Made by a program: the position numbers and the translations under genes | Notes under the pieces: model-generated | Told to the model about the DNA's origin: nothing | What the model saw: the letters and a program-made list of their open reading frames with translations, nothing else | The model's database searches: none | Origin: an uncultured Methanosarcinales archaeon | GTDB lineage: Archaea; Nanobdellota; Nanobdellia; Woesearchaeales; ARS49 | Reading direction: 5' to 3' | Length of the DNA: 59,119 nt | NCBI GenBank assembly: GCA_964362535.1 | Contig: CAYIEN010000004.1 | Location: forward strand, 3,571-62,689 | Part shown: piece after piece, positions 1 through 59,119 of the stretch | Numbering within the stretch: the stretch's first letter is position 1 | How the letters are laid out: each line of letters begins with the position of its first letter

Positions 1-86
1 ATAACCCATGTTGGCGATTTTCTTCAGCGTATCTTATAATACTTACCATCGAAACCTTTTTGAATAGAAACAAAGATACAGAATGC

Positions 87-521
87 ATGGCTTTGAAATT
101 TCCCGATTCTATGGAAGAATGTGTCTACTTCACAAGACGAGCAGACGGCACGTCAAAGAGCGTTACGTGGGTATTCAAGGAAAAGTGTCCGAAGTGCAAG
201 AAGGCATTCATGGGCAAGCCCGCGGAAGACGGTAAAGTAAAAATTCGAGCAAAAGAATACATTTGTCCGAGCTGTAAGCACACGGAAGAAAAGGAAGCGT
301 ACGAAGGTCAATTGACCGCAAACGTTCAGTACACCTGCGGTAAGTGCAGTCATGCGGGCGAAATCCAAATCCCGTACAAAAGAAAAACAGTCGGCGGCGT
401 GGAAGCGTTGGTCTTTGAGTGCGGCAAGTGCAAAGAACGCATTCTTATTACGAAGAAAATGAAAGATCCTAAGAAGAAGGGCAAGGCTGCTGAAGAAGAT
501 GCGGCTGATGACGACGATTAG
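87..521 (+). CDS. Multi-CxxC zinc-ribbon protein, acidic C-terminal tail (conserved hypothetical)
   Basis: Four CxxC pairs (CPKC, CPSC, CGKC, CGKC); ATG at 87 preferred over TTG at 60. Confidence 0.75.
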   Translation: MALKFPDSMEECVYFTRRADGTSKSVTWVFKEKCPKCKKAFMGKPAEDGKVKIRAKEYICPSCKHTEEKEAYEGQLTANVQYTCGKCSHAGEIQIPYKRKTVGGVEALVFECGKCKERILITKKMKDPKKKGKAAEEDAADDDD

Positions 522-572
522 TTATTTTTCTAGTTCAACGAATTTTTATACCTGTCTGAACTATTGCAGCGT

Positions 573-992
573 ATGGTACGAATAAATCTCGTTCATCCAA
601 AGCAGTTAGCTGATCAGCATTTGGTTGCGGAATACAATGAGATTTTGATGTTGGCTGCGTACATTAGAAAATATCCTGATCTAAAGAATATTCCAAAAAA
701 ATACTGTTTGGGCTTTGGTCACATGATGTTTTTCAAGAATAAGGTAGTTTACCTCCGACAAAGACATGAATTGTTGAAGGTCGAGATGAAACAAAGAGGT
801 TTTCGGACGGCTAAATCCATCAATCTTAACGTATTCAGAAAAGAGAACAAAGGGAAGTGGAAACCGGTCGCACAAGATGTAGTTGTCATCAAAAAAAGGA
901 TTCTTTCAAAGTTAAGACTAAAACCAACTTATTATAGATATTGTGGAAAATACCGACAGGTTGATTTTTTTATTGACTTGCTGAAAAATTGA
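573..992 (+). CDS. denV: Pyrimidine-dimer DNA glycosylase, T4 endonuclease V family
   Basis: MVRINLVHPKQLADQHLVAEY.E, LGFGHMMFF.NK..YL.QR..L..EMKQRGF and KPTYYRYCGK align by eye with T4 endo V (MTRINL...LADQHLMAEYRE...LGAGHVTFFYDK...RPTWYKYYGK). Confidence 0.9.
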   Translation: MVRINLVHPKQLADQHLVAEYNEILMLAAYIRKYPDLKNIPKKYCLGFGHMMFFKNKVVYLRQRHELLKVEMKQRGFRTAKSINLNVFRKENKGKWKPVAQDVVVIKKRILSKLRLKPTYYRYCGKYRQVDFFIDLLKN

Positions 993-1043
993 ATGCGGAC
1001 CACAGAAGGTCGATGTCGTAAATCTCGACGATGATGAGTAGTA

Positions 1044-1051
1044 TTTAAATA
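1044..1051 (+). promoter_or_regulatory. Archaeal TATA box for metG (probably leaderless mRNA)
   Basis: TTTAAATA ending 22 nt before ATG 1074; same spacing at 23929-23936, 50597-50604, 51284-51291 and 52460-52467. Confidence 0.65.
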
Positions 1052-1073
1052 CCCATTCTTGCTTTTAAAGAGC

Positions 1074-3047
1074 ATGCCAAAAAAGACGTTTTACATCACG
1101 CGGGCGATTGATTACCCGAATGGAAAGCCGCATGTTGGTCATGCGTATGAATTCGTTGTAGCTGACGCACTTGCACGATGGCACCGATTGGCGGGTGAAG
1201 ATGTGCATTTCTTGTGCGGCACGGACGAGCACGGCCAAAAGATTGAGCGAACGGCAAAGGCAGCAGGTAAAGAGCCTCAAGCATTCGTCGACCACCAAGC
1301 AAAATTCTTCACAGAATTAGGAAAACTTCTCAACGTCACCAATGATGACTTTATTCGAACGAGCGAAGAACGCCACACCAAGGCAGTCCAGGAGCTCTTT
1401 GAACTCTTGCAAGCCAAGGGTGACATCGAACTCGGAAAATATGAAGGTTTGTACTGCACGGGCTGCGAAGCGTTCAAGACCGACAAAGATCTCGTTGACG
1501 GCAAGTGCCCAGACCACAAGAAAGAGCCCGAAACAATCAAGGAAGAAAGTTACTTTTTCAAACTCTCCAAATACCAACAAAAACTCTTAGACCACATTTA
1601 CAGTCATCCTGACTTCATCCTGCCGAAAAGACGCAGAGACGAATTCATTAACCAAATTAAGGAAGGTCTGCACGACATTTCAGTTTCACGAACCTCAGTC
1701 AAGTGGGGCGTTCCGGTCAAAAGCAATCCAAAACATACCATCTACGTTTGGGTTGACGCACTTCCGAACTACATCACGGCATTAGGTTGGCCTGACGGCA
1801 AATTGTTCAAGAAGTTCTGGCCCGCGGACGTTCATATCGTGGGAAAAGACATCGCGCGATTCCACGTCATTATTTGGCCTGCGATTTTGATGTCGGCTGG
1901 CATCGAGCTTCCGAAATCGGTTCACACGCATGGCTTCATCAATCTCGCGGGCGAAAAACTCTCAAAATCAACCGGCGTAAAGGTCGACCCTGTAGAACTC
2001 ATTGACAAATATGGTGCAGATGCACTCAGATACTATTTCCTCAGGGAAGTTCCTGCGGGTGAAGATGGCGATTTTACGGAAGCAGCGTTGGTCGAGCGAG
2101 CAAACGCAGATTTGGCAGATGGAATAGGCAATCTTCTCAACCGTGTCTCGACCTTAGTCCACAAGAATTTCGGCGGCGAAATACCAACGCCAACAACGTT
2201 CCAAGCAGTCGACAACGACCTCATTGAACAATCAAAAATAGTCGATGCAGTCGACGCGTTGATGCGCGAATTTGAATGGCACAAAGCAGTCGAGAAAGTG
2301 TGGGACTTCATCCGTTACTGCAACAAATACCTTTCATTTACGCAGCCGTGGAAGCACACGGATGACAAAGACCGAATTGCGACAGTCTTGTACTCATTAA
2401 TAGAGTCGCTCAGAATCCTTTCCATCCTTTCAAGTCCGTTCATTCCGCACACGGCGGAAAAGGTAGCAATCCAACTCAGTCAAAAGATAACCAGCCTCAA
2501 AGACGCAGTTTTCGTCAAGACAACAAAGGGCAATCTCAAAGAAACAAAGCCAGCATTCCTCAAGCTCGAAATCATCAAGGAAGATCCGTTTGCGAAAATC
2601 AATCTCAGAGTTGCGGAAATCAAAGACGTTCAAAACCATCCGAACGCGGATAAATTGTACGTTTTGAAAGTGCACGTTGGCAACGAACACCGACAATTAG
2701 TCGCAGGCATTAAGGCATACTATAAACCTGAAGAATTAGTAGGGAAAAAAGTCATTGTTGTTTCAAATCTCAAACCCGCAACTCTCCGAGGTGTTGAATC
2801 CCAAGGAATGATTTTAGCTGCGGAAAAGAACGGTGTTGTTAAAGTGCTCGACCCTGGAACAGCAAACGTCGGCGACCAAGTAGTTGTAGACGGCATCACG
2901 CCAAAACAAGACCAAATCACCATCGATGACTTTGCAGCCATCACGTTAACCACGAAAAACAAGCACGTTGTCTACGGCGAACACGTTTTGAAAACAAAGC
3001 AAGGACCCGTAACGGTTGACTTGGAAGACGGCGCGAAAATCAAATAG
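1074..3047 (+). CDS. metG: Methionyl-tRNA synthetase with C-terminal Trbp111/OB tRNA-binding domain
   Basis: YPNGKPHVGH (HIGH), GTDEHGQK, single Zn knuckle CTGC..CPDH, YVWVDAL, KLSKS, C-terminal HPNADKLY/NLKPATLRGVESQGMIL. Confidence 0.97.
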   Translation: MPKKTFYITRAIDYPNGKPHVGHAYEFVVADALARWHRLAGEDVHFLCGTDEHGQKIERTAKAAGKEPQAFVDHQAKFFTELGKLLNVTNDDFIRTSEERHTKAVQELFELLQAKGDIELGKYEGLYCTGCEAFKTDKDLVDGKCPDHKKEPETIKEESYFFKLSKYQQKLLDHIYSHPDFILPKRRRDEFINQIKEGLHDISVSRTSVKWGVPVKSNPKHTIYVWVDALPNYITALGWPDGKLFKKFWPADVHIVGKDIARFHVIIWPAILMSAGIELPKSVHTHGFINLAGEKLSKSTGVKVDPVELIDKYGADALRYYFLREVPAGEDGDFTEAALVERANADLADGIGNLLNRVSTLVHKNFGGEIPTPTTFQAVDNDLIEQSKIVDAVDALMREFEWHKAVEKVWDFIRYCNKYLSFTQPWKHTDDKDRIATVLYSLIESLRILSILSSPFIPHTAEKVAIQLSQKITSLKDAVFVKTTKGNLKETKPAFLKLEIIKEDPFAKINLRVAEIKDVQNHPNADKLYVLKVHVGNEHRQLVAGIKAYYKPEELVGKKVIVVSNLKPATLRGVESQGMILAAEKNGVVKVLDPGTANVGDQVVVDGITPKQDQITIDDFAAITLTTKNKHVVYGEHVLKTKQGPVTVDLEDGAKIK

Positions 3048-3519
3048 TTTTTTGTTCCTCTAAAGTTGGTTTTGTACCCCAATAGTTTCGCCACTTGTCT
3101 AAGAAATAACCGTATGCGCGGCTCATGGTTGCGCCAATAAGTAGGCCGCAGGGCAATGCAATTTTTGCTTTGTCAAACGACGTGCCAGATAGCGCAAGAA
3201 TGGTTGAATAGACGGGCAATTGGTACGCGACACCAAATACTGTATCAAATGCGTTTTTCTTGAGGTTTGAGCTTTCAGGGGTTACGCCGAGCTTTTCTGC
3301 AGTGTAGTGGCGTAATGCACCTTGGGGTCTTGCAGTAAACAAATGAATTGCCGCGGCGCATGCGCGTGAAACCGCAACTTGTTTAGGAGTCATTCCGGAA
3401 GCAAATTCCGTCATCGCCATGAGTGGCATGTAAAATGTCCAAGATGCGGTAGTATCAACAATGTATTTTTTCAGCAGCCCTGCTTCCACGCGTTCCTCAA
3501 GTGTTTTCATGTTATTCAT
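3040..3519 (-). CDS. alaE: L-alanine exporter AlaE family membrane protein
   Basis: VDT..S...E..SGM...Q...SR, ARP.G..R, D......Q.PVY..IL...G and YGYFLD..R match E. coli YgaW/AlaE; start could also be 3510 or 3531. Confidence 0.8.
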   Translation of the reverse strand: MNNMKTLEERVEAGLLKKYIVDTTASWTFYMPLMAMTEFASGMTPKQVAVSRACAAAIHLFTARPQGALRHYTAEKLGVTPESSNLKKNAFDTVFGVAYQLPVYSTILALSGTSFDKAKIALPCGLLIGATMSRAYGYFLDKWRNYWGTKPTLEEQKTI

Positions 3520-3558
3520 TCGGAAAACCAAGTTTATGAGTGTGCGTTGTAGTGTGCG

Positions 3559-4752
3559 CTACTTCACTGATTTGACATCGAAAAGGCGAAGAATTTTCTC
3601 ATTGCCAAGCGGAGCGTATTCGCAGAAAACATGTCGTTGTGGTGATTTGACGCGCAAGGTGTTATTTTTCAAGTACATTACTAACTCATCAAGTGAGTGT
3701 TCATTAGGGATGGTGTGGAGGTCAGTCAAATCAGCTTCTTTATCGAGAAGCCATGCGGTGGTCGTGTCATTTGGGAGATATGGGGTAAGAGGAGTTCCAA
3801 CACAAATTGCGTTTTCTCCCGTTGGAGTGAAGACGAGAGTCACGGCATTTGTGAAACTTCTCTGCAGAGACCCAGAATGGCAGGAAAGGATGGCGAGTGG
3901 TTTTTCCGCGTTGAGTTTTGTAGGGATTATGTCAGTATCAGAACGCGTGTGTATGTAACAATAAAGGGTTTCCCGAGGAGACTCTCCCCCTCGAACAAGA
4001 ACGGAAAGACCATGCCCGTTCCATGCCACATCTCGCAAAATGAGTTTTGCATCAAGTCCATTGAGTGAAGGCAGGTCTTGAAAACGAATGACTAATTGGT
4101 CTTGCGGTTGGCCCGACGCGTCATACACAATGACATCTGGTTTGTCATCTTGCTCAAATGGTTTTTCGCGTGACTCGGTCCATGCAATAACGTTTCCATT
4201 GGAAATTTTGATGTTTCCTTGTGTGAACGCACGTTTTATGGTATTGCTCTGAGTGTCGTAGCACAAGATGGATGCTCCCTCGACATCTTCATCGACTGTG
4301 ATTGGTTTAGTGGTGCCATCGAGGAGGGAAGTGCCTTCTTGTTCGCGTATGCGTAGAGGTTCAAACCATAGTTCGTGGTCTGATGTCCAATCATAAATCC
4401 GGCGTACGTCTTGTATAACTGCTCGCTTTCCTTTTTGATTTTGAATTATGAGGGAGAATTGAGACAGATATGCGCAATATGTTGCGCCAGTGGTCATTTT
4501 TGCATCGCTTATTTTTTGATCATCTGAGATTTTTCGTATTTCTGCTCCAACGGCATTTTCTAGCAGAAAGAGACCATTCTCGGTTTGGTAAAGGACGCAA
4601 CTATTTCTGAGAGTTGCGGCATGATGTTTGTCATACTCTTTTCGGTTTGCGTAAGTGGAGTTGGTTTCTTCTCGGGTCAACAGAGTACTTAAGTTAGGTT
4701 CTCCTGCGCAGCCTGCGAGAAGTCCTGCAAGAAGTATTTTCGCGAGTTTCAT
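3559..4752 (-). CDS. Predicted lipoprotein, probable beta-propeller (TolB/WD40-like)
   Basis: Lipobox MKLAKILLAGLLAG-C; blade-like motifs DWTSD, AWNGHG, FTPTGE; ATGA overlap with the upstream gene. Confidence 0.6.
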   Translation of the reverse strand: MKLAKILLAGLLAGCAGEPNLSTLLTREETNSTYANRKEYDKHHAATLRNSCVLYQTENGLFLLENAVGAEIRKISDDQKISDAKMTTGATYCAYLSQFSLIIQNQKGKRAVIQDVRRIYDWTSDHELWFEPLRIREQEGTSLLDGTTKPITVDEDVEGASILCYDTQSNTIKRAFTQGNIKISNGNVIAWTESREKPFEQDDKPDVIVYDASGQPQDQLVIRFQDLPSLNGLDAKLILRDVAWNGHGLSVLVRGGESPRETLYCYIHTRSDTDIIPTKLNAEKPLAILSCHSGSLQRSFTNAVTLVFTPTGENAICVGTPLTPYLPNDTTTAWLLDKEADLTDLHTIPNEHSLDELVMYLKNNTLRVKSPQRHVFCEYAPLGNEKILRLFDVKSVK

Positions 4753-6821
4753 GGTTTCTCCGCGTTTTTGTATGCTCGTTCAAGAAGGTTTTTTTGGTCT
4801 TGTGTGAGTGAACTGCTGTTTTCCAATATGAAACGTGTCTCGAATTCGAGCATGTCTGCATTGTTTTTCTTTTGCAATCCCTTGATGATGGCGTCGACTG
4901 CAATTGTGAAATCGTTTGATTCTGCGGCGTATATCGCAAGCGAAATATTTGTTTTTACTCCTGTATCTGTTTCAGTTGCTTTTTTGAAATAGGTGAGTGC
5001 GGCTGCGTGGCTGTTCATTGTGTGAGTATCTTTGAAATGTAGGCTATATGCAGTGGCAATGCGTTCAAAGACGTCTGCTGTTTGTGCCCACTGAAGAGCA
5101 TTCTGGATGCTGCTTTCATCAAGTATTTGGGTCGTCTTATCATATGCTTTGTCAAGATAGGCTATTTTTATGAGTCCTTCGATTTTTATTTCAAGCTCGT
5201 CTCGGGTTTTTGTTATTTCTTCAAGGTGGGCTTTTGTTTCATCGATTTCTTTTTCAAGGACAGAGACTCGAGTGTTTGATTTGTATTGGTTGATTTCTTT
5301 CTGTGCTTGGTCGAGTTGCAGTTTGATTGCTTCTTTCTCCTGAATTTTGGTGTTGTATTCGGCAATGAGTTTTTCTTTTTCTGCAGTGCGGCTTTCAGTA
5401 TCAGAAGTTATCTTTTTGTCAAGTGCAGTTATTTGGTCGGCTTTCTCTTTTTCCGAGGCGGTTAAGGTGGTGATGGAGGCAATTTTTGTGGCAAGGTCAG
5501 TTTCCAGAGCGGTTTTTGCTGCGGCAAGTGCATCGTACTTTTTTTGTAGGTCGTCGCCTGCCTGTTTGTATTTAGTGCATTCTGTTTTCATGAATTCGTA
5601 TTCGGTGCGTGAAACTTTTTCAGGGTCAGCATTTATTTTTTCAATACGTTCCAATAACAAATTTTTCTCCTGTTCGAGAGATAGGTATTTGGTATTAGCT
5701 GAGTTCACTGCTGTGTTAAGCGCGAGTTGGTCATCTTTGATTTGTTTGTTGAGCTTCTGTTCCGCTGTTTCGCGTTCGACGTGAGCCAGTTCGGTTTGTT
5801 GCTGCAGTTTTTGTGTGAGTGTTTCGGCGTTTGCTGTTTGTTCGTTTGCGACTTTTTCAACGGCGTTTTTTCGTTCGTAGGTCAGAGAGGTGAATACTCC
5901 GCCAAGAAGGGTAGTTGCGGTGAGGAGGAATGTGAGTGATTTGAACCGCGAAGAGAGCTGTTTTTTTTCTATCAATTGCTGTGAAACCATTTTTGCTGAG
6001 CTTTCTTTTGCTTCGGCATGGGTTTTCTTGAGTTGTTCAATCTCGGCAGCGTGCTTTACCTGTGTTGAATCGTGCAGGGACTGGTGGTTGGGTAAGTCGC
6101 AGAGTGCGGATTCCATCTGATTGCGGGCAAGCGCACTGGCGGGATGTGTGGCAAGTGCATGGGCAATCGCGGCAAAGGACTGTTCTTTTTTACCCAATGC
6201 GCGGTACGCGCGGGAGGCTTCCAAATGTTGGAATTCAGTGAGTTTTTTTGTTTCGAGTGCGCGTTCGTATCCGGTGATGAGCATTTCATTTACTGCTTTG
6301 AAGATATCTTTCGAAATGATGTGCGCAGCAGGGGAAGGAGGGGTTGATTCTTCGTGTAACTTAATGAGGCTTGCTTGGAGAACAAGTAGGTCGAGAGGGG
6401 GTTCTTTCATGAGCTGCGTTGCTGACAGTAAGGACTCAAACTGCGTTTTTTGGTCTTTGAGCTGTGCTGCTGCTTGCGCTTTTATCAGGTACGCGTCTGC
6501 TTGTTTGTCAGGAAGAACGTCTCTGCCAAGTATTGAGTTCGCTTTTTCCATGGCGAGCGAGGGTTTGTCAGGTAGCGCTGTTTTGCCAATTTGTAGTTGA
6601 GTCGTTGTGAGTTCTAAGAGGGAATTTGGGTGTTGCGGATTGTCAATTAATGCTTTCAGCAGTATGTCTTCGATTTCGGTCAAGAACTTCGGCTCATCTT
6701 TTGCATTTTTTGGACCGATCATCTTCAGTTTCTTCACTGTTTTGTACAGTTCCTCCGCGGAATTGAGTTTTTCGTACTCGGCAGTTTCCTGAAGGAGTTT
6801 GATGACTTTTTCGATTTTCAT
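4749..6821 (-). CDS. TPR-repeat / single-TM / long coiled-coil / TPR membrane protein
   Basis: TPR-like helices (ALIDNPQH, AYLIKAQAA, AYRALGKKEQ, ALTYFKKA); TM LTFLLTATTLLGGVFTSL; about 240 aa E/K/Q heptad region. Confidence 0.65.
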   Translation of the reverse strand: MKIEKVIKLLQETAEYEKLNSAEELYKTVKKLKMIGPKNAKDEPKFLTEIEDILLKALIDNPQHPNSLLELTTTQLQIGKTALPDKPSLAMEKANSILGRDVLPDKQADAYLIKAQAAAQLKDQKTQFESLLSATQLMKEPPLDLLVLQASLIKLHEESTPPSPAAHIISKDIFKAVNEMLITGYERALETKKLTEFQHLEASRAYRALGKKEQSFAAIAHALATHPASALARNQMESALCDLPNHQSLHDSTQVKHAAEIEQLKKTHAEAKESSAKMVSQQLIEKKQLSSRFKSLTFLLTATTLLGGVFTSLTYERKNAVEKVANEQTANAETLTQKLQQQTELAHVERETAEQKLNKQIKDDQLALNTAVNSANTKYLSLEQEKNLLLERIEKINADPEKVSRTEYEFMKTECTKYKQAGDDLQKKYDALAAAKTALETDLATKIASITTLTASEKEKADQITALDKKITSDTESRTAEKEKLIAEYNTKIQEKEAIKLQLDQAQKEINQYKSNTRVSVLEKEIDETKAHLEEITKTRDELEIKIEGLIKIAYLDKAYDKTTQILDESSIQNALQWAQTADVFERIATAYSLHFKDTHTMNSHAAALTYFKKATETDTGVKTNISLAIYAAESNDFTIAVDAIIKGLQKKNNADMLEFETRFILENSSSLTQDQKNLLERAYKNAEKP

Positions 6822-8062
6822 TTTTTGGTTCCGTTCGTTTTCGGTTCAAGAGAGGTCCATACGCGATAGGTTTCAGGCGGCAGGTCAGTCCATGCGGAAA
6901 CAATGTTATTCGCAGTGGTTTTGGAGGAGTATTTAGCTAATTCCTCAGGAGATAGGCTAGTGGTGGCCGTGATTTCTTCAGTATCGATAAGTTTATTCTT
7001 TTTGATGAGCATGCGCACATATGGTGCCAGGGCTTCCGCAGAGAGTTTTTTTTTTATTTGCAACAATGATTCATTCGTTTTTTTGAGAAGTTCAGAGTCT
7101 GAAGCGAGAGGGAGTTGAGAATTATCAAAAAGGGAGCAGTATGCGTGTGATGCTGCGACGAAGGTGGGGAGTGTGGGTGCGGAGCAAACCATCTTTTCAA
7201 GGTTAAGCAGGTCTTGTTTTCGCGAAAGGAGGTGGAAATCGAATTCAGCGCTTCGCGCGTCACGGTATCGTTCTGAGGGTTCTTGGCGGGTGCAGCGGGT
7301 GAGGATGGCAGCGAATGGTTCGCGGTATTCTGAAGGGATGTTGATGAGTGATTGAGGATTGATTCCGTGGCCGTTTTCTGTTTTGGCAGAGGGCTTGGCT
7401 AAGAGTCCTGAACAGAGTCGTGAGATGAGTGTGCCTCCTGCGTAGACATCTGATGCTGCTGTTGCTTTGCTTCCTCGACTGCATTCCGGCGCGATGTAGC
7501 CAGGAGTTCCAAGTGTGCGGGTGAGGGTTTTCCCTTCCTGCACGGAGAGTCCGAAATCGATGATTCTGAGGTCGATAAAGTCTTCTTTGCGCAGTACGAC
7601 GTTTCCAGGGGCGATATCGCGGTGCACAATTCCTTTTCCATGGATTGCTGCCAGCCCTGAAAAGAACTGATGGGTGATGGTGTTGTAATCTCCTGCAGTT
7701 AGGTCTGAGGCGTATACTCTGACGAATTTATCAAGACCGAACGCCCCCTCGAAGTCATCCATGATTGTCCAAATGTCTCCGTTTTCCGTTACAAATGAGT
7801 CGTAAAATTTGATGACGTGGTCATTGCTGATCTTTTCCAGGCTTTTGATTTCTGCAGTTATTTGCGCGATTTCTTCAGCGGGAGAGTCTTGATTGTCGTA
7901 CTCAGGTGTTGCAAATTTAATGCGGAATTTTCCGGGACGGGAGGGGTGTGTTGCGATGAACTGCATGGTGCGTTCGTCTATGTACGAGATGACCTTGTAT
8001 TTGCGGCGGTTAAGGTCGAGTGTTGCTTGCGCATTTTCGATGGCTTTTGTGTGTCCGCTCAT
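6818..8062 (-). CDS. Hanks-type Ser/Thr protein kinase with C-terminal extension
   Basis: RIK lysine, EI..L, HGKGIVHRDIAPGN, IIDFG, GTPGYIAPE, SDVYAGG, P.ERY; canonical Gly-rich loop absent. Confidence 0.93.
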   Translation of the reverse strand: MSGHTKAIENAQATLDLNRRKYKVISYIDERTMQFIATHPSRPGKFRIKFATPEYDNQDSPAEEIAQITAEIKSLEKISNDHVIKFYDSFVTENGDIWTIMDDFEGAFGLDKFVRVYASDLTAGDYNTITHQFFSGLAAIHGKGIVHRDIAPGNVVLRKEDFIDLRIIDFGLSVQEGKTLTRTLGTPGYIAPECSRGSKATAASDVYAGGTLISRLCSGLLAKPSAKTENGHGINPQSLINIPSEYREPFAAILTRCTRQEPSERYRDARSAEFDFHLLSRKQDLLNLEKMVCSAPTLPTFVAASHAYCSLFDNSQLPLASDSELLKKTNESLLQIKKKLSAEALAPYVRMLIKKNKLIDTEEITATTSLSPEELAKYSSKTTANNIVSAWTDLPPETYRVWTSLEPKTNGTKK

Positions 8063-9936
8063 TGTCGCATCACCTTTACTTGAGCAAAGGATTTGCCAAT
8101 GATGCTTTCATATTTGAAGTCGGTGAGCATTCGTTTTTTTGAGATGGGGTAGATGGTGAGTTGGGCGGGGCTGAGGGCGTAGAGATAGTTGTCGACTGAG
8201 TCAAATGCGATATTTGCGACGGGGGCTTTGATATCTACGCTATCGAGGTGACTGATTTTGCCGTCAAAGGTAGACAAGGAGACTTCATTTCCGCAAGTTG
8301 CAAACAGAAGAATGTCTTGACTGTCTCGGGCATATGCGAGTGCGGTGCCGCCGGTTGCAGGGCAAAGATCGCCACAGGAGGTGTTGGTTATGTGAATCAT
8401 GGGTGCGCCTGCGTGTTTTCCGTGCATTGCAAAAATGCCGTTTTGGAGTATGTGCAGGGAGCGTGGTTCCGTGATATCAAGTTTTCGTAGCAAGGTGGAT
8501 TTGCCATCTGTCCACTGATAAATTTCGCCGATTGCGGTTCCAAGATAAATTTGGCCATCCGTGACCGCGATTACTTCGGCAGGGATGTCTAATTTGTGTT
8601 CGAGGTCTCCTTGGTGTAATATTTGCGTTGTTTTGCGGTCTTCAATGGCGTAAATAATTTTTTGGTAAATGGCGGCATCCGAGAAGCATCCGGGGCGGTA
8701 GAGTTTGAATCCTTGGGTGTTTCCGCGGAAGAGTCCGCGTACGCTTGTTGCGGCGAGGAGTTCGTTTTCAGATGCAGAAAGTGAAGGGAGTGGCGCAGGA
8801 ATTTTAATGCGGACTTCCTGTTGCTGATTTTGTCGGTGGTGGTATGAAGCGATGCGGACTTCGCCTGCGGAGCGGTCGAATACGGCTGCGTGGCTCCAGG
8901 TCGGTCTGTAGGTTGGCATTGCTTCTTGTTCTTGTTTGATGTGGATGCAGAGTGTTGCGAAGTCTTCGTCTTCTTTGCACTTTTTGGCGGCGTCGATAGG
9001 TTTTGTGACGGTGGTTGCGCGGTAGGTTCCTTTTTCGGTGAGTCTGTTTACAAGCGGGGTGGTGATGACTGCGCCATCGGCAAAGTCGCAGGGCTGGCCC
9101 CAAAGGAATGGAGGTCTATTTTTTTTGGTGCCGCGGAGAGCGAAGTCAGAGAGGGATGCGGTTATTTCCTGGGAAGTGCTTCCAAAGGCGGCCATGTAGC
9201 TTTCGCCCATATTTTTGATTTCTTCCACTATTTTTTCGAGTGTTGGGCGGTATTCGATAGGACCGTGCATAGGTGGGAGTATAACGATGGTATTTCCTCC
9301 GTGTTCACCGAGGATGCAGGATTCGCGAACGTGCCTTTGTGTGATGTTTGCAGGGTCTCGGATTTGCGCATCTCTTAGCAACGCTTTTAACCGTTCATTT
9401 TTCGGGTCAAATGCGACAATTTGTCCTTGTTCGAAATGTTTTTCTTTCGCGAGCTGGTATGCCAAGGAATGCGTGGGGTTTGTAACGAGAACAATTTGGC
9501 TTTTGGTTTTTAGTTCGATAAATTTGTTGGCAAGGTCTTGGAGGACAGAATAGTTGGAGGGAAAGAGTTTTTTGCGGTTGTCTTGTTCCCACATGAAGTT
9601 GCTGTTTTTGGCGCCTGCAAGGGATTCGTAGCACAAAAAGGTGATTTCTGCTTCCTGTGCGATTTCTTCTACGGATGCGTAACGAATGTTTCTTGCGCGG
9701 GCTTCTTGAGGTTCGAGATGCAGCGGACCTTGAATAAAAAGTCGGATTTTTTCTTTGTCTTGAATGGTATCGCGATTGTTGAGGAGAAGTCCGCCGAGTC
9801 CGTGGATTTTTCCGCGGTCCTCGAGTTTGATTGCGAGAGCATGTCCGACAGAACTATTGCTGCCGATGCCGATGATGCCGATGCGGGGGCCCCGCTTTGT
9901 GTACATCCCATCCACCGAGTCTTGCATGAGCGCCAT
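8059..9936 (-). CDS. Lactate/malate dehydrogenase-fold domain fused to a C-terminal beta-propeller-like domain
   Basis: IGIIGIGS..VG Rossmann motif, R.KLF..N, VLVTNP, ILGEHG in the first ~340 aa; C-terminal strands such as DGQIYLGT..GEIYQW and IAFDSVDNYLYAL. Confidence 0.7.
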   Translation of the reverse strand: MALMQDSVDGMYTKRGPRIGIIGIGSNSSVGHALAIKLEDRGKIHGLGGLLLNNRDTIQDKEKIRLFIQGPLHLEPQEARARNIRYASVEEIAQEAEITFLCYESLAGAKNSNFMWEQDNRKKLFPSNYSVLQDLANKFIELKTKSQIVLVTNPTHSLAYQLAKEKHFEQGQIVAFDPKNERLKALLRDAQIRDPANITQRHVRESCILGEHGGNTIVILPPMHGPIEYRPTLEKIVEEIKNMGESYMAAFGSTSQEITASLSDFALRGTKKNRPPFLWGQPCDFADGAVITTPLVNRLTEKGTYRATTVTKPIDAAKKCKEDEDFATLCIHIKQEQEAMPTYRPTWSHAAVFDRSAGEVRIASYHHRQNQQQEVRIKIPAPLPSLSASENELLAATSVRGLFRGNTQGFKLYRPGCFSDAAIYQKIIYAIEDRKTTQILHQGDLEHKLDIPAEVIAVTDGQIYLGTAIGEIYQWTDGKSTLLRKLDITEPRSLHILQNGIFAMHGKHAGAPMIHITNTSCGDLCPATGGTALAYARDSQDILLFATCGNEVSLSTFDGKISHLDSVDIKAPVANIAFDSVDNYLYALSPAQLTIYPISKKRMLTDFKYESIIGKSFAQVKVMRQ

Positions 9937-10032
9937 TTGTTTATAAATGTAACTTATTATTAAGTAGTAACGGAATATTTCGGTATTGTTGTTGTATGAA
10001 GGACACTAAATATAGTCGGTTAACTATGTATG

Positions 10033-10053
10033 TTGTAGTGATGACCACTACAA
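10033..10053. promoter_or_regulatory. Palindromic operator candidate between divergent promoters
   Basis: Perfect inverted repeat TTGTAGTG-N5-CACTACAA. Confidence 0.55.
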
Positions 10054-10086
10054 ACATTCAAAAGAATTATAAGTAGAATACTGGTT

Positions 10087-10872
10087 ATGAGTCATACAAT
10101 GCCGAATCCAAAAGAAGATCTTCTTCGTGAATTAGGTTTAAGTGTGAATGAGGCAAAAGTTTACTTAGCGTTGCTGCGTATCGGGTGCGTGAGTGCGGGA
10201 AAAATAGCTGAGGCGTGCAAGCTTCATCGGACGAATGTATATGACTCTCTTGAGCGTCTTGAAGAAAAAGGACTTGTTTCGTTCATCATGAAAGAGGAAA
10301 CAAAACTGTTTGAAGCTGCTGATCCAGAAACGTTCAAGCACGTTCTTGACGAACGCCGAGCGCGTTTTGATGTTATGTTGCCCCAGCTCGCTCTCGACAA
10401 GCAGCTTGGTACAAAAGCAACCGCACAAGTATTTGAAGGCATTTCTGCATGGAAAATAGCGGCGTTCAACCTTTTAAAACACAAACAGACCATCAAAACG
10501 TACGGAGTGCCAAAAAATGCGCCTGAGCTCATGAAACACTTTGTCGACATGTTTCATCAGACTCGCATTCAGAAAAAAATATTGATGCAACATTTGTACA
10601 ACGAAAATGCGAAGGAGCGCATCAAATATTTGAATGGTTTGCAATTTACGGAAGCGAAATATTTACCCCTTGAATTCGATACACCTGTCACGACGACTGT
10701 TTGCGGTAATGAAGTTTTAATTACGCATTGGGATGCTGATCCGGTGACGTTCATTCGCATTGAAAATGCTGCTTTGGCTGATGTGTACCGTAAATATTTT
10801 GATGTGTTGTATGCGCAAGGAAAACTTCCTGATGATGATGTTGCGGGCAAAAGAAAGTTCAGTCGCAAGTAA
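10087..10872 (+). CDS. TrmB-family transcriptional regulator
   Basis: LGLSVNEAKVYLALL, HRTNVYDSLERLEEKGLV wHTH, FEAADPE, C-terminal effector domain. Confidence 0.9.
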   Translation: MSHTMPNPKEDLLRELGLSVNEAKVYLALLRIGCVSAGKIAEACKLHRTNVYDSLERLEEKGLVSFIMKEETKLFEAADPETFKHVLDERRARFDVMLPQLALDKQLGTKATAQVFEGISAWKIAAFNLLKHKQTIKTYGVPKNAPELMKHFVDMFHQTRIQKKILMQHLYNENAKERIKYLNGLQFTEAKYLPLEFDTPVTTTVCGNEVLITHWDADPVTFIRIENAALADVYRKYFDVLYAQGKLPDDDVAGKRKFSRK

Positions 10873-10886
10873 CGCGCAGGCATACC

Positions 10887-11037
10887 TTTATAAAGCACTC
10901 TTCAGAAAAAGAGGGTATCGACAGGAAAGGTAGCGTTTCCGATGTTAACTGCGGAAATGGCCGGGCGATTGTTCGGCAATGATTATTCTCAGAATAATCC
11001 GTGTCTATCTTTGTTTGTCAGACACGGAGTGAACAAT
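10887..11037 (+). promoter_or_regulatory. TATA box plus ~120-nt structured 5' leader of the DEAD-box helicase
   Basis: TTTATAAA at 10887-10894; four consecutive hairpins at 10934-11028, the last covering part of the SD GGAGTGA (11026-11032). Confidence 0.55.
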
Positions 11038-12324
11038 ATGAAATTTAGTGAATTGAATATCAAGGCAGAACATAAGGCAGCTCTCGCGGCGATGGGTATC
11101 GAAACCCCGACGCCTGTTCAAGAAGGCTCGTTGCCGATGCTTTTGGCAGGCAAAGATCTCGTAGCAAGAGCCAAGACTGGTTCTGGTAAAACAATTGCAT
11201 TCTTGCTTCCTATCTTGCAAAAGTTGGAAGCGACTGCGCACGTGCAAGCGCTTATTCTTGTTCCGACGCGAGAGCTCGCACAGCAGATTTTCAAGGAAGT
11301 CAAAAAGCTCGACACAAAGGTCAAAGCGATTGAAATCTTTGGCGGTGTCAGTATTGTTCCGCAGGTCGAACAGCTTCACGGTTGGGCGCAGATTGTTGTC
11401 GCCACTCCTGGACGTATTCTTGACCACATTCAGAGACGCACAATCAATTTCTCAAACCTCAAATTTGTTGTGTTGGACGAAGCGGACCGTATGATGGATA
11501 TGGGTTTTATTGATGATGTGCGTGATATTTTGAAGCACACGCCTCGTTCAAGACAAACCATGTTGTTCTCGGCAACGATGCCGGAAGCAGTCATTCGTTT
11601 GAGTCAGGAATACATGGTTGATCCACAGCAGTTGATTCTTGACCAGGATGAAATCACGGTCAAAAAAATCCGTCAGGTCTGTTATGGTGTGGACAAGATG
11701 GAAAAGTTAAACACTCTTGTCAAGATTTTACGCAAGAACAATGTCGCGAGATGCATGGTGTTCTGTAACACAAAGACGTGGGCAGATACGCTTACCCGAA
11801 TCTTACAAGGCAAGGGTTTTCGTGTCGCGAGCATTCACTCAAACCTGTCGCAGAACCAGCGTAGCAGAGTCATCGAAGACTTCAAGAAAGGCAAGTTCGA
11901 AGTTTTGGTCGCGACGGACGTTGCTGCACGAGGTTTGCACATTGACGACGTTACACACGTCATTAACTATGACCTTCCGAGAAACCCGAAGGACTACGTT
12001 CACCGAATAGGACGAACGGGTCGCGCTGGCGAAGAAGGCGATGCAATCTCGTTGTTGACGCAGCAAGACGAGCCTTTGTTGAAGGGTATCGAGCGAGAAA
12101 TTCAGATGTTCCTCGAAGTCATTCCGTTGAAGGCAAGCTTTGATGGTACGATTACGGTCGCGAAGCCGCGCGAAATGACTGCTGAAGAATTGGCAGCGAT
12201 GGGCCCAGCAGAAGCGTTTGAGTACTCGAAGAAGCCTCGTCAACAGTTCTCAGGTAGTTTTACTCCTGATGGTGAAAGAAGCGTTCCCGAAAGCAAGAAC
12301 GACGACTGGGACCGTTGGGATTAG
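11038..12324 (+). CDS. deaD: DEAD-box ATP-dependent RNA helicase
   Basis: Q motif PTPVQ, AKTGSGKT, PTRELA, TPGR, DEAD, SAT, ARGLHI, HRIGRTGRAG; start MKFSEL after SD. Confidence 0.97.
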   Translation: MKFSELNIKAEHKAALAAMGIETPTPVQEGSLPMLLAGKDLVARAKTGSGKTIAFLLPILQKLEATAHVQALILVPTRELAQQIFKEVKKLDTKVKAIEIFGGVSIVPQVEQLHGWAQIVVATPGRILDHIQRRTINFSNLKFVVLDEADRMMDMGFIDDVRDILKHTPRSRQTMLFSATMPEAVIRLSQEYMVDPQQLILDQDEITVKKIRQVCYGVDKMEKLNTLVKILRKNNVARCMVFCNTKTWADTLTRILQGKGFRVASIHSNLSQNQRSRVIEDFKKGKFEVLVATDVAARGLHIDDVTHVINYDLPRNPKDYVHRIGRTGRAGEEGDAISLLTQQDEPLLKGIEREIQMFLEVIPLKASFDGTITVAKPREMTAEELAAMGPAEAFEYSKKPRQQFSGSFTPDGERSVPESKNDDWDRWD

Positions 12325-12327
12325 TTC

Positions 12328-12351
12328 TTTTTTTCTTTTTATTTTTTTCTT
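12328..12351 (+). terminator. Oligo-T archaeal terminator after the helicase
   Basis: T-tract directly after the stop at 12324. Confidence 0.55.
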
Positions 12352-12391
12352 AGAAACCCTTAAAAAGCCTCATCAGTACATTTCCTTCATC

Positions 12392-12511
12392 GCGCCGGTA
12401 GCGAAGCGGTCAAACGCGGGGGACTTAAACGTCCGTCAACTACTTTGGTTGATACGCAACTGAGCAATCCTTTGTCTTAGGACTTCGGAGGTTCGAATCC
12501 TCCCCGGCGCA
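12392..12511 (+). tRNA. trnL: tRNA-Leu(UAA) with 37-nt canonical 37/38 intron (12430-12466)
   Basis: Acceptor GCGCCGG/CCGGCGC plus A73; anticodon TAA at 12426-12428; BHB with central helix CUUA/UGAG and bulges AAC and CAA; long variable arm GTC-TTAG-GAC; T arm GGAGG-TTCGAAT-CCTCC; CCA not encoded. Confidence 0.95.
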
Positions 12512-12565
12512 TCAGTGTCGGGGGCTCACCGAATTAGCAGGTTCGGTGTTTGTCCCCGGCGCATC
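12501..12565 (+). repeat. 13-bp direct repeat of the tRNA 3' end, second copy inside a GC hairpin
   Basis: TCCCCGGCGCATC at 12501-12513 and 12553-12565. Confidence 0.7.
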
Positions 12566-12753
12566 TGTCCGCAGGGGGTTGAAGGGGGAGTGGCGGTGGA
12601 ACTCCCCCTGATATTCTCGCGGAGCGTTTATTTTCAGTCAGTTATCCGTTGGGTGTTTTTCTCATTTGGTTTTGCAATAATGACACGTTTCCAGTATACA
12701 CTTTTCCGCACCAACTATCTTTAAATACTAGTTAAACCCTTTATAAGCATCCG

Positions 12754-13515
12754 ATGTCAGCGATTCTCTCCGACCCATTGTTCCGCTACTTGGTGAAGTT
12801 CCATGTCGTCGAGAATTTCTACAAAAGATCACTCAGAATTTCAACAAAAGACGGCGATGAAAACCACAAATTAATCGCCCCGCTCATCATCCGAGACTTG
12901 CCATCGATGCAGTCGCACGTCAAACAGCAATTATCCTTCCGCGCATTGAATGGTTTGGACATCCGCCAAATCTTTATTGATGAGGCTGGCAAAGACGGAG
13001 CGTACATTCTTGAAAAATCCATGCTCAGCAACAAAGTATTCATGCATGGCATGGTCGCAAACGTATTGCGCGACAGCAATTTGAAAACCATCGAAGCTTT
13101 GCAAAAGAAATATTTGCCTTCCGATTACTTGACTCATTTGCCTGACAACATCATCGGCACAAAGACGCAGAACGCGCTCTGTGCAGGTCTCCGAGGTGGC
13201 AAAGCCTACTTGATTAAGCAAACCGCAGTCAACAATTCGAGCGTCGGCAAAGTTTGCCTGTTCGACCAGACCGGGTTGCGCGCGGAATTCTTTTTCAAAC
13301 AAGACTTTAGTGTCCAACGCCCGTCCTCGCACTACTTCCACCCACTTAAACGCATTGTCGGAGTCATCAACGAAAGCCCGACGGTAAACAATGATGATAG
13401 AACAACCCACATCGTCACACCCTTGCAATTAGGCATCACTCCGAGCAAATACTTGAACTTAGGAGAAAAGATTGCGACGAATTTTAACGATTTGTTGATA
13501 CAGCTCGGCGTTTAG
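12754..13515 (+). CDS. Hypothetical protein
   Basis: 253-aa ORF with upstream TATA-like boxes; no motif recognised. Confidence 0.6.
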   Translation: MSAILSDPLFRYLVKFHVVENFYKRSLRISTKDGDENHKLIAPLIIRDLPSMQSHVKQQLSFRALNGLDIRQIFIDEAGKDGAYILEKSMLSNKVFMHGMVANVLRDSNLKTIEALQKKYLPSDYLTHLPDNIIGTKTQNALCAGLRGGKAYLIKQTAVNNSSVGKVCLFDQTGLRAEFFFKQDFSVQRPSSHYFHPLKRIVGVINESPTVNNDDRTTHIVTPLQLGITPSKYLNLGEKIATNFNDLLIQLGV

Positions 13516-13990
13516 TTACTTTTTTGACAATGTCTTCGAGAAATTCTGGAAGGATTTTTGCGATTGATTTGTGAACCGTGCTTACATCCCAGCCTTCATT
13601 TGCACTTTTGACGCTTTCTGAAAACGGGGTTGATGATTCTCGATTTGAATGTTCTGAACCATGCATGAGTGTTGTCCTTTTACGCGTTACGGAAAGGTAC
13701 GCATAGGAATGACTACTCCCGCCAACAGAATATGTTCCATATGAACTTGAAGAATTACCGCGAGTGGCTTTGATTTCTAAAATGCCTCTTTTGAACGTGT
13801 GTATTTCACCAACATCACTTCGTGAGGTGCGATCCGAACCCTCTCCACTAAAAGTACTGCGGTCATAGGTTTCTTTTTTCCCGTACTTATTTACGAGAAC
13901 ATACAATTGTTGGACAACTTGTGCAGGGGTAACTTGTTTAAGATCACTCATATTAGCACTTCCCACTTTGCTCGCAAGCATGATTTCCAA
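13484..13990 (-). CDS. Hypothetical Ser/Gly-rich protein
   Basis: ORF; true start probably MSDLKQ near 13951. Confidence 0.5.
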   Translation of the reverse strand: MEIMLASKVGSANMSDLKQVTPAQVVQQLYVLVNKYGKKETYDRSTFSGEGSDRTSRSDVGEIHTFKRGILEIKATRGNSSSSYGTYSVGGSSHSYAYLSVTRKRTTLMHGSEHSNRESSTPFSESVKSANEGWDVSTVHKSIAKILPEFLEDIVKKVTKRRAVSTNR

Positions 13991-14522
13991 TGCTGTTCAA
14001 CTGTAATTGTATTTCGGTAACGCTTTCTGCGCCGTATGAAATCAGCATTTTGTCCAAGTCGTTGATTTCGGTGTGTGCTAAGTCAGGAACGATTTTGCCG
14101 TTGACGTAATACTTGATACTTCTTCCATTGCCGTCACAGAACTCCTTTTCGTTAATGACCAAACAGTCACCGAGGTCGATGCCGATGGTTTCGAAGAACA
14201 TGCCGTACGGGATTCCCGTCGCGTGCGTATGAATGACAAACGGAGAAACATCAGGCGTTTCCAAATGCACAAGCGTGTGGCGTTCCTGATATTCTTCTTT
14301 TGTGAAGTCAATCTGGCGGCCGTTGATGTACATCAAAAAGTCAGCGTGTTCGTGCGTGCTGTCATAATCACCTATGTGAGACAAGGATTGAATGTTTTGG
14401 TACGCTCGAGCATATGTTGAGATGTCTTGCGATTGTTTGTATGCAAAAACGCCCATTCCAAGAATAATCAAGCCAAGAACAACGTAAATGCCAAACATAA
14501 ACCGAATCGTGCTTCGTTTCAT
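13953..14522 (-). CDS. Membrane-anchored His-rich conserved protein (H.HADF...HLE...IH.H)
   Basis: N-terminal TM helix; conserved His pattern; YYVNG. Confidence 0.7.
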   Translation of the reverse strand: MKRSTIRFMFGIYVVLGLIILGMGVFAYKQSQDISTYARAYQNIQSLSHIGDYDSTHEHADFLMYINGRQIDFTKEEYQERHTLVHLETPDVSPFVIHTHATGIPYGMFFETIGIDLGDCLVINEKEFCDGNGRSIKYYVNGKIVPDLAHTEINDLDKMLISYGAESVTEIQLQLNSIGNHACEQSGKC

Positions 14523-14672
14523 ACAAAAACAAGTTTTCCGACGATATAAAAAGATTTGTGTGATTCAACAATAGAATGTTTGCATTCAAACACAACGTTT
14601 CTAATCACTATTGTTTACGCTAATAATGCTTATATACGTCGGTCGCACTTACAAAAAGTACAAAAGGGGTGT

Positions 14673-14712
14673 GGGCAGTGGGATGATTTTTCGCGGGGTC
14701 ATCCCACTGTCT
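14673..14712 (+). terminator. GC hairpin followed by T-tract
   Basis: GGCAGTGGGATGA...TCATCCCACTGTC then TTTTTCTT. Confidence 0.5.
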
Positions 14713-14713
14713 G

Positions 14714-14860
14714 TTTTTCTTCCAAACTTTCAGAAAGTTTGATCAAAGTCCTTCTTGTTCACGCTCGGGAAACTGAGAAATAGAACGTTCGCGTTGCGAA
14801 CGTGAATAAAACTTTTCCCTCGCCTTCACAAAGTCGGACGATTACTCGCTTCGCTCTGTT
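14714..14860 (+). repeat. Structured intergenic repeat, copy 1
   Basis: 14749-14860 aligns without gaps to the reverse complement of 20411-20522 (about 86/112 identical by manual count); homology extends through an AT hairpin. Confidence 0.85.
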
Positions 14861-14888
14861 CGAATAGAGTTAAAGTAAATAAGAACAA

Positions 14889-15308
14889 CTACTTCCGCAT
14901 CTTTTCAGCGAGTAGTTTGAACAGTTCAGGTTGAATCTTAAGGATGTCTTTGCCGGTGATGAAGCCGACGAATTGTTCTTTTTTGTTCATGACGGGCAAG
15001 TGTCTGACGTTGTGGTCGCGCATGAGTGTGATTGCTTCTTCGATGTTTTGTTCTTCGCGGACGACGATGAGGTTTGATTCCATGATGTCGTCAACGAGGG
15101 TTTTTGAGGGTAAAACGTTTTTGAGTACGCATTTGCGGACTAAATCCTGTTCGGTGATGATGCCGACGACGCCGGGGCCGTCTTTGACCAATAACGAGCC
15201 GACGTGCAAATCAGACATGATTTTGGCGCATTGCTGCAGGTTCGTGCCTGGGGGAACGGTCACGGGCTGTTTGGTCATGACTTCTTTCACCAGTTTGGTT
15301 GTTTTCAT
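14889..15308 (-). CDS. Stand-alone tandem CBS (Bateman) domain protein
   Basis: VKEVMTK.PVTV, VGSLLV, VGIITEQDL, VRHLPV, VGFITGKDI; start MKTTKL. Confidence 0.93.
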   Translation of the reverse strand: MKTTKLVKEVMTKQPVTVPPGTNLQQCAKIMSDLHVGSLLVKDGPGVVGIITEQDLVRKCVLKNVLPSKTLVDDIMESNLIVVREEQNIEEAITLMRDHNVRHLPVMNKKEQFVGFITGKDILKIQPELFKLLAEKMRK

Positions 15309-15604
15309 TGTGTTCCTTTGCACGTGCAGCCGATTTGGGTGCGGCACGTTCCCTTACAAGAATTAACCATAGGCAAGCCTGTATTTATTGTTTGCGTACG
15401 ATACTGCGCGGCGGTTTCTTCCAAGGTTGGTCGCGGAGCGTCTTTTCCTGCGTAAGGAGTTACGGACAAATCAGTTGGCTCTTGCTGCAGATACGCGGGC
15501 AAGACTCCTCTGCCTGTGTATGCGCGTACTCCGCCTCCGGAATAGGCTTCGCGTGTGCAGCCTCCGCGTGTGGGTCCATCAACACGGACGTCATAATTAG
15601 CCAT
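15305..15604 (-). CDS. Small Gly/Tyr-rich protein with Cys-cluster tail (CxxxC-x5-CxC)
   Basis: Fills the gap exactly: 8-nt overlap with the upstream gene and ATGA overlap with the CBS start. Confidence 0.6.
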   Translation of the reverse strand: MANYDVRVDGPTRGGCTREAYSGGGVRAYTGRGVLPAYLQQEPTDLSVTPYAGKDAPRPTLEETAAQYRTQTINTGLPMVNSCKGTCRTQIGCTCKGTQ

Positions 15605-17507
15605 GGATGAGTATCTCCACGTCGGAGCCGAAGATGCGCTTCAAGTCGGTGAAGATTGCCGATTTCAAAAAGGTGCGGATGGGCACTTTTGCTTTTGCAA
15701 GTGCTTCTTCGAGTTCTTCGAGCGTTGCGTTGTCGATCAGGCCGAGGCTTCCGTCGCTTTTGATGTCTGCCTTTGATACTGTTCGTTGCGGTGCATCCAA
15801 ATCATGCGTGATGAATGCTTTGTCGCCCAGCAGTAAGACTTCGCCGAATTTGCTGCCGAATTTGACGCGGATGCGTGCTTTTTCTAGTTCTTTTCCGCGT
15901 TTGTGCTGCAAGTAATCAATCAAAGCTCGAATAAGCTCGGAGGATTCTTTGCGCACGATGTCAATCTCGGTCTTCGTCAATTTGCCGTCATCGTATGATT
16001 TCTTCGCACGCAACACATTGTCCAAGCTTCGGTGGAATTGTGCCGGTATTTTGCCCGAGTGTACGAGGTTGTGCTCGAATGTTTTCAAAATAGCATCATC
16101 GGAGGTTCGTTCGACCCCTTCGAGCGAAAGGATGTCTCGCACGATGGTGACGGTGTGGTCGTAGGTTTTGATGAACATTTCTTTTTCTTTGATGGCTTCG
16201 ATTTGCGTGAAGAGTTTCTTGACGCGCTTCAAATACTTGTCACAGGAGTCGTACAAGTCATCGATTTCTTTGCCCGTGATTTCTTTTTTGTCGCCGTGTT
16301 CAATGGCTTTTCGGACGTCAAGCACTTTTTGCAACGTATCAACGTCTTTGTCTTCCAAGAGTTTCTCTTTCTGCACAAAGATTTCGCGCAATACTCCGGG
16401 AGTTTCTTTTGGTGCCGGTGGAGCCACTCCGTACAGCATAAGTGCTGCCTGAGATGGAGTTAAGATGCTCCAGAAGAAGTCTTCGACGCCAATCTCCTTG
16501 AGTCGTAACTTTACGCGGTCCAAACCTTGTTCGCCTTGGCTCATGTACATGTCGATTGCTTCGGGGCTGGGCTTGATGCGTCCCATCTTTAACAACTGCT
16601 TCCAGGGCATGAAGATGCCTCGGTCGTAGAACGGGATGCCGTCGCGCAACATCGTAAAGTAAACCGCGTTCGCGTCCTTCAATCCTTCCCAGAAGTCTGT
16701 CAAGATCCAGATTTGGATGTTGATTTTGTTTTTGATGCCAGTCATATCGCCGGCGTCCATGCCCATGCCGATGATGATGCTTCGGAGCTTGTCTCGTAAT
16801 TCTGCGCGCGTCATCTTTTTGACGTCAGTATCATCGACAACAAGCCAGACGTCGATGTCGGATTGGGGCGTTGCTTTGCCGGTCACCATCGAACCAGCCA
16901 AGACGTACGCGACAACATACTTCTCAAACTTCTTCAAGACCATTTGCTTGTGGATTTCAGCCAATTTGATTGCGCCGAGCATTCCTCTGTCGAAGACAGG
17001 AGCGCACATGCCGATGACGTTCAACAGGTCGTATTTGCTGTCGTAGCAGCTTTGCCAGACTTCAGAAAGAATAACGACCTGAGGAAGTAGCTTTTCGTCA
17101 GTTTCTTTCGCATCTTTTGCAATAATTGTTGACAGCTTATCCTTGAGTTCCTGCTTGGTCATCTTCTGACTATCGGAGTCGTCAACCAAAACGAGTACGT
17201 GGACTTTGTCTTTGTTTTCTTTGAATCGTTTGATTTCTTCCGCTTGAATTTCGGGAGGGAGATTCGTTGCGGGTTCTTTTGGCGGCGGAAGTAATCCGAT
17301 GCCGACGATGTATTTGTCAAACTTTTCAAGAATCTTTTTTTGGAAGACGTCAACCTTTTCCTTAATTTGCTTCAGTTGTTCTTGTACTTCGGGCGGTAAT
17401 TGTGCGAGCGGGTCAGGCGTAGGTACAACGGGTGTTGCGTTCAGGGGTTCTTTTGCGTACGAGCCTGTTTCTTTTGTTGATTCTTTTGATGTTTTGGGTT
17501 TTGCCAT
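15597..17507 (-). CDS. Tandem minimal nucleotidyltransferase (degenerate plus intact) fused to HEPN-like domain(s)
   Basis: Internal duplication (LEKFDKYIV/LKKFEKYVV, LVDDSD..KMT..EL.DKL); second copy has GS...SDIDV; RKAIEH (Rx4H) in the following helical bundle; SD AGGAGG. Confidence 0.8.
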   Translation of the reverse strand: MAKPKTSKESTKETGSYAKEPLNATPVVPTPDPLAQLPPEVQEQLKQIKEKVDVFQKKILEKFDKYIVGIGLLPPPKEPATNLPPEIQAEEIKRFKENKDKVHVLVLVDDSDSQKMTKQELKDKLSTIIAKDAKETDEKLLPQVVILSEVWQSCYDSKYDLLNVIGMCAPVFDRGMLGAIKLAEIHKQMVLKKFEKYVVAYVLAGSMVTGKATPQSDIDVWLVVDDTDVKKMTRAELRDKLRSIIIGMGMDAGDMTGIKNKINIQIWILTDFWEGLKDANAVYFTMLRDGIPFYDRGIFMPWKQLLKMGRIKPSPEAIDMYMSQGEQGLDRVKLRLKEIGVEDFFWSILTPSQAALMLYGVAPPAPKETPGVLREIFVQKEKLLEDKDVDTLQKVLDVRKAIEHGDKKEITGKEIDDLYDSCDKYLKRVKKLFTQIEAIKEKEMFIKTYDHTVTIVRDILSLEGVERTSDDAILKTFEHNLVHSGKIPAQFHRSLDNVLRAKKSYDDGKLTKTEIDIVRKESSELIRALIDYLQHKRGKELEKARIRVKFGSKFGEVLLLGDKAFITHDLDAPQRTVSKADIKSDGSLGLIDNATLEELEEALAKAKVPIRTFLKSAIFTDLKRIFGSDVEILIHG

Positions 17508-17518
17508 GGGTTGTCCTC

Positions 17519-18259
17519 CTAACGGATAATGATTTGTTCGAGTGTGTGGGTGATGCTGGTCGTGCCCGCGCAGATGTTCATGAATGTCGTAATCGCATCG
17601 GTGCCGGTCTTGATGATGTGCAGGACAAAGTTGAACGCGACGTCGTGCAGTCCGTTTTGTGCGGGCTGGAAGTGGAACGAGTTTCGTAAGTCTGCGATGT
17701 TGTGGTCGCGGATGGTTTCCATCCAGGCGAGTGAGAACGCGAATGCTTTTGCTTCTTCATCGCGTTGGTCTCGGAGTGGTGCGGTCATGGCGTGGCCGAT
17801 TTCGTGGCCGAGCACAAGCATGACTTCTGCTAAATCTCCGTGACGGACGAACACATCAGACACAGCTTTTCCAAATCGGTTTTGGCAGAATCCTCGAATG
17901 CTGTCAGTACATCCCGGACCGAATCCTTTTGCGAAGTCTTCATCGTTGCAAATATGTACAAGAATGTCGTTGGGGAATTTTGCGCCTGTTCGTTTTTCAA
18001 ACGTTTCTTCAATCAGGGGCATGAGTTCTTCGCGGTTGTTCATCCACTTTGTTGGAATGCCGGTCAAGAAGGGTTGTGCGCTGAAGTAGGTGTGCGCTTC
18101 GCTGTGCATCGTGACAGGAGTTTCGCGGTCTTTGTGCGCGGTGTAGCTCATTGCTGAACTCAAATAGTTACCGAGCGAGCCACCCATAGAGGCATAGTTT
18201 CCGCTCGAAGAATAGCCTCCTCGGCCGTACCCTGTTCCCGCTGACATTCCGTTATACAT
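17519..18259 (-). CDS. HExxH zinc metallopeptidase, ImmA/IrrE-like, with Gly/Ser/Tyr-rich N-terminus
   Basis: LGHEIGHA followed by EEAKAFAF third-ligand helix. Confidence 0.65.
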   Translation of the reverse strand: MYNGMSAGTGYGRGGYSSSGNYASMGGSLGNYLSSAMSYTAHKDRETPVTMHSEAHTYFSAQPFLTGIPTKWMNNREELMPLIEETFEKRTGAKFPNDILVHICNDEDFAKGFGPGCTDSIRGFCQNRFGKAVSDVFVRHGDLAEVMLVLGHEIGHAMTAPLRDQRDEEAKAFAFSLAWMETIRDHNIADLRNSFHFQPAQNGLHDVAFNFVLHIIKTGTDAITTFMNICAGTTSITHTLEQIIIR

Positions 18260-18265
18260 TGGTGT

Positions 18266-18472
18266 TTATTTTCGCAACGCGTCTTCCAATTTCTTGGGTG
18301 CGGCTTTTTTGGCTTCGGATTCCAAATCTACTCCGAGCTCTTTGAGTGATTTCAAGTGTAATTGCATGAGTTGTTCGACAACGCCGAGTAATCGAATGAA
18401 TTCTTCTCGTTCTTTTGCAAGAGTCGTTAATGCTCCTTTGTGGAAGCCGATTTGTTCGTTTTTGTCAGTCAT
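18266..18472 (-). CDS. Small conserved coiled-coil protein
   Basis: EQIGFHKGALTTLAKEREE..R helical pattern; SD GGAGG. Confidence 0.75.
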   Translation of the reverse strand: MTDKNEQIGFHKGALTTLAKEREEFIRLLGVVEQLMQLHLKSLKELGVDLESEAKKAAPKKLEDALRK

Positions 18473-18617
18473 GGGAATCCTCCGGACAGAGTTGTCATAG
18501 TATGTTCTTCTAAGACTGCTATGAATTTAAGCGTAAGTGACAGAAAAGTCATAGTTTTTTGGTTGTTGATAGCTTCACTCCATAATAGATGGTAAAGTGT
18601 CATAATGTTTATAACGA

Positions 18618-19475
18618 GTGTCAAGGTTTCGCGAGGGGATGGATGCCTGGCAAGAGCCTGAGGATAGTGATGAGCAGGATGACTCGTCTGATGATGCTGA
18701 GTCTTTCGCGAAGGAATTTGATGAATTCTTGGAAGAGAGGGAGTTGGGTCTGACTGTTGATGAACATGTTTATTTGCAGAATGTCATCTTGCATGTCACC
18801 AAGGATTTTCCCGTTATGGAAGGGCTGATGGATATTGAGCACGAAACCATTAATGACAAGGTGATGCGGCTGTATATGGAAAAAGAGTCGCATCCCGAAA
18901 AAAGCACAGCGCACCAGGAATATATGAGGGCGGCTGCGGAAGAAAAATTGGTGTTGATGATGCAGTACCCGTTGTGCATGAGGCCTGATGCGTTGGATGA
19001 TCTCGGGCTCGCGCTTATTGAGTCGGGAATGGCTGACGTTGATGAAGATCGGGTGAATGTGTACTACGGGGTGTTGGAAGATTTTTTTGATTTGTGCTGT
19101 GTCACGCAGAAATACGCTTCGTTGGTGAAGTCGCTGGAGCGTGCGCTTCGTGACGGGGATATTGCTGACGCGGATAATCTGAAGGAATTATTGAGTGAGG
19201 ACATTCTTGGTTACACACGCAGCCAGCTTGGCATTCCTCTTGAGAAGGATGAATTGGTCCGCAGGCATTTGTGCGTCGCGAAGGACAACGCGCTTGAGAC
19301 CGTGCTGACATGCGCGATGGATGCGTCGCCGGAACAGCGCGATGTGTATTTGGAACGGGCGACGAGGATTCTCGAGTATGATGTGACATTCGGGTTCAAG
19401 GAGGAAGATGATGTCGACCCGGTTGATTATTCTTGGGCGAAGGAATTTGCAGAATCGTTGAAGAACACGAAATGA
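18618..19475 (+). CDS. Highly acidic helical hypothetical protein
   Basis: 285-aa D/E-rich ORF; TATA-like TTTATAA upstream; start may be the ATG at 18639. Confidence 0.65.
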   Translation: MSRFREGMDAWQEPEDSDEQDDSSDDAESFAKEFDEFLEERELGLTVDEHVYLQNVILHVTKDFPVMEGLMDIEHETINDKVMRLYMEKESHPEKSTAHQEYMRAAAEEKLVLMMQYPLCMRPDALDDLGLALIESGMADVDEDRVNVYYGVLEDFFDLCCVTQKYASLVKSLERALRDGDIADADNLKELLSEDILGYTRSQLGIPLEKDELVRRHLCVAKDNALETVLTCAMDASPEQRDVYLERATRILEYDVTFGFKEEDDVDPVDYSWAKEFAESLKNTK

Positions 19476-19476
19476 T

Positions 19477-19656
19477 TTAGATTAATTTTACTCGCTTTTC
19501 AACGCTGAGTTCTCGTCTTTTGATTTGTTCGTCGAGGTAGTTGGTGATTGTTTTGCCGTCCATTGATTTGATGTCGAGAAAGCTGTCTGCGATTTTGAAG
19601 GAGGGATTGAGTGTGAGCTCGCTTTTCTTTGCTGCGATTTTGTGCGGAGTGTTCAT
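19477..19656 (-). CDS. 59-aa small protein (not in ORF track)
   Basis: Manual translation MNTPHKIAAKKSELTLNPSFKIADSFLDIKSMDGKTITNYLDEQIKRRELSVEKRVKLI; TTTATAAA about 25 nt upstream. Confidence 0.5.
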   Translation of the reverse strand: MNTPHKIAAKKSELTLNPSFKIADSFLDIKSMDGKTITNYLDEQIKRRELSVEKRVKLI

Positions 19657-19689
19657 GTTGCGTGTTTATTGCTCGTTTGAGTTTATAAA

Positions 19690-20235
19690 TTAGAGTTTTG
19701 CTTTTTTGGCTTTGTCTGAGATGATTGCTGAGTTGCCAGTAGGGTCGGTGATGGTGAGAATGACTTTTTCTTCGCCGCAGAGAATTCGTAATATCTTTTT
19801 CAAGAGGTTTTTGGCTTTTGTTTTGTCTGCGTCGTCTTCTGCCGAGTCTCGGAGGTGTTCGACTTGTTCTTTGATGCGGTTGATGATGCCTTCAATGTTG
19901 GTGATGTATCCTTCGCTCGCGACGCCAGGGTCGATGCTGCCGATGTTTGCGATCTTGATGCTGCCTTCGCTGCTTCGCACCAAGCGCACGTTGAGGTCTT
20001 CCAGCGAGCTGATTTCGAACGTCCACTTGACGGGTTCTTTTTGTTCTGCTGCTTCGACGTCTGCTTTGCGGAATCCGCAGGCGGAGCATTGCATGGAGAA
20101 CACGAATAGCTTTCCGAAGTAGGGCACTTCTGTGTCGGCCTCGGTCATGCTTAACGTCTTTTTGCCGCAGACCGGGCATTGCTCGCCCTCTAATGTCTGG
20201 ACGTTGTTCATCTCATTGTTTTCTTTCTTTACCAC
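19690..20235 (-). CDS. zpr1: ZPR1-family zinc-finger protein
   Basis: CPVC, VPYFG, CSACGFR..DV, DLNVRLVRS, GYITNIEG, DPTGNSAI. Confidence 0.93.
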   Translation of the reverse strand: MVKKENNEMNNVQTLEGEQCPVCGKKTLSMTEADTEVPYFGKLFVFSMQCSACGFRKADVEAAEQKEPVKWTFEISSLEDLNVRLVRSSEGSIKIANIGSIDPGVASEGYITNIEGIINRIKEQVEHLRDSAEDDADKTKAKNLLKKILRILCGEEKVILTITDPTGNSAIISDKAKKAKL

Positions 20236-20311
20236 GATACGAATTCAGCGAATACCGTTTAAAAACGTTGTGGTGGAGGGGTCTTTATCAATTAATTTTC
20301 GAGATTTTTGT

Positions 20312-20398
20312 GGTGGCAACCCTGCGGCGCGACGGCTGATGCCTACTCGCCACCCCGAATGGGGCGTCCCCCGGCTCGCCGCGCGCAGGGTTGCCGTT
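20312..20398. ncRNA. GC-rich long hairpin, candidate small RNA
   Basis: Perfect 12-bp arms GGCAACCCTGCG (20315-20326) / CGCAGGGTTGCC (20384-20395) enclosing nested stems. Confidence 0.4.
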
Positions 20399-20410
20399 GA
20401 GAACTACTAA

Positions 20411-20557
20411 GACGGAGCGTAGCGAGAAATCTTCCGACATTGTGAGTGTGAGGGAACAGTTTTAAACACGATCGCGAAGCGAGCGTTTTGTTTCATCGGT
20501 TCCGGAGCACGAACAAGGAGGAATTTACTCAATTTTTAAATAAAAATTGAAGAAAAA
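20411..20557 (-). repeat. Structured intergenic repeat, copy 2 (inverted)
   Basis: Homologous to 14714-14860; contains GCGTAGC and GCGAAGC mini-hairpins on the + strand. Confidence 0.85.
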
Positions 20558-20585
20558 GAATCCGCCAGTTTTTAACGCTGGCGGA
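20550..20585 (-). terminator. Hairpin plus U-tract terminator after the minus-strand microprotein pair
   Basis: TCCGCCAG-N9-CTGGCGGA followed on the minus strand by TTCTTTTTCTT. Confidence 0.6.
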
Positions 20586-20606
20586 CCCGTCAGTGAGTGA
20601 AGACTG

Positions 20607-20690
20607 TTATCTTTTTTTCCAGGCTGCGTCGAAGCGTAGTTGGTTTTCGAGTTCTTCACGGACGAAGTTGTGGAGGTCTTCCACGTCCAT
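20607..20690 (-). CDS. 27-aa microprotein (not in ORF track)
   Basis: MDVEDLHNFVREELENQLRFDAAWKKR; starts 7 nt after the upstream stop and ends just before the terminator. Confidence 0.45.
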   Translation of the reverse strand: MDVEDLHNFVREELENQLRFDAAWKKR

Positions 20691-20697
20691 GTAGTTT

Positions 20698-20895
20698 TTA
20701 TTCATCTTCGAACCAGTCGGCTTCTGCTTTGTCGGCTGTTTGGAAGTCTTTGTCGTAGGCATGGTCGGCGGCTTCTTCGAAAGCGGCCATCGGACCTTCT
20801 TCGTCGAATTTGTCTTCGTCCATCAGGTCTGCGTCCTCGCTTATTTCGAGGTCGTGTTGTTCCTTCAGTTCGTCAGCCCATGTTTTCTTATGCAT
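20698..20895 (-). CDS. Very acidic 65-aa small protein
   Basis: Strong SD GGAGGTGG before ATG 20895; ends EADWFEDE. Confidence 0.65.
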   Translation of the reverse strand: MHKKTWADELKEQHDLEISEDADLMDEDKFDEEGPMAAFEEAADHAYDKDFQTADKAEADWFEDE

Positions 20896-21029
20896 ATAGT
20901 CCACCTCCCAAGGTAGGTATCTGCTCTACGTTTCCATTGGAAAGGCAAGGTTATATTAGTTGTCCTAATAATTTATGTAATTTATATAAAAACAGAAAGT
21001 TTATATAATTCTGCACCGTCGAGAGCATT

Positions 21030-21965
21030 ATGAAGCGTAAAATTATGCAGGTCGCGGAGTCCACGCAGCTTATTTCGTTGCCAAGAAAGTGGTGTTTGGA
21101 GCATAAGTTGAAGCGGGGCGATGAGGTTGAAGTGACTCCGAAAGGAAACACGTTGCTGGTTTCGGTTCAGGGCGATTTTGAGCATGGAAAAGCTGATGTT
21201 GATGTCTCAGACCTCGATAGAAGTTCGTTGCTCTTGCTTATCAGAGGGCTTTACAAGAAGGGGTATGACGAAATCACGCTGCGGTTTTCGAAGGCAAGTT
21301 TGGTGCATTTCAGAACGAAGAAAGAGGTCAACATCAGTAAGCTTATCCACGACGAAGTCGTGCTGTGTCCGGGGATGGAGTTGATTGAGCAGCGTTCGAA
21401 TTATTGCGTTTTGAAGGCGTTGTCGAATGCTGATCCGAAGGAGTTTGACAATCTGTTAAGGCGTATGTTTTTTCTCATCGCAGATACTTGTACGGACTTG
21501 GTTCAGGCCTGTCAAACGAATGATGCTGTTTTGTTGGGTTCCATTGAAGAAAAGCATGATAATATTACGAAGTTCACGAATCACTGCACGAGACTAATCA
21601 ATAAGCAGCAGGATAATGCGAATGCGCCTTTTGTCGCGTTGACTGTGCTGTTGCTCGAAAAATTTGTTGACTTTATGAAAAATACTGCGCGAGAGGTGAG
21701 AAGCTATCGGAAAAAGTTATCTCCTAAAACGTCGCAGATCATTGCCGAGATTTTAGGTGCATATCCGTTGTTTTATGATTTGTACTATAAGTTTTCTTTG
21801 GAGAATATCCAAAAAATAAGTCAGTTGAAGGAGACGACGCAGCAGAATATTTTGACAAATGCAAAAAAGTTGCCGAAGGAAGAACTGATGATTTTATCGG
21901 GGTTAAACGAGTCGCTGGAATTGTTCCGTACGCTTACTGAGGCTCGGATGGCTTTGGAGTACTAG
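21030..21965 (+). CDS. phoU: Archaeal phosphate-uptake regulator (AbrB/SpoVT N-terminus plus PhoU repeats)
   Basis: MKRKIMQ..ST.LISLPRKW....L..GDEV; LLRRMF; helical PhoU repeats. Confidence 0.88.
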   Translation: MKRKIMQVAESTQLISLPRKWCLEHKLKRGDEVEVTPKGNTLLVSVQGDFEHGKADVDVSDLDRSSLLLLIRGLYKKGYDEITLRFSKASLVHFRTKKEVNISKLIHDEVVLCPGMELIEQRSNYCVLKALSNADPKEFDNLLRRMFFLIADTCTDLVQACQTNDAVLLGSIEEKHDNITKFTNHCTRLINKQQDNANAPFVALTVLLLEKFVDFMKNTAREVRSYRKKLSPKTSQIIAEILGAYPLFYDLYYKFSLENIQKISQLKETTQQNILTNAKKLPKEELMILSGLNESLELFRTLTEARMALEY

Positions 21966-23847
21966 GCGCTCGGAGCGGATGGGCTTCTAGCATGCGTGGC
22001 AATTGTGTCCACGTTTCGAGTGCTCGTTCGTCGATGGGTTTGATGCGGTAAAATTTTCCGTTGGTTTTTGCGAATCCGAACGTTACTGCGTAAGGGTCTG
22101 ATTTGACACTTCGCTCGATGAGGTCGTCCCCGAGTTGGTAGAGTATGCCATCATTGAAGGCGGTCAGTGTGTCGTTTCCTTTTCCGAAAACGGTGAGTGG
22201 CAGGTATTCTTTCGAGTTATTGCGCGCGCGGGATTTGAGCCCGACGGTTTTTTCAATGAGGTCAAGAATGATTTCGCGGGGTTGCATGGATGATTCGTGA
22301 ATTTTAGGTTCCTCGAGCCAGACTCCGATGCGTCCGTAGAGACCAGAGGAAAGTTTTACTTCAAGTGACCGGAATTTTTTGAGTTCGTCGGAATGCATTT
22401 GTTTTTCCGTGCCGTATGCTTCAAGAACGGATGGGTTGATGGTGAGCGTAATTTTTTCGCGGTGGTAGTGCATGGTGAGGAAGTTGTGGGGGAGTACTTT
22501 TCGGAGGATGGTGCGCGCGTAGTCTTCGCCTTCATGTTCATGTTCCCATTCAACGATTGCTTCAAGCATGCTCTGCACTTTTGCTTGTCCTGAGACGGTG
22601 GTGTTGATTCCGTATTTGAATAGGTTTCTGTTGGCGAGGAATTGTTCGTAATTGGATTTGAGGTCGTGCAGTCGATTTTCTTTTTCTTTGAGTGAACCTT
22701 CGCGGTTGACGAGTCGTACTGCGAGGGTGTCTGGGTCTGCAAAAAAGAGTATGGGAATGGTGCTGTTTCTGCGCTGGTCGTTGAATTTGCTGATGATTGG
22801 ACTTAGTGTTTTCGGATCTGTGACGGTGAGGAGGATGTCGCGTCCACGGTCGAGCTGTTCAATGACTTGTTCTCGGATTCCGTATCGTTCGTTGTTCACG
22901 GAGTAGGTGAGAAAGTATTTCTTTCCGCGGACATTGTACGCAAAGTGTTTTTTGCTGATGAATTGTGCATGTCTTCCGGCGATTTCTTCAGGTCGCGGAA
23001 GGCGGGTCATGTCTTTTTGGACTGTTATGACTTCAGGGAACGATTCGTGCATGTGGAACACTGCTTCGCTTTTTCCTGCGGCGGTTGGTCCGGCGATGAT
23101 GTAGCATTTGCCGCGGGTGTTAAGGGTGTCTGTTCCGTGCTGGAATGTTTTTTTTACGAAGGTGTGTATGGCGTTGGAGGTGTGGTTGTCTTTTTTGATG
23201 AAGACTCCGCCTTTGGAATATGTGAATCGCGCGTCGTTTCCGTCGCCGATTCCGATGACGCTTGCGTGGGGGAAGGTTTCGATTGCGGGTTTAAGGAGCG
23301 GTTTGATGTGGTGTCCTTCGATGACGATGAAGTCAAATGGCACGCCGTGGTGTTTGTACTGGTCGAGCTGGGTGGATTTAATGTCTTGGGAATGGAGGGT
23401 GGTGACGATGCCGTCTTCGCGTTCGAATGCTTCTTTGAGGGTGCGTGGGTCGCTGGCGCTGAGGAGGAGGATGTGTGGTCGTGCGCGAAGGTTTGTTTTG
23501 AGTTGTTCGACAATTGCTGCGACGGTTTCGATTTTGCTGTCAGGGGTGAGTGTGTAGGTGCGGGGGTCATTTGTCTGGGGCACGGTGTTTGGTGATCCGA
23601 TGAGTAGGATGGTGGATTGCGGGTTTTTTTCGCGGTAGGCTTCGATGGCAAGTTTGGTGTCGAGTTCTGTTTCGCTGGCCATGCGCGCGATGACGGGTGA
23701 TCGTTTTTCGGTTTCGGAGGCATCGAGTTCGAGAACGCTTTTGAAACCGAAGCCACGTTTTTTGACTTCGTCTTGGATGATGAGTTCGATAGGGGAGACT
23801 TCAAGATGTTGTTTCAGAAATATGACTGTTGCAGGTGTTGGCACCAT
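21934..23847 (-). CDS. Multidomain protein: receiver-like N-terminal domains, guanylate-kinase/PhnN-like P-loop domain, unknown C-terminus
   Basis: IIAGPTAAGKS, DMTRLPRPEEIAG..AQFIS, RYGI, RLVNREG; N-terminal FDFIVIE..FPHASVIGI..VFIKK. Confidence 0.65.
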   Translation of the reverse strand: MVPTPATVIFLKQHLEVSPIELIIQDEVKKRGFGFKSVLELDASETEKRSPVIARMASETELDTKLAIEAYREKNPQSTILLIGSPNTVPQTNDPRTYTLTPDSKIETVAAIVEQLKTNLRARPHILLLSASDPRTLKEAFEREDGIVTTLHSQDIKSTQLDQYKHHGVPFDFIVIEGHHIKPLLKPAIETFPHASVIGIGDGNDARFTYSKGGVFIKKDNHTSNAIHTFVKKTFQHGTDTLNTRGKCYIIAGPTAAGKSEAVFHMHESFPEVITVQKDMTRLPRPEEIAGRHAQFISKKHFAYNVRGKKYFLTYSVNNERYGIREQVIEQLDRGRDILLTVTDPKTLSPIISKFNDQRRNSTIPILFFADPDTLAVRLVNREGSLKEKENRLHDLKSNYEQFLANRNLFKYGINTTVSGQAKVQSMLEAIVEWEHEHEGEDYARTILRKVLPHNFLTMHYHREKITLTINPSVLEAYGTEKQMHSDELKKFRSLEVKLSSGLYGRIGVWLEEPKIHESSMQPREIILDLIEKTVGLKSRARNNSKEYLPLTVFGKGNDTLTAFNDGILYQLGDDLIERSVKSDPYAVTFGFAKTNGKFYRIKPIDERALETWTQLPRMLEAHPLRAPSTPKPSEPQ

Positions 23848-23957
23848 AGTTCCCCAATTGTTATCATTCAGTAATAACCGTATATAAACCTATCGCGTGC
23901 TTTATTCACCAAATATCGTCGAAACCTTTTTAAATACTACTCGGGAGTGGATACTTT

Positions 23958-24809
23958 ATGGGTTTTGACCAGTATGCGCTTCCAGTTCACAGTCTTGATG
24001 ACTTGAAAGAGGAGCAGGAACGATTGAAACGCGCTTCTGTGGCCTTGAAAGCCACAAGCGACTCTTTATCTGATCTTGCAGGAGGTCTTCAAGAGCGTGT
24101 TCGTGATTTTTACAATGAGTTGGTAAACGCAAAACTGCCGTTATCGGTTACTGCTGCGATGACTGCGTATCTTGCCGACCGTACGACTGCGCCTGGATTT
24201 TCCGCTGACGCGATTCCGGGAACGCTGGAGTTTCCACGTATTGTTGCTGAAGCCATGCGCGAAAAAAAGTATGATCCTCAGATTGTCGAGATTTTTTTCA
24301 AATACGCCGAAAAGGACCTCGCGTTCGGTTCGATGGCGGTAAAGGAGGTTTCAGTGAAGCTTCGTTACTTCAATGATAGTTTGAATCGTGTCGGGCGTTT
24401 TTTGACGTTGGGTACGCGAACTGCGGCGGAGTTTAGAGAACGAGCGCAAAAAATCGTGGAAAAAAGAGTGACGCAGCGTAATAATTTGTATAATAAAGAA
24501 TGGGATACTATGTTGGTGAAGGCGGAAGAATTGCTTGCGGCGAAAGAAAAGGAAGTTTCGCGAATCTCTGACGTTCCGCGCGTCGTCGGGAAATCTCTTG
24601 TTGATAACGAGCCAGTTGAATCAAAGGTATCTCTGAAGTGGAAAGAGTCGGAAGAACGCCGTCTTTTGGTCGAAACAAAAATGTTGGCGCGATTTGAGCG
24701 TTGGCCGAAGCTTTTGCCGCAATACCAGATTCGTCTCGGTCCGTTGTTGAGCCAGGAAATCCGTCAGGATATTTATTCGTGGATTGAACGGACGTATCAT
24801 TTAGGATAG
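23958..24809 (+). CDS. Hypothetical helical/coiled-coil protein
   Basis: 283-aa ORF, TTTAAATA 21 nt upstream. Confidence 0.65.
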   Translation: MGFDQYALPVHSLDDLKEEQERLKRASVALKATSDSLSDLAGGLQERVRDFYNELVNAKLPLSVTAAMTAYLADRTTAPGFSADAIPGTLEFPRIVAEAMREKKYDPQIVEIFFKYAEKDLAFGSMAVKEVSVKLRYFNDSLNRVGRFLTLGTRTAAEFRERAQKIVEKRVTQRNNLYNKEWDTMLVKAEELLAAKEKEVSRISDVPRVVGKSLVDNEPVESKVSLKWKESEERRLLVETKMLARFERWPKLLPQYQIRLGPLLSQEIRQDIYSWIERTYHLG

Positions 24810-24885
24810 GAATATTTGCTCTATGCACTATATTCATTAACTTTATAAAGCGACATTTACGGCATTGAAGCAGAGTGAGTGAAGC

Positions 24886-25170
24886 ATGAAACACGAAACA
24901 ACTATTTCCAATATTGCGAACATCGCGAACACGTTGTTTGCTGGACAAACTACAAGTCCAATACCTGCGAGTCCGCATAAGGTGTATTTGACAAAGTTGG
25001 ATAAGAATTCTCGCGACTTGTTGCGTCTTCGGGACGAGCGGTATGAAGGCAATTGGGATGCGCTTTCGCGTGTTGTTTCTTCGGTTGACCGTCCTCGTAT
25101 TGATTTGCTTCGCGCGTATGAGGATTCACACCATGTTGATTTGGGTGAATATCTTCGCGAGTCAGCGTAA
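24886..25170 (+). CDS. Small hypothetical protein
   Basis: 94 aa, L.LRDERYEGNWDAL...RI..LR.YE..H.VDL pattern. Confidence 0.6.
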   Translation: MKHETTISNIANIANTLFAGQTTSPIPASPHKVYLTKLDKNSRDLLRLRDERYEGNWDALSRVVSSVDRPRIDLLRAYEDSHHVDLGEYLRESA

Positions 25171-25215
25171 TTCTCTGCGTAACCTTTAAAAGCGAGCTTC
25201 TCTGATTAATTATGT

Positions 25216-26694
25216 ATGCCGACTGAAAAAGAGCTGATTGATGAGCGTATCAAGAAGCTGAATGAATTGCGTAATTTGGGCATTAATCCGTTTCCTTACA
25301 CGTTCAAGCGTTCGTATCATGCGAAGGATGTTCTTGCGAAGCATGCGGGTCTGAAGCCGGAAGAGCGAACGACTGACAAAGTAAGTATTGCTGGTCGTAT
25401 TGTTTCGTTGCGTAAGATGGGCAAGATTGCGTTTGCGCACGTGCTTGACCAGTCTGGAAAGTTACAAATTTATTTCAAAGAAGAAAATCTCAAGACCTAC
25501 GAACAACTCAGGCTGTTTGATATTGGTGATTGGATTGGTATTACGGGAACGGTTTTTGCTACTAGGTCTGGTGAGGTCACGGTTGATGTGCAGACGTTTG
25601 AGATGCTGTGCAAGTCAACAAGACCGTTGCCGGACAAGTTTCATGGTTTGAAGGACACGGAATTGCGTTATCGACAAAGATATGTTGACCTGATTGTGAC
25701 TCCGGAAGTGCGTGAAGTCGCGTTCAAAAGAATTCAAATTCTTAATGCGGTCAAGGACTTTTTCCGCGAAAAAGGTTTCTTGGAAGTGGAAACTCCTGTT
25801 TTGCAGACGATGTATGGTGGCGCGAATGCTCGACCGTTCGTGACGCACCATCACGACTTGAATTTGCAGATGTATCTTCGCATTTCTTTGGAACTATATC
25901 ACAAGCGTTTGATTGTGGGCGGTTTTGAGAAAGTGTTCGAGATTGGGCATGTCTTCCGTAATGAGGGTATTGATACGACGCACAACCCCGAATTTACGCT
26001 GTTGGAATGTTACCAGGCGTATGCGGACTATCATGACATGATGGAGTTAACCGAAGACTGTTACAATTATGTTGCCAAGAAAGTGCTTGGGACGACCAAA
26101 ATCAATTATCAAGGCAAAGAGATTGATGTCAAGAAGCCGTGGAAAAGATTGACGATGCACAATGCGTTGAAGGAATTTGCGCAGATTGATGTTGACAAGC
26201 TCGGCGACGAGAATTTGAAGCACGAATTGCAGTCGCACAAGCTCGAGCTTCCGAAGCCGTGGTCTCGTGGCGCGGCGATTGCGGAACTGTTCAAGTTGTG
26301 TGAGCCACATTTGATTCAGCCCGTGTTCATTACGGACCACCCGATTGAAACAACGCCGTTGTGTAAGCCGTTGCGTAACGGCAACAAGGCTCTTGTTGAG
26401 CGCTTTGAACCGTTCATTAATGGTAATGAGATTGGGAATGCGTATTCAGAATTAAACGATCCTGTGTTGCAGCGTGAATTGCTTGAAGAGCAGGCACGTC
26501 AGTTGAAGACGGGTTCGACCGAAGCGCACCCGATGGACGAGGATTTTATGCGCGCCATCGAGCACGGCATGCCTCCGACCGGCGGATTGGGTTTGGGTAT
26601 TGACCGAATGGTGATGTTGTTCACCAATCAGGCAAGTATTCGCGACATTATTTTGTTTCCGACAATGAAGCCACTCGACGAGGTTAAGAAGTAA
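25216..26694 (+). CDS. lysS: Lysyl-tRNA synthetase, class II
   Basis: OB anticodon domain, RYRQRYVDL, GGANARPF, FRNEGID..HNPEF, HGMPPTGGLGLGIDR. Confidence 0.98.
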   Translation: MPTEKELIDERIKKLNELRNLGINPFPYTFKRSYHAKDVLAKHAGLKPEERTTDKVSIAGRIVSLRKMGKIAFAHVLDQSGKLQIYFKEENLKTYEQLRLFDIGDWIGITGTVFATRSGEVTVDVQTFEMLCKSTRPLPDKFHGLKDTELRYRQRYVDLIVTPEVREVAFKRIQILNAVKDFFREKGFLEVETPVLQTMYGGANARPFVTHHHDLNLQMYLRISLELYHKRLIVGGFEKVFEIGHVFRNEGIDTTHNPEFTLLECYQAYADYHDMMELTEDCYNYVAKKVLGTTKINYQGKEIDVKKPWKRLTMHNALKEFAQIDVDKLGDENLKHELQSHKLELPKPWSRGAAIAELFKLCEPHLIQPVFITDHPIETTPLCKPLRNGNKALVERFEPFINGNEIGNAYSELNDPVLQRELLEEQARQLKTGSTEAHPMDEDFMRAIEHGMPPTGGLGLGIDRMVMLFTNQASIRDIILFPTMKPLDEVKK

Positions 26695-27036
26695 ATGTCT
26701 GACAAGACGACGGTTGGGCTTGTTGAGGAAGTTATTCTGATTGGTAAGTCCGGTGAAAAGAAAATTCTTGCTCGCATTGATACGGGCGCAACGAAATCAA
26801 GTATCGACGCAAAATTAGCTGTTGAAATCGAAACCGATCCTGAGTTTAAAACGGCGATTGTGCGTAGCGCGCATGGCGTTAAGCGTCGTGGTGTGGTGAA
26901 GCAACGACTCGTTATTGCTGGCAGAAGGATGAATATGGAGTTTACGTTGGCTGACCGTTCGCACATGAAATACAAAATGCTCATTGGTCAAAATATTCTC
27001 AAGCGCAGATTTTTGATTGACCCGGAGAAAACATGA
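26695..27036 (+). CDS. RimK-associated retropepsin-like putative protease
   Basis: ARIDTGATKSSID, FTLADRSHMKY..LIG. Confidence 0.88.
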   Translation: MSDKTTVGLVEEVILIGKSGEKKILARIDTGATKSSIDAKLAVEIETDPEFKTAIVRSAHGVKRRGVVKQRLVIAGRRMNMEFTLADRSHMKYKMLIGQNILKRRFLIDPEKT

Positions 27037-27088
27037 GAACGCTCACGTTTTCATGTTTGCACAAACCCGCAGGGTTGGGCATAACGTA

Positions 27089-28150
27089 ATGAGAGCGGCA
27101 ATCATTTCGCAGGGCAGTCTTTCTTCTAAATGGATCGCGGAAGAGTTGAAGAAAGTGTTTGACGACGTTGACGTGCTTGATATCAAAGACTTTGAAGTTT
27201 CTCTTGGCGGTCATCATCCGGAAGTTTCGTACGAGGGTAAGCCGTTGATGAAGGACTTTGACTGCATTTACGCGAAGGGTTCGTTCCGTTACGTGACGTT
27301 GTTGCGTTCGTTGACGACGATTTTGGGAACGAAGGCGTACATGCCGATTCGTCCGGGAGCGTTCACTGCAGGCCATGACAAACTATTAACCCACTTAAAG
27401 CTCCAAGCAGCCAATATTTCGCAGCCGAGGACGTGGGTGGTTGCGACGGCTCACGCGGCGAAGAAGTTGTTGAAAAAGATTGAGTATCCTGTTGTCATGA
27501 AGTTGCCTGCGGGAACGCACGGCAAAGGCGTGATGCTTGCTGACACTGCGGAAAGCGCAAGTTCGATGATTGACGCACTCGCACTTTTGAAACAGCCTTT
27601 CTTGCTCCAAGAATACATCGAGACGAATGGCACGGACACAAGAGCTTTCGTTATTGGCGACGAGGTTGTTGCTGCGATGAAGCGCACGGCTGCCGAGGGT
27701 GAGAAGCGAGCCAACATTCATTCAGGGGGTTCGGCGATTGCGTGTGAATTAGATGAAGCGTCGAAGCAAGTTGCCTTGGAAACAGCTCGAGCGGTCGGTG
27801 CGGACATTTGCGCGGTGGATTTGCTCATAAAAAACAAGAAGCCGATGGTGATTGAGATCAATCTTTCTCCTGGTTTGCAGGCCATTACAAGAGTCACAAA
27901 AATCAATATTGCGCAAAAGATTGCGAAGTATTTGTACGCAAAAGCAAAGGAATTTAAGATGAAGCAGGTCGGCGTGACATTGGCGCAGTTAACGCCAGAC
28001 AAGGAAGTCATCACAAAGCTTGATTTCCGCGCCGGAAGAATACTATTGCCGGAAGCCGCCACGTCATTGTCAAAGTTGACAAGCCAAGATGAGGTCAGTT
28101 TGACCGTGGCAAAAGGTAAAATAACCATTAAGAAAGGTGAATCACAATGA
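27089..28150 (+). CDS. rimK: RimK/LysX-family ATP-grasp ligase with C-terminal AbrB-like domain
   Basis: DKL.T, PVVMKLPAGTHGKGV, QEYI, D.RAFVIG, RANIHSGG, EINLSPG; tail GRILLPE....L...DEV.L....KITIKK. Confidence 0.88.
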   Translation: MRAAIISQGSLSSKWIAEELKKVFDDVDVLDIKDFEVSLGGHHPEVSYEGKPLMKDFDCIYAKGSFRYVTLLRSLTTILGTKAYMPIRPGAFTAGHDKLLTHLKLQAANISQPRTWVVATAHAAKKLLKKIEYPVVMKLPAGTHGKGVMLADTAESASSMIDALALLKQPFLLQEYIETNGTDTRAFVIGDEVVAAMKRTAAEGEKRANIHSGGSAIACELDEASKQVALETARAVGADICAVDLLIKNKKPMVIEINLSPGLQAITRVTKINIAQKIAKYLYAKAKEFKMKQVGVTLAQLTPDKEVITKLDFRAGRILLPEAATSLSKLTSQDEVSLTVAKGKITIKKGESQ

Positions 28151-28509
28151 ATGTCGCACTCTGGATTTCGGGAAAGTTAGATGGTCAAGTCGCTCTCGCG
28201 TGGGCAAAGGAGCACGAGCACGTTCCTGTTTGTTTCTTGTCTATGGATGGTACGAAGATTTCGTTGCAATGGGCTTCGAATAACTTGGACACGTTGAAGA
28301 AGGTCTCTGACGCGAACAAGCTGGATTTGTTGTTTAAGTCCGTGAAGAAAACGGGAGATGATAACTTTAACGCTTTGGATGCGTTGCTTTCGTACGCAAA
28401 GAACAAGTATGGTGCCGAGGCTGTCGCGGTTTCAAAAGAACCGGCAGTAGCTCACCCCATCAGCAACGCCGCCCGAAGAATGAAGATGAAGACGGTTTTG
28501 ATGAAGTAA
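28147..28509 (+). CDS. Truncated, degenerate paralog of the Dph6 N-terminal PP-loop domain
   Basis: MNVALWISGKLDG..ALAWAKEHEH.PVC.L versus MNVGVLFSGGKDS.LAL.RA.EEH..AC.I in the next gene; ATGA-coupled to rimK. Confidence 0.6.
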   Translation: MNVALWISGKLDGQVALAWAKEHEHVPVCFLSMDGTKISLQWASNNLDTLKKVSDANKLDLLFKSVKKTGDDNFNALDALLSYAKNKYGAEAVAVSKEPAVAHPISNAARRMKMKTVLMK

Positions 28510-28510
28510 A

Positions 28511-28653
28511 TTCGAACGTGACAATTAGGACTTAAGTCAGCAGTGTTTTCGCGGACTACCTAGGGTCACGTTCGAAATTCTTAGAACTGCCTCAAATTGC
28601 TAGCAGTCATCATGTTGTACGAGTGGAACGCACTCAGCTGAGGCAGTTCTAAG
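28511..28653. ncRNA. Tandem stem-loop element, candidate ncRNA or small mobile remnant
   Basis: 12-bp IR 28511-28522/28565-28576 and 15-bp IR 28580-28594/28639-28653, both perfect, each with inner stems. Confidence 0.45.
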
Positions 28654-28689
28654 TAAAGCTTTAAAAAGACTTTTTGCTTTGTTTTTTCT

Positions 28690-29364
28690 ATGAATGTCGG
28701 CGTTTTGTTCTCTGGTGGCAAGGATTCGATGCTTGCGCTCTTGCGTGCGAGAGAAGAACACAAGATTGCTTGCTTGATTACGCTCGTTTCTCTGAACAAA
28801 GAATCATTTATGTTTCACACGCCGAATATTGACGTGACGACGCTCCAAGCTGAAGCGTTGAAGTTGCCTTTGGTAAGAGTAGTTACGAAGGGTGAGAAAG
28901 AGCACGAGTTGAAAGATCTCAAGGCAGCGTTGGAGCAGGCCAAACGAAAGTACAAATTGCAAGGTATCGTTACGGGCGCAGTTCGTTCTACGTATCAAGC
29001 AACCAGAATCCAGCAAATCTGCCACGAGCTCAACCTCTGGTGCTTCAGTCCGTTGTGGTTGCTCGACCAAATCGAACTCCTGAATGAAGTCTTGAAAAGA
29101 AAAATGAAGGTCATTATTTCCGGCGTGTTTGCGGAACCGTTGGACAAATCTTATTTGGGTAAACAGATTGACAAAGCACTCATTGCAAAGCTCGCGAAAG
29201 CAGCGGCGACGCACAAGATTAATCCTGCGGGTGAAGGCGGCGAAATCGAAACGACTGTTTTGGATATGCAACTGTTCAAGAAGCCCATTGTCGTGAAAAA
29301 GTCAAGCACTGTTTACGAGAACTTCGCAGGTACGTTTACGATTCACGGGGCAGGGGCTAAATGA
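28690..29364 (+). CDS. dph6: Diphthine--ammonia ligase (Dph6/DUF71)
   Basis: SGGKDS, SFMFH.PN, S.YQ..RI, PLW, NPAGEGGEIET.V.D. Confidence 0.93.
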   Translation: MNVGVLFSGGKDSMLALLRAREEHKIACLITLVSLNKESFMFHTPNIDVTTLQAEALKLPLVRVVTKGEKEHELKDLKAALEQAKRKYKLQGIVTGAVRSTYQATRIQQICHELNLWCFSPLWLLDQIELLNEVLKRKMKVIISGVFAEPLDKSYLGKQIDKALIAKLAKAAATHKINPAGEGGEIETTVLDMQLFKKPIVVKKSSTVYENFAGTFTIHGAGAK

Positions 29365-29870
29365 AATTAGTAATCAGCACGTGCGCGGATCCATTGAGCG
29401 AATCCGAATTCGTTGCACCGATTGTAAAGCTCGTCGGCGAATGCGTTGTGAGAAAGTGCAACAAAGTAAAACCCGAAGACATTGCACAGGCAGACTCTAT
29501 CATCATTACAGGCACAGCGTTAGCTGATTTCGTGTATCTTAAGCAAAAGTGGGATTGGCTGAAGACGTTCAAGAAGCCTGTTTTAGGCATTTGTGCGGGG
29601 ATGCAAGTGCTTGCGTTAGCGCACGGCGGCAAATTGGTCAACCAAGAACGCATTGGAGTTCATCCAGTAACAGTCATCGAGCCAAATCCGTTTTGTGAGG
29701 GTGATTTCAGCGCGTATTTCCTGCACACGAAAGGAGTTGAAGGTCTTGATGTGTTAGCAACGTCGGACAACAAACCGGTCATGGTCAAAGTAAAAGGCAA
29801 GGAACAGTATGGCTGCTTGTTCCATCCGGAAGTTCTCAACGAAGAAATCATTAAACGTTTTGTTGCGTAA
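29361..29870 (+). CDS. Class I glutamine amidotransferase
   Basis: KPVLGICAGMQ nucleophile elbow and FHPE triad; ATGA overlap with dph6. Confidence 0.9.
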   Translation: MKLVISTCADPLSESEFVAPIVKLVGECVVRKCNKVKPEDIAQADSIIITGTALADFVYLKQKWDWLKTFKKPVLGICAGMQVLALAHGGKLVNQERIGVHPVTVIEPNPFCEGDFSAYFLHTKGVEGLDVLATSDNKPVMVKVKGKEQYGCLFHPEVLNEEIIKRFVA

Positions 29871-29902
29871 TTCTTTTAAACTGCCTTCGTTGTGGTTGAG
29901 GT

Positions 29903-30244
29903 ATGCACACCGTTAATGAGATTGTTGATAAACATGCCAATGAGATTTTGAGCGGGTCATTAGAGCATTTTGAGGCGGATATTTTTCGGTATGAATGCAA
30001 GTGGGGAAATAGAGATTGGCAGTCGTTGGCTGATGCACTCACCGTGGCAGATTACGATTCATTGATGCATCGTTTTGTGCATTATGCGGCAAAACTGTTG
30101 TCGACTGCACCTAACAGTGCAGAATACCGTTCGCGAATGCTCGGTCTTGCAGGATTACGATTTAGCAATACTGTTGCGCATGGTGCGCGTTTATGTTCTC
30201 GTTATTTAACAGAAGAAGCAATGTCAAAAACAAAGACTGCTTAG
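29903..30244 (+). CDS. Hypothetical protein
   Basis: 113-aa ORF with TTTTAAA upstream. Confidence 0.5.
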   Translation: MHTVNEIVDKHANEILSGSLEHFEADIFRYECKWGNRDWQSLADALTVADYDSLMHRFVHYAAKLLSTAPNSAEYRSRMLGLAGLRFSNTVAHGARLCSRYLTEEAMSKTKTA

Positions 30245-31581
30245 AACTTCATCCCGCCTTTCTGTAGGGTTTTCATCATTTTGTCGGGGTTGCCTTTCAT
30301 CATTTTGACTAACTTCTTGGATTGGCGGTATTGTTTGAGCATGTCGCGGATGTCGTTTGTTGAAATTCCAGAACCTTTCGAAATGCGGTCTATTCTGTTT
30401 GCGTCGATGAGTTCCGGATCTTCCAGTTCTTTTTTGGTCATTGAGTCCATCGCAAACTTCCACTTTTTGAGTTTGCCTTCTTGGAGTTGGAGTGCTTCTT
30501 TTGGCATTTTGATGTTGCTCATGCCGGGAATCATTTCCATGATTTTGCCTAACGGTCCCATTTTGCTCATGGCTTCCATTTGCTGATACAAATCGATTAA
30601 TGTGAATTCGCCTTTCAACAACTTCTTTTCTAAGTCTTTAGAGTCAACTTCGGTGAAGGATTCTTTTGCTTTTTCAAGAAGAGCTTCTAAGTCGCCCATT
30701 CCTAACAATCGTCCGATGAATCCTTTCGGATTGAATGCTTCCAAATCATCTACTTTTTCTCCAACGCCGATGAATTTAACGGGAGCGCCAGTAATTGAGC
30801 ACGCTGTTAATGCGCCGCCACCTTTTGCTGTGCCGTCCATTTTGGTAACGATGACGCCCGTTATTCCACAGCTGTCGTGGAAGGCTTGTGCCTGTGCTTG
30901 GGCTGCTTGACCGATGTCTGCCGAAATGATTAAGAGTGATTCGTCAGGCTGGAGTTGTGCGTTGACTTCCTTGATTTCGGTGATGAGGTCTGCGCTTAAT
31001 GCGTCTCTTCCTGCGGTGTCAATCAAGAGGACATCGTAGTTGTGGAAGTCTTTTTCGAAGTTAGCGAGAATCTTCAGAGGATTCTTTTCGTTTTTAAGAA
31101 TTAAAGAAGCAATATTTGCTGTCTTGGCAACTTGTTCCAATTGCAACATTGCTGCCGGTCGGTGGACGTCTAAACCAATCGCTGCAACTTTCTTGCCTCG
31201 CTTTGCAAAGTATTTAGCCAATTTACCAATCGTGGTTGTTTTGCCAGATCCGAACAGACCAACAAGCATGATTTTGTAAGGCTTTTTGTCAGAAACAGTT
31301 AAGGCAGTCTTTTCGCCGCCAACAAACTGGACTAATTCTTCGTAAACGATGTTGATGAGGTGTTCTTTTTTGGTCAAACCACCAGGAGTTTTCTCATTTG
31401 TGATTCGGTCTTTGATTTTTTTGGTGAGTTCAAAGACGAGTTTGACGTTGACGTCTGCTTGAAGCAAAGCGCGTTGGATGTCTTTGACGAGTTCGTTGAT
31501 GAGTTTGTCATCGACGAAGACTGCTTTCGCTATCTTTGCCAATGTTCCTTTCAGTGATTCGCCTAACTTCTCGAGGACCAT
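30241..31581 (-). CDS. srp54: Signal recognition particle protein SRP54
   Basis: ALLQADVNV, GLFGSGKTTT, DTAGR, TKMDGTAKGGG, Met-rich M domain. Confidence 0.98.
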   Translation of the reverse strand: MVLEKLGESLKGTLAKIAKAVFVDDKLINELVKDIQRALLQADVNVKLVFELTKKIKDRITNEKTPGGLTKKEHLINIVYEELVQFVGGEKTALTVSDKKPYKIMLVGLFGSGKTTTIGKLAKYFAKRGKKVAAIGLDVHRPAAMLQLEQVAKTANIASLILKNEKNPLKILANFEKDFHNYDVLLIDTAGRDALSADLITEIKEVNAQLQPDESLLIISADIGQAAQAQAQAFHDSCGITGVIVTKMDGTAKGGGALTACSITGAPVKFIGVGEKVDDLEAFNPKGFIGRLLGMGDLEALLEKAKESFTEVDSKDLEKKLLKGEFTLIDLYQQMEAMSKMGPLGKIMEMIPGMSNIKMPKEALQLQEGKLKKWKFAMDSMTKKELEDPELIDANRIDRISKGSGISTNDIRDMLKQYRQSKKLVKMMKGNPDKMMKTLQKGGMKF

Positions 31582-31633
31582 GAGGGTATTTGCGTCAGAA
31601 AGGGTTTATAAATACTTCTGCATAGGATTCTGC

Positions 31634-32248
31634 ATGCTCCTCACGTGGTTTGGTCATTCTTCCTTTATGATAGAGTATGGGAATAAGGTGATTTACATTG
31701 ATCCGTATGAGGGTGATTATGAAAAAGCAGCTGATCTAGTGTTGATTACAAAAGAGTCTTATGACCATGTCAGCCGTTCTGTTTTGAAGAAGATTACGGT
31801 GGATAACACGCACGTGTTTGGGCCGAAGGAAATCGCAAGCGAGGTTCTTGGTTGTCGTCCGTTTGTGCCGAATGAGACGATTACGTTTGAGGACAATACA
31901 AAAATTCAGGCAACGGCGGCCATCATCAACCGCAGAGATTTTCACGCGGAAAGTTTGGGCTGGTTGTTGACGATTGAGGGCAAAACGTTGTATTTTACGG
32001 GTGATACAGACGTCCTTCCAGCCAAGGTCGGCAACCCGTACGCGGTCATTATTCCGGTTGGTGGTACGTTTACGATGAGCACGAAGGCTGCGGTGCAAGC
32101 CGTAAAGCTTTTGAAGCCGAAGCACGCTATACCTACCCATTACGGTAAGACTGCCGGGACGACTGACGATGCGGATGTTTTCAAAGAATTGCTCGAGGGC
32201 GAAACAGATGTTATTATTCTTCAGCCAGGCAAAGGAGTGCCATTATGA
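31634..32248 (+). CDS. Metallo-beta-lactamase-fold protein with degenerate metal motif
   Basis: LTWFGHSSF, IYIDPY, LITKESYDH in place of HxHxDH, YFTGDT, PVGG.FTM, IPTHYG. Confidence 0.85.
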   Translation: MLLTWFGHSSFMIEYGNKVIYIDPYEGDYEKAADLVLITKESYDHVSRSVLKKITVDNTHVFGPKEIASEVLGCRPFVPNETITFEDNTKIQATAAIINRRDFHAESLGWLLTIEGKTLYFTGDTDVLPAKVGNPYAVIIPVGGTFTMSTKAAVQAVKLLKPKHAIPTHYGKTAGTTDDADVFKELLEGETDVIILQPGKGVPL

Positions 32249-33084
32249 GTAAAGTCTACGTTGGCGGGCAGGCAATCATTGAAGGCGTGATGATGAAGGG
32301 CGTTGATAAGGTCGCTGCCGCAGTCAGAACGAAGAAGGGAATCAAGATTGAAGTGTTTCCGTTTCACAGCTTAACCAAAAAGAATTTCTTGCTCAGACTT
32401 CCATTCATCAGAGGAGTTATCTTCCTGGGCGAAATGCTTGTTATCGGCCTGAAGACATTGTCCTGGAGCGCGAATCAGCAGGCAGGCAAGGACGAACAAA
32501 TTTCGAGCGTTGAGATGACAATTACGATGGTGATTTCGTTTGTGCTCGGCATTGGCTTGTTTGTCGGCTTGCCGTACTTCCTTTCTTGGTTGTTGGCGGA
32601 ACAAAAAACCGTTGCGTTTAACGTGCTTGATGGCATTTTCCGTCTTGCAGTATTTCTCGGTTACTTGTTGCTCATTTCGATGATGAAGGATGTCAAGCGT
32701 TTGTTTCAGTATCATGGTGCAGAGCATAAGGCAGTGCATTGCTACGAAGCCAAGCTTCCTTTAATTCCGAAGAACGTTCAGAAGTTTTCCACGATTCATC
32801 CGCGGTGTGGCACGAGTTTGATTGTGTTCGTGATTGCGGTCAGCATTGTAGTTTTCTCACTCATCCAGTTTGACGCGTGGTATTGGAACGTGTTATCACG
32901 AGTCATTGTCATCCCTCTGATCGCAGGCATTTCATACGAGCTTTTGAAGTTCACCGCGACATCTAGGTTCTTTTTGTTGCGAATGATTGCGGCTCCAGGT
33001 ATGTGGGTGCAGAAGATTACGACCAAGCAGCCGACGGACGACCAGGTCGAGGTCGCGATTGCGGCGTTGAAGAAGGTCATATGA
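32245..33084 (+). CDS. DUF1385 family membrane protein
   Basis: VGGQAIIEGVMM, FQYHGAEHK, HPRCGTS, ISYE, Q.ITT..P. Confidence 0.9.
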   Translation: MSKVYVGGQAIIEGVMMKGVDKVAAAVRTKKGIKIEVFPFHSLTKKNFLLRLPFIRGVIFLGEMLVIGLKTLSWSANQQAGKDEQISSVEMTITMVISFVLGIGLFVGLPYFLSWLLAEQKTVAFNVLDGIFRLAVFLGYLLLISMMKDVKRLFQYHGAEHKAVHCYEAKLPLIPKNVQKFSTIHPRCGTSLIVFVIAVSIVVFSLIQFDAWYWNVLSRVIVIPLIAGISYELLKFTATSRFFLLRMIAAPGMWVQKITTKQPTDDQVEVAIAALKKVI

Positions 33085-33266
33085 ACGCGCTCAAACTCTT
33101 GCAAATAGCGACACTCTTGTTGATGTTGTTAATGATTATTGGTTTTGTGTTGGCAATCTTCGGCCGCTTGCCGTGGACACAATTCTGGATCCTCGCAGCC
33201 TGCATGGCTCTGTGCGCATACTGGCTCATACCAAGCATTAGAAAGAAGTTGGAAGCGAATAGATGA
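33081..33266 (+). CDS. Small two-TM membrane protein
   Basis: MNALKLL..., two hydrophobic helices; ATGA overlap. Confidence 0.65.
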   Translation: MNALKLLQIATLLLMLLMIIGFVLAIFGRLPWTQFWILAACMALCAYWLIPSIRKKLEANR

Positions 33267-33293
33267 GAAAAGAATACTTGATAAGGTGTTGTT

Positions 33294-33728
33294 ATGTCAG
33301 TAAAGGAGCATAAATCCCAAAAAGGTTATTTGTATGCTTATTTTCTACTGAGTGCCGTTATTGGCTTTGTAGCTCTCGTACAATCAATTCATAATCCGAG
33401 TTCAGTTAGTGAATTCGTTAATAACGAGAAGTCATTGTCAATTACCGGCATCTTAATCGCACCTGTACTATTTATTTTAAGTATCCTCGCGATATTTATA
33501 ATTTTACGTGCAAAATTCAGCAAGAAACTATTAGCATACCCTTTGTACTTTATTTTCTTCTTTGTGTTTTGGCTAAACGTTGCACCATTCATCATTATTT
33601 GGCCAGTTCTTCGTCCGCAGGATCAAGCTCTGCAAATTTTAGATGCAATGACTAAAATTGATCCTTTGTTCTATTTCTTACAAGTGGTATTGGCAAGTTG
33701 GGCAGTCTACCAAATATCAAGGAAGTAA
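33294..33728 (+). CDS. Multi-pass membrane protein
   Basis: About four hydrophobic segments; AT-rich. Confidence 0.6.
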   Translation: MSVKEHKSQKGYLYAYFLLSAVIGFVALVQSIHNPSSVSEFVNNEKSLSITGILIAPVLFILSILAIFIILRAKFSKKLLAYPLYFIFFFVFWLNVAPFIIIWPVLRPQDQALQILDAMTKIDPLFYFLQVVLASWAVYQISRK

Positions 33729-33808
33729 TTCCCTCAAATTTTCCGAAAATTTGTGCATAAGATTTAAATATTAAAAACGCTGTATTTTGTGTTAGATGGA
33801 GGTGGATT

Positions 33809-33892
33809 ATGGCTGAATCAGACGGCGATGATTTTGAGCTCAAGGAAGAGGAAGAAGATAAGGATATTGATGCTTCCGATTGGGACAACTGA
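33809..33892 (+). CDS. 27-aa acidic microprotein (not in ORF track)
   Basis: TTTAAATA upstream, SD GGAGGTGGA, MAESDGDDFELKEEEEDKDIDASDWDN. Confidence 0.55.
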   Translation: MAESDGDDFELKEEEEDKDIDASDWDN

Positions 33893-33943
33893 TTGTTTTT
33901 TAAACTTGAATTATTGTTTATTCTAGTTATGATTGTGCAGCAT

Positions 33944-34468
33944 ATGAAGTGTGAGCCTTGTAGGAAGGCAGGAGTGTGTGTCCGTACAGGCGAATGCTGT
34001 CATATTAGGGAAGATGTTGTTATTGACCCTTTAGAAGACAAGCGGATGAAGGAGGCCGTGTTTGACACGTCAGGCGTCGTTTATCTTTACCCGTTGTCAA
34101 GATATACCATCAGCCTCTCAGAAGCGGAAGCAAAGTGGATGAAGAACGAAGCAAAGAGCAGAAACATCACTCTAAACATCTTGCCAAAACGAATCTTGTA
34201 CGACGAAACCTCAGAAAAAGCGTTCGTTTTCGATTGGTTCGTTGACCACGATGTCTGCCCTTTCCTCCACGGCACGAATCATTGCTCGATTTACGCAAAT
34301 CGACCGTTGATTTGCAAGGATTTTCCTTTTAAACACTTAAAAACAAACCAGTTGGATGAAATCAAAACATTTATTAGCGCTCACAAAATTCATATCCCTA
34401 TCCTGCCGAATGAGGCAGTAGTCAAGCTTGCCCGCGATAGCTTGAAACGTCAGGGAATTACAATATGA
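33944..34468 (+). CDS. YkgJ-family (CxxCxxCC) Fe-S/Zn cluster protein
   Basis: C..TGECC, CPFL....CSIYANRPLICKDFPF. Confidence 0.85.
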   Translation: MKCEPCRKAGVCVRTGECCHIREDVVIDPLEDKRMKEAVFDTSGVVYLYPLSRYTISLSEAEAKWMKNEAKSRNITLNILPKRILYDETSEKAFVFDWFVDHDVCPFLHGTNHCSIYANRPLICKDFPFKHLKTNQLDEIKTFISAHKIHIPILPNEAVVKLARDSLKRQGITI

Positions 34469-35484
34469 TTGCGGACAACGAACTCAGACAATTCTTACAG
34501 ACACGCTCACCGACAATTAGAGTTGTTGGCTGTGGTGGTGCGGGAAAGAACACGCTTACCACGTTACGAAACCTCAACATCAGTGGCGTTGAGCTTATCG
34601 GCATGAATACAGACGCGCAAGATTTGTTGCGCACACCTGCTGATTTTAAGGTTATTCTTGGAAAGCAGTTAACCCGAGGTCAGGGTGCGGGTAACAATCC
34701 GGATGTCGGCGCGCAGGCGGCGGCAGAAAGCCAAGTTGAAATCAAGGCTGCTGTTGAAAAGACTGATTTGTTGTTTTTAACGGGCGGTCTTGGCGGCGGC
34801 ACAGGCACAGGTAGCCTTCCGATTGTTGCAGCCGAAGCAAAGAAGTTAGGAATTCTTACCATCGCAGTTGTTTCGTTACCCTTCCTCATGGAAGGTCACA
34901 GGCGTTGGGATAACGCCATGCGTGGCCTCAAAAACTTGGAAAACAATGTTGACGCGTTAGTTTTGTTGCCGAACGAAAAGCTTCTCACTATCTCGCCCGA
35001 CTTACCGCTCCATCTTGCATTTCAAACGTCCGACTTAGTGCTTTCGAACGCGATTAAGGGCATTATTGATCTTATTACGAAGCCTGGTTTGGTCAATCTT
35101 GACTTCTCCGACTTAACAACGGTCACGAAGAATTCAGGCATTGCACTCATCGGCACGGGCGAAAGCGACACAAATCACCGAGCAACAGAAGCAATCGAAA
35201 TGGCGCTGAAGAATCCGTTACTCGACGCAAATTTGAGTGGCGCATCAGGTGCATTGGTCAACGTCATTGGCGGCAGCGATTTAACGTTGAACGAAGCGCA
35301 ACTCATTATTTCAAGGCTCAGCCAATCCTTGAGTCCGGAGGCAAAAGTCATTTGGGGTGCTCAAATCGACCCGACATTAGGATCTAAACTCAAAGTATTA
35401 GTCATTGTAACGGGCATCAAGGCAAAAGCAATCGTTGACAGCCACGCAGACGCGCAGGGTTTTGTTGAGTTTGATGAGTTATGA
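34465..35484 (+). CDS. ftsZ: Cell division GTPase FtsZ (divergent paralog)
   Basis: VVGCGGAG.N, NTDAQDL, G.GAG..P..G, GGGTGTG, PF..EG, NLDFSD, VIWGA. Confidence 0.95.
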   Translation: MIADNELRQFLQTRSPTIRVVGCGGAGKNTLTTLRNLNISGVELIGMNTDAQDLLRTPADFKVILGKQLTRGQGAGNNPDVGAQAAAESQVEIKAAVEKTDLLFLTGGLGGGTGTGSLPIVAAEAKKLGILTIAVVSLPFLMEGHRRWDNAMRGLKNLENNVDALVLLPNEKLLTISPDLPLHLAFQTSDLVLSNAIKGIIDLITKPGLVNLDFSDLTTVTKNSGIALIGTGESDTNHRATEAIEMALKNPLLDANLSGASGALVNVIGGSDLTLNEAQLIISRLSQSLSPEAKVIWGAQIDPTLGSKLKVLVIVTGIKAKAIVDSHADAQGFVEFDEL

Positions 35485-35906
35485 ACGTTCTTTTTCCGTC
35501 TGAACAAGGCATTGAAGCGCGGGTTGTTGCAGAATTGCCGCGAGCAGACTTGTTGGATGCGCATGATGTCTATTTATCTCGCGTTTTTCTGGTGAATCCT
35601 GATTATTCTTTGCAGGCCGTGTGGGGACAGTCGCAAAAGAAGATCGAAACGTTGCCAAACTGTGAATGGTTGTTGACGGATGATGGCCGAGTGTATGCGA
35701 AGCTGTTGTCGCGCAGATATAAGAATGATGACAGCAGTAAGGGTCCGCGATGGTTGCATCGTGCCGAGAATTTGTGGCCGGAGATGCGTTCCAAACTCAG
35801 ACCGACGCTGACATATCTGAAGAGTTTGGCGCCGACATTCACGGAAGGGGTTGAGAGGTATGTTGCGCTACGGAAGGTAGGTCTTGGTTTGCTGATTTAT
35901 CCGTAA
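35481..35906 (+). CDS. Hypothetical protein
   Basis: 141 aa, ATGA-coupled to ftsZ. Confidence 0.6.
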   Translation: MNVLFPSEQGIEARVVAELPRADLLDAHDVYLSRVFLVNPDYSLQAVWGQSQKKIETLPNCEWLLTDDGRVYAKLLSRRYKNDDSSKGPRWLHRAENLWPEMRSKLRPTLTYLKSLAPTFTEGVERYVALRKVGLGLLIYP

Positions 35907-35913
35907 CGGTTTG

Positions 35914-36930
35914 TTAGTTCCCGTTCTTTTCTGCTGCTTTCATAAGTTCTGCGATTGATACAGTAGCAACTCCGACTTTGCCGACTTTTACGCCGCCTGC
36001 TAGGTTTGCCATGTGGACTGCGTGCTGAATTGGCAACTGAGCAATTGCACAGACAGAGTAAGTAGCAAGAACCGTGTCGCCCGCGCCGGTAACGTCATAA
36101 ATTTCAGAAGCTTTGGTGACATCCTGATGGACAAGTCCGTTCTTTTCCAAGACATAGATGCCGTCTTTGCCGCGCGTAATGAAGATGTTTGCGCCGAGCT
36201 GGTGTTGGAGTGCTTTCGCGATTTCTTCAACGTGATTGGAAGTAGTGCCGTATTCTTGCGCGAGTAATTTTGCTTCTTTCATGTTAAGTGTTAGTGAGTG
36301 GAAGGTGACGTGGCGTAAGTAAGTAGTGGGTGATTGGGGCATGCGGGGTTTGGGAGAAATAATCAACGGAATCCCAGTTGATTCTGCTGCTTTGACAACG
36401 TCGGGGTCGATGACTCCTTTTGCGTAGTCGGAAATGACGATGCCGTCGTAGCCATCAGCATTATTTCTTTTTTTGAGTGAGCGTATTGTTTCAAGCAAGG
36501 TGTCTTTTGCTTTGCCAGAACAAGCATCCGTTATTTCGTGGTCAACCCGAAGCAACAAATGTTTGGGTCCGAATCCGGTGCCCCAGAAGCGTGTTTTGAC
36601 CGTTGTGGGCCGCATGGAGTCAAGAATAAATTGTGATTGGACGTTTGGATATGCGCACTGTAGTTCGACTGCTAATTCTTGCGCTGCTAAATCAGAGCCA
36701 ACAACACCAATCAACGTACAATGTGCACCTAGTGCTGCAATTCCTGCAGCCACGTTTGCAGTGCCACCAGGCAGGACTTTGCGGGTTTCTTTCAACATCA
36801 AAGGAACAGGAGCTTCTGGCGTAATTCGTGTAACGTGTCCTTCGATGTTTTCGTCGACCATGACGTCGCCGATGACGGCAATGCGTAAATTACTCGCTCG
36901 TTTGGCGAGTTCTTGAATAACAGGAAGCAT
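35914..36930 (-). CDS. rfaE1: D-glycero-D-manno-heptose-7-phosphate kinase (HldE/RfaE kinase domain, PfkB family)
   Basis: VIGDVMVD...G.V.RI.PEAPVP, GG.ANVA, RPTTVKTR, LLRVD.E, ISDYAKGV, YDVTGAGDTV, V.K.G.ATVS. Confidence 0.88.
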   Translation of the reverse strand: MLPVIQELAKRASNLRIAVIGDVMVDENIEGHVTRITPEAPVPLMLKETRKVLPGGTANVAAGIAALGAHCTLIGVVGSDLAAQELAVELQCAYPNVQSQFILDSMRPTTVKTRFWGTGFGPKHLLLRVDHEITDACSGKAKDTLLETIRSLKKRNNADGYDGIVISDYAKGVIDPDVVKAAESTGIPLIISPKPRMPQSPTTYLRHVTFHSLTLNMKEAKLLAQEYGTTSNHVEEIAKALQHQLGANIFITRGKDGIYVLEKNGLVHQDVTKASEIYDVTGAGDTVLATYSVCAIAQLPIQHAVHMANLAGGVKVGKVGVATVSIAELMKAAEKNGN

Positions 36931-37053
36931 ATATGAAGACCGTTTGGAGTGTGTTAAAAAGCTTGCGGTCGTGGCGTTCAGCAACTGGAGACGAGAAAAT
37001 CTTAAATACGATCTTATCTGTAGCTTATAAAGAAGGGGTTGGTGGTGTTGCTG

Positions 37054-37608
37054 ATGAAAATTCATTTCCCGAAGTTGTGGTTTATTGTTTCTGGATACAA
37101 GACTGGCGAGAAAGTAGCGCGTTCAGTAGTGAGCAATCAGGATTCGTTCGCAACGCCTGCCAGAAGTGTTTCTTTTCATAATTCCGATATCTTGTTGCCG
37201 TACGTTGGCAAAGTAACTGATGAGAAAGTTGATGGTACGTTTCCGTTTTCGCGTGGTGTTGCGTTTAGTGGAGATTATGATGTAAAATTGAGTTATGCTG
37301 CGAACATCTGGCCGGTTCCGAAGATTGTTCTTGTTGAGGATGGTCGCGTGTTTAGTGTTGCTGCAAAAAGCGAACTAGAAACGCTTTTGAAGAGTTTGCC
37401 GGACGCGGACGATGAAACGTTTACGCAGGCGTTCCAGTCGTGTGTTTCTCGGATGCAGAACAATCCCGCAACGTATTGTCCGGGTGTAAAGGCCATTCCG
37501 CACTTGTCTGGTTTGGCGCAAAAGCCGTATGGGAAGTCATATTTGGGCGCTTCAGTTGTGCAATCGCGAGGCCGTCCTGATCCTATCACGAGACGAGATA
37601 CAGTATAA
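37054..37608 (+). CDS. Hypothetical protein
   Basis: ORF from MKIHF; TTATAAA upstream. Confidence 0.55.
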   Translation: MKIHFPKLWFIVSGYKTGEKVARSVVSNQDSFATPARSVSFHNSDILLPYVGKVTDEKVDGTFPFSRGVAFSGDYDVKLSYAANIWPVPKIVLVEDGRVFSVAAKSELETLLKSLPDADDETFTQAFQSCVSRMQNNPATYCPGVKAIPHLSGLAQKPYGKSYLGASVVQSRGRPDPITRRDTV

Positions 37609-37627
37609 ATTGATTTGAAGTAATTCT

Positions 37628-38983
37628 TTACGCCTTAATCAGTCCGTAACCGATAAGTCGCCATCTTTGACCTACTGAACGAGAAATTGTCAATCTCGCA
37701 CCCAAATCAGCGCAGACAGGTCGTCTCAAATCTAATTTAACAAGTCCTTTGCTGAATTCTTTGACAACGCCAACGGTGGCAGATGCATTGACGTTCAACA
37801 TTAACATTTCTCCGAGCTTAATCGGATCAACGACGAGTTTGTCTTTTGCGCCGACAACGCGGTCAAGCAAGTGTGGTTCGACGGTGAATGCGCTCCAAAT
37901 CTTTGGCAATTTACCAGTTAAGCCAAGTACTGCGCCAACTAATTGGTCGGACTTAACCATGGTCGGGTCCAAGCCGGACAAGACAGCAATCGTGCCGCCT
38001 GGTCGTGCAGAATCAATTTTGGTTGTTCCTGACATGAGTCCGCGGATAGTAGAGTGAATTGGTTTCCAGACTTTTTGGTTTTTTTCAGCCACTTCGTAGC
38101 CAGGCAAGATGGTGATGTTATCGCCCGCTTTCAAAACGCCTTGTTTCAACGCTCCACCAAGGATGCCGCCAACCATTTTTTGCGGAATCGTGCCGGGTTT
38201 GTTGACATCGAAGGAACGTGCGATAAAGAACAGAGGGTCTTTGGTCAAGTCGCGTGCGGGGACAGGAATCTTTTCAAGAATCGTGCCGAGCAATGCGTCG
38301 ACGTTAAGGTTGTGCTGCGCAGACAAAGGAATGACAGGAGCGTTTGCGTAGGGTGTGTCTTTCAGGAAGTCTTTGATTTGCTGCAGGCTCTTTTTGGCTT
38401 GTTCTTCGGTGACAATGTCGATTTTGTTTTGGACAACAATCAAGTTTTTCAAGCCGATAATTTCGAGTGCTTTGACGTGTTCTTGGGTTTGGGGTTGCGG
38501 GCAGGTTTCGTTCGCAGCAACTAACAATAACGCTCCGTCCATGATGTTTGCGCCGCACAGCATCGTTGCCATGAGGCTTTCATGGCCGGGAGCGTCTACA
38601 AGCGAGACTTTGCGGTGCAATGTTCCTGCGGACTTGCAGTGCGCACATTCAGGTTTCAAGGAATAGCAGTCAGGTTCTTCGCATTTCGGGCATTTGAATA
38701 TGTTAAAGTCAGCGTAACCTAATCTGATGGTGATTCCTCGTTTGATTTCTTCGGAGTGCATGGCAGTCCATTTGCCAGATAATGCTTGAACGAGAGTTGT
38801 TTTTCCGTGGTCGACGTGGCCGACAATGCCGATGCTCAAATCAGGCTGGACATCGGAAGAATGCTTGACAGGTTCTGCGTGTTTTGCTTCCGCTTTAGGT
38901 TGTTTTTCTGCTTTTGCCGCTTTTACTGCAGTCTTTTCAGAAGGATTTTCTTCGGATGTTGATGTTTTCTTCTTTGCAACCAT
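37628..38983 (-). CDS. eif2g: Translation initiation factor 2 gamma subunit (aIF2-gamma)
   Basis: GHVDHGKTT, RGITIRLGYA, Zn ribbon, DAPGHE.LMATML, QNKID, RSFDVNKPG, RWRLIGYG. Confidence 0.98.
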   Translation of the reverse strand: MVAKKKTSTSEENPSEKTAVKAAKAEKQPKAEAKHAEPVKHSSDVQPDLSIGIVGHVDHGKTTLVQALSGKWTAMHSEEIKRGITIRLGYADFNIFKCPKCEEPDCYSLKPECAHCKSAGTLHRKVSLVDAPGHESLMATMLCGANIMDGALLLVAANETCPQPQTQEHVKALEIIGLKNLIVVQNKIDIVTEEQAKKSLQQIKDFLKDTPYANAPVIPLSAQHNLNVDALLGTILEKIPVPARDLTKDPLFFIARSFDVNKPGTIPQKMVGGILGGALKQGVLKAGDNITILPGYEVAEKNQKVWKPIHSTIRGLMSGTTKIDSARPGGTIAVLSGLDPTMVKSDQLVGAVLGLTGKLPKIWSAFTVEPHLLDRVVGAKDKLVVDPIKLGEMLMLNVNASATVGVVKEFSKGLVKLDLRRPVCADLGARLTISRSVGQRWRLIGYGLIKA

Positions 38984-39061
38984 TACTGCGTTTGTTCAAG
39001 GAGGGGTATTTAAATGTTGGTGATGGAAAATAGGAGTGTTCCAGTCGCTAAATTCTTATAA

Positions 39062-39688
39062 ATGAGTTTTGCGCGTTATTTATTTTTGATGGATGTCAAA
39101 ACAAGTTCTCAGTTCTTGTCGCTTTGTGACCATCTGTCGTTTGTGCAAAAGACATCGTATGGTGAAGTTGTTCTTGACCCGTTGTTGGACCCGTTCAAAC
39201 CCTTGCTACCGAAGGGACCAAGGGAAGGAAGCGTTTATTGGAGTCCAGGACAGGAGCATTACGGATTAGTGGAATTGAACGGTAAATCTCCTGCGACGTG
39301 GTTATTTTATCGTGACAATATTCTTTTGGCTTCTGACGGGATAACGCTTGATGCGGTTATTCAAACGCCGGTTATTGAACGATTGTGGGGGCATCGCGCA
39401 TTGCCAACGGATTTGTTGTTGCTCGACCGTGCGAAAGTGTTGCGCGAAGAAGAGATTGCAAAATGTAAACGGCTTAATGAGTGGGCGATTGCGGAAGTGA
39501 AAAAGCGTGCGCCGATTGTGTATTTCTCAGATACGTGGTATGAAGGACTGCGACCATCACAGGAATTTCCAAAACGCATTACGGTTCCCGCACCGCAAGA
39601 AGCGCTAGAATATTTGGCACTGCACAGAAAACTGCCGAGTTTGCCGTGGAGTGACGCTATTTCAGAAACTTCAATAGTTTTGCCTTGA
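39062..39688 (+). CDS. Hypothetical protein
   Basis: 208-aa ORF; start may be MDVKT at about 39089. Confidence 0.55.
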   Translation: MSFARYLFLMDVKTSSQFLSLCDHLSFVQKTSYGEVVLDPLLDPFKPLLPKGPREGSVYWSPGQEHYGLVELNGKSPATWLFYRDNILLASDGITLDAVIQTPVIERLWGHRALPTDLLLLDRAKVLREEEIAKCKRLNEWAIAEVKKRAPIVYFSDTWYEGLRPSQEFPKRITVPAPQEALEYLALHRKLPSLPWSDAISETSIVLP

Positions 39689-40961
39689 TTTCTTCCAGTC
39701 GTTCTTTGGTGCTTGCTTCAATAACGAGTCGCAGTACAGGCTCAGTATTGCTGGCACGCACGTTGAACCAGGCATCAGGATACTCAATCGTTAATCCGTC
39801 TGTTCGAGAGATTCTTCCGTCAATGAATGCCTTTTTGATTGCTGAAAGTGTTCGCGTTTTGTCCGCAACTTTAAAACTCAGCTCTCCGCTGTTTTCGTAC
39901 TGGAAATACGGTGCAATCAATGCGGAAAGTGGCAAATTGGTGTGAGATAATATGGTCAACAATTTGACCAATGCCAAGTCTGCGCTCTCCACCCCAAAAT
40001 AGTCTTTGAAATAAAAGTGTCCTGACAATTCGCCGCCTAAGATTGCTCGGTGGCGTTTCATTTTCGCAGTAGTGGCAGAAGTTCCTACTTTGCTCAAAAC
40101 TAATTGTCCGCCGGCAGCTAAAATGGCATTTTTGAGCGAACGCGAGGAACGTAAGTCCGCGACAATCGTTCGTTTCGGATGTGTTTTCAATTCATAGGAA
40201 GCAAATAACGCAAGCATGATGTCTGCAGGCACGATGCGTCCGTGGTCGTCAATGAATGCAATTCTATCCATATCACCATCGAAGGCAACTCCCAATTTTG
40301 CTTTTTTCAACTTAACCATATCAGCACAATCTTTTGCATTGAGTAAGAGGTCAGGTTGTTGTTCGTGGTGGGTGAATTCGTGGCGGTTAAACCCGATGAA
40401 GGTTGCATCAACGGGTAAGTGGTCAAGTAATTTAGGAATGGTAATTGTCGCGGTGCAGTTTCCGCCTGCAAATACAACGTTTGTTTTGTTGATGTTGTGC
40501 GCGTGAGCAAGAATAGTTCGGAGATAGCTGCGTAAGATCGTTTTTTTGATGAGTTTTCCGCGGTGCGCAGCAGTATGTTTGCCTAAGAGCGGTTTGAGTT
40601 TGAGCAATTGTCGCCCAGTCAGAAATTGTGTGCCTTTCAAAACCGCTTTGATGCCGTTGTAGTGCATCGGGTTGTGAGATGCCGTAATCATTAACACATC
40701 GCCTTTGCGAGAAGCCAAATACGCCATCGGTGTGGAAATCAGTCCTAAATCAATGACGTCTGCTCCTTGGTCGCGTAGTCCTTCAGTGAGGGCTTTTCGC
40801 AATACTCCTGAGTGTGGGCGTATATCTCTGCCGACATACACTTTCTTGGTTTTGCGCCAGCGGACAAACGCCCGACCAATATCATAGAATAACTGCTCAT
40901 TCACTTGGTCAGGATACGTTCCTCTAATATCATAGGCACCAAAAACATCCTCTTTTTTCAC
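39657..40961 (-). CDS. Phosphomannomutase/phosphoglucomutase
   Basis: F.AYDIRG, MITASHNP..YNGIK, DGDMDR, GELSGH, VRASNTEP.LR. Confidence 0.95.
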   Translation of the reverse strand: MKKEDVFGAYDIRGTYPDQVNEQLFYDIGRAFVRWRKTKKVYVGRDIRPHSGVLRKALTEGLRDQGADVIDLGLISTPMAYLASRKGDVLMITASHNPMHYNGIKAVLKGTQFLTGRQLLKLKPLLGKHTAAHRGKLIKKTILRSYLRTILAHAHNINKTNVVFAGGNCTATITIPKLLDHLPVDATFIGFNRHEFTHHEQQPDLLLNAKDCADMVKLKKAKLGVAFDGDMDRIAFIDDHGRIVPADIMLALFASYELKTHPKRTIVADLRSSRSLKNAILAAGGQLVLSKVGTSATTAKMKRHRAILGGELSGHFYFKDYFGVESADLALVKLLTILSHTNLPLSALIAPYFQYENSGELSFKVADKTRTLSAIKKAFIDGRISRTDGLTIEYPDAWFNVRASNTEPVLRLVIEASTKERLEEIKAKLLKFLK

Positions 40962-40996
40962 AAGCTAAATTTGCAAGTTTTGGTATTTAAGTGTTG

Positions 40997-41464
40997 CTAA
41001 CGTTGGAGAGATGCCTTTTTTCTCTGTTGGAGGAGTTGTTTGTATTGCCAGAGTCGTTCTTTCAGGAGAAGTTGTTCAGAATTAGGCGTAGTTCGAGCAA
41101 GTGCTTGTAACGCATACTGTGCTGCGCCAATGGCGTGTGTTCGGACGTGTGCGGTTGCGACGGCTTGGCCGGAAGCTCGAGCGGCAGAACGTGCAGGTGT
41201 GTCCTCTCCGACGTCGCGGGCGGCTGCGTGCGAGTCTAAGGATGCTTTGCGAATAACTCGCATTGAGAATACTCCTGTGCGTATCCATTGTTGTAATGTT
41301 TCAAGCGCTATTCTTGGTCGTTTGTCTGCAGGATATTTTTTTTCGAAGAATGGCAATACTCGTTTTGCGCAGTCAATTGTCCAACGAGCGAGTGTTTTAT
41401 GGTCTGTCTTTGCAATGAGCGTGACGAGTTTCGGATCTTTTTGTGCGATGGTGAACGGTTTCAC
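40997..41464 (-). CDS. Imm5-like putative immunity protein
   Basis: LA.W..DCA.RVL..FE...P.D.RPR.AL....W; HAAAR; AARA.GQA.ATAH...HA. Confidence 0.8.
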   Translation of the reverse strand: MKPFTIAQKDPKLVTLIAKTDHKTLARWTIDCAKRVLPFFEKKYPADKRPRIALETLQQWIRTGVFSMRVIRKASLDSHAAARDVGEDTPARSAARASGQAVATAHVRTHAIGAAQYALQALARTTPNSEQLLLKERLWQYKQLLQQRKKASLQR

Positions 41465-41536
41465 TTTTTTTTAAATGGCCGAAATCGATATTTAAGGATT
41501 ACCAATCAAAAACAGTAATGGTGTAAGAAAAAAAAA

Positions 41537-41686
41537 CTAAGGAAGCTCGAGTTTTCTGGCTTTTGCTTGTTCGAGAGAGACTTCTTTGCGGCAGTCGAAG
41601 CACCATTTGCGCATGGGTGAATAGCTTTTGACGGTTTCGCCGCAGCGCTTGCACAGCATTGCTTCCAATTCTTCCCGTGATGCCAC
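41537..41686 (-). CDS. Small CxxC/CxxC zinc-finger microprotein (not in ORF track)
   Basis: (MASREELEA)MLCKRCGETVKSYSPMRKWCFDCRKEVSLEQAKARKLELP; GTG at 41686 or ATG at 41659; TTATATA upstream, T-tract downstream. Confidence 0.65.
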   Translation of the reverse strand: MASREELEAMLCKRCGETVKSYSPMRKWCFDCRKEVSLEQAKARKLELP

Positions 41687-41768
41687 AAGAAAATACGTAC
41701 GACTGAGCTATATAAGGTTTTCTCCTGTGTGGTGACTACGTTATAGCGTATCCAGAAGGTGACGGAAC

Positions 41769-42122
41769 TTATTTTTTGGTCAATTTTCCGTGAATAAGTT
41801 TGTTACGGGGCATGCTCAGCAGGAGAATGTGTGCAAAGAGCGCAATGACGTAGGCCATGACGAGAAAGGTGGTGATAGTCCAGAACGGTGCGCCAAAATT
41901 GCCGGTAAAGATGAGCAGAACAAACGCACCAATAGCACCAATGATGTAGTACTTGACACGTCCTGCCTGTATTTCAAAGTACGAGCGATAGATGATGAGG
42001 AAGATGATGGTTGCGTTGATGATGAGCGCAGCAACTGTTGTTCCGAACGAGACTCCTAGATACATGAAGAACGCGCACACGAGCAGAATGATGCCAAGTT
42101 GGAACCACATTAGAACGCACAC
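41769..42122 (-). CDS. Small multi-pass membrane protein
   Basis: Four hydrophobic segments. Confidence 0.6.
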   Translation of the reverse strand: MCVLMWFQLGIILLVCAFFMYLGVSFGTTVAALIINATIIFLIIYRSYFEIQAGRVKYYIIGAIGAFVLLIFTGNFGAPFWTITTFLVMAYVIALFAHILLLSMPRNKLIHGKLTKK

Positions 42123-42207
42123 TCTTTGTTAATCATACTATTCCTCTTTTTGCTTCTTCTCATTCTCTACCGAAAGTATTTAAAGCTTCTGAGAAGGTAT
42201 TCTCCCT

Positions 42208-43878
42208 ATGGATTTCAAGCAGGTTATCACGGAAGCGCTCATGAAGGAGTCGAAGGCTGAGATAGTGCTGGAAGTTCCGCCAAATACTGAGTTGGGTGAC
42301 TTTGCGTTTCCTTGTTTCTTGTTAGCGAAAGAGCACAAGAAGAACCCTGCTCAGATTGCGCAAGATCTCGCGAAGAAGCTCAAAATAAACGGCATCGCGA
42401 AAATCGAGGCGAAGGGACCGTACATCAATTTCTTTGTTGACAAGTCATTGTTAGCAATGCAAGTCTTGGACAAAATTCTCGAAAACAAAAACTTCGGTAG
42501 CAACCAGTCAGGCAAAGGCAAACATGCATTAATCGAACACACAAGTGTGAATCCGAACGCGAGTCCGCATGTTGGTCGCGCTAGAAACTCAATGATTGGT
42601 GACGCAGTTGTACGAATGCTGAGATTTGAAGGCTACAAAACAGACGTTCACTACTTCGTAAATGACATCGGTAAACAAATCGCAATGTTGGTCTTAGGCA
42701 GCAAAGGGAAGAAGCCCACATTCCAAGAATTGCTCCAACTCTACGTCGACTTCAACAAAAAGGTCGAGGAACATCCTGAGTTAGAGCAAGAAGTTCTTGC
42801 ATTGCTCAAAAAGTTGGAAGACGGCGATCTCAAAGTCAAGAAAGAGTTCAGAGAAATTGTTGACACGTGCATCAAAGGTCAAAAAGCAATTTTGAGCGAG
42901 TTCGGAATCGAATTCGACTCGTTTGATTACGAATCTGATTATTTGTTCAACAAGACGACAGAAAAAGTATTGGCTGATTTGAAAAAATCGAACAAAATGT
43001 TTACGGACGAACAAAACAGAACCGTTCTCGATCTCAAAGGTTTCAAGGAAGTGGAAGAGGGAATGAAGAGCCCTGTTCTTGTACTGACAAGAAATGACGG
43101 AACATCATTGTACCCACTCCGTGATCTCGCGTATTCGTTGGACAAGGCTGCGTGGGCGAAGGGAAGAAACATTCTCGTACTCGGCGAAGACCAAAAATTG
43201 TATTTCCACCAAATCGCAGCAGCATTATCATTCCTGAAAGCCGAAGCTCCCGAGCCAGTCCACTATTCATTCGTATTAATTGCTGATGGTAAGATGTCAA
43301 CCAGAAAAGGAACGGTTGTTCTGCTCGAAGACTTCATGCATGAGGCTGTTGAAAAAGCGAAGAGCGAAATTTTGGCAAGAGAACCCGGACGTAAAGGCAA
43401 AGAGTTTGAAGCATTGGCAAGAACCATCGCCTACGGTGCGGTGAAATACGGCATTTTGAAGGTTTCGCCGGACAAGAACGTGACGTTTGATTGGGAGCAA
43501 GCGCTTTCATTTGAAGGTGATTCCGGACCGTACGTACAATATGCTCACGCACGTATTTGTTCCATCTTACACAAAGCAGAAAAGGGCAAGAAGCCTGATT
43601 TCGGCATGTTGACGCACAAAGCGGAAGCGAATCTCATTAACAAATTGGCAATCTTTCCAGAAATCGTAGCCCAGGCAACAAAGCAATTGTCGCCGCACAG
43701 CATTGCGAACTACGCAAAGGAATTGGCGCAAGAGTTCACATCCTTTTACCATGAATGTCCTGTTCTCACATCAGAAGGCGGCATGAAAGACGCACGAGTT
43801 GCGTTGTGCAAGGCCTCGAAACAAGTCTTAGCGAGCGCTTTGGAGCTTCTTGGCATTGACGCGCCGGAAGCGATGTAA
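42208..43878 (+). CDS. argS: Arginyl-tRNA synthetase
   Basis: GDFAFPCF, SVNPN..PHVGR.RN, KMSTRKG, GDSGPYVQYAHARI, C-terminal PEAM. Confidence 0.98.
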   Translation: MDFKQVITEALMKESKAEIVLEVPPNTELGDFAFPCFLLAKEHKKNPAQIAQDLAKKLKINGIAKIEAKGPYINFFVDKSLLAMQVLDKILENKNFGSNQSGKGKHALIEHTSVNPNASPHVGRARNSMIGDAVVRMLRFEGYKTDVHYFVNDIGKQIAMLVLGSKGKKPTFQELLQLYVDFNKKVEEHPELEQEVLALLKKLEDGDLKVKKEFREIVDTCIKGQKAILSEFGIEFDSFDYESDYLFNKTTEKVLADLKKSNKMFTDEQNRTVLDLKGFKEVEEGMKSPVLVLTRNDGTSLYPLRDLAYSLDKAAWAKGRNILVLGEDQKLYFHQIAAALSFLKAEAPEPVHYSFVLIADGKMSTRKGTVVLLEDFMHEAVEKAKSEILAREPGRKGKEFEALARTIAYGAVKYGILKVSPDKNVTFDWEQALSFEGDSGPYVQYAHARICSILHKAEKGKKPDFGMLTHKAEANLINKLAIFPEIVAQATKQLSPHSIANYAKELAQEFTSFYHECPVLTSEGGMKDARVALCKASKQVLASALELLGIDAPEAM

Positions 43879-43952
43879 TTCGATTCCTCAATAGAGCCTC
43901 ACCGTCGACAAACACCAAAAGACTTATATACTGTAGTATATAAATCAACAGT

Positions 43953-44291
43953 ATGGCTTTATCGAAAGAAGGCATGCAATCAGCAACCCGAGAAGCGGTC
44001 AGCTACAGCTCCGCCTACAACGTGCCTGTCGCTCCGATTAAAGCGGCTGCAAGCATGATTTATGCAGGCAAATCTCCGGTTAAAGTTGCTCGTGCATTCA
44101 TTGACAAACAATATCACGGAGTTATTTGCGATTACTTGTTGAACACGCATCCGGGTGCGGGTCGTGATCCAAAACAAATCAAAGCCATCAAAGTATTTTA
44201 CGGAATGTCGTTGGAAGAACGCGCGAAGTTCATGCAGGACGTTCTAGATCACAATTACGCGCGCACGCATCCGGAACAGAAGACTGCGTAA
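43953..44291 (+). CDS. Hypothetical protein
   Basis: 112-aa ORF, TATA upstream. Confidence 0.55.
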   Translation: MALSKEGMQSATREAVSYSSAYNVPVAPIKAAASMIYAGKSPVKVARAFIDKQYHGVICDYLLNTHPGAGRDPKQIKAIKVFYGMSLEERAKFMQDVLDHNYARTHPEQKTA

Positions 44292-44345
44292 TGCATCGTT
44301 TCTACCGCAATAAAGCATAAATAGTTCTGAAAAAGAAATTTCTGC

Positions 44346-44771
44346 ATGGATCCGGTCCGAATAAAAAGAATTCTTCCTGATGTGACGTTTCCGAAGTATA
44401 GTAGTGCGGAAGCTTCAGGTCTTGATTTGTATGCGGGTGAAACTAAAGTAATGGCTCCGGGTGAGCATTGCATGGTTCGTTCAGGTATTGCAATGCAGAT
44501 TCCAAAGGGTTTTGTCGGTTTGATTTGGGACAAGTCTGGTCGCGCGGCAAACGGCATCAAGACGATGGGTGGCGTGATTGATTCGGATTATCGTGGCGAA
44601 ATCATGTTTATTCTGAAGAACGTCAAAGACACTCCTTTTACGGTTGAAAAAAACACGAAGTTGGCGCAAATGATTTTTCACAGGGTTGAACAACACATTA
44701 TTGAAGAAGCGAATGACTTGAACGATACTGCTCGTGGTGAAGGTAAGTTTGGCAGTACGGGGTTGAAATGA
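44346..44771 (+). CDS. dut: Trimeric dUTPase
   Basis: SGLDL, KSG, GGVIDSDYRGEI, AQMI, RGEGKFGSTG. Confidence 0.96.
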   Translation: MDPVRIKRILPDVTFPKYSSAEASGLDLYAGETKVMAPGEHCMVRSGIAMQIPKGFVGLIWDKSGRAANGIKTMGGVIDSDYRGEIMFILKNVKDTPFTVEKNTKLAQMIFHRVEQHIIEEANDLNDTARGEGKFGSTGLK

Positions 44772-44887
44772 AAAAACCAAAGAACAATAAGGATATTATT
44801 GAAAAGTCGGAAGCCTACGGTGACGACATTCCTGCTGACGACCCATTGTTTAAGCAGAAGAAAGTACGTAAAGGGCAGGCGAAGTAG
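44768..44887 (+). CDS. 39-aa basic microprotein (not in ORF track)
   Basis: ATGA overlap with the dut stop; MKKPKNNKDIIEKSEAYGDDIPADDPLFKQKKVRKGQAK. Confidence 0.45.
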   Translation: MKKPKNNKDIIEKSEAYGDDIPADDPLFKQKKVRKGQAK

Positions 44888-44889
44888 GC

Positions 44890-45477
44890 TTAACGTCGTC
44901 CGTAATTTCTTGGAGAATCATCCGTATCTGCGCCGTGCTTGTAGCCTCGAACATTCGTATCTTCATTCTTCTTGTAACCCTTATCGACAGAAATGGCTTG
45001 AACCGCTTCTTCTGATTTGAGTTTGTACGTGGCTGTTTTGCCGTCTTCGTCGGACTTAAATGTCTGGCCACAAGTACAAGACGCCATAATGGTGCCGTGG
45101 TCGTGTCCGCCAGAATAAATGTTTCCGCCTTTTTTGGCTTCAATGTTTCCGCCGCGAGTGTATGCGTTGTAAACTTGTCCGAAGGAGTCTTCTTTCTTCT
45201 TCTTGTCAGCCTCATCAGGTTTTGCTTCAGGAGTCATTCCTGCGGCTTTCAGAAGTTTATTGTCTTGTTTTTGGAGTAATGCTTCGAATCCGCCTTCTTT
45301 CTTTTCGGAAGCAAGTTGTAATTTAGCATCGGCGTGCTGTTTTTGGTGTTCTTTCCACGCTTCAGAATTCTCGATGACTTTGAGCTGCGATTTTTCTACT
45401 TCTTTTATGGAGAGAGTGTTATCAATAGTGACGATCTTGGGTGCTTCAACAACGGTGATGGTTGTCTTGCGGGGCAT
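44890..45477 (-). CDS. Hypothetical low-complexity protein with HDH..SCTCG motif
   Basis: Lys/Glu/Gly/Tyr-rich ORF. Confidence 0.6.
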   Translation of the reverse strand: MPRKTTITVVEAPKIVTIDNTLSIKEVEKSQLKVIENSEAWKEHQKQHADAKLQLASEKKEGGFEALLQKQDNKLLKAAGMTPEAKPDEADKKKKEDSFGQVYNAYTRGGNIEAKKGGNIYSGGHDHGTIMASCTCGQTFKSDEDGKTATYKLKSEEAVQAISVDKGYKKNEDTNVRGYKHGADTDDSPRNYGRR

Positions 45478-45546
45478 AGGCAAAAAGCAAGCAACAGGAT
45501 TTATAAGCTTGTTGCATGATGCCAGTATAGAAAAAAGCGTGATGAA

Positions 45547-46770
45547 ATGAAAACAGCAAACATGTTTTTACTGTGTTTCTTACTTATCTTAGTTGGTTGC
45601 TCGCAGCAGCGCGAAATATCCCGTGACCAGCTCACAACACCGCCTGTTGACGAAGTAATATCTGAACAAGTGGTAGAAAATGAAACGCGAGTTTCTGCTG
45701 ATGAACAACGGTCGGAGGGTCCGCCTCAAATGAATAGTGGTTGTGAAGGCACTGGTAAAGTGACGTTGACGGTCGCGCCGATGGCATTTGAGAATATTGA
45801 GGCGATTGTGCCGTTGGGAATGATTATTCCTCCGGGGCACATCACGCCGATTGATCACCAGTATTATTATCCGTATTCGTGGAAGCCAGAATTGCGTAAG
45901 GAAGATTTGGTTGACGTGTTTGCGCCTGCTGACGGTGTAGTCACATCAATTGACTCGATGCCTGCGTTTTTCAGCAAGGGGGAGGATATTGGTTTGGGAG
46001 ATTACCGCTTTGTCATTCATCACTCCTGCACGTTGTATTCCATCTATATTCATTTGCACGAGCTTTCGCCGAAACTACAGGCAATGCTTGAAAACCGTAA
46101 GCCAGTGAAGGTTGTAGCGGGCGAAGTGCTCGGCACCGCGACCTCGTTTGACTTTTCATTGCATGATGAGGATGTAACGTTGACGGGTTTTGTTGTTCCC
46201 GCGCATTATGAGCGCGAGCCGTGGAAAATCCATACGGTTGATCCGTTCGATTACTTTGCTCCTGAACTAAAAGCACAATTGTTGGAAAAGAATGTGCGTG
46301 TTGCCGAGCCTCGTGGCGGAAAGATAGACTATGATGTTGATGGAAAACTGATTGGTAACTGGTTTGTGGAAAACACGAATGGGTATATGGGTGTTAAGCA
46401 GCCGAATTATTATGAGTCGCATCTTGCTTTCGCGCCGGACGCATATGACCCGTCAGCGTATCTTGTCGGGCTTGGCAAGGACAGTGGTATTGAAGGGGTG
46501 TTTGTGCTTAACGGGCCAAATCCTGCGTCAATTGATACTTCATCCGGAATAGTCACGTACAAGCTATTCCCTGTTGAGTATGTGGATGGGCAGGGCAAGA
46601 ATTGGGACCGAGTATCGTTCGTGCGCCCGGTGTTTATAGAAAAGTCAGGTGTTGCGCAGGGAGTGTTGCTCGCGCAAGTATTGGACTCCCGTAAGTTAAA
46701 GTTGGAGACGTTCCCCGGAAAAACGTCTGCTGCGGGATTTACGGATAAAGCTGTTATTTATGAGCGTTAA
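45547..46770 (+). CDS. Lipoprotein with M23/LytM-like (hybrid-motif) domain
   Basis: Lipobox LILVG-C; GH..PIDH, VFAPADGVV, YIHL, V.AGEVLG, VDPFDYF. Confidence 0.65.
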   Translation: MKTANMFLLCFLLILVGCSQQREISRDQLTTPPVDEVISEQVVENETRVSADEQRSEGPPQMNSGCEGTGKVTLTVAPMAFENIEAIVPLGMIIPPGHITPIDHQYYYPYSWKPELRKEDLVDVFAPADGVVTSIDSMPAFFSKGEDIGLGDYRFVIHHSCTLYSIYIHLHELSPKLQAMLENRKPVKVVAGEVLGTATSFDFSLHDEDVTLTGFVVPAHYEREPWKIHTVDPFDYFAPELKAQLLEKNVRVAEPRGGKIDYDVDGKLIGNWFVENTNGYMGVKQPNYYESHLAFAPDAYDPSAYLVGLGKDSGIEGVFVLNGPNPASIDTSSGIVTYKLFPVEYVDGQGKNWDRVSFVRPVFIEKSGVAQGVLLAQVLDSRKLKLETFPGKTSAAGFTDKAVIYER

Positions 46771-46826
46771 TTGCAGTGTTTGTTTCTAGTGTAAGCTTTT
46801 TAAAGAGCAACGTGCAGGAATAGTGT

Positions 46827-49800
46827 ATGTCTTACGATCCGAAAGCGGTGGAGCCTGCAGTTCGTGCCTTTTGGGCACAGAATAAGGTGTATGAGAAGGC
46901 CAAGAAGAAGGTAGCTGGCAAAACGTCATTCTACTTTTTGGACGGGCCTCCTTACACGTCAGGCAAAGTCCACCTCGGCACGAGCTGGAATAAGTCGCTC
47001 AAAGATATGTTTCTTCGATTCAAGCGCATGTCTGGTTTTGATGTGTGGGATCGCGCTGGCTACGACATGCATGGCCTTCCGACAGAAAACAACGTGAGAA
47101 AAAAGCTCAAGCTGTTCACGAAGAAGGAAATCGAAAATTATGGTCTTGCGAAGTTCAATGATGAGTGCGAGAAGTTCTGTGTTGACATGATGCACGTCAT
47201 GAACAAAACGTTTACGGACCTCGGCATTTGGATGGATTTTGAGCATGCCTACCAGCCGATCTCGCGAGAATACATCAGCGGCGAATGGTTCCTTATCAAG
47301 TCTGCGCACGACAAAAAGAGACTGTATGAAGGGCTCAGAACGATGTCGTGGTGTCCTTCCTGTCAGACTAACCTTGCAAAGCACGAGTTGGAATACGCAA
47401 CGGTGACGGACGAATCTATTTTCGTAAAACTCAAGGTCAAAGATAAATCAAACGAGTATCTCATTATCTGGACGACGACTCCGTGGACGATTCCGATGAA
47501 TTTGGCTGTCATGGTCAACCCGGAACTCGACTACGTAAGAGCAAACGTCGAAGGGGAAGTCTGGATCATGGCGAAAGCGCTTGCAGGAACACTTGTCAGC
47601 GCTGTCGCAGAAAAGAAAATGTCCATCTTGGAAGAATTCAAGGGCGAAACGCTTGAAGGCTTGGAATACACGCATCCGTTTGCCGACACGATTCACGATT
47701 ACAAAGAAATGAAGGTTAAACATCCAAAGTTGCACACCGTCATTCTGAGTCAAGAATATGTCGACACGAGCGCAGGTTCAGGGTTAGTTCACTGCGCTCC
47801 GGGTTGCGGTCCGGAAGACTACGAAGTCGGCTACCGTAACGGTTTGCCTGCGTGGAATGTTGTTGACGAGCGCGGTTCGTTCCCTGCAAGCATGAAAGAA
47901 TTCGCAGGATTCATCGCGAAGAAGGACGATTCCAAATTCATTGATGCGCTCAAAAAGCGCAACGCAATCATCGCGACAACCAAAGTCTCGCACGACTACG
48001 GCCATTGCCAGCGGTGCCATCACGCGATTATCTTCCGAACGAGCAAACAGTGGTTCTTCAAAGTTGAAGATTTGAAAGAGCAGATGATTGAGGCGAACAA
48101 GAATGTGAAGTGGGTGCCGCAGGCGGCGTTCAACGCGTTTGATTCGTGGCTCAAAAATCTCAGAGACAACTCGATTACGAAGCAGAACTTCTGGGGTACT
48201 CCAGTACCGATTTGGAAGTGTTCGCAATGCGACAAGCATGATGTGTATGGCTCGTTAGATGAGCTTGAAGCGAAGACAAAAGTCAAAGTCACGAAGTTGC
48301 ATCGTCCGTGGATTGATGAAGTAACGTACGCCTGCAGTTGCGGTGGTACGAAGAAGCGTATTCCTGACGTACTTGACGTCTGGGTTGACGCCGGTACAGC
48401 GTCGTGGAACTGTCTTGATTATCCGCAAAAGAAGGATTTGTTCAACAAAATGTTCCCTGCTGACTTTATTTTGGAAGGTAAAGACCAAATTCGTGGCTGG
48501 TTTAACTTGTTGATGATTGCGAGCATGTTGTGTTTCAACAAGCCGAGCTTCAAGGCGGTGTACATGCATGGTTTCATTAACGATTCGCAGGGTCGTAAGA
48601 TGTCAAAGTCTCTTGGCAACCAGATTGAGCCGGAAGAGGTCGTTAGCGTCTACGGCGCGGACACGTTGAGATACTTCCAGACGGGTTCTGCCGCGCCTGG
48701 CATCGACCAATCATACAATCCTGAAGATGTCAAGCTGAAATACAAAAATTTAGTCGTTCTTTGGAACGTGCACAATTTCCTTATTGAGATGGCAAAAGAC
48801 GCGCCGGAAAGCAAAGCAGGTGCGGACGTTCCCGAGCATTACATTTTGAGCAAACTCAACACGACCATCCAAGCAGTCACGCGCGCGTTTGACGAGTACA
48901 GACTCAACGAAGTTCCTTGGCTCATCGAAGAACTCTACTTGGAACTCTCGCGAACCTACATTCAATTAGTGCGAGACAAGGCAAACAGCGAGGACAAGGG
49001 AATTGTTATCGCGACCATCAAGCGTGTCTTGCTGGACACTATTGCGATGCTCGCGCCTGTAGCGCCATTCATCGCGGAACAGATGTATCAGAATCTCAAG
49101 GAAGCCTTCAATCTGAAAGCGGAAAGCGTGCACTTGTTGGACTGGCCGAAGTGTAACGCCAAAGAAATCAACACGAAGCTTGAGCAGCAGTTTAAGATTG
49201 CGGGCAACATCATGCAGGCAGCCCTTTACGCGCGAGAAAAGATCAAGCTCGGCGTCCGATGGCCAGTAAAGGGAATCGTCGTATTAACGGTCAATCCTGA
49301 CGTCAAGCTCGCAATTGTTGGGCTTGGCGAAGTCATTAAGTCGCAGGTCAATATCAAAGATATCAAAGTGCAGGAAGCGCTTCCGGAAGTCAAGGAAGAA
49401 GTACACATTAACTCAGCAAACATCGGTAAAGCATTCAAGCAGCACGCTCCTGCGGTCATGAAGGCGCTCCAAAGCACGAAGTTGAGCGACATTGCAAAGC
49501 AACTCAGAACAGGCGCGTACATTCTCAAAATCGGCGAAACAGAATTCAGACTTACACAGGACCATTTTACGTTTGTGCGTACGATGCCGGATCATCTTGT
49601 TGAAGTGCCGTTTAGCGACGGCATTGTTTACTTGGACAAAGAGTCAACGAAAGAGCTGGAAGCCGAGGGTTTCATGCGCGAAGTCATGCGTCGAATTCAG
49701 GAAGCCAGAAAGAAAGCAGGTCTTGAAAAGCAGGACAAGATTGATCTTCACTTGGAAGTTTCGGATGACGTTCGCGAGATGTTGAAGGACTGGCACGCGG

Positions 49801-49928
49801 TCATTGCGGAAAAGGTCAACGCAAAGATGCTGAAAGTCGATGTAAGTCCGCCGTCAAAGCAGCACAAGAACCGTTCTTCTGAAGAATTGAAGGGCGAAAT
49901 TTTCTCGATTCATTTTGATGTGGTTTGA
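46827..49928 (+). CDS. ileS: Isoleucyl-tRNA synthetase (archaeal/eukaryal type)
   Basis: DGPPYTSG.VHLG, DMHGLP, WTTTPWT.P.N, GLVH.APG, DQIRGWF, KMSKS. Confidence 0.98.
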   Translation: MSYDPKAVEPAVRAFWAQNKVYEKAKKKVAGKTSFYFLDGPPYTSGKVHLGTSWNKSLKDMFLRFKRMSGFDVWDRAGYDMHGLPTENNVRKKLKLFTKKEIENYGLAKFNDECEKFCVDMMHVMNKTFTDLGIWMDFEHAYQPISREYISGEWFLIKSAHDKKRLYEGLRTMSWCPSCQTNLAKHELEYATVTDESIFVKLKVKDKSNEYLIIWTTTPWTIPMNLAVMVNPELDYVRANVEGEVWIMAKALAGTLVSAVAEKKMSILEEFKGETLEGLEYTHPFADTIHDYKEMKVKHPKLHTVILSQEYVDTSAGSGLVHCAPGCGPEDYEVGYRNGLPAWNVVDERGSFPASMKEFAGFIAKKDDSKFIDALKKRNAIIATTKVSHDYGHCQRCHHAIIFRTSKQWFFKVEDLKEQMIEANKNVKWVPQAAFNAFDSWLKNLRDNSITKQNFWGTPVPIWKCSQCDKHDVYGSLDELEAKTKVKVTKLHRPWIDEVTYACSCGGTKKRIPDVLDVWVDAGTASWNCLDYPQKKDLFNKMFPADFILEGKDQIRGWFNLLMIASMLCFNKPSFKAVYMHGFINDSQGRKMSKSLGNQIEPEEVVSVYGADTLRYFQTGSAAPGIDQSYNPEDVKLKYKNLVVLWNVHNFLIEMAKDAPESKAGADVPEHYILSKLNTTIQAVTRAFDEYRLNEVPWLIEELYLELSRTYIQLVRDKANSEDKGIVIATIKRVLLDTIAMLAPVAPFIAEQMYQNLKEAFNLKAESVHLLDWPKCNAKEINTKLEQQFKIAGNIMQAALYAREKIKLGVRWPVKGIVVLTVNPDVKLAIVGLGEVIKSQVNIKDIKVQEALPEVKEEVHINSANIGKAFKQHAPAVMKALQSTKLSDIAKQLRTGAYILKIGETEFRLTQDHFTFVRTMPDHLVEVPFSDGIVYLDKESTKELEAEGFMREVMRRIQEARKKAGLEKQDKIDLHLEVSDDVREMLKDWHAVIAEKVNAKMLKVDVSPPSKQHKNRSSEELKGEIFSIHFDVV

Positions 49929-50548
49929 ACGGCGAGTTTGTCCCACCAGTAGCGGGTGAGTTCTATTTTTCCTAAATAGGATAAGTCATTGCCTGACCGA
50001 ACAAAGTTATCTGATCCAGAATAACGAGTGTGGGGACTGATGAAAAGGAAATCGAGGTCTTCTTCTTTGTGTAGTTTGCTGATTTTTGTTTCGAGGCGGC
50101 GAACTTCGGACGTGATTCCAGGGAGTGAATGTTGGGGGTTGAACGTGACGGGAAGGCCATCAACAACGTATTCAACACTAGGATAATGCAAAAAGGAGTT
50201 GGGATTGCTTTCTCGAAACAAACGTATATCATCAATAAAGGTGTTGTGGGTTGCGATAAAGCGTTTAATTGTTGATTTGCAGAGGGGTATGTTTCCGCAA
50301 CGAACGGTTTCTTCGATGTCGAGCAAATAGTTGCACAGAATTTTGTGGTTTTCAAGAAAGTCTTCGATGACGGGGCCGTGTACTTTCATTCGGTCTGCGA
50401 GCGTTCCGTGACTTGATTGGCCCCAGAGTGGCGGCACAACATCAATGTTTTTGTTGCAGCGCAAGGGGTCGAGTGCGGAGTTAGCAAGAGCATGATAAAA
50501 GCCAAGTAATTGGTGGCGCAAGGGTCGTTGTGGCTTGGCATAGTGCAT
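49910..50548 (-). CDS. Hypothetical protein
   Basis: 212-aa ORF with divergent TATA. Confidence 0.55.
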   Translation of the reverse strand: MHYAKPQRPLRHQLLGFYHALANSALDPLRCNKNIDVVPPLWGQSSHGTLADRMKVHGPVIEDFLENHKILCNYLLDIEETVRCGNIPLCKSTIKRFIATHNTFIDDIRLFRESNPNSFLHYPSVEYVVDGLPVTFNPQHSLPGITSEVRRLETKISKLHKEEDLDFLFISPHTRYSGSDNFVRSGNDLSYLGKIELTRYWWDKLAVQTTSK

Positions 50549-50629
50549 ATATTGGGCAATTTAAGGACTGTTTAAAAGTATTTGTGTTGCGACTGATTTA
50601 AATACTCGTTTTGCTTACAAGTTTTAATC

Positions 50630-51067
50630 ATGAGAGAGACTCCACTTGCTGAATTAACATTACGAAAGTATGAGAAGCCGTTTGATATCAGAGGAAGAGA
50701 TTTAGTAAAAAAGATTTGTTTGAGCCTTGGACTTTTGCAGCCAGGTGATTCTCGCGACGTTATTGTTGATGTGTTCTCCGTCTTAATCATCGACCGAAGT
50801 TTGCAGGACTCAGATACTATTGAGCGCAGAGTCAAAGAATTGCGCAGAGTGGAGAAACTGCCGTTGCGCGGCGTTGCTCCGTCAAATATCAGGCGTCAAT
50901 TGAAGAGATTAAGGGATATTTATTTGGTGGAGAAACAAGGCAGCCAGTACAGAATAACGGAAGGAGCAAACCTCAAAGACTTGTTTGAAGAGAAGATTGA
51001 GAAGTTCTATCTGCGAACAATTTTGGAACGCGTGAAAGAATACTTGTCAGAGCTGGAATTACGCTGA
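50630..51067 (+). CDS. Conserved winged-helix protein
   Basis: LAELTLRKYEKP, CLSLGLLQPGDSRD, SNIRRQLKRL...LVEK....YR. Confidence 0.75.
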   Translation: MRETPLAELTLRKYEKPFDIRGRDLVKKICLSLGLLQPGDSRDVIVDVFSVLIIDRSLQDSDTIERRVKELRRVEKLPLRGVAPSNIRRQLKRLRDIYLVEKQGSQYRITEGANLKDLFEEKIEKFYLRTILERVKEYLSELELR

Positions 51068-51235
51068 TTCTTTGCGAAGATAGAACGTAACTTGTTTTTC
51101 GGAAACGACTCGCCCGTAGCTCAATTGCTTAGCTTCGAGGTATTCTTGGACTCCTGCGATAGTTTCGCGTGACTCTTTCGTATCTAACTTAGATAGGATG
51201 AGGTACAGCTCTAACGTGGATTGTTCGTTGCTCAT
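51059..51235 (-). CDS. 58-aa small protein (not in ORF track)
   Basis: MSNEQSTLELYLILSKLDTKESRETIAGVQEYLEAKQLSYGRVVSEKQVTFYLRKESA; GGAG before ATG, TTTATAAA upstream. Confidence 0.5.
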   Translation of the reverse strand: MSNEQSTLELYLILSKLDTKESRETIAGVQEYLEAKQLSYGRVVSEKQVTFYLRKESA

Positions 51236-51314
51236 ACTCCTGTTTCCTGACGGTCCCTTTATAAAGCTTATGGAAAAACAAGGTTTAAATACTACTAACT
51301 AGAGATGACAAAGC

Positions 51315-52211
51315 ATGGAATATACTCGGAGAGAAATGCTCGCATTGACAGGTCTCGGACTTGCTGGATTGCTGGGTTGCGAAGCGAAAGCAGTGGAAGA
51401 GACGAAAGCGTGCACGTTTGCAAGAGAATATCCGAACAGCGAGTTTGCGCGCGTCATTGAGCGGGTTCCGGTTCCAAACGCAGTGAAATGTCTGGTGCAT
51501 GTGCGGCAGCAGCACAGCGTTGAAGCAACTGTTTTTGAAAAGTTTATTGCGCCGAGTTTTGCGATTCCGGAAAAGCGCGCTCAATGGCAAAAGACGTATG
51601 CGGACATCAACTCGTGCCAAAAGGAAATCGCGGAAATACTTTCTGCTGCTGCAAAAAAGTATGCTGGTGATATCTCTTTTTTTGCGGAAGGCGGTCATGG
51701 AAACGTTTCTTTACGGCAGGCACGAGAAGCATATGCGTTGACGCTGCAGCGAATCGATAAGAGCAAACTGTTTGATTTTCCTATTCTTGACCGCATTCTT
51801 GAGTATCAGTCATTAAGCCAAAAAAAGCAGTCGATGGAAGAGCACTTGCGATTTTTGCAGGTGCAGGAACAGATTGACACGATAAAATACATTCCTGGGG
51901 GTGATTTGTTTCTCGCAAAAGACGGCATCATTTCGCTGCAAGGCGCGGAAACAGAGGAAGGGAGCAGGATCGCAAGAGAGAAGATTTTGTCATCACCCGA
52001 TCCAAAAAATCCTCCGAAGGAAGTCTTGCAAGAAGTGAACACGATTCGCGAAAATGCTGTGCTGAGCTTGGTGGAAAAATCATCTTCAGTGATGAATTTT
52101 GTGACGTTCGGCGCCGTTCACCAGTTAGGAAAAACCGTGCAGGAATGGAACAAAACGCACGCGTGCGTTTATTCGTTTGTTTCAGTGACGCCTAACTCAT
52201 GCGAGAAGTAA
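51315..52211 (+). CDS. Putative twin-arginine (Tat) lipoprotein
   Basis: MEYTRREMLAL..GLAGLLG-C; FAEG, RE...L and FGAVH motifs. Confidence 0.65.
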   Translation: MEYTRREMLALTGLGLAGLLGCEAKAVEETKACTFAREYPNSEFARVIERVPVPNAVKCLVHVRQQHSVEATVFEKFIAPSFAIPEKRAQWQKTYADINSCQKEIAEILSAAAKKYAGDISFFAEGGHGNVSLRQAREAYALTLQRIDKSKLFDFPILDRILEYQSLSQKKQSMEEHLRFLQVQEQIDTIKYIPGGDLFLAKDGIISLQGAETEEGSRIAREKILSSPDPKNPPKEVLQEVNTIRENAVLSLVEKSSSVMNFVTFGAVHQLGKTVQEWNKTHACVYSFVSVTPNSCEK

Positions 52212-52258
52212 ACTTCATTCCCACAATCCTTAAATAGTTCTGAAAACGGAATAGTGTT

Positions 52259-52450
52259 ATGTTTGAACTTCCGCAAAAACCGACAAGAATCCGCACTGAG
52301 TCCGAAGATAAGAAGGAAGGCGCGTGTCCGAAGTGTTCTGGTAGAATGACGAAGAACTTTGCATCAATCTCAGGTAATGCAAAGTACATTAACTGGCTGT
52401 GCGAAGGTTGCGGTCACAAAGAAACGAAGTGCTTGGGCGTTCTGAAGTAG
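52259..52450 (+). CDS. Small zinc-ribbon protein
   Basis: CPKC...CEGC. Confidence 0.7.
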   Translation: MFELPQKPTRIRTESEDKKEGACPKCSGRMTKNFASISGNAKYINWLCEGCGHKETKCLGVLK

Positions 52451-52489
52451 TTCCAAACCTTTAAATACAAACTTTCTCTTAATTTAGTC

Positions 52490-53653
52490 ATGTCTGTCTA
52501 TCCTCCTCGTGAAGATTCTCATTTGTTAGCTGACCAAGTCAGAAAGTACGCGAAAGGAATTGTATTGGATATGGGCACGGGAACAGGAATCCAGGCAGAA
52601 GCCGCGTTGGAAAAGCCTGAAGTGGAGCAAGTTTATGCGGTTGACAAAAACCCGAAAGCCATAGCTCATTGCAAAAAGACCATCAAGAAAAGAAAGTTGG
52701 TCTGTCTCAAAAGCGATTTGTTTGCGGCGTTTAAGGGTAAATTAAGCAAGTTGCAGTTTGACACCATCGTGTTCAACCCGCCATACTTGCCTGCGGATGG
52801 CCACAAGCCAGATATGGCGTTGATTGGCGGCAAGAAGGGGTATGAGGTCATTCAGCGATTTTTAGACCAGGCTCCGAAACATCTCAAGCCTGACGGCTGC
52901 ATTCTCTTGCTCTTTTCGAACCTCACCCACCGACAAAAAGTCGAAGAATTCATCCTCTACAACGGTTTGGATTTCAAGCAATTAGCAAGCGCAAGAATGT
53001 TTTTCGAGGAATTGTTTGTGTACCTCATCACGAAAAACGAAGCCGCGAAAAAGCTCGAGCCGAAGGGGTTCAAAAACATTCATTACTTTGATGACGGAAA
53101 TAGAGGCATCATTTACACAGCTAATTACAAGGGAACAAAGGTTGCTATCAAGCTCAAAAAGCCGAATTCGGAAGCGGTTGGAAGAATGCGTAATGAAGGA
53201 AAGACGCTTGAGCTCGTGAACAAGAAGGGCATGGGTCCGAAGTTGGTGGAAGCCAAGCCGGATTATGTCGCGTACGAATTTGTGGAAGGAGAATACTTGA
53301 AAAATTGGCTTCCGAAAGCGCCAAAAGCAAAAGTAAAACCGCTACTCAAAGACTTATTCGAGCAGGCATTTACGCTCGACCAGATGAACATCACAAAGGA
53401 AGAGATGCACCGCCCATTGAAGAACGCCATCGTGACGAAAAAGAACAAAGTCGTGATGATTGACTGGGAGCGTTCTCACCCGAGCAAAAAGCCGCACAAC
53501 GTGACGCAACTCTGCCAGTTCATCATGGTGTGGAAAGAGACATTAAAAAAGAAAGGCATCAAAATAACGGACAAACAGCTCATCGAAGCCGCACGAGCTT
53601 ACAAGACGAATCCAGGTCACAACTCTTTTAAAGCGATACTCAGTCTTTTGTAG
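52490..53653 (+). CDS. HemK2/Mtq2-type N5-glutamine methyltransferase fused to an atypical (Bud32/RIO-like) kinase domain
   Basis: VYPPREDS.LL, LDMGTGTG, FNPPY, GG..G; then GNRG..Y, VAIK, NE...L, YEFVEG, HRP.KN, MIDWE. Confidence 0.85.
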   Translation: MSVYPPREDSHLLADQVRKYAKGIVLDMGTGTGIQAEAALEKPEVEQVYAVDKNPKAIAHCKKTIKKRKLVCLKSDLFAAFKGKLSKLQFDTIVFNPPYLPADGHKPDMALIGGKKGYEVIQRFLDQAPKHLKPDGCILLLFSNLTHRQKVEEFILYNGLDFKQLASARMFFEELFVYLITKNEAAKKLEPKGFKNIHYFDDGNRGIIYTANYKGTKVAIKLKKPNSEAVGRMRNEGKTLELVNKKGMGPKLVEAKPDYVAYEFVEGEYLKNWLPKAPKAKVKPLLKDLFEQAFTLDQMNITKEEMHRPLKNAIVTKKNKVVMIDWERSHPSKKPHNVTQLCQFIMVWKETLKKKGIKITDKQLIEAARAYKTNPGHNSFKAILSLL

Positions 53654-53654
53654 T

Positions 53655-54764
53655 GTGGCACCTGAATTGAGCCCTGAAGATAAATTGGCAGCTGAAACGA
53701 AGTACAGCTCGCTTCTTGAACACCTTGATGTGTTTCATAATCTCGACCGAAAACTTGGTCGTATGTATGCCGTGCTGGATTCTCAGGGAATGCTTCGTTG
53801 CGCGAGCAAAGACCTGTGCGGCGTTTTAGGGGTGTCGCAGAAAGAGGCTGTGAGGCCGTTGCGTGAGTTTCTCAGCACTGATTTTTATGAGGAAGGTCTG
53901 CGTCATGTTGCGTTCTGGGCGGACCGTTCAAAAAATGTTAAACCTGACGATATTCCGAAAGAGCGGGCGATTCTTGAAAAGGAATACGCGCGCATGAAGC
54001 AAAAATTCAGTATTGAGCGCAGACTGACTGAGTTTGCGAAGATGCAGAAGACGTTCAAGGACGTGCGCGCGCAGGAGTTCGAGTTTCCCTACCAGCTTCG
54101 TCTCAAAGGAAAAGCGCCGTTCAATGTGGATGTGACCGCGACGATGGTAAAGGATGCGCGTCGCGAGTATACCGGAACGATTTTGGCATTCGCGCCGTAC
54201 AAAGAAAAAACACCATGGTACAAGAGAGTGTGGAACAAATTCATGGATTTCGAAACGTATACGGTGACGGATGAGGAATTATTGGTTGTCCGGTCGTTGG
54301 AGAGCGTTACGGACGCGGAAGCGTACATGAATCGTGTGTTTACGCATATGAACACGCAATTGTTAGCGCGCCACACGAAACAGTCGACGAAGAAGCTCGT
54401 GATTAATCTGCGCGATGTCCCTGAAACGGTGAAGACTGATTACGTGAAGATGCTGTTTAACTTTGTGGGTGAGTTCAGTGCGCAGGACTTGATTATTGGC
54501 AATCCAAATTCTACAGTGCATGCGGCAATAAAGAAGTATGTGAGTCCTGTCCCGCTCGTGAGATCGTTGCTGTACCGGTATCAGGGAACGCAGTCGATTC
54601 CTGAGCTTGAGCAGTTTATTGAAGGCGCAATCTCCGATTTGCGCGTTCGAAGTCATGATGCCAACATCATTCCAAACGCAAGTGTACAGCCTGACGTCAA
54701 GAATTCCGAAAGGGAAAGTCTCGACATACTTGCTGATTTCGAACGCCCTGAACAGCAGTCCTAG
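53655..54764 (+). CDS. Putative PAS/PAC plus STAS-like sensor protein
   Basis: YAVLDSQG.L...SKDLC.VLG.S..E (PAS start); LR.KG...F.VDVTAT.VKD...EYTG (PAC); KLVINL.DV...LII.NPN..V (STAS). Confidence 0.5.
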   Translation: MAPELSPEDKLAAETKYSSLLEHLDVFHNLDRKLGRMYAVLDSQGMLRCASKDLCGVLGVSQKEAVRPLREFLSTDFYEEGLRHVAFWADRSKNVKPDDIPKERAILEKEYARMKQKFSIERRLTEFAKMQKTFKDVRAQEFEFPYQLRLKGKAPFNVDVTATMVKDARREYTGTILAFAPYKEKTPWYKRVWNKFMDFETYTVTDEELLVVRSLESVTDAEAYMNRVFTHMNTQLLARHTKQSTKKLVINLRDVPETVKTDYVKMLFNFVGEFSAQDLIIGNPNSTVHAAIKKYVSPVPLVRSLLYRYQGTQSIPELEQFIEGAISDLRVRSHDANIIPNASVQPDVKNSERESLDILADFERPEQQS

Positions 54765-54972
54765 AGCCGTTGGACAGGCGTTAAAATGCAATCCGTTCGC
54801 TCCGACTGTTCCTTGTCATAGAGTTGTCAAATCAGATGGTTCTTTAGGTGGTTTTATGGGGCAAACAAAAGGGCAAGAGATTGAAAAGAAAAGGAAGTTG
54901 TTGAAGGGAGAGGGGATTGTTGTTGAGCGCGCAGTAATCAAGGATTTTGCGACAAAACTGTTTGAGTTCTAA
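54655..54972 (+). CDS. ogt: O6-alkylguanine DNA alkyltransferase (MGMT family, C-terminal domain only)
   Basis: IPKGKVSTY, RAVGQAL..NP, VPCHRVV.SDG.LGGF, LL.GEG. Confidence 0.93.
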   Translation: MMPTSFQTQVYSLTSRIPKGKVSTYLLISNALNSSPRAVGQALKCNPFAPTVPCHRVVKSDGSLGGFMGQTKGQEIEKKRKLLKGEGIVVERAVIKDFATKLFEF

Positions 54973-54982
54973 TGCGGTGAGG

Positions 54983-55828
54983 TTATCTTCCTGAAAGAAG
55001 TCGTGCGGATAAGCTTTCTGCCCAGCCCGTGCCGATGTCCCAGAGCGCTTTGCGCGTGCGTTCAATATCATAGGGGATGGTGCGGTAGAGCACTTCGCGG
55101 GTGTCCGTATCGTAAATGACGTAGCATGCGTCGGCGATGTTGTCGCGTGGCTGTCCGACGCTGCCGACGTTGATGAGTGCGCTTTTGTTCGGGAGTAGTA
55201 TTTTTTTGTCGCGTGAACCGTTGAATGCGAGGCTGTTGGGGAACACGTCATGTTCTTGGTGTGCAAATGGAACGTGGCTGTGGCCGAAGAACGCGAGGGT
55301 TGCTGGCGGCAAAATGGTGTATGCGAACGCGGCATCTGCAGGTTCACTTAAATAATACCAGTCGTGGCCGAGAACAGACACGTATTCGTCAGGAAGGATG
55401 AATCCATTGTCGTCCAACACAGGAGTGTCAGCGTAGGAGTATGGTGCGGCGTGCATGTATTGGGTGCCAGGCAGGAATGTTTTCAGGGGGAGGTTGCGCA
55501 GGAATGTTTCAGATCCCGCGAGTGTTTTTGCGGACCATATTGCGGAGTGGCGTGCAACGTCATTGAATCGGTAGGCGAGTGTTTGGTGTTCGGGGATGAA
55601 TGTTTTGAGGGAATCGACTTGTTGAATGACTGCTTGGTCGTGGTTGCCAAGAATAGTGGTGTGACCGGTGCTTTCTGCGAGTGCGCAGGTTTCTTTCGGG
55701 AACGGTCCGTAGCCGACGATGTCTCCGAGGTTGTAACAGGCATCAACGTTTTGTTTTTTGATATCTTCAAGAACTGCTTCGTAAGCGGGAAGGTTGGCGT
55801 GGATATCGGAATAGACAGCTATTCTCAT
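54983..55828 (-). CDS. Calcineurin-like metallophosphoesterase (PPP/ApaH-like)
   Basis: SDIHAN..A, LGDIVGYGP, GNHD, HA.P, GHSHVP, NVGSVGQPRD. Confidence 0.93.
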   Translation of the reverse strand: MRIAVYSDIHANLPAYEAVLEDIKKQNVDACYNLGDIVGYGPFPKETCALAESTGHTTILGNHDQAVIQQVDSLKTFIPEHQTLAYRFNDVARHSAIWSAKTLAGSETFLRNLPLKTFLPGTQYMHAAPYSYADTPVLDDNGFILPDEYVSVLGHDWYYLSEPADAAFAYTILPPATLAFFGHSHVPFAHQEHDVFPNSLAFNGSRDKKILLPNKSALINVGSVGQPRDNIADACYVIYDTDTREVLYRTIPYDIERTRKALWDIGTGWAESLSARLLSGR

Positions 55829-55860
55829 TGTGCACCGAACTCACCTCTTCGGAAGCTTAT

Positions 55861-56280
55861 TTACTTTCTCGGTCTGGAACCGTTGTAATCGTTTGAGTGG
55901 TACGGCGCGTTCAACGCGTCTTGAAACTTGTTTGGGTTTTCTCGCGGAAACAATTGCTGGTTGGAATAGGTTGATTGGAGTGAAGAGTCAGGTCCTGAGG
56001 GCTGGTGCTTGAAATTCCACGCGCATCCTGATGCAAGTACAGACGTGCCGAGGATTGCTGTTTGAATGATTTGTTTAAGGTTCATGTTAATTAGGGGATA
56101 AGTGCGTATCGACCCATCGTCTTCTCTGTGCATCATTTGCCCGTCTTCCTCAAGAGTTCGGTCAAAATCCTCAGTTGAAGAACTTGCGGCAGTAAGCGAG
56201 CAGGTACGCATACGTTGCGCCTCAACATCGGGACGTGACATGTAGATAGAGATACTTTCGGAAATATTTTGTGGTGTCAT
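55861..56280 (-). CDS. Hypothetical protein with shared N-terminal leader
   Basis: MTPQNISESISIYMSRPDVE; SD GAGGTGA. Confidence 0.55.
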   Translation of the reverse strand: MTPQNISESISIYMSRPDVEAQRMRTCSLTAASSSTEDFDRTLEEDGQMMHREDDGSIRTYPLINMNLKQIIQTAILGTSVLASGCAWNFKHQPSGPDSSLQSTYSNQQLFPRENPNKFQDALNAPYHSNDYNGSRPRK

Positions 56281-56535
56281 TGTGTTCCTTCATCACCTCT
56301 CGTTCTTGCTACTGTAATTGATTAATAATTATCAGTGTAAATAATCTATCCAATCATACCCGTTCTCAATAGGCCTTATGCCCGTACGGGTTTCTTCGAT
56401 TTGTGTCGGTTTACTTTCTTCAAGTTTTGTACGCGCTTGCTGAAGAACTAATTCAAGTTTAACTTCAGGACGAGACATATATACGCAGATTTTTTCGGAA
56501 ATAGTTTGGTGTGTCATTGTGTTCCTTCACCACCT
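56224..56535 (-). repeat. 75-bp tandem duplication of SD plus first ~19 codons
   Basis: 56224-56298 versus 56461-56535, about 61/75 identical, gapless. Confidence 0.85.
56332..56517 (-). CDS. 61-aa small protein with shared N-terminal leader
   Basis: MTHQTISEKICVYMSRPEVK. Confidence 0.6.
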   Translation of the reverse strand: MTHQTISEKICVYMSRPEVKLELVLQQARTKLEESKPTQIEETRTGIRPIENGYDWIDYLH

Positions 56536-56559
56536 TTTCTTTTTGATTTTAATTAACTA

Positions 56560-56946
56560 TTAACCATGTACGTCAAAATGTCCAGGATCTTCGTAGCTTT
56601 GAGGTCGTGTTTCTTCAATGCGCACAGTAGTTGCTTTCAAATACGCAGGGAGGATAGAGATGCCTTGCTCAGTAACACTGACAAGACCGAGTTTTTCAAA
56701 CGCAATAATGTGCTCACCATACCTCGTCATATTTTGAATTGCTGGGTTGGAATTCAACCTTTGGTCAAGTTCTTTAACGTTGACGGGTTGTTCTGCACGT
56801 GCAATATCTTCCAATAAGGTAATTTGGTTAAACTTGAGAATAATTATCTTGCTGTCAGGGAGTTGAAGCGTAGCTTTGCACTCAGGATATCTATTCAAGA
56901 AAGTATCAGCGAGAATTGACGTTAGTTTGCTCGATTGTGATGTCAT
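56560..56946 (-). CDS. Hypothetical protein, possibly winged-helix-like
   Basis: SD GAGGTGG; FEKLGLV motif. Confidence 0.55.
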   Translation of the reverse strand: MTSQSSKLTSILADTFLNRYPECKATLQLPDSKIIILKFNQITLLEDIARAEQPVNVKELDQRLNSNPAIQNMTRYGEHIIAFEKLGLVSVTEQGISILPAYLKATTVRIEETRPQSYEDPGHFDVHG

Positions 56947-56979
56947 ATTGTGTCCACCACCTCTCGTTTTTACAGAAAT

Positions 56980-57903
56980 TTATTTCTTCGGTTTCTTGGT
57001 TTTCTTGATTTCTCTTTCGAGCTTTAATTTTTCGAGGAGTTCTTTGTATCTGTTTCGGATGGTGACTTCAGTAACGCCTGCAACATCGGCAACTTCTCGT
57101 TGCGTTCGCTTTTCGCCGTGAATCAATGCAGAAACATACAGTGCTGCGGCAGCGATGCCCGTCGGTCCGCGGCCAGAGGTTAATTCTTCTTCCTGTGCTG
57201 ATTGCAAAATATCAACTGCTTTGGATTGTGTTTCAGGCGACAATTTGAGCGATGAGGCGAATCGTGCAATGTAGTCTGCAGGGTTCGAAGGCAAGATAGA
57301 GATGCCGAGCTCGCGCGTTACGAAGCGGTAGGTGCGTCCGATTTCTTTCTTCTCAATACCAGAAGCCTCAGACAGTTCGTCGAGCGTACGGGGCACTTCG
57401 TGGCGTCTGCAGGCAGCATACAATGCGCCAGAGACGACGCTTTCCATTGAGCGTCCGCGGACTAATCCGCGTTGGACTGCTTGGGTGTAAATCATTGCTG
57501 CTTCTTCTTCAACGGATTTGGGCAGCTTCAAATAGGATGAGACTCGCTTTAATTCAGCAAGAGCTAATTTCAAGTTTCGTTCAATTGCAGTGCTGATTCT
57601 GTATTGCCATTTTCGGAGGCGGAAGAATTTGTTTCTATCCTTGGCTCCTAATGAGAGTAAGTCTGCTTTTTGTCCGACTTCGGTGCCAAGTCCTTGGTCG
57701 AACTGCGTATACGTCATCGGTGCGCCAGTTCGTCTTCGAGAATCGCCTTCACCGGAGTCAGAATCAAATTCGCGCCATTCTTGGCCAAACTCAACCATCT
57801 TGTCTTCAACGACAAGTCCGCAGTCTTTGCAGATAATCTCGCCCTTCTCGCGGTTCATGAATAAGTTGATACCGCTGCATTCAGGACACTTTTTGACGTA
57901 CAT
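56980..57903 (-). CDS. tfb: Transcription initiation factor IIB
   Basis: CPEC..CKDCG Zn ribbon, EWREF, RGRS.E...AA.Y.ACR, GRGPTG.AAAALY, TQREVA...GVTEVTIRNRYKE. Confidence 0.98.
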   Translation of the reverse strand: MYVKKCPECSGINLFMNREKGEIICKDCGLVVEDKMVEFGQEWREFDSDSGEGDSRRRTGAPMTYTQFDQGLGTEVGQKADLLSLGAKDRNKFFRLRKWQYRISTAIERNLKLALAELKRVSSYLKLPKSVEEEAAMIYTQAVQRGLVRGRSMESVVSGALYAACRRHEVPRTLDELSEASGIEKKEIGRTYRFVTRELGISILPSNPADYIARFASSLKLSPETQSKAVDILQSAQEEELTSGRGPTGIAAAALYVSALIHGEKRTQREVADVAGVTEVTIRNRYKELLEKLKLEREIKKTKKPKK

Positions 57904-58201
57904 TTTGTGGTCTCCGTTAAAAAACTAATTTCCCCCAAAATCCCCAGTTCTCTCGCGAAAATCGTGTATGTTACAACACAATTAATCTTATATATAGTGC
58001 GTTTGAAGTAGTATTTAAACTTTGTGGTCTTCACCGAGAATAACTGCCTTTCTTTATATACACTACTCAGTATTTGAAGGTTGCGGTTCTTTTATTTCTA
58101 TATGGAGAATAAGACAACTATGACCTTTCAGTCACCAAGGTTTATATTCGCACCTATCATAATAGGGTTGTAAACACACAAAAGGCGACATGCAGAACGA
58201 G

Positions 58202-58295
58202 AAAATTCTTACAGAATTTTACTGGTTCTAACCGTCAGGGATACGTCCTTGCGATAATAAATCGTTAGCGTGCACTGCACGTTGGTATTCTTGAC
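58202..58295 (+). promoter_or_regulatory. Structured leader or candidate ncRNA upstream of the 58320 ORF
   Basis: AAAATTCT/AGAATTTT hairpin; 11-bp closing stem 58234-58244/58285-58295 around two inner hairpins. Confidence 0.4.
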
Positions 58296-58319
58296 AAACA
58301 AACAGTAGAGGAATCGAAA

Positions 58320-58718
58320 ATGGAAGAAAATAAAGTATATCAGGGAAGTTTGGAAGACCGTTGCAAAACGGCGAGTAAATTGATTCGGGATGATCCGATG
58401 GCAGCAGTCATGTATTTGGCAAATCTGCCGTCAGAAAATCTGAAAGACCTGAAGCCAGCATACCTTGCACTCAAGGAATCGCTCGAGTCCCGTTACGCTC
58501 GCGGCCAGGCAGAACATCCTGACGAAGCAAAAGCATACATGACAAGCTGTTTGCTCGAATACGTAAACCAAAAACTGGCAGAATTCGACGGCAAAGATAA
58601 GCAGAAGATGCCGAACGCTGGGTCTGAAAAGCTGTATCGTGGACCACCTGAACTCGGAAAGCAATACAAAGGCAAACTTGAAGAAAAAAAGCCTTACTCC
58701 GGAAAGAAAACGGCTTAA
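58320..58718 (+). CDS. Hypothetical protein
   Basis: 132 aa; SD AGAGGA. Confidence 0.6.
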   Translation: MEENKVYQGSLEDRCKTASKLIRDDPMAAVMYLANLPSENLKDLKPAYLALKESLESRYARGQAEHPDEAKAYMTSCLLEYVNQKLAEFDGKDKQKMPNAGSEKLYRGPPELGKQYKGKLEEKKPYSGKKTA

Positions 58719-59065
58719 GTTAAGTCGGAAATATCTGGAATAGTGGTAGTTTTGTTCGGCACATCAGGAAAGTCTTTTTGTAAAAGGTCTGTTGCTTTTT
58801 TGATGGCGCGAAACTGGTCTTTATCAGAGGGACCGCAATAGACCTGAATGCGGACGTTTGCTGTTTTGACTGCTTCCGGAAGTTCTGTTCCGCGCTGCAG
58901 AATAAGATAAAATGGTTTGTCTAGTTTTTTTGCGTATTCAATCTGAGCGATAAGAGAAGGGTTATTCGGGTCGTCTTTGGTGATGATGCAGATGAATCCT
59001 GCAGAAGATTTGATGCGCTCATATGCCTGTGACAATACAATATTCACAAGATGATCATCAGTCAT
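58715..59065 (-). CDS. TIR / nucleoside-deoxyribosyltransferase-like flavodoxin-fold protein
   Basis: IKSSAGFICIIT.D...P....QIEYA..LDKP.Y.I; start MTDDH at 59065 fits the TATA near 59090. Confidence 0.45.
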   Translation of the reverse strand: MTDDHLVNIVLSQAYERIKSSAGFICIITKDDPNNPSLIAQIEYAKKLDKPFYLILQRGTELPEAVKTANVRIQVYCGPSDKDQFRAIKKATDLLQKDFPDVPNKTTTIPDISDLT

Positions 59066-59119
59066 AAAAGAGGGAAAATGGCGAACGTTTAAAAACACTT
59101 AGGTGTAACAAGAGATAGA

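Follow-up and report, generated by a model that had tools for sequence, protein, structure and literature searches.

Little is understood of protein phosphorylation in archaea, and those of DPANN type have hardly been studied in this respect. In the stretch of DNA analyzed here (59,119 nt, hereafter the window), a first-pass annotation singled out four minus-strand genes, g1 to g4, as a candidate transmembrane signalling system composed of a dehydrogenase-propeller protein, a Ser/Thr kinase, a membrane protein with TPRs and a coiled-coil stalk, and a propeller lipoprotein. The locus raises the question of whether these genes belong together and what they could do in the cell. Here a dehydrogenase-fold protein recurs alongside Hanks kinases, PP2C phosphatases and a dedicated TrmB-type regulator; this would add a new element, on the input or the output side, to such signalling, and the LDH-like module would offer a testable handle on the coupling between metabolic state and regulation in organisms with ~1-Mb genomes.

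Organization of the gene cluster

The features of the locus are collected in Table 1. The coordinates of the four minus-strand genes and of their junctions were all reproduced: g1/g2, g2/g3 and g3/g4 overlap by the tetranucleotide ATGA of the coding strand (TCAT on the plus strand; 8059-8062, 6818-6821 and 4749-4752), and Shine-Dalgarno-like GGTGA and GGAG sequences are located 5-8 nt 5' of the g2 and g4 starts. The genes g1-g4 form an operon. Overlaps of the same kind are found in three other gene pairs of the window, on the plus strand (29361-29364, 32245-32248 and 34465-34468), and since they are common here, those of g1-g4 indicate an operon and nothing rarer.

Table 1. Features of the g1-g4 locus (positions in the window).
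Feature	Residues	Nucleotides	Strand	Remarks
AlaE-like small membrane protein gene		3040..3531	-	Pfam AlaE, E 2.9e-19
g4	397 aa	3559..4752	-	ATG start
g4 lipobox LAGC	12-15	4708..4719	-	N-terminal
g3	690 aa	4749..6821	-	ATG start
g3 N-terminal helical domain	1-295		-	
g3 hydrophobic segment	296-314	5880..5936	-	single
g3 helical stalk	317-555	5157..5873	-	~240 aa, Pro/Gly-poor
g3 C-terminal array of short helices			-	downstream of stalk
g2	414 aa	6818..8062	-	ATG start
g2 Pfam kinase domain	58-266	7265..7891	-	Pkinase, 101.6 bits
g1	625 aa	8059..9936	-	ATG start
g1 LDH/MDH-like domain, divergent	about 1-340	8917..9936	-	profile, fold match
g1 C-terminal part	345-625	8062..8904	-	all-beta, unclassified
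TrmB-g1 shared intergenic region		9937..10086	.	150 bp
TTTATAAA		9940..9947		within TrmB-g1 intergenic region
Inverted repeat GTAGTG-N5-CACTAC		10035..10051		within TrmB-g1 intergenic region
TrmB-family winged-helix regulator gene	261 aa	10087..10872	+	divergent from g1

The coding strand of the cluster had also been described as A/C-rich and distinct. The G-C skew of g1-g3 is indeed -0.22 to -0.24, while most of the remaining minus-strand genes fall between -0.01 and -0.13, but the plus strand is G-rich throughout the window and the skew of the minus-strand gene at 21934..23847 is stronger still, at -0.31.

The AlaE-like gene follows g4 on the same strand at a distance of 27 nt; it belongs to the same strain-specific insert and is possibly a fifth gene of the unit. 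This insert, 7.8 kb long, separates the conserved genes of MetRS and a DEAD-helicase. The cluster was not found in six congeners searched with g1, and neither it nor the AlaE-like gene was found at the MetRS or DEAD-helicase loci retrieved for three or four congeners. There are no integrase genes, and the flanks of the insert contain no repeats beyond short matches at chance level.

The LDH/MDH-like protein g1

On its own, g1 scores under the Pfam and NCBIfam cut-offs. A profile of 11 members of its family, in turn, matches LDH/MDH in the PDB with an E-value of 1.3e-31 (profile positions about 31-352), and the AF2 model of g1 matches LDH/MDH structures in Foldseek with an E-value of 1.7e-9 and a TM score of 0.51 by target (the model is of low confidence, with a mean pLDDT of 45.7, and the comparison is informative for the N-domain only). 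The N-domain is thus a member of the LDH/MDH superfamily by sequence and fold, in agreement with the first-pass annotation.

R121, R182 and H212 of g1 are the equivalents of R109, R171 and H195 (dogfish numbering), the substrate and catalytic residues of LDH/MDH. Among 34 members of the g1 family, the active-site equivalents are kept almost throughout (R109 in 32/34; N140, R171 and H195 in 33/34 each), and the equivalent of D168, the partner of the catalytic His, is D in 29 and E in three. The active site is conserved despite the long branches of the family and identities to g1 of 13-21% across the 11-member alignment. In g1 itself, the D168-equivalent region reads DPKNER, with the Asp shifted by two residues, and the glycine loop (GIGSNSSVG) is a non-canonical GxGxxG with a three-residue insertion. 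With these two deviations, g1 could be inactive. The end of beta2 (NNR) is devoid of the canonical acidic residue associated with NAD specificity; an Asp is found here in 10 of 11 canonical MDHs of the same class versus 1 of the 34 family members. The loss of the NAD-specific Asp makes NADP(H) possible as the cofactor of g1.

The C-terminal part of g1 consists only of strands in the AF2 model (pLDDT 30-57). An Atlas value of 0.88 to YncE/lactonase clusters is a lead towards the propeller assigned to this part earlier, and the WD40_like match has an E-value of 0.072; no relative of this part was found by jackhmmer or hhalign. No hydrophobic segment is present in g1. The protein search with g1 gave no homologue among 7999 scored candidates, and with the family profile it retrieved a 286-aa fragment identical to g1 and nothing else. 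This search also missed relatives that were later found in genomes, hence its null result is no evidence of rarity.

The kinase g2

In the case of g2, the kinase domain scores 101.6 bits against the Pfam gathering score of 31.7, and the HRD, DFG (IDFG) and APE (IAPE) motifs are in place. To this extent the earlier description of an intact Hanks kinase is correct; it does not extend to the catalytic loop, HRDIAPGN, which is without the Lys of HRDxKxxN, nor to the region of the Gly-rich loop, IDERTMQF, which is without any Gly. Of the five aligned sister kinases that Pfam confirms, four have HRDxKPxN. g2 is therefore a Hanks-type kinase fold with an atypical catalytic loop, and the missing Lys and loop glycines mean that it could be inactive. 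The C-terminal tail of ~130 aa contains a conserved Trp common to four of the six other aligned neighbouring proteins. g2 shows no hydrophobic segment and no recognised docking domain, and no PP2C was found in its own genome.

The predicted membrane and surface proteins g3 and g4

The description of g3 as a single-pass protein with a stalk of ~240 aa was borne out by its one hydrophobic segment and the following 239 residues, which include one Pro and two Gly and form long helices in the AF2 model (mean pLDDT 52.3). The TPRs placed on both sides of the membrane were not: TPR_8 reaches 17.2 bits against a threshold of 25.7 (E 0.0054), in a single stretch (601-618), and short helices are arranged in arrays in this low-confidence model.

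The lipobox pattern, [LVI][ASTVI][GAS]C, is preceded by a short hydrophobic segment. The N-terminus of g4, MKLAKILLAGLLAGC, fits this pattern with Cys15, and g4 is a predicted lipoprotein by this motif. Its Atlas feature score of 0.94 to YncE/Tricorn/PD40 clusters (TM about 0.5) makes a propeller-like fold a lead only.

No homologue of g3 was detectable in any search, and in a set of 1.84 billion representative proteins g4 has no match besides itself. When g3, g4 and the AlaE-like protein were compared with the ORFs of all fetched loci, there was no match except one for g4 (E 0.005 over 72 residues). Both g3 and g4 are ORFans, so that the set of four genes is not conserved as a unit, and what ties the two genes to the other two is the set of overlaps in this one genome. 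A 692-aa protein at the position of g3 in a related locus (L051) was considered as its counterpart and ruled out, as the two have no similarity. An N-terminal 'LEEIL'-type motif is common to g3 and to downstream small proteins of two other loci (L003 and L052); it is a lead only, and a loose form of the pattern matches 18 of 489 ORFs.

The TrmB-type regulator and the recurrent module

The first-pass annotation missed the conserved partner, the TrmB-type gene divergent from g1. It scores 61.9 bits in Pfam TrmB (cut-off 25.6) and 30.8 bits in NCBIfam TrmBL1 (cut-off 650), the latter being an HTH-only match. With the HTH above its cut-off and the equivalog model missed, the gene is a member of the family, not an ortholog of TrmB/TrmBL1. 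Its closest relatives (34-45% identity) adjoin g1-family genes in other genomes, and in the reverse test a g1-family gene was found near the best TrmB relatives in three of the five loci fetched. TrmB genes are multi-copy, with up to 38 matches in one genome. The intergenic region shared with g1 contains, next to the elements of Table 1, further AT-rich palindromes. By our estimate ~0.4 palindromes with 6-bp arms are expected by chance in 150 bp, so the inverted repeat is a lead only; palindromes in TrmB-g1 intergenic regions were suggestive, but were rejected as a signal, being near chance expectation.

The neighbourhood survey comprised 31 loci with a g1-family gene, reached through relatives of g1 and spread over 22 families of the same archaeal class; the genomes are kin and not independent. 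A TrmB-type gene is directly adjacent to the g1-family gene in 20 of these loci and within four genes in 23, while eight (two of them at contig starts) have none nearby. A kinase gene lies within three genes in 14/31 loci, 12 of them above the Pfam cut-off and two (L074 and L078) below it, and a PP2C phosphatase gene is present in 13/31. Long forms of the g1 family (625 aa or more) are accompanied by a kinase or PP2C in 17 of 20 cases, short forms by a separate kinase or PP2C in none of 11; the short forms occur as plain pairs of TrmB and an LDH-like gene. Neither a kinase nor a PP2C gene is found within a few genes in 14/31 loci, including one (L068) in which the kinase is fused into the g1-family gene, with Ldh_1_N and Pkinase (123.9 bits) in a single 590-aa ORF. 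A search of 151 genomes from the order of this locus gave no second LDH-kinase fusion. In two loci (L075 and L082) the LDH-like domain is fused to a Response_reg-like one, under the Pfam cut-off. The C-terminal extension of the long forms varies, with 280-450 aa, and the downstream slot in the relatives is taken by beta-helix, FG-GAP, TPR and TM/coiled-coil proteins.

Both g1 and g2 are part of this recurrent module. The condition named at the outset as a refutation, homologues that never co-occur, thus does not apply to g1 and g2: relatives of g1 lie beside a Hanks kinase and/or PP2C in 17 of the 20 long-form loci, with the one fusion in addition. g3 and g4 have no detectable homologues.

Comparison with known systems

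No description of the g1-g2 module was found in the literature searched. The main text of PMC7159879 contains no 'lactate', 'malate dehydrogenase' or TrmB; one passage in it deals with a kinase, PP2C and vWA in GTPase systems. For the whole of g1-g4, the earlier statement that no operon of this composition has been described agrees with this literature null and with the database comparisons: in PADLOC 2.0, g1, g3 and g4 match no family and g2 matches by the generic kinase core only, and in NCBIfam none of the four is above any cut-off.

Pairs of a Hanks kinase and PP2C are known from bacteria (PknB/PstP, PrkC/PrpC) and from the archaeal ArnC/ArnD network of Sulfolobus. Most relatives of the module resemble them in having a eukaryote-like kinase gene beside that of PP2C, and the logic of reversible phosphorylation, here with a local transcription factor, is shared as well. 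The module differs in that the partner is LDH/MDH-like instead of carrying PASTA, FHA or vWA domains, and g2 differs in the absence of a membrane anchor, of the catalytic-loop Lys and of a PP2C found in the genome.

In respect to the dehydrogenase fold, g1 is nearest to the archaeal LDH-like MDH / L-2-hydroxycarboxylate dehydrogenase (NAD(P)+) group (PDB 2x0i, 1hye, 9sa7 and 9sc9), with which it shares the fold and the equivalents of R109, N140, R171 and H195. The low identity, long branches, lost beta2 Asp and glycine-loop insertion set it apart, as do the extra C-terminal part of its family and the phospho-signalling genes in the neighbourhood. The human UEVLD protein (UEV plus LDH domain, PDB 2i6t), a Foldseek match of the g1 model at rank 20 (E 4.8e-8), likewise has an LDH fold inside a larger non-metabolic protein, but it is eukaryotic, has another fusion partner and no kinase link, and is related by fold only. 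The TrmB-type protein shares with Thermococcales TrmB/TrmBL1 and Halobacterium TrmB the N-terminal winged-helix domain and the local, often divergent placement; unlike these, it is only 261 aa long, falls far under the TrmBL1 cut-off and comes from a family that is multi-copy in these archaea.

Proposed mechanism and alternatives

We tentatively favour, at somewhat less than even confidence, the view that g1-g4 and the TrmB gene represent the strain-specific form of a module recurring in this class of small-genome (DPANN-type) archaea. Most likely, g1-g4 would serve phospho-signalling linked to metabolites or redox state, with envelope proteins as strain-specific cargo. Such a module would combine a Hanks kinase, usually together with PP2C, a TrmB-like regulator and a fast-evolving LDH/MDH-like protein whose C-terminal extension varies. 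The LDH-like domain would bind a 2-hydroxy or 2-oxo acid and a nicotinamide cofactor and would be the sensed or regulated element, on which the co-encoded kinase may dock or which it may phosphorylate. Given the missing loop Lys and no PP2C found in the genome, g2 may be weak or act as a scaffold. Transcription would be set by TrmB from the shared 150-bp region. As envelope cargo in the variable downstream slot, g3 (predicted N-in, C-out, with an external helical stalk) and g4 (a putative lipoprotein) would illustrate how a module carries strain-specific proteins. With these roles, a flow from the cytoplasmic metabolic state to the envelope proteins is likelier than a classical outside-in receptor. 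A bolder version, which we regard as rather improbable, makes the LDH-like domain a redox/2-oxo-acid sensor that would gate a kinase/phosphatase switch over the strain-specific envelope proteins (g3 stalk, g4 lipoprotein) of host-dependent archaea, and so exert inside-out control of surface or host contact; it would be built on a dehydrogenase fold that, to our knowledge, has not been described before as partnering Hanks kinases.

Host attachment and antiviral defence, the functions suggested at the outset, receive direct support in neither case. A system of anti-virus or other conflict, in which the hypervariable C-terminal part of g1 would detect the invader, the kinase (in relatives also PP2C and an AAA ATPase) would transmit the signal and the LDH-like domain or the envelope proteins would act as effector, is an unlikely reading. 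It would account for the patchy distribution of the insert, for the very long branches of the g1 family and for the C-terminal parts of the long forms, which cannot be aligned even profile against profile (best pair 63.7%; at most 0.4% for the g1 of the window with all ten groups). The best PADLOC matches of g2 are PD-T4-6/Stk2, MADS MAD6 and BREX PglW, its best NCBIfam matches likewise include MAD6 and PD-T4-6, and the AAA ATPases of 16 related loci have sub-threshold matches to IetA/IteA. However, g2 matches only the generic core of these kinases and falls far under the NCBIfam cut-offs (MAD6 94.8 bits against 460; PglW 32.4 against 990), and their partner genes are absent: neither the proteins g1-g4 nor 34 neighbour proteins contain any other PADLOC component. 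An effector of the nuclease, NADase, protease or pore type was not recognised, integrase genes and flanking repeats are missing, and the conserved active-site residues together with a dedicated local TrmB better fit metabolism or regulation.

There is a similarly small chance that g1 is simply the lactate/malate-type dehydrogenase of the organism, equipped with a regulatory tail, controlled by TrmB and tuned by the kinase, and that g3, g4 and the AlaE-like gene are unrelated envelope or transport genes on the same transcript. g1 is the sole LDH/MDH-superfamily match in its genome (98.6% complete) and retains the Arg, Arg and His of the catalytic site; TrmB regulators are known to control sugar metabolism, the short forms are plain TrmB and LDH-like pairs, and aldehyde-dehydrogenase-like genes adjoin two relatives of g1. 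On the other hand, LDH-family matches are entirely missing from three congeners (G001-G003), which argues that g1 is not a core function, and the branches of the g1 family are far longer than those of the canonical MDHs, 10 of 11 of which form one tight clade (support 99). The loss of the NAD-binding Asp and the altered glycine loop also disagree with this explanation, and a variable extension of 280-450 aa accompanied by kinase or PP2C in 17/20 long forms exceeds what is usual for a housekeeping enzyme.

The transmembrane receptor of the first-pass annotation, in which g4 and the external part of g3 would sense surface contact and g3 would relay it to g2 and g1 inside, appears doubtful. The translational coupling of all four genes, the g3 domains flanking the single membrane segment on both sides, the lipobox of g4 and the repeat proteins, TM or secreted-type, that follow the kinase in relatives are in its favour, but g3 and g4 are unique to the source genome and elsewhere the module works without them. 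No evidence was obtained for signalling across the membrane; neither g1 nor g2 has a hydrophobic segment, and g2 has no recognised docking domain.

An assembly chimera or a set of non-functional ORFs, conceivable in a metagenome-assembled draft of 24 contigs with g3 and g4 lacking relatives, is most improbable, because the ORFs run stop-free for 397-690 codons in DNA of 44-49% GC (estimated chance <1e-8 per frame at ~5% stop codons), and because Logan contigs of the only two runs listed with the stretch (both of DNA, none of RNA, from one groundwater study and possibly the source sample itself) match the window at 100% identity and bridge MetRS/AlaE, g4/g3, g2/g1 and g1/TrmB/DEAD.

Layout of the cluster and its genomic setting

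The four minus-strand genes g1 (LDH/MDH-like), g2 (Hanks-type kinase), g3 (an ORFan with a single-pass stalk) and g4 (an ORFan with a lipobox) occupy in the ORF listing exactly the coordinates claimed in the first-pass annotation, and every junction between them is, as also claimed there, a 4-nt ATGA overlap (TCAT on the plus strand). SD-like motifs precede the starts of g2 (GGTGA) and g4 (GGAG). An identical-style overlap is found in three other gene pairs of the window, so the overlaps of g1-g4 represent normal operon architecture. The A/C-rich coding strand that had been taken to set these genes apart is real for g1-g3, which are more C-rich than most window genes (G-C skew -0.22 to -0.24), but the plus strand is G-rich throughout and another minus-strand gene reaches -0.31. 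The latter, the most extreme A/C-rich coding strand of the window, is another fast-evolving or orphan-like gene, with a guanylate-kinase-like part (Pfam E 1.5e-7) as the sole recognisable portion of its product.

Features of the window and their coordinates
Feature	Position	Strand	Remarks
AlaE-like gene	3040..3531	-	small membrane protein, L-alanine exporter family, Pfam E 2.9e-19; 27 nt after g4
g4	3559..4752	-	397 aa
g3	4749..6821	-	690 aa
g2	6818..8062	-	414 aa
g1	8059..9936	-	625 aa
TrmB-g1 intergenic region	9937..10086		150 bp
CGGAATATTTCGG element	9971..9983		in TrmB-g1 intergenic region
Palindrome GTAGTG-N5-CACTAC	10035..10051		in TrmB-g1 intergenic region
TrmB gene	10087..10872	+	winged-helix regulator, divergent from g1
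tRNA match	12392..12511	+	120 nt, Rfam 47.1 bits, unreported by ARAGORN
Guanylate-kinase-like gene	21934..23847	-	637 aa
Imm5-like gene	40997..41464	-	putative immunity protein, PF21805, E 1.6e-41, amid housekeeping genes

The gene content of the window is that of archaeal housekeeping (aminoacyl-tRNA synthetases, SRP54, FtsZ, eIF2-gamma, TFB, ZPR1, tRNA), and the tRNA match is probably an intron-containing archaeal tRNA. The source genome comprises 0.91 Mb in 24 contigs and is 98.6% complete. Two DNA runs, both from the same groundwater study and perhaps from the source sample, contain the stretch; their contigs match the window at 100% identity and span the MetRS/AlaE, g4/g3, g2/g1 and g1/TrmB/DEAD junctions.

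The AlaE-like gene, the end of which overlaps that of the convergent MetRS gene, forms together with g1-g4 and TrmB a strain-specific insert (3040..10872). Three congeners (G002, G003 and G006) retain the MetRS gene with its upstream neighbour; the DEAD helicase is conserved in these and in G004, and beside it G002, G004 and G006 also keep orf253, orf189 and the NTase gene. The AlaE-g4-g3-g2-g1-TrmB stretch was not found at the fetched congener MetRS and DEAD-helicase loci, and no flanking repeats were found around it. In the interval that separates the DEAD helicase from orf253, the window has only the tRNA, whereas the orthologous genes of two congeners flank a different Hanks kinase gene (L027 8019..9239 in G006 and L028 9047..10291 in G004).

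A recurrent neighbourhood of TrmB, LDH-like protein and kinase or PP2C

As a single query against 41 genomes, g1 retrieved one relative, in G010 (same family, but another genus), with the gene order TrmB, g1-like (829 aa), PP2C, kinase. Alignment-based searches yielded many canonical MDH genes of ~300-345 aa and a set of longer g1-family genes, of which 29 loci were fetched; LDH-type genes were found in 40/401 genomes of the order and 92/401 genomes of a phylum-wide sample (both tallies include seven genomes flagged unpublished and used nowhere else). The neighbourhood was assessed in 31 loci, namely the window itself and, reached via relatives of g1, L003, L051-L059 and L068-L087; together they represent 22 coded families, four in another order of the class.

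A TrmB-type gene is directly adjacent in 20 of these loci and lies within four genes in 23; none is nearby in the other eight, two of which are at contig starts. A kinase gene lies within three genes in 14 loci (12 above the Pfam cut-off), and a PP2C gene is present in 13. Kinase or PP2C accompanies 17/20 long forms (625 aa or more), the remaining three having an AAA ATPase and an unknown protein of 610-764 aa; no separate kinase or PP2C is found with the short forms (0/11). The TrmB family is multi-copy (up to 38 matches per genome), yet the closest relatives of the window TrmB (34-45% identity) are those beside g1-family genes, and three of five loci fetched via TrmB alone had a g1-family gene nearby. 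Among the 41 small genomes searched, ~250-aa regulators of the TrmB type are strongly expanded in some (38 in G013, 19 each in G022 and G026).

The conserved unit is TrmB, the LDH-like protein and kinase/PP2C; L076 and L077 are examples of loci with the canonical trio, PP2C included. The position downstream of the kinase is a variable slot, since relatives carry differing protein types there (beta-helix, FG-GAP, TPR or PP2C-TM/coiled-coil proteins), and here it is occupied by g3 and g4. Full-text literature searches found no description of an LDH-like/kinase/TrmB module (supplementary files, outside the search, might list such neighbourhoods), and neither did a term search within PMC7159879. 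Near the g1-family genes of 16 loci (L052, L054, L055, L070, L076, L077 and others) there is a classic-clade AAA ATPase of 467-578 aa with an FtsH/PAN/Cdc48-like core, and unknown 457-823-aa proteins also recur; both are absent from the window.

The LDH-like domain and its proposed role

Alone, g1 matches LDH/MDH models weakly (Pfam Ldh_1_N E 0.0014, NCBIfam MDH 4.2e-7, PDB 2x0i 1.2e-4), while a profile of g1 and ten relatives reaches solved LDH/MDH structures at E 1.3e-31. The N-terminal half of the AF2 model matches LDH/MDH structures in Foldseek (1.7e-9); the whole model is poor (mean pLDDT 45.7). For the C-terminal 280 residues, the Atlas search scores a propeller at 0.88-0.92. The propeller claimed for this part stays a lead, because AF2 gives strands only, at pLDDT 30-57, and neither jackhmmer nor hhalign (at or below 0.4%) detected a relative, within the family or outside it.

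Identity to g1 is 13-21% across the 11-member alignment. The equivalents of R109, N140, R171 and H195 are nevertheless kept in 32-33 of 34 family members, and that of D168 is D in 29 and E in 3. The NAD-specific beta2 Asp occurs in 10/11 canonical MDHs from this class and in 1/34 family members. A quick ML tree places 10/11 canonical MDHs in one tight clade (support 99); its g1-family branches are ~1.2-2.6 changes per site long, with an unresolved backbone. The window g1, the only LDH-family match of its genome, is atypical within its family, with DPKNER where the Asp is expected and three extra residues inserted in its glycine loop.

One 590-aa ORF of L068, beside a TrmB gene, joins the LDH-like domain to a kinase domain that scores 123.9 bits and is 28% identical to g2; no second such fusion was found in 151 genomes of that order. 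In L075 and L082 the LDH-like domain is followed by a C-terminal part that resembles a receiver domain but scores below the Pfam cut-off. These two proteins adjoin aldehyde-dehydrogenase-like genes (stretches 7508..10330 of L075 and 7291..10151 of L082), a different and more metabolic-looking variant of the family.

We argue that the dehydrogenase-fold domain is a phospho-signalling element and not a housekeeping MDH, because ligand-binding residues are kept amid fast divergence of the remaining sequence, the domain is fused once to a kinase and twice to a receiver-like domain, and kinase or PP2C accompanies the long forms nearly always. In the mechanism, all steps of which we infer, it would act as a ligand-binding sensor or a regulated enzyme. 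A conflict system is a less likely reading; in its favour are the patchy occurrence of the cluster, the hypervariability of the C-terminal parts and the AAA ATPases as partners. No effector is recognisable and no known defence family was matched (PADLOC, NCBIfam), the latter in agreement with the initial claim that the cluster resembles no described system. Of these readings, that of an outside-in receptor has the least support.

The kinase

The kinase g2 had been called intact. It scores 101.6 bits with Pfam Pkinase and has the HRD, DFG and APE motifs, but its catalytic loop (HRDIAPGN) is without the Lys and there is no glycine at the Gly-rich-loop site. In this genome, g2 may work as a weak kinase or a scaffold. 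The genome holds five Pkinase matches, four above the cut-off, and no PP2C match was found in it.

The downstream genes

As occupants of the variable slot, g3 and g4 would be strain-specific envelope cargo. The single, moderately hydrophobic segment of g3 (296-314) has basic residues on its N-side, which suggests an N-in orientation, and is followed by 239 residues that include 1 Pro and 2 Gly. The single-sequence AF2 model (pLDDT 52) is all-helix, with ~12 helices followed by three at 283-398, 405-512 and 518-566 and by seven short ones; the TPR match is under the Pfam threshold. The g3 N-domain retrieved only itself among 6453 candidates scored from a 5.8-billion-protein collection and nothing credible in 41 genomes. 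The N-terminus of g4, MKLAKILLAGLLAGC, is a lipobox, and Atlas points to PD40/YncE/Tricorn-type propellers (0.94 by features, TM ~0.5), a lead. Searched against 1.84 billion representative proteins, g4 returned no sequence but itself, and of 41 related genomes only its own gave a match.

In L003 (5094..8192, G010) and L052 (10804..13943, G044), the kinase gene is followed downstream by runs of small paralogous genes. Their products share an N-terminal helix of the 'KPELEEIL'/'RLDEILKEIE' type, followed in several by a hydrophobic segment. The g3 N-terminus (IEKVIKLL) resembles this helix, which could be a shared cytoplasmic tag.

Follow-up and report, generated by a model that had tools for sequence, protein, structure and literature searches.

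Hairpin-forming repeats of small size are known from several kinds of genome. REP/RAYT systems and the PATEs of IS200/IS605 depend on a Y1 (HUH) enzyme, are bounded by a defined hairpin at each end and do not duplicate their target. The known single-stranded DNA (ssDNA) transposons (IS200/IS605, IS91 and Helitrons) likewise have two defined ends and leave no target duplication. Variable-length direct repeats have been described for IS1634. Flanking duplications and 3'-anchored ends are, to our knowledge, not part of the description of Rickettsia palindromic elements (RPE). Excerpts of three papers add that RPE can sit in-frame within housekeeping genes (PMC10969869), that small repetitive hairpin-forming elements invade the compact genomes of mitochondria by an unknown route (PMC2800124), and that many TIR-defined 'cMITEs' were counted in 'a Woesearchaea genome' in a 2024 survey (PMC11602168), where the element described here could be included. 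A literature search by motif strings and keywords, largely covering sources other than subscription journals, returned no description of this element.

The window analyzed here is a stretch of 59,119 nt from the genome (G000; 908,965 bases) of a DPANN-type archaeon of 0.9 Mb. A first-pass annotation of the window had aligned two of its stretches without gaps and proposed a dispersed, structured, non-coding and undescribed repeat family. Both stretches are real and align, with a mean identity of 79% over 236 columns including the flanks, and an iterated nhmmer search of the whole genome finds nine copies, not only these two; the nine copies, their covariation and the absence of an Rfam match support the proposed family. 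Copy 1 folds on the minus strand of the window, and its full covariance-model match of 156 nt (14715..14870; cmsearch 163.4 bits, E 3e-31; also found by nhmmer) takes in a lineage-specific 5' leader, while its conserved core, P1 through P6, spans 14723..14839, with its helices backed by covariation. Copy 2 folds on the plus strand, with a full match at 20401..20556 (cmsearch 157.7 bits) and a core, P1 through P6, at 20432..20549; its flanks show orthology to the copy that G003 and G005 each carry beside ZPR1. The surroundings of the nine copies are mutually unrelated and all intergenic, target duplications are recognizable at none of them, and these copies look old. The family comprises 69 copies spread over 14 of 61 related genomes. 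Its presence is patchy, with copies in 13 of 36 further genomes from its GTDB family, in four of six within the genus and in none of 24 from the order's other families; the two genus members without it are 95-96% complete.

The strand chosen in the first-pass annotation has to be exchanged for its reverse complement. The latter is preferred because its alifold energy is better (-31.0 vs -25.7 kcal/mol for the opposite strand), because G.U exceeds A.C on it, by a modest 27 to 14, and because every conserved non-Watson-Crick juxtaposition is a tandem G.A on this strand. The element is laid out as a rod, P1-P2-[GA/AG]-P3-[GAG/GGA]-P4-internal loop-P5, followed by a linker and then by P6. The variable 5' part is here a 95-nt rod (P1-P5) that is broken by tandem G.A mismatches and carries a GC-GNA-GC mini-hairpin at its tip; the conserved 3' module consists of the linker TTTGATC and the hairpin P6, whose 8 bp enclose a loop of 3 nt. 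P6 of copy 1 is the 3'-terminal hairpin CAAACTTT-CTG-AAAGTTTG (14723..14741, minus strand), as indicated by covariation and by insertions elsewhere that end 0-6 nt past P6. The linker before it reads TTTGAT (14742-14747, minus strand), and P5, also indicated by covariation, has the tip GC-AAC-GC of the GC-GNA-GC class (14785..14803, minus strand). The corresponding hairpins of copy 2 lie on the plus strand at 20468-20486 (P5, tip GC-GAA-GC) and 20530-20549 (P6). The GC-GNA-GC motifs reported in the first pass are thereby confirmed and placed at the P5 tip of the preferred folding strand. A 5' mini-hairpin, GAGC-GAA-GCGA (14845..14857 in copy 1, minus strand), occurs in the copies of this genome and is poorly conserved in other genomes (family-wide pairing, 62.7%). 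No variation is seen in the tandem G.A motifs, and all hairpin loops of the element are of 3 nt. The GC-GNA-GC motif is best known as a DNA mini-hairpin; triloops throughout and a tip of this type suggest that a DNA strand would suit the element at least as well as RNA.

The first-pass suggestion that differences between the copies are compensatory is borne out by pairing far above that of slid and shuffled controls. Over nine copies, a curated structure of 36 pairs is 92.9% paired, compared with 32-41% for slid partners; 21 pairs change on both sides (six of eight in helix P5), and the observed values are reached by none of 500 shuffles. Over 36 copies from 14 genomes, in an alignment that was fitted to the covariance model and leans towards structure, pairing is 91.7% vs 33-47% for slid partners, both sides change in 31 of 38 pairs, and again none of 500 shuffles reaches these values. 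At the three orthologous ZPR1-adjacent copies, 16 of 33 pairs are invariant, eight are changed on both sides yet paired, one shows a G.U change and eight include a non-pair. Maintenance of the fold by compensatory change at fixed orthologous loci indicates that resident copies are still sources or have acquired a host role, which could be, for example, that of an RNA end-structure between genes. A known RNA family is ruled out, as Rfam gives only a tRNA over the whole window at gathering thresholds, and chance-level matches alone at E<=1 for both copy loci and at E<=5 for the surroundings of copy 2. A protein-coding repeat is also rejected, since reading frames differ between copies and the substitutions are accounted for by covariation. 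Compared by eye with consensus patterns, the G.A motifs do not fit a hammerhead, K-turn, H/ACA or C/D reading.

The element is mobile, in line with one of the two readings offered in the first pass. Exact direct repeats of 12-63 nt, each of different sequence, flank 21-22 of the 69 copies, whereas shuffled sequences give at most 11; the repeat at L042, which is displaced and probably due to chance, is counted in the 22 and left out of the 21. At the end of the S7 gene, a 22-nt stretch stands on both sides of a 120-nt unit in G006 and is single in G000, so the repeat is a duplication of the target. Further empty sites are present in G001 and G006 at the CBS locus. In some copies the duplication runs on imperfectly past the exact repeat, an extension that a simple staggered-nick model does not predict. 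The 3' boundary of the inserted unit lies 0-6 nt past P6 in ten of ten first junctions and about 20 nt past it in two further ones, and the 5' boundary falls anywhere from 1 to about 55 nt ahead of P1, shares no terminal motif and is ragged even within single genomes. On the strand that is independently favored by the G.U and G.A evidence, it is the 3' end that is sharp. No terminal inverted repeats are present in the 21 duplication-bounded units, whose 3' end is P6 and whose 5' end varies by tens of nucleotides, in agreement with the first pass, which had seen none. One copy (L114) is truncated to its last ~45 nt. At the EF-1a locus only the 3' boundary is readable, because the upstream genes differ between genomes. 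Young insertions concentrate at tRNA genes, gene ends and promoters: seven of 21 young copies lie no more than 80 nt from an ARAGORN-predicted tRNA gene, and in 7/35 copies a TATA box follows 8-13 nt after the end.

Several features beside the window copies belong to the host locus. The GC hairpins that adjoin the two copies, pointed out in the first pass as unrelated to them, are indeed present and are native terminator-like features. The one beside copy 1 (14674..14712), followed on the minus strand by GCCCACACCCCTTTT, is kept at the same site in G001, G002, G004 and G006; because G001 and G006 have no element there, this hairpin and its T-tract lie outside the element and are a conserved host feature. 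The one beside copy 2 (CCGCCAG...CTGGCGG, 20557..20590), also outside the element, is found where a small convergent ORF has its 3' end, and the sequence just past it is conserved in G003 and G005. The TTATATA near 14630, noted in the first pass for copy 1, has a counterpart, near-identical or variant in sequence, at the corresponding position of the same four relatives. G001 and G006 keep the box at a site with no element, so it is a host feature and not the element's promoter; a promoter of the element's own is also rejected by the lack of a consistent TATA box upstream of the copies in either orientation. No conserved neighboring gene was found among the copies examined. The idea that the two copies mediate inversion of the segment between them receives no support from G003, where the order element-ZPR1-...-CBS is collinear. 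An isolated P6-like hairpin, CAAATTTTCCGAAAATTTG (33735..33753, plus strand), is a weak nhmmer match to the 3'-module profile (E 0.08). A TATA box at 33762-33770 follows it after 8 nt, a spacing that matches that of 7/35 full copies, and the hairpin may be an extremely 5'-truncated copy.

The 3' module is far more widespread than the rod. Its 25-mer (TTTGATC plus the hairpin) occurs at no fewer than 119 loci in many archaeal lineages, where it is joined to shorter 5' hairpins; the short relatives consist of little beyond a GCGAAGC mini-hairpin and the 3' hairpin. Flanking repeats of the same kind are found at 14 of 79 3'-module loci. In other archaea, an open frame runs through the motif of short relatives in PheRS beta, an AIRS_C protein, DUF2298 and Dph6, while in-frame gene insertion is seen in none of the nine copies of this genome. 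Four extra occurrences of the 3' module are one expanded copy, one truncated copy and two tRNA-embedded motifs, which speaks against an autonomous element sharing the 3' module alone. Viral contigs gave a single, unrelated match, and a viral carrier was rejected on this basis. Conservation of this 25-nt module across phyla suggests a conserved protein reader.

We also searched for a partner enzyme. No transposase or related autonomous element stands beside the copies at 69 + 80 loci with flanks of 0.26-3 kb, consistent with the first-pass view of the two window copies. The reverse transcriptase (RT) family RVT_1 occurs in 5/12 element-bearing vs 6/23 element-free genomes and has no match, even at E<=10, in G010, G015, G006 or G003, the first three of which hold copies with intact duplications; RVT_1 is also missing from G000. 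Six of eight scanned RT loci carry the Rfam RT-16 motif, and none of 20 RT loci carries a copy of the element. A resident RT partner was rejected because its presence is uncorrelated with the element and RT loci carry RT-16 RNA without an element copy; an RT may sit on a virus, a plasmid, a host cell or an unbinned contig. In G000, Y1 transposase (PF01797) has no match at E<=1 and TnpB (PF07282) gives sub-threshold matches only, and among five genomes with young copies Y1 is found in two and TnpB in none. The TnpB omega-RNA, IS605-end and RAYT readings are therefore rejected, and the HUH (Y1/RAYT) gene that the first pass had suggested looking for was not found in this genome.

Compared with REP/BIME repeats with RAYT and with IS200/IS605 PATEs, the element shares hairpins without inverted ends and a presumed action as a single strand, but Y1 is missing from G000 and from three of the five active genomes, the element's long duplications are confirmed by an empty site, and its 5' end is ragged. 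Like archaeal and bacterial MITEs it is short, non-autonomous, multicopy and chiefly intergenic, but it has no terminal inverted repeats, no duplication of fixed length (12-63 nt) and no parent IS in flanks of 0.26-3 kb. The REP/MITE-like mechanism put forward in the first pass is thus not upheld: the absence of inverted ends, the long duplications of variable length and the absence of a Y1/RAYT gene make the element neither REP/RAYT-like nor MITE-like in mechanism. RPE are also small palindromic dispersed repeats of reduced genomes, and their in-frame insertion resembles that of the short archaeal relatives, but they have bacterial hosts and unrelated sequences, and the window copies are intergenic. 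The mitochondrial elements, as far as the excerpt describes them, are likewise small hairpins in compact genomes but are organellar and unrelated in sequence. SINEs and other non-LTR retroposons of eukaryotes share much with the element: a non-coding structured unit with a defined 3' end and a stem-loop, 5' truncation, ragged 5' ends, target duplications of variable length, a 3' module common to otherwise different elements and a preference for tRNA genes. They differ in that the element resides in an archaeon with no LINE-like partner or matching RT found, has no poly(A) or simple-repeat tail and makes duplications of up to 63 nt. Judged as a product of target-primed reverse transcription (TPRT), the element shows the expected fixed 3' end, variation or truncation at the 5' end, and variable-length target duplications, but no RT that could act on it was found, as RVT_1 does not track it.

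On balance, we somewhat favor an account in which both window copies are old representatives of a mobile element that is small, non-coding and non-autonomous, and in which this element spreads by copy-and-paste. Its insertion signature appears best matched by SINE-like, target-primed copying from the 3' end. Such spread would start from a single-stranded intermediate held in place by the hairpin at its 3' end. One target nick would prime copying of this intermediate from its 3' to its 5' end, and a second nick in the other strand, 12-63 nt away, would give a target-site duplication of variable length. The intermediate would most likely be RNA, as in SINE-like retroposition. Mobility, target duplication, the sharp 3' and ragged 5' ends, the conserved fold and the broad distribution of the 3' module are directly demonstrated; we infer the order of these steps, the RNA or DNA nature of the intermediate and the polymerase. 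More tentatively, the element is possibly the DPANN branch of a pan-archaeal SINE-like retroposon superfamily, that is, an RNA that ends in a conserved 3' hairpin and is copied by a trans-acting RT or another polymerase with RT ability. A relic of an ssDNA transposon is possible to a similar, limited degree. Its DNA hairpins would be substrates of a structure-specific nuclease or recombinase (HUH-like or other), copied at replication forks, with duplications arising from repair. The exclusive use of triloops, the conserved GC-GNA-GC tip and the reduction of short relatives to nearly just a GCGAAGC mini-hairpin and the 3' hairpin agree with this, as do the several genomes that have young copies and no RT; insertions also gather at highly transcribed genes, where ssDNA may be exposed. 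However, the distribution of Y1 and TnpB over the genomes with young copies, and the lack of both in G000, argue against it, and the long duplication and ragged 5' end are unlike those of known ssDNA transposons.

The remaining explanations are all improbable. Compensatory change at orthologous loci, never-varying tandem G.A motifs and copies placed directly after stop codons or directly before housekeeping-gene promoters would suit a non-mobile family of host small-RNA genes or cis-acting RNA modules spread by ordinary duplication, such as a protein-binding RNA with tandem G.A sites or an mRNA 3'-end stabilizer or insulator. We regard this as unlikely in view of the unrelated target duplications around 21-22 copies, the empty sites, the absence of the family from two nearly complete (95-96%) members of the six in the genus, the 5'-truncated copies and the occurrence of the 3' module inside genes of distant archaea; a host role may have been taken on secondarily. 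Slightly less likely still is a MITE mobilized by a DDE transposase of the type that leaves long direct repeats of variable length. IS1634 is a precedent for such repeats, and the short copy L176 could point this way, as it directly adjoins a DDE_Tnp_1_4-like ORF at that ORF's end (match below the Pfam cut-off, E 2e-5); terminal inverted repeats are lacking, however, raggedness of the 5' end is seen within single genomes, and no related autonomous element adjoins the 69 + 80 loci. The least plausible source is site-specific integration at tRNA genes, with the flanking repeats as att sites left by an integrase. Several of these repeats are parts of tRNA genes, but most are not and all differ (S7 gene end, intergenic spacers, promoters), a diversity that largely refutes this origin, and the empty S7 site shows the repeat to be the target's own sequence.

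If the mobile-element reading is right, a widespread class of very small mobile elements exists in archaea, and its insertion signature, which combines a sharp end at the 3' hairpin with 5' raggedness and 12-63-nt duplications, is unlike that of any described prokaryotic transposon class. The missing enzyme is a concrete target, and the reader of the conserved 3' module could be found by phylogenetic profiling. Genome annotation is affected as well, as conserved folds stand between the genes of very compact DPANN genomes and the elements land in and beside tRNA genes and, in other lineages, in-frame inside essential genes. Eukaryotic LINEs and SINEs are characterized by target-primed copying, so a counterpart in archaea would inform the question of how they arose. 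If SINE-like retroposition is true, prokaryotes would have their first known target-primed retroelements other than introns, and insertions of these elements would seed tRNA intervening sequences and 12-codon inserts in housekeeping proteins and would put structured RNA modules between genes.

The two related stretches reported in the first-pass annotation belong to one sequence family, with copy 1 at window 14715-14870 on the minus strand and copy 2 at window 20401-20556 on the plus strand. When the whole assembly of the genome carrying the window (G000; 908,965 bases in 24 contigs, 98.6% complete) was searched iteratively with a profile, the copy number rose from these two to nine, each of about 156 nt, with no further element match above noise. 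The copy on contig C2 carries a 54-nt insertion that forms two additional hairpins. The element matches none of the Rfam families, permissive thresholds included, in keeping with the earlier view of it as undescribed, and no description of it was found in literature searched by topic and by motif strings, a search with most subscription journals outside it. An excerpt of a large MITE survey (PMC11602168) mentions, without elaborating, that TIR-defined elements are dense in "a Woesearchaea genome". The sole Rfam match in the window is a tRNA (12392-12511, 47.1 bits) that has a 38-nt intervening sequence and a second insert of 12 nt, although ARAGORN reported no tRNA in the window.

G000 is a tiny genome with at least one split gene. 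Diphthamide synthase Dph2 is divided between two contigs (C6:22398-22580 and C2:39230-39805; L015 and L017) into an N-terminal part of 84 aa (profile positions 1-61) and a C-terminal part of 235 aa (positions 63-271) with a TATA box and start codon of its own; the related genome G004 also contains a stand-alone Dph2 N part, of 82 aa. A second dispersed repeat, unrelated to the element, lies directly 5' of copy 2 (window 20315-20395) and recurs at C2 ~11293-11396, C1 ~58523-58627 and C19 ~7008-7112, with a partial copy at C4:66511-66536. This repeat spans about 88 nt and is GC-rich and strongly folded, with a core that is 93-96% identical among copies and an outer stem that shows compensatory changes between them, and Rfam gave no match for it at E<=5.

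In its best-folding orientation, the element begins with a short, weakly conserved mini-hairpin, continues as a long irregular rod (P1-P2-[GA/AG]-P3-[GAG/GGA]-P4, an internal loop, and P5 with a GC-GNA-GC tip) and ends in a 3' module, which consists of the linker TTTGATC and P6, an 8-bp hairpin with a 3-nt loop. Across the nine G000 copies, the 36 curated pairs are 92.9% paired, compared to 32-41% with slid partners, and both-side changes occur in 21 pairs, values that were reached in 0 of 500 shuffles. An alignment of 36 copies from 14 genomes, which was fitted to the model and is biased towards structure, is 91.7% paired versus 33-47% when slid, with both-side change in 31 of 38 pairs and again 0 of 500 shuffles. 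The compensatory changes first noticed between the two window copies are thus upheld, as the paired fraction and the both-side changes far exceed the slid and shuffled controls. There is moderate support for a folding strand that is the reverse complement of the orientation originally chosen, because its consensus energy is lower (-31.0 kcal/mol versus -25.7 kcal/mol on the opposite strand), G.U exceeds A.C (27 versus 14), and the tandem G.A/A.G juxtapositions, which would give pyrimidine clashes on the other strand, are invariant. The GC-GNA-GC motif, reported earlier on the strand opposite to that orientation, is found at the P5 tip.

A covariance-model search, run with stricter filters that weak copies may escape, detected the element in 14 of 61 genomes, with 69 full-length copies in total; the 14 are G000 and 13 of the 36 others of the same GTDB family, spanning 10 genera with 1-11 copies apiece. 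This search found no element in the 24 genomes of other families in the order, nor in two members of the genus with 95-96% completeness. Public records with full-length relatives carry DPANN labels (among them Woesearchaeota and Nanoarchaeota), and others are labelled "uncultured Methanosarcinales". The adjoining genes are varied and mainly housekeeping (among them CBS protein, ZPR1, EF-1a, Kae1, MscL, ribosomal proteins S7, L6/L19e, L37ae and S17e, aIF5A, Spt5, SecE, HisRS, GyrB, and ABCE1), with no recurrent partner gene among the neighbours inspected.

Empty-site comparisons, proposed in the first-pass annotation, found element-free sites at the CBS and S7 loci. Across the genus, the CBS gene is followed by the GC hairpin and then the 189-aa gene; the empty sites in G001 and G006 run from the stop codon nearly straight into the hairpin, and G000 has about 190 additional bases, the element among them. 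From this comparison, the GC hairpin with its T-tract and the TATA-like box near 14630, both mentioned in the first-pass annotation, are host features. The hairpin, with GCCCACACCCCTTTT and next the TATA-like GTATATAAG after it (window ~14600-14712, minus strand), is kept downstream of the CBS gene in G000, G001, G002, G004, and G006, with or without the element, and this arrangement may represent a terminator together with the promoter of a small unannotated transcript. At the S7 locus, the final five codons of the gene, its stop codon, and four more bases flank a 120-nt unit on both sides in G006. The same stretch is single in G000, where the element is absent, and the flanking repeat is therefore a duplication of the target.

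Long exact direct repeats bound 22 of the 69 copies (at most 11 in shuffled controls), and their sequence differs at every copy. Their lengths are 12, 12, 13, 14, 14, 14, 14, 15, 16, 19, 21, 21, 22, 23, 25, 32, 35, 37, 41, 44, 57, and 63 nt, among which the displaced 14-nt repeat of L042 is probably due to chance. Copies with exact flanking repeats, referred to as young copies, account for 5/5 in G017, 3/3 in G011, 5/11 in G010, 2/3 in G028, 1-2 of 3 in G013, 1/7 in G006, and 0/30 in G000, G003, G004, G005, G016, G021, and G024 together; the 4/7 in G015 and the 63-nt tRNA-His case come from a genome marked unpublished. At the ten junctions inspected first, the inserted unit ends 0-6 nt past P6, and at two others it extends about 20 nt past it. 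The 5' end of the unit lies 1 to ~55 nt ahead of P1 without a common motif, and one copy adjoining a tRNA-Gly gene (L114) is cut down to its last ~45 nt. At several copies, the duplication runs on imperfectly past the exact repeat. A predicted tRNA gene lies within 80 nt of 7 of 21 young copies, and an eighth (L035) appears by eye to be placed likewise. In addition, among 35 copies inspected, 7 have their end 8-13 nt upstream of a TATA box and two more are borderline, and the TATA-proximal site upstream of EF-1a is filled in both G000 and G006.

In LINE/SINE retroposition, a single-stranded template is copied from its 3' end in a target-primed manner, and the signature of this process is a precise 3' end combined with a 5' end that is ragged or truncated and with target duplications that vary in length. 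The element shows this signature, and its sharp end is the 3' end on the strand independently favoured by the pairing evidence. That the element is mobile and spreads by 3'-anchored copy-and-paste is well supported; copying would be target-primed in LINE/SINE fashion and would start at the 3' end of the single strand. The main rival to an RNA template is a putative ssDNA pathway; all loops are triloops and the tip is GC-GNA-GC, features that would suit a DNA strand as well. As for the HUH gene (TnpA-Y1/RAYT) suggested earlier as a possible partner, a Y1 transposase is present in only 2 of the 5 genomes with young copies, TnpB is present in 0 of the 5, and neither of these nor a reverse transcriptase (RT) was found in G000. 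The RNA route is the leading candidate form of the spread; it differs from LINE/SINE retroposition in that no matching enzyme was found for the element in the genomes searched. In the family sample, RVT_1 is present in 5 of 12 genomes with the element and in 6 of 23 without it, and even at E<=10 it is missing from G010, G015, G006, and G003. The resident RT genes carry their own Rfam RT-16 RNA at 6 of 8 loci scanned, and an element copy is present at 0 of 20 RT loci. The RT-16 motif (51-91 bits) precedes the RT genes of the family at L065, L068, L069, L075, L078, and L080 (G024, G011, G028, and G016).

The ZPR1-adjacent copies of G000, G003, and G005 are orthologous, because both flanks are common to the three genomes. 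Of the 33 pairs scored in these orthologues, 16 do not vary, 8 differ on both sides yet keep pairing, 1 has become G.U, and 8 include a non-pair, several of the latter being the G.A alternative that recurs in P3 or misaligned loop lengths in P6. Since most pairs are invariant or compensated, the fold is maintained at this fixed locus, and its upkeep could reflect selection, through continued activity or a host role, or gene conversion from other copies. An inversion mediated by the two window copies, as once envisaged, is not seen in G003, where the element, ZPR1, ~4 kb, and CBS follow in the same order. Past the hairpin next to copy 2 lies a 22-nt stretch, GACCCGTCAGTGAGTGAAGACT (window 20591-20612, plus strand), which is identical in three species (G000, L020 of G003, and L026 of G005) and falls within the 3' untranslated part of a small convergent ORF.

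A 25-mer of the 3' module, TTTGATCAAACTTTNNNAAAGTTTG, scanned over one genome per prokaryotic species, occurs at at least 119 loci. Among the matches listed, most carry the depositors' label Methanophagales/ANME-1, several of them to a genome; the other labels are Methanosarcinales, Syntrophoarchaeum, Methanocellales, Methanobrevibacter (including the isolate M. filiformis DSM 11501, in whose record there is one short copy, L138), Woese-, Aenigm-, Nano-, Nanohal-, Iain-, and Altiarchaeota, Thermococci, and Nitrosotalea, and four loci fall in bacterial bins. Part of these labels or bins must be wrong, because L161, L123, and L170 are near-identical in their flanks and carry three different lineage labels. 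Near-identical flanks in two bins also surround the short element of L159 and L160 (labelled Halobacteriota and Altiarchaeota), whose downstream frame resembles by eye the start of a group II intron protein. Applied to 80 of the at least 119 loci, the covariance model gave at least one match in 51 and 53 matches in total, of which 19 are full-length (>=47 bits) and the remainder the 3' module only, preceded by a shorter 5' hairpin that is often merely TGCGAAGC(A/G)T. Tandem 36-nt units occur at L174 and L144. At these loci and at L123 and L170, units of about 36 nt (mini-hairpin, linker, and hairpin) follow head to tail without a spacer, and the two units of L123 and L170 lie within the same AIR-synthase-type gene that has one unit in L161.

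Exact flanking repeats of 11-44 nt are found at 14 of 79 module occurrences (shuffled 95th percentile 9, maximum 11), beginning 0-11 nt past the hairpin and in one case 1 nt before its end. An open frame crosses the whole 545 nt at eight loci, five of which match ordinary protein families (PheRS beta, the AIR-synthase-type protein at one site in three records, and DUF2298), and an additional shorter frame through the module matches the diphthamide synthase Dph6. The module also lies inside tRNA genes: at L116, from the unpublished G015, Rfam recognizes a tRNA with a 57-nt insert, and at L196, L187, L197, and L142 the module forms, by eye, part of the intervening sequence. In these five genes the module runs antisense, as in a tRNA-Asp(GUC) with a 57-nt insert in the anticodon loop. 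With modules embedded in tRNA genes in this way, it is conceivable that insertion contributes to the diversity of tRNA introns.

Follow-up and report, generated by a model that had tools for sequence, protein, structure and literature searches.

The minus-strand cluster of five genes at 14889..18472 of the window, the whole 59,119-nt stretch of DNA analyzed here, raises the question of what its 636-aa product, nt636, does, and whether the four genes around it serve the same function. The host is a tiny groundwater archaeon. A first-pass annotation had described five co-oriented genes separated by gaps of 6 and 11 nt and overlaps of 8 and 4 nt, and all five were recovered from the ORF list with this spacing. 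Because the spacing is tight, the five genes are probably co-transcribed in the window's genome. The cluster is laid out as follows; the promoter, ribosome-binding site and terminator are candidates read from the sequence.

18525-18530, minus strand: TTAAAT box, possible promoter, about 53 nt 5' of the cc68 ATG
18478-18483, minus strand: GGAGGA, possible ribosome-binding site, 5 nt 5' of the cc68 ATG
18266..18472, minus strand: cc68, conserved small helical protein of 68 aa, first gene of the cluster (ORF list)
17519..18259, minus strand: pep246, compact HExxH...EE zincin (gluzincin-like) of 246 aa with HEIGH (conserved residues, AF2, VIA)
15597..17507, minus strand: nt636, internally duplicated MNT-HEPN fusion of 636 aa (Pfam, hhalign, AF2, VIA, profile search)
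15305..15604, minus strand: Tyr-rich ORF of 99 aa, Cys tail CxxxCRxxx(x)CxC, 8-nt overlap between its start and the nt636 stop
14889..15308, minus strand: CBS-pair protein of 139 aa with the ATG at 15308 as its start (Pfam CBS, two stretches, E 5.6e-32)
14865..14888, minus strand: T-rich tract, possible archaeal terminator, directly 3' of the CBS stop

Within nt636 the following segments were distinguished.

16974..17402, minus strand: degenerate NTase copy, residues 36-178; VDDSD retained, GS and DxD missing (hhalign comparison with the intact copy)
16572..16982, minus strand: intact Pol-beta-type NTase, residues 176-312; G205 S206, D217 x D219, D225 D226 x D228
16200..16571, minus strand: HEPN domain of the UPF0332/AF0298 type, residues 313-436 (profile and fold)
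16296..16313, minus strand: RKAIEH, Rx4H-like motif, R399-H404; aligns to REESDY of AF0298
15873..16199, minus strand: second, degenerate HEPN-like bundle, residues 437-545; KKSYDD where HEPN 1 has RKAIEH
15600..15872, minus strand: C-terminal alpha/beta domain, residues 546-636 (secondary structure)

When sliced family alignments were compared using hhalign, the degenerate NTase matched the intact one over 111 columns (probability 99.4%, E 7e-22) and HEPN 1 matched the second bundle (probability 97.3%, E 1.9e-11); in four cross-domain controls the probability was about 1%. The intact copy, in which GS and DID are present, scored 27.6 bits against Pfam NTP_transf_2 (cut-off 21). Its best named sequence match was MntA (NCBIfam, 4.9e-6), which was also found among its fold matches. 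The family profile of the first helical domain matched AF0298/2hsb_A with an E of 4.8e-7, and in VIA residues 332-435 of the model superimposed on AF0298/2hsb over 101 residues (Z 11.1, rmsd 2.5 A), followed by further HEPN rows for 1ufb (8.2), 3o10 (8.2), 1wol (7.5) and 4nqf (7.4). For residues 431-543 the rows were bundles of a generic kind, the HEPN toxin 8xdj among them (Z 7.3). These results bear out the first-pass description of one degenerate and one intact NTase copy, a HEPN domain carrying RKAIEH, and a similar bundle without this motif. Searches with the C-terminal domain gave a best match of only E 0.79 among PDB sequences, and no consistent Pfam family was found for this part of the protein. 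A single chain of nt636 comprises a dead MNT, a live MNT, a HEPN, a dead HEPN and the C-terminal domain. It amounts to a covalently joined MNT2:HEPN2 assembly in which one nucleotidyltransferase site is live. As the AF2 model reached a pTM of only 0.52, the arrangement of these domains is uncertain.

An nt636 homologue was present at E <= 1e-10 in 301 of the 301 sampled genomes of the class (299/299 without the unpublished G242 and G243), and in all 37 genomes of a second class sample. Scoring of 8000 candidates identified 4245 homologous clusters, with about 60% identity along the whole protein. Most genomes of the class sample had a long copy together with a short paralogue; the window's own genome has one long copy and a paralogue of 269 aa. 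In other genomes the gene often had housekeeping neighbors, ribosomal genes among them (S13/S4/S11/RpoD, DNA ligase, Dus and PyrBI). We conclude that nt636 is not a mobile toxin-antitoxin (TA) module. Since every sampled relative keeps it, nt636 looks essential and housekeeping rather than a stress or defense switch. It is an essentially single-copy core gene of the class, inherited vertically, and would therefore act as a housekeeping enzyme and not as an addiction or defense module. The earlier proposal of a domesticated MNT-HEPN protein thus gained support from the HEPN assignment, the universal presence in the class sample and the housekeeping contexts.

The accessible text of Makarova et al. 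2019 already describes an MNT-HEPN fusion that is unusually conserved in DPANN and lies in a housekeeping context. That family and nt636 agree in being MNT-HEPN fusions restricted to DPANN, with unusual conservation and housekeeping neighborhoods, and nt636 was matched to cls.004259/NEQ050 by description only. In view of this precedent, the claim that the combination was undescribed is correct only in part. The duplication within the chain (two NTase and two HEPN copies), the C-terminal domain, the CBS link, TPR-fused forms and the short paralogue go beyond the description in that text.

The GS, DxD and DDxD residues of the intact NTase were conserved in 29/29 families of the order and in 26/26 loci from other orders, except for D225 (23/26). 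Of the HEPN residues, R399 was kept in 26/29 families of the order compared with 10/26 loci from other orders, where Tyr, Phe or other residues replaced it in the remaining 16. H404 was found in 28/29 and 22/26, K400 in 29/29 and 25/26, and E403 in 29/29 and 26/26, respectively; both Arg and His of Rx4H were kept in 26 of the 29 families and in the window. Conservation of the motif, as expected in the first-pass annotation, therefore applies to His404 nearly everywhere and to Arg399 within the order, but not to Arg399 outside it, and the replacements of Arg399 argue against RNase as the conserved activity. Because the NTase residues are invariant and the HEPN Arg is lost in other orders, nucleotidyl transfer rather than canonical RNase cleavage appears to be what has been conserved. 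As Arg and His are kept in the order and H404, K400 and E403 are nearly universal, the HEPN cleft may nonetheless have a catalytic or ligand-binding role, even that of an RNase.

The most likely explanation for these results, which we consider probable though by a modest measure, is that nt636 is a domesticated TA derivative, a vertically kept core gene that functions as a housekeeping nucleotidyltransferase and is CBS-tuned in the window's order. The intact NTase would bind NTP-Mg2+ (most likely ATP, by analogy with MntA, ANT, GlnE and DrrA) and nucleotidylate a hydroxyl of its cellular target, which may be a protein or the 3' end of an RNA. Rather than an RNase, the two HEPN copies would form a cleft for substrate binding or regulation, like that of kanamycin nucleotidyltransferase and GlnE. 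ANT(4'), ANT(9), AadA, DrrA and GlnE, the last of which has tandem NTase modules, share with nt636 the succession of an NTase and a helical, HEPN-derived domain that binds the substrate. They were its best Foldseek matches across the NTase and helical domain (ANT(9) 6xz0, E 4.6e-4; further entries 1kny, 6yx5 and 1v4a), with KNTase and MntA matched as well, although identity was only 10-16% and no family-level Pfam or NCBIfam match exceeded the cut-off. AF0298/UPF0332 (HEPN-T, PF05168, PDB 2hsb), which ranked first for the helical domain in both profile and fold comparison, is a stand-alone protein of 126 aa with RxxxxY, whereas the nt636 HEPN is fused and duplicated and has His at that place. 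The accessible part of Anantharaman 2013 describes how MNT-HEPN was domesticated to give NTases that modify proteins, with HEPN serving to bind the substrate. According to the same part, MNT-fused HEPNs usually lose Rx4H, so its retention in nt636 is unusual; the ANT, AadA, GlnE and DrrA families lack the motif in Table 1 of that paper.

We regard it as rather unlikely that nt636 instead acts on RNA, as a template-independent 3'-end tailing or RNA-repair nucleotidyltransferase whose HEPN pair would be an RNA-binding or processing module in ribosome or tRNA biogenesis. The Lys-rich, disordered N-terminal tail would suit such an enzyme, as would weak Pfam matches to an MTPAP-like central palm in 30 of 41 family members and the ribosomal protein, RpoD and Dus genes that adjoin nt636 in some genomes. 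HEPN domains are, moreover, typically RNA-directed in the accessible part of Anantharaman 2013. However, the closest characterized relatives by sequence and fold, MntA, ANT, DrrA and GlnE, modify proteins or small molecules, a canonical CCA-adding enzyme is present as a separate protein, and no RNA-binding domain was recognized in the C-terminal part.

Still more doubtful is a working, self-contained TA or abortive-infection switch like fused FhepTA, in which the fused MNT would keep the HEPN RNase inactive by self-AMPylation until ATP depletion or stress released it. Known MNT-HEPN TA modules combine the same two domain families with an Rx4H-like motif, which is intact as RKAIEH in the window and most of the order; MntA is the closest sequence relative of the NTase domain, and PADLOC gave weak matches to candidate defense NTases (PDC-S09, 8.4e-5). 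Those modules are patchy and mobile and about 276 aa long, with a DUF86/HepT-type HEPN and a Tyr by the motif, whereas nt636 is universal, chromosomal and duplicated, with a UPF0332/AF0298-type HEPN and a motif Arg that is not conserved across the class (aromatic or other in the 16 loci above). Identity of about 60% across the order is also atypical of fast-evolving toxins. The HEPN RNase site is composite across a dimer, but in nt636 only one of the two HEPN copies has the motif. Fused MNT-HEPN TA proteins are known from the accessible text of PMC13000451, which places the AMPylation site of HepT and FhepTA at a Tyr beside the motif; no Tyr adjoins RKAIEH in nt636.

The housekeeping nucleotidyltransferase that we favor would be tuned by the small CBS-pair protein. 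The ORF as listed spans 14889-15347, and the ATG at 15308 is the start backed by ortholog alignment; the Pfam matches agree with the original CBS assignment. Orthologs lay directly 3' of nt636 in 37 of the best 80 loci, and 27 of these 37 are extended at the C terminus by CxxC...CxxC, unlike the window's protein. Among 29 other families of the order, evenly drawn, the gene was directly 3' and co-oriented in 13, absent from this position in 15 and on the opposite strand in one; in loci from other orders it was beside the nt636 homologue in 0/26. The window's own genome encodes only two CBS proteins. It is plausible that this protein is the adenylate-sensing partner of nt636 in the window's order, but it cannot be an obligatory subunit because adjacency is absent in 15/29 families and in all 26 loci outside the order. 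Bacterial COG2905 proteins combine CBS and cNMP-binding domains with a DUF294 nucleotidyltransferase; their CBS sensor is joined to a Pol-beta NTase with a HEPN-like domain at the C terminus, and the DUF294 family is usually fused to CBS. Both COG2905 and the nt636 locus pair CBS with a Pol-beta NTase and a HEPN-like domain, and DUF294 was weakly matched in 9 of the 41 nt636 members; CBS is fused in the former and encoded by a separate neighboring gene in the latter.

The NTase-CBS pair is the sole widely recurring part of the cluster. In the window's own family cc68 was 5' of nt636 in 18/18 genomes and the peptidase in 17/18, with the cc68-peptidase-nt636 order staying the same while flanking genes varied; this order was found in 22 of the best 80 nt636-homologue loci. 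Neither gene was 5' of nt636 in any of the 29 other families of the order. The synteny expected among relatives thus held for CBS and, within the family, for cc68 and the peptidase, but not for the latter two beyond it. cc68, which has only sub-threshold Pfam matches and no Pfam, NCBIfam or PADLOC family, was present in 134 of the order's 151 genomes (including the unpublished G371 and G376), usually in translation-related surroundings: in 20 loci from other families its neighbors were mostly DUF371 (13 of the 20) and PUA, DRG-GTPase or aIF5B genes. The peptidase occurred in 36/151 genomes of the order and 3/71 of the class sample. Both positions were available in 21 of the 36 genomes, and it was adjacent to nt636 in 4 and elsewhere in 17 (2 of the 17 unclear, with nt636 at a contig start). 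cc68 and the zincin probably joined the cluster mainly within the window's family.

Residues H152, E153, H156, E168 and E169 of pep246 were invariant across 22 sequences. Its AF2 model had a pLDDT of 80.3, with residues 9-55 below 50; the N-terminal tail, about 55 aa rich in Gly, Ser and Tyr, is disordered. Although Foldseek gave no match at E <= 1e-3, nearly all of the best 50 VIA rows were zincin metallopeptidases or HExxH-fold proteins, including M3 oligoendopeptidase F 2h1j (Z 10.2, rmsd 4.5, 172 aa) and DPP III 5zum (Z 9.9). An IrrE/ImmA-type peptidase, as first suggested, was not supported: there was no Pfam M78 match at E 0.1, the fold matches were gluzincins, and no HTH family was matched among the neighboring proteins scanned with Pfam.

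The cluster is not one conserved operon, and despite its tight spacing, single probable promoter and terminator, and partly kept gene order, it is very unlikely to be a five-gene stress or nucleotide-signalling operon whose MNT-HEPN is gated by a CBS adenylate sensor and HExxH proteolysis, given a peptidase mostly apart from nt636 and a cc68 that normally lies elsewhere.

The 99-aa Cys-tail ORF had no tblastn match in 80 loci, and its region matched no RNA family, nor was its folding in excess (z 0.05). A small ORF of 46-99 aa with the same 8-nt overlapping start was present in 7/7 closest genomes examined, to which the peptide is confined, so the gene proposed in the first-pass annotation recurs; it probably joined the cluster only in these relatives. 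The Cys tail was found in 6/7 and Y[AST]G in 4/7. Codons vary synonymously across the tail, with changes at Cys, Gly, Arg and Ser, which indicates a real, translated peptide.

The five genes of the cluster, together with the Rx4H motif of the longest of them, are placed as follows.

18266–18472, minus strand: cc68, ORF of 68 aa, first of the cluster
17519–18259, minus strand: pep246, ORF of 246 aa with the sequence HEIGH
15597–17507, minus strand: nt636, ORF of 636 aa
16296–16313, minus strand: RKAIEH, residues 399–404 of nt636
15305–15604, minus strand: small ORF of 99 aa with a Cys-rich tail
15308 (ATG start, backed by orthologs) to 14889 (end), minus strand: CBS gene

The ORF listing bore out the arrangement described in the first-pass annotation, i.e. 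five co-oriented genes with gaps of 6 and 11 nt and overlaps of 8 and 4 nt. A TTAAAT box and GGAGGA were read upstream of cc68, and a T-rich tract follows the CBS gene; these promoter-like and T-rich elements would be consistent with a single transcription unit. The gene divergent from cc68 encodes an acidic 285-aa protein without a family match (18618–19475, plus strand), and it adjoins a gene for a ZPR1-type zinc-finger protein (TIGR00340, 2.4e-50; 19690–20235, minus strand). Rfam identified a 120-nt tRNA at 12392–12511 (plus strand; full-model match, 47.1 bits), a length that evidently reflects an intron or insert, whereas ARAGORN reported zero tRNAs in the whole window.

Pfam recognized a single nucleotidyltransferase (NTase) domain in nt636, at residues 191–242 (NTP_transf_2, PF01909; 27.6 bits, above the cut-off of 21). 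The best named NCBIfam match was the MntA antitoxin (4.9e-6, far under the cut-off of that model). An AlphaFold2 model was built from a 41-sequence alignment (mean pLDDT 85.7, pTM 0.52). The top Foldseek matches of this model in the PDB were ANT(9) (6xz0, E 4.6e-4), KNTase, AadA, DrrA, GlnE and MntA antitoxins, i.e. enzymes combining an NTase with a helical domain. The minimal nucleotidyltransferase (MNT) fold was also retrieved by the VIA structural search (8xeh_E, Z 10.1; 2rff, Z 9.1), and the hG[GS]...D-x-[DE] motif that marks MNT proteins is present as AGS (205–206) and SDIDV (216–220). The VIA match ranked first was the archaeal HEPN protein AF0298 (2hsb_A; Z 11.1, rmsd 2.5 Å, 101 residues, model residues 332–435), and four more HEPN entries had Z values of 7.4–8.2; as helical-bundle matches with Z below about 13 can be generic, the HEPN assignment depends mainly on a sequence match. 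The family profile retrieved 2hsb from sequence alone (E 4.8e-7), with RKxxEHG aligned to REESDYG, and it also matched MntA (5yep, 3.1e-4) and the HEPN entry 9xbd (4.1e-4). A single-sequence search of the PDB with nt636 alone gave no match at E <= 1. From these data we conclude that the helical domain of nt636 is a member of the HEPN superfamily.

Both domain types are duplicated. When slices of the family alignment were compared by hhalign, residues 36–178 matched residues 176–312 (probability 99.4%, E 7e-22) and residues 313–436 matched residues 437–545 (97.3%, E 1.9e-11), while four cross-domain controls were near 1%. For the C-terminal domain (540–636), the best PDB match did not fall below E 0.79, and Pfam did not assign it consistently to any family. 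Taken together, the hhalign, profile and fold matches indicate that nt636 consists of a degenerate MNT, an intact MNT, a HEPN domain carrying Rx4H, a degenerate HEPN domain and an alpha/beta domain (546–636). The anatomy originally claimed for this protein, with one degenerate and one intact NTase copy, a HEPN domain and a second similar bundle, is therefore upheld.

Conservation of the motif residues was scored in one genome per family, giving 29 loci from the window's own order (Woesearchaeales) and 26 loci from other orders.

Conservation of nt636 motif residues (own order; other orders)
G205, S206, D217, D219, D226, D228: 29/29; 26/26
D225: 29/29; 23/26
Arg399: 26/29; 10/26 (Tyr in 8, Phe in 4, others)
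Lys400: 29/29; 25/26
Glu403: 29/29; 26/26
His404: 28/29; 22/26

Conservation of the Arg and His of Rx4H had been named as a check on the proposal, and the outcome was mixed. Within the order nearly all loci retain both residues; in the other orders Arg399 is mostly replaced and His404 is largely retained. The residue next after Arg399 is Lys rather than Asn, Asp or His, and the second HEPN copy lacks the motif. According to the survey of Anantharaman et al. (2013), Rx4-6H is usually lost in fused HEPN domains (PMC3710099). In HepT and FhepTA, the Tyr beside RxxxxH is described as the site of AMPylation (PMC13000451). The corresponding stretch of nt636 reads RKAIEHGDKKE, and a Tyr after position 404 was absent from all 41 aligned sequences of the family, five of which have Tyr at position 404 itself. 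The residue counts and the absence of a post-motif Tyr point to nucleotidyl transfer as the probable conserved activity of the nt636 family. The conserved form of the HEPN cleft, [R/Y/F]KxxEH, would be more in keeping with binding or regulation than with canonical RNase action, and an RNase role of this domain may apply in the window's own order.

Of the 8000 candidates scored in a word-indexed search with nt636, 4245 clusters matched at E <= 1e-3. Those with a name were almost all labelled Woesearchaeota or Nanoarchaeota, full-length identity was about 60%, and the JGI label on the homologues is 'UPF0332 family/predicted nucleotidyltransferase'. An exhaustive search of representatives found 703 clusters at E <= 1e-3, including forms of 1083–1340 aa. 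In ten such long homologues (P0177, P0184, P0195, P0197, P0199, P0207, P0218, P0239, P0247 and P0257) the double MNT-HEPN unit is C-terminal, behind about 700 residues. Pfam found TPR repeats in the N-terminal extension of nine of these and none in that of P0239, which hints at protein-protein docking.

An nt636 homologue was present in every sampled genome of the class Nanobdellia (301/301 at E <= 1e-10, or 299/299 without the unpublished genomes G242 and G243), most of which had one long match and one weaker match. The same was true of a second class-wide sample (37/37), in which the NTase-HEPN protein of some orders was a single form, about 350–400 aa long, and the double form was missing. 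The genome of the window (909 kb, 98.6% complete) contains one long copy, nt636, and a 269-aa single MNT-HEPN paralogue. The paralogue lies on a different contig (L082:2095–2904) and is 32% identical to residues 182–437 of nt636; Ser-Lys replaces Arg-Lys in its motif and the His is retained. A second, weaker match of this kind was found in most of the sampled genomes of the class. Neighbors of nt636 in other genomes included S13/S4/S11/RpoD, DNA ligase, Dus and PyrBI. This universal distribution and the housekeeping neighbors differ from the patchy, mobile element-associated distribution of toxin–antitoxin systems, and we conclude that nt636 is a core gene rather than a mobile module. The possibility that nt636 is the CCA-adding enzyme was ruled out, as another contig carries a canonical cca gene of the archaeal type (PF09249, 114.9 bits).

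Makarova, Wolf and Koonin (2019) described a DPANN-specific cluster in which MNT is fused to HEPN, usually in a housekeeping context, and remarked that its unusual conservation points to an important role (PMC6393860). Judged by that description, the cluster (cls.004259/NEQ050) may correspond to the nt636 family. Anantharaman et al. (2013) recorded how MNT-HEPN was domesticated into NTases that modify proteins, with GlnE, KNTase and DrrA as examples (PMC3710099), and Yao et al. (2026) reported fused MNT-HEPN toxins carried by mobile elements (PMC13000451). Our literature search found no paper combining Woesearchaeota, nucleotidyltransferase and HEPN.

The first-pass annotation had also proposed that the five genes form a nucleotide-signalling or stress operon. 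In a best-hit sample of 80 loci from 80 species, some of them cut off at contig ends, cc68 was upstream of nt636 in 23, pep246 in 22 and a CBS gene downstream in 37, with no match to the 99-aa small ORF. For an even sample, a single genome was drawn from each of 29 families of the order. Neither cc68 nor pep246 was beside nt636 in any of these families (0/29), while a CBS gene was directly downstream and co-oriented in 13/29 and convergent in one more. No CBS gene was found within 1.5 kb of nt636 at 26 loci from other orders. Within the window's own family, cc68 was upstream in 18/18 genomes, pep246 in 17/18 and CBS within 1.5 kb in 8/18. Among the genomes sampled, the order cc68-pep246-nt636 was fixed only in this family; elsewhere a single genome from a different family had it, as did 22 of the 80 loci of the best-hit sample. 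The proposed stress operon is not supported as a conserved system, and the juxtaposition of its five genes is specific to the lineage. As the window's genome encodes only two CBS proteins, adjacency of CBS to nt636 is far above chance, and we conclude that nt636 and CBS are a recurrent pair in the order. In many relatives (L007, L010, L014, L020, L035, L046, L048, L053, L054 and other loci), CBS or nt636 is followed by two or three tandem genes for proteins of about 165–208 aa (cluster c2, 27 members, no Pfam family), which are absent from the window.

We consider it reasonably likely that nt636 is a housekeeping, single-chain MNT2-HEPN2 nucleotidyltransferase that acts on a cellular target, with CBS as its probable regulator in the order. 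The genomes of Woesearchaeales and their relatives are tiny, about 0.5–2 Mb. That all sampled genomes retain a 636-aa protein with about 60% identity, despite this small size, makes it very likely that nt636 is essential. The interest of nt636 lies in its being both universal and highly conserved; it would be a clear example of a toxin–antitoxin module turned into core cellular machinery. Identifying its target, whether protein or RNA, would close one of the few lineage-wide gaps in DPANN biology, and the recurring CBS neighbor provides a concrete candidate regulator.

The assignment of the CBS protein was confirmed by two tandem CBS motifs (PF00571, E 5.6e-32). In 27 of 37 orthologs (loci L007–L077) the protein has a C-terminal CxxC...CxxC extension resembling a zinc ribbon; it is missing from the window's protein and from nine others, and the window's clade has the separate small Cys-tail ORF instead. 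This ORF, proposed earlier as a Cys-tail peptide, is a real gene but is limited to the seven closest relatives examined. All seven share the identical 8-nt overlapping start, the product is Tyr-rich and fast-evolving (46–99 aa), and the tail CxxxCRxxx(x)CxC is present in six, with conserved codons that vary synonymously. The N-terminus is M-x-(x)-Y in 6/7 and MVDNIY in the seventh, and Y[AST]G motifs occur in 4/7. A structured RNA between nt636 and CBS was rejected, as folding of this region did not exceed that of shuffles (z 0.05); Rfam found nothing at E <= 1 in the 288-nt stretch.

In pep246, residues H152, E153, H156, E168 and E169 are invariant, so that HExxH on one predicted helix (143–157) is followed by EE on the next (165–186); the Gly/Ser/Tyr tail is predicted to be disordered. 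Zincins or proteins with the HExxH fold made up nearly all VIA matches, the two best at Z 10.2 and 9.9; zincins of the M3, M49, M1, M32 and thermolysin types were among them. With HExxH, a Glu ligand on the following helix and a thermolysin-like fold, pep246 has the features of a zincin of the gluzincin type. Pfam matched no curated peptidase family at its cut-off, and Foldseek gave no match at E <= 1e-3. No link to the IrrE/ImmA peptidases (M78, COG2856) emerged, although pep246 may yet belong to them; PF06114 did not match at E <= 0.1, and no IrrE/ImmA structure was among the 50 VIA matches or those of Foldseek. Genes for IrrE/ImmA peptidases typically have an adjacent gene for a partner HTH repressor, and none of the 10 proteins around the cluster matched an HTH family at E <= 0.1. 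In the order, pep246 occurs in 36/151 genomes (35/150 without the unpublished genome G371), and in the class sample in 3/71. Its position relative to nt636 was determined in 21 of the 36 genomes; the two genes were adjacent in four and apart in 17, two of the latter being ambiguous with nt636 at a contig start.

We also considered a specific target for the live NTase, a reading to which we give very little credence. The enzyme would nucleotidylate Tyr residues in disordered, Tyr-rich tails of proteins encoded by its neighbors, while the HEPN pair would serve for docking and CBS would report adenylate charge. One candidate target would be the Gly/Ser/Tyr tail of pep246, in which Y11 is invariant and Y2 nearly so, and another the peptide of the small, translationally coupled ORF. 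If true, a toxin–antitoxin pair would have given rise to a housekeeping circuit of Tyr-AMPylation, which could reach core targets across all Nanoarchaeia.

PADLOC gave zero matches for cc68, pep246, the small ORF and CBS, and the ESM Atlas matches of cc68 and pep246 were only unnamed Nanobdellota and Woesearchaeota clusters. The cc68 gene is present in 134/151 genomes of the order (132/149 without the unpublished genomes G371 and G376). At 20 loci from other families (L158–L177), the next gene encodes a DUF371 protein in 13/20, and genes for a DUF1947-PUA protein, a DRG-type GTPase (MMR_HSR1+TGS), aIF5B and HerA are also nearby. The cc68 gene may belong to a translation-related set.
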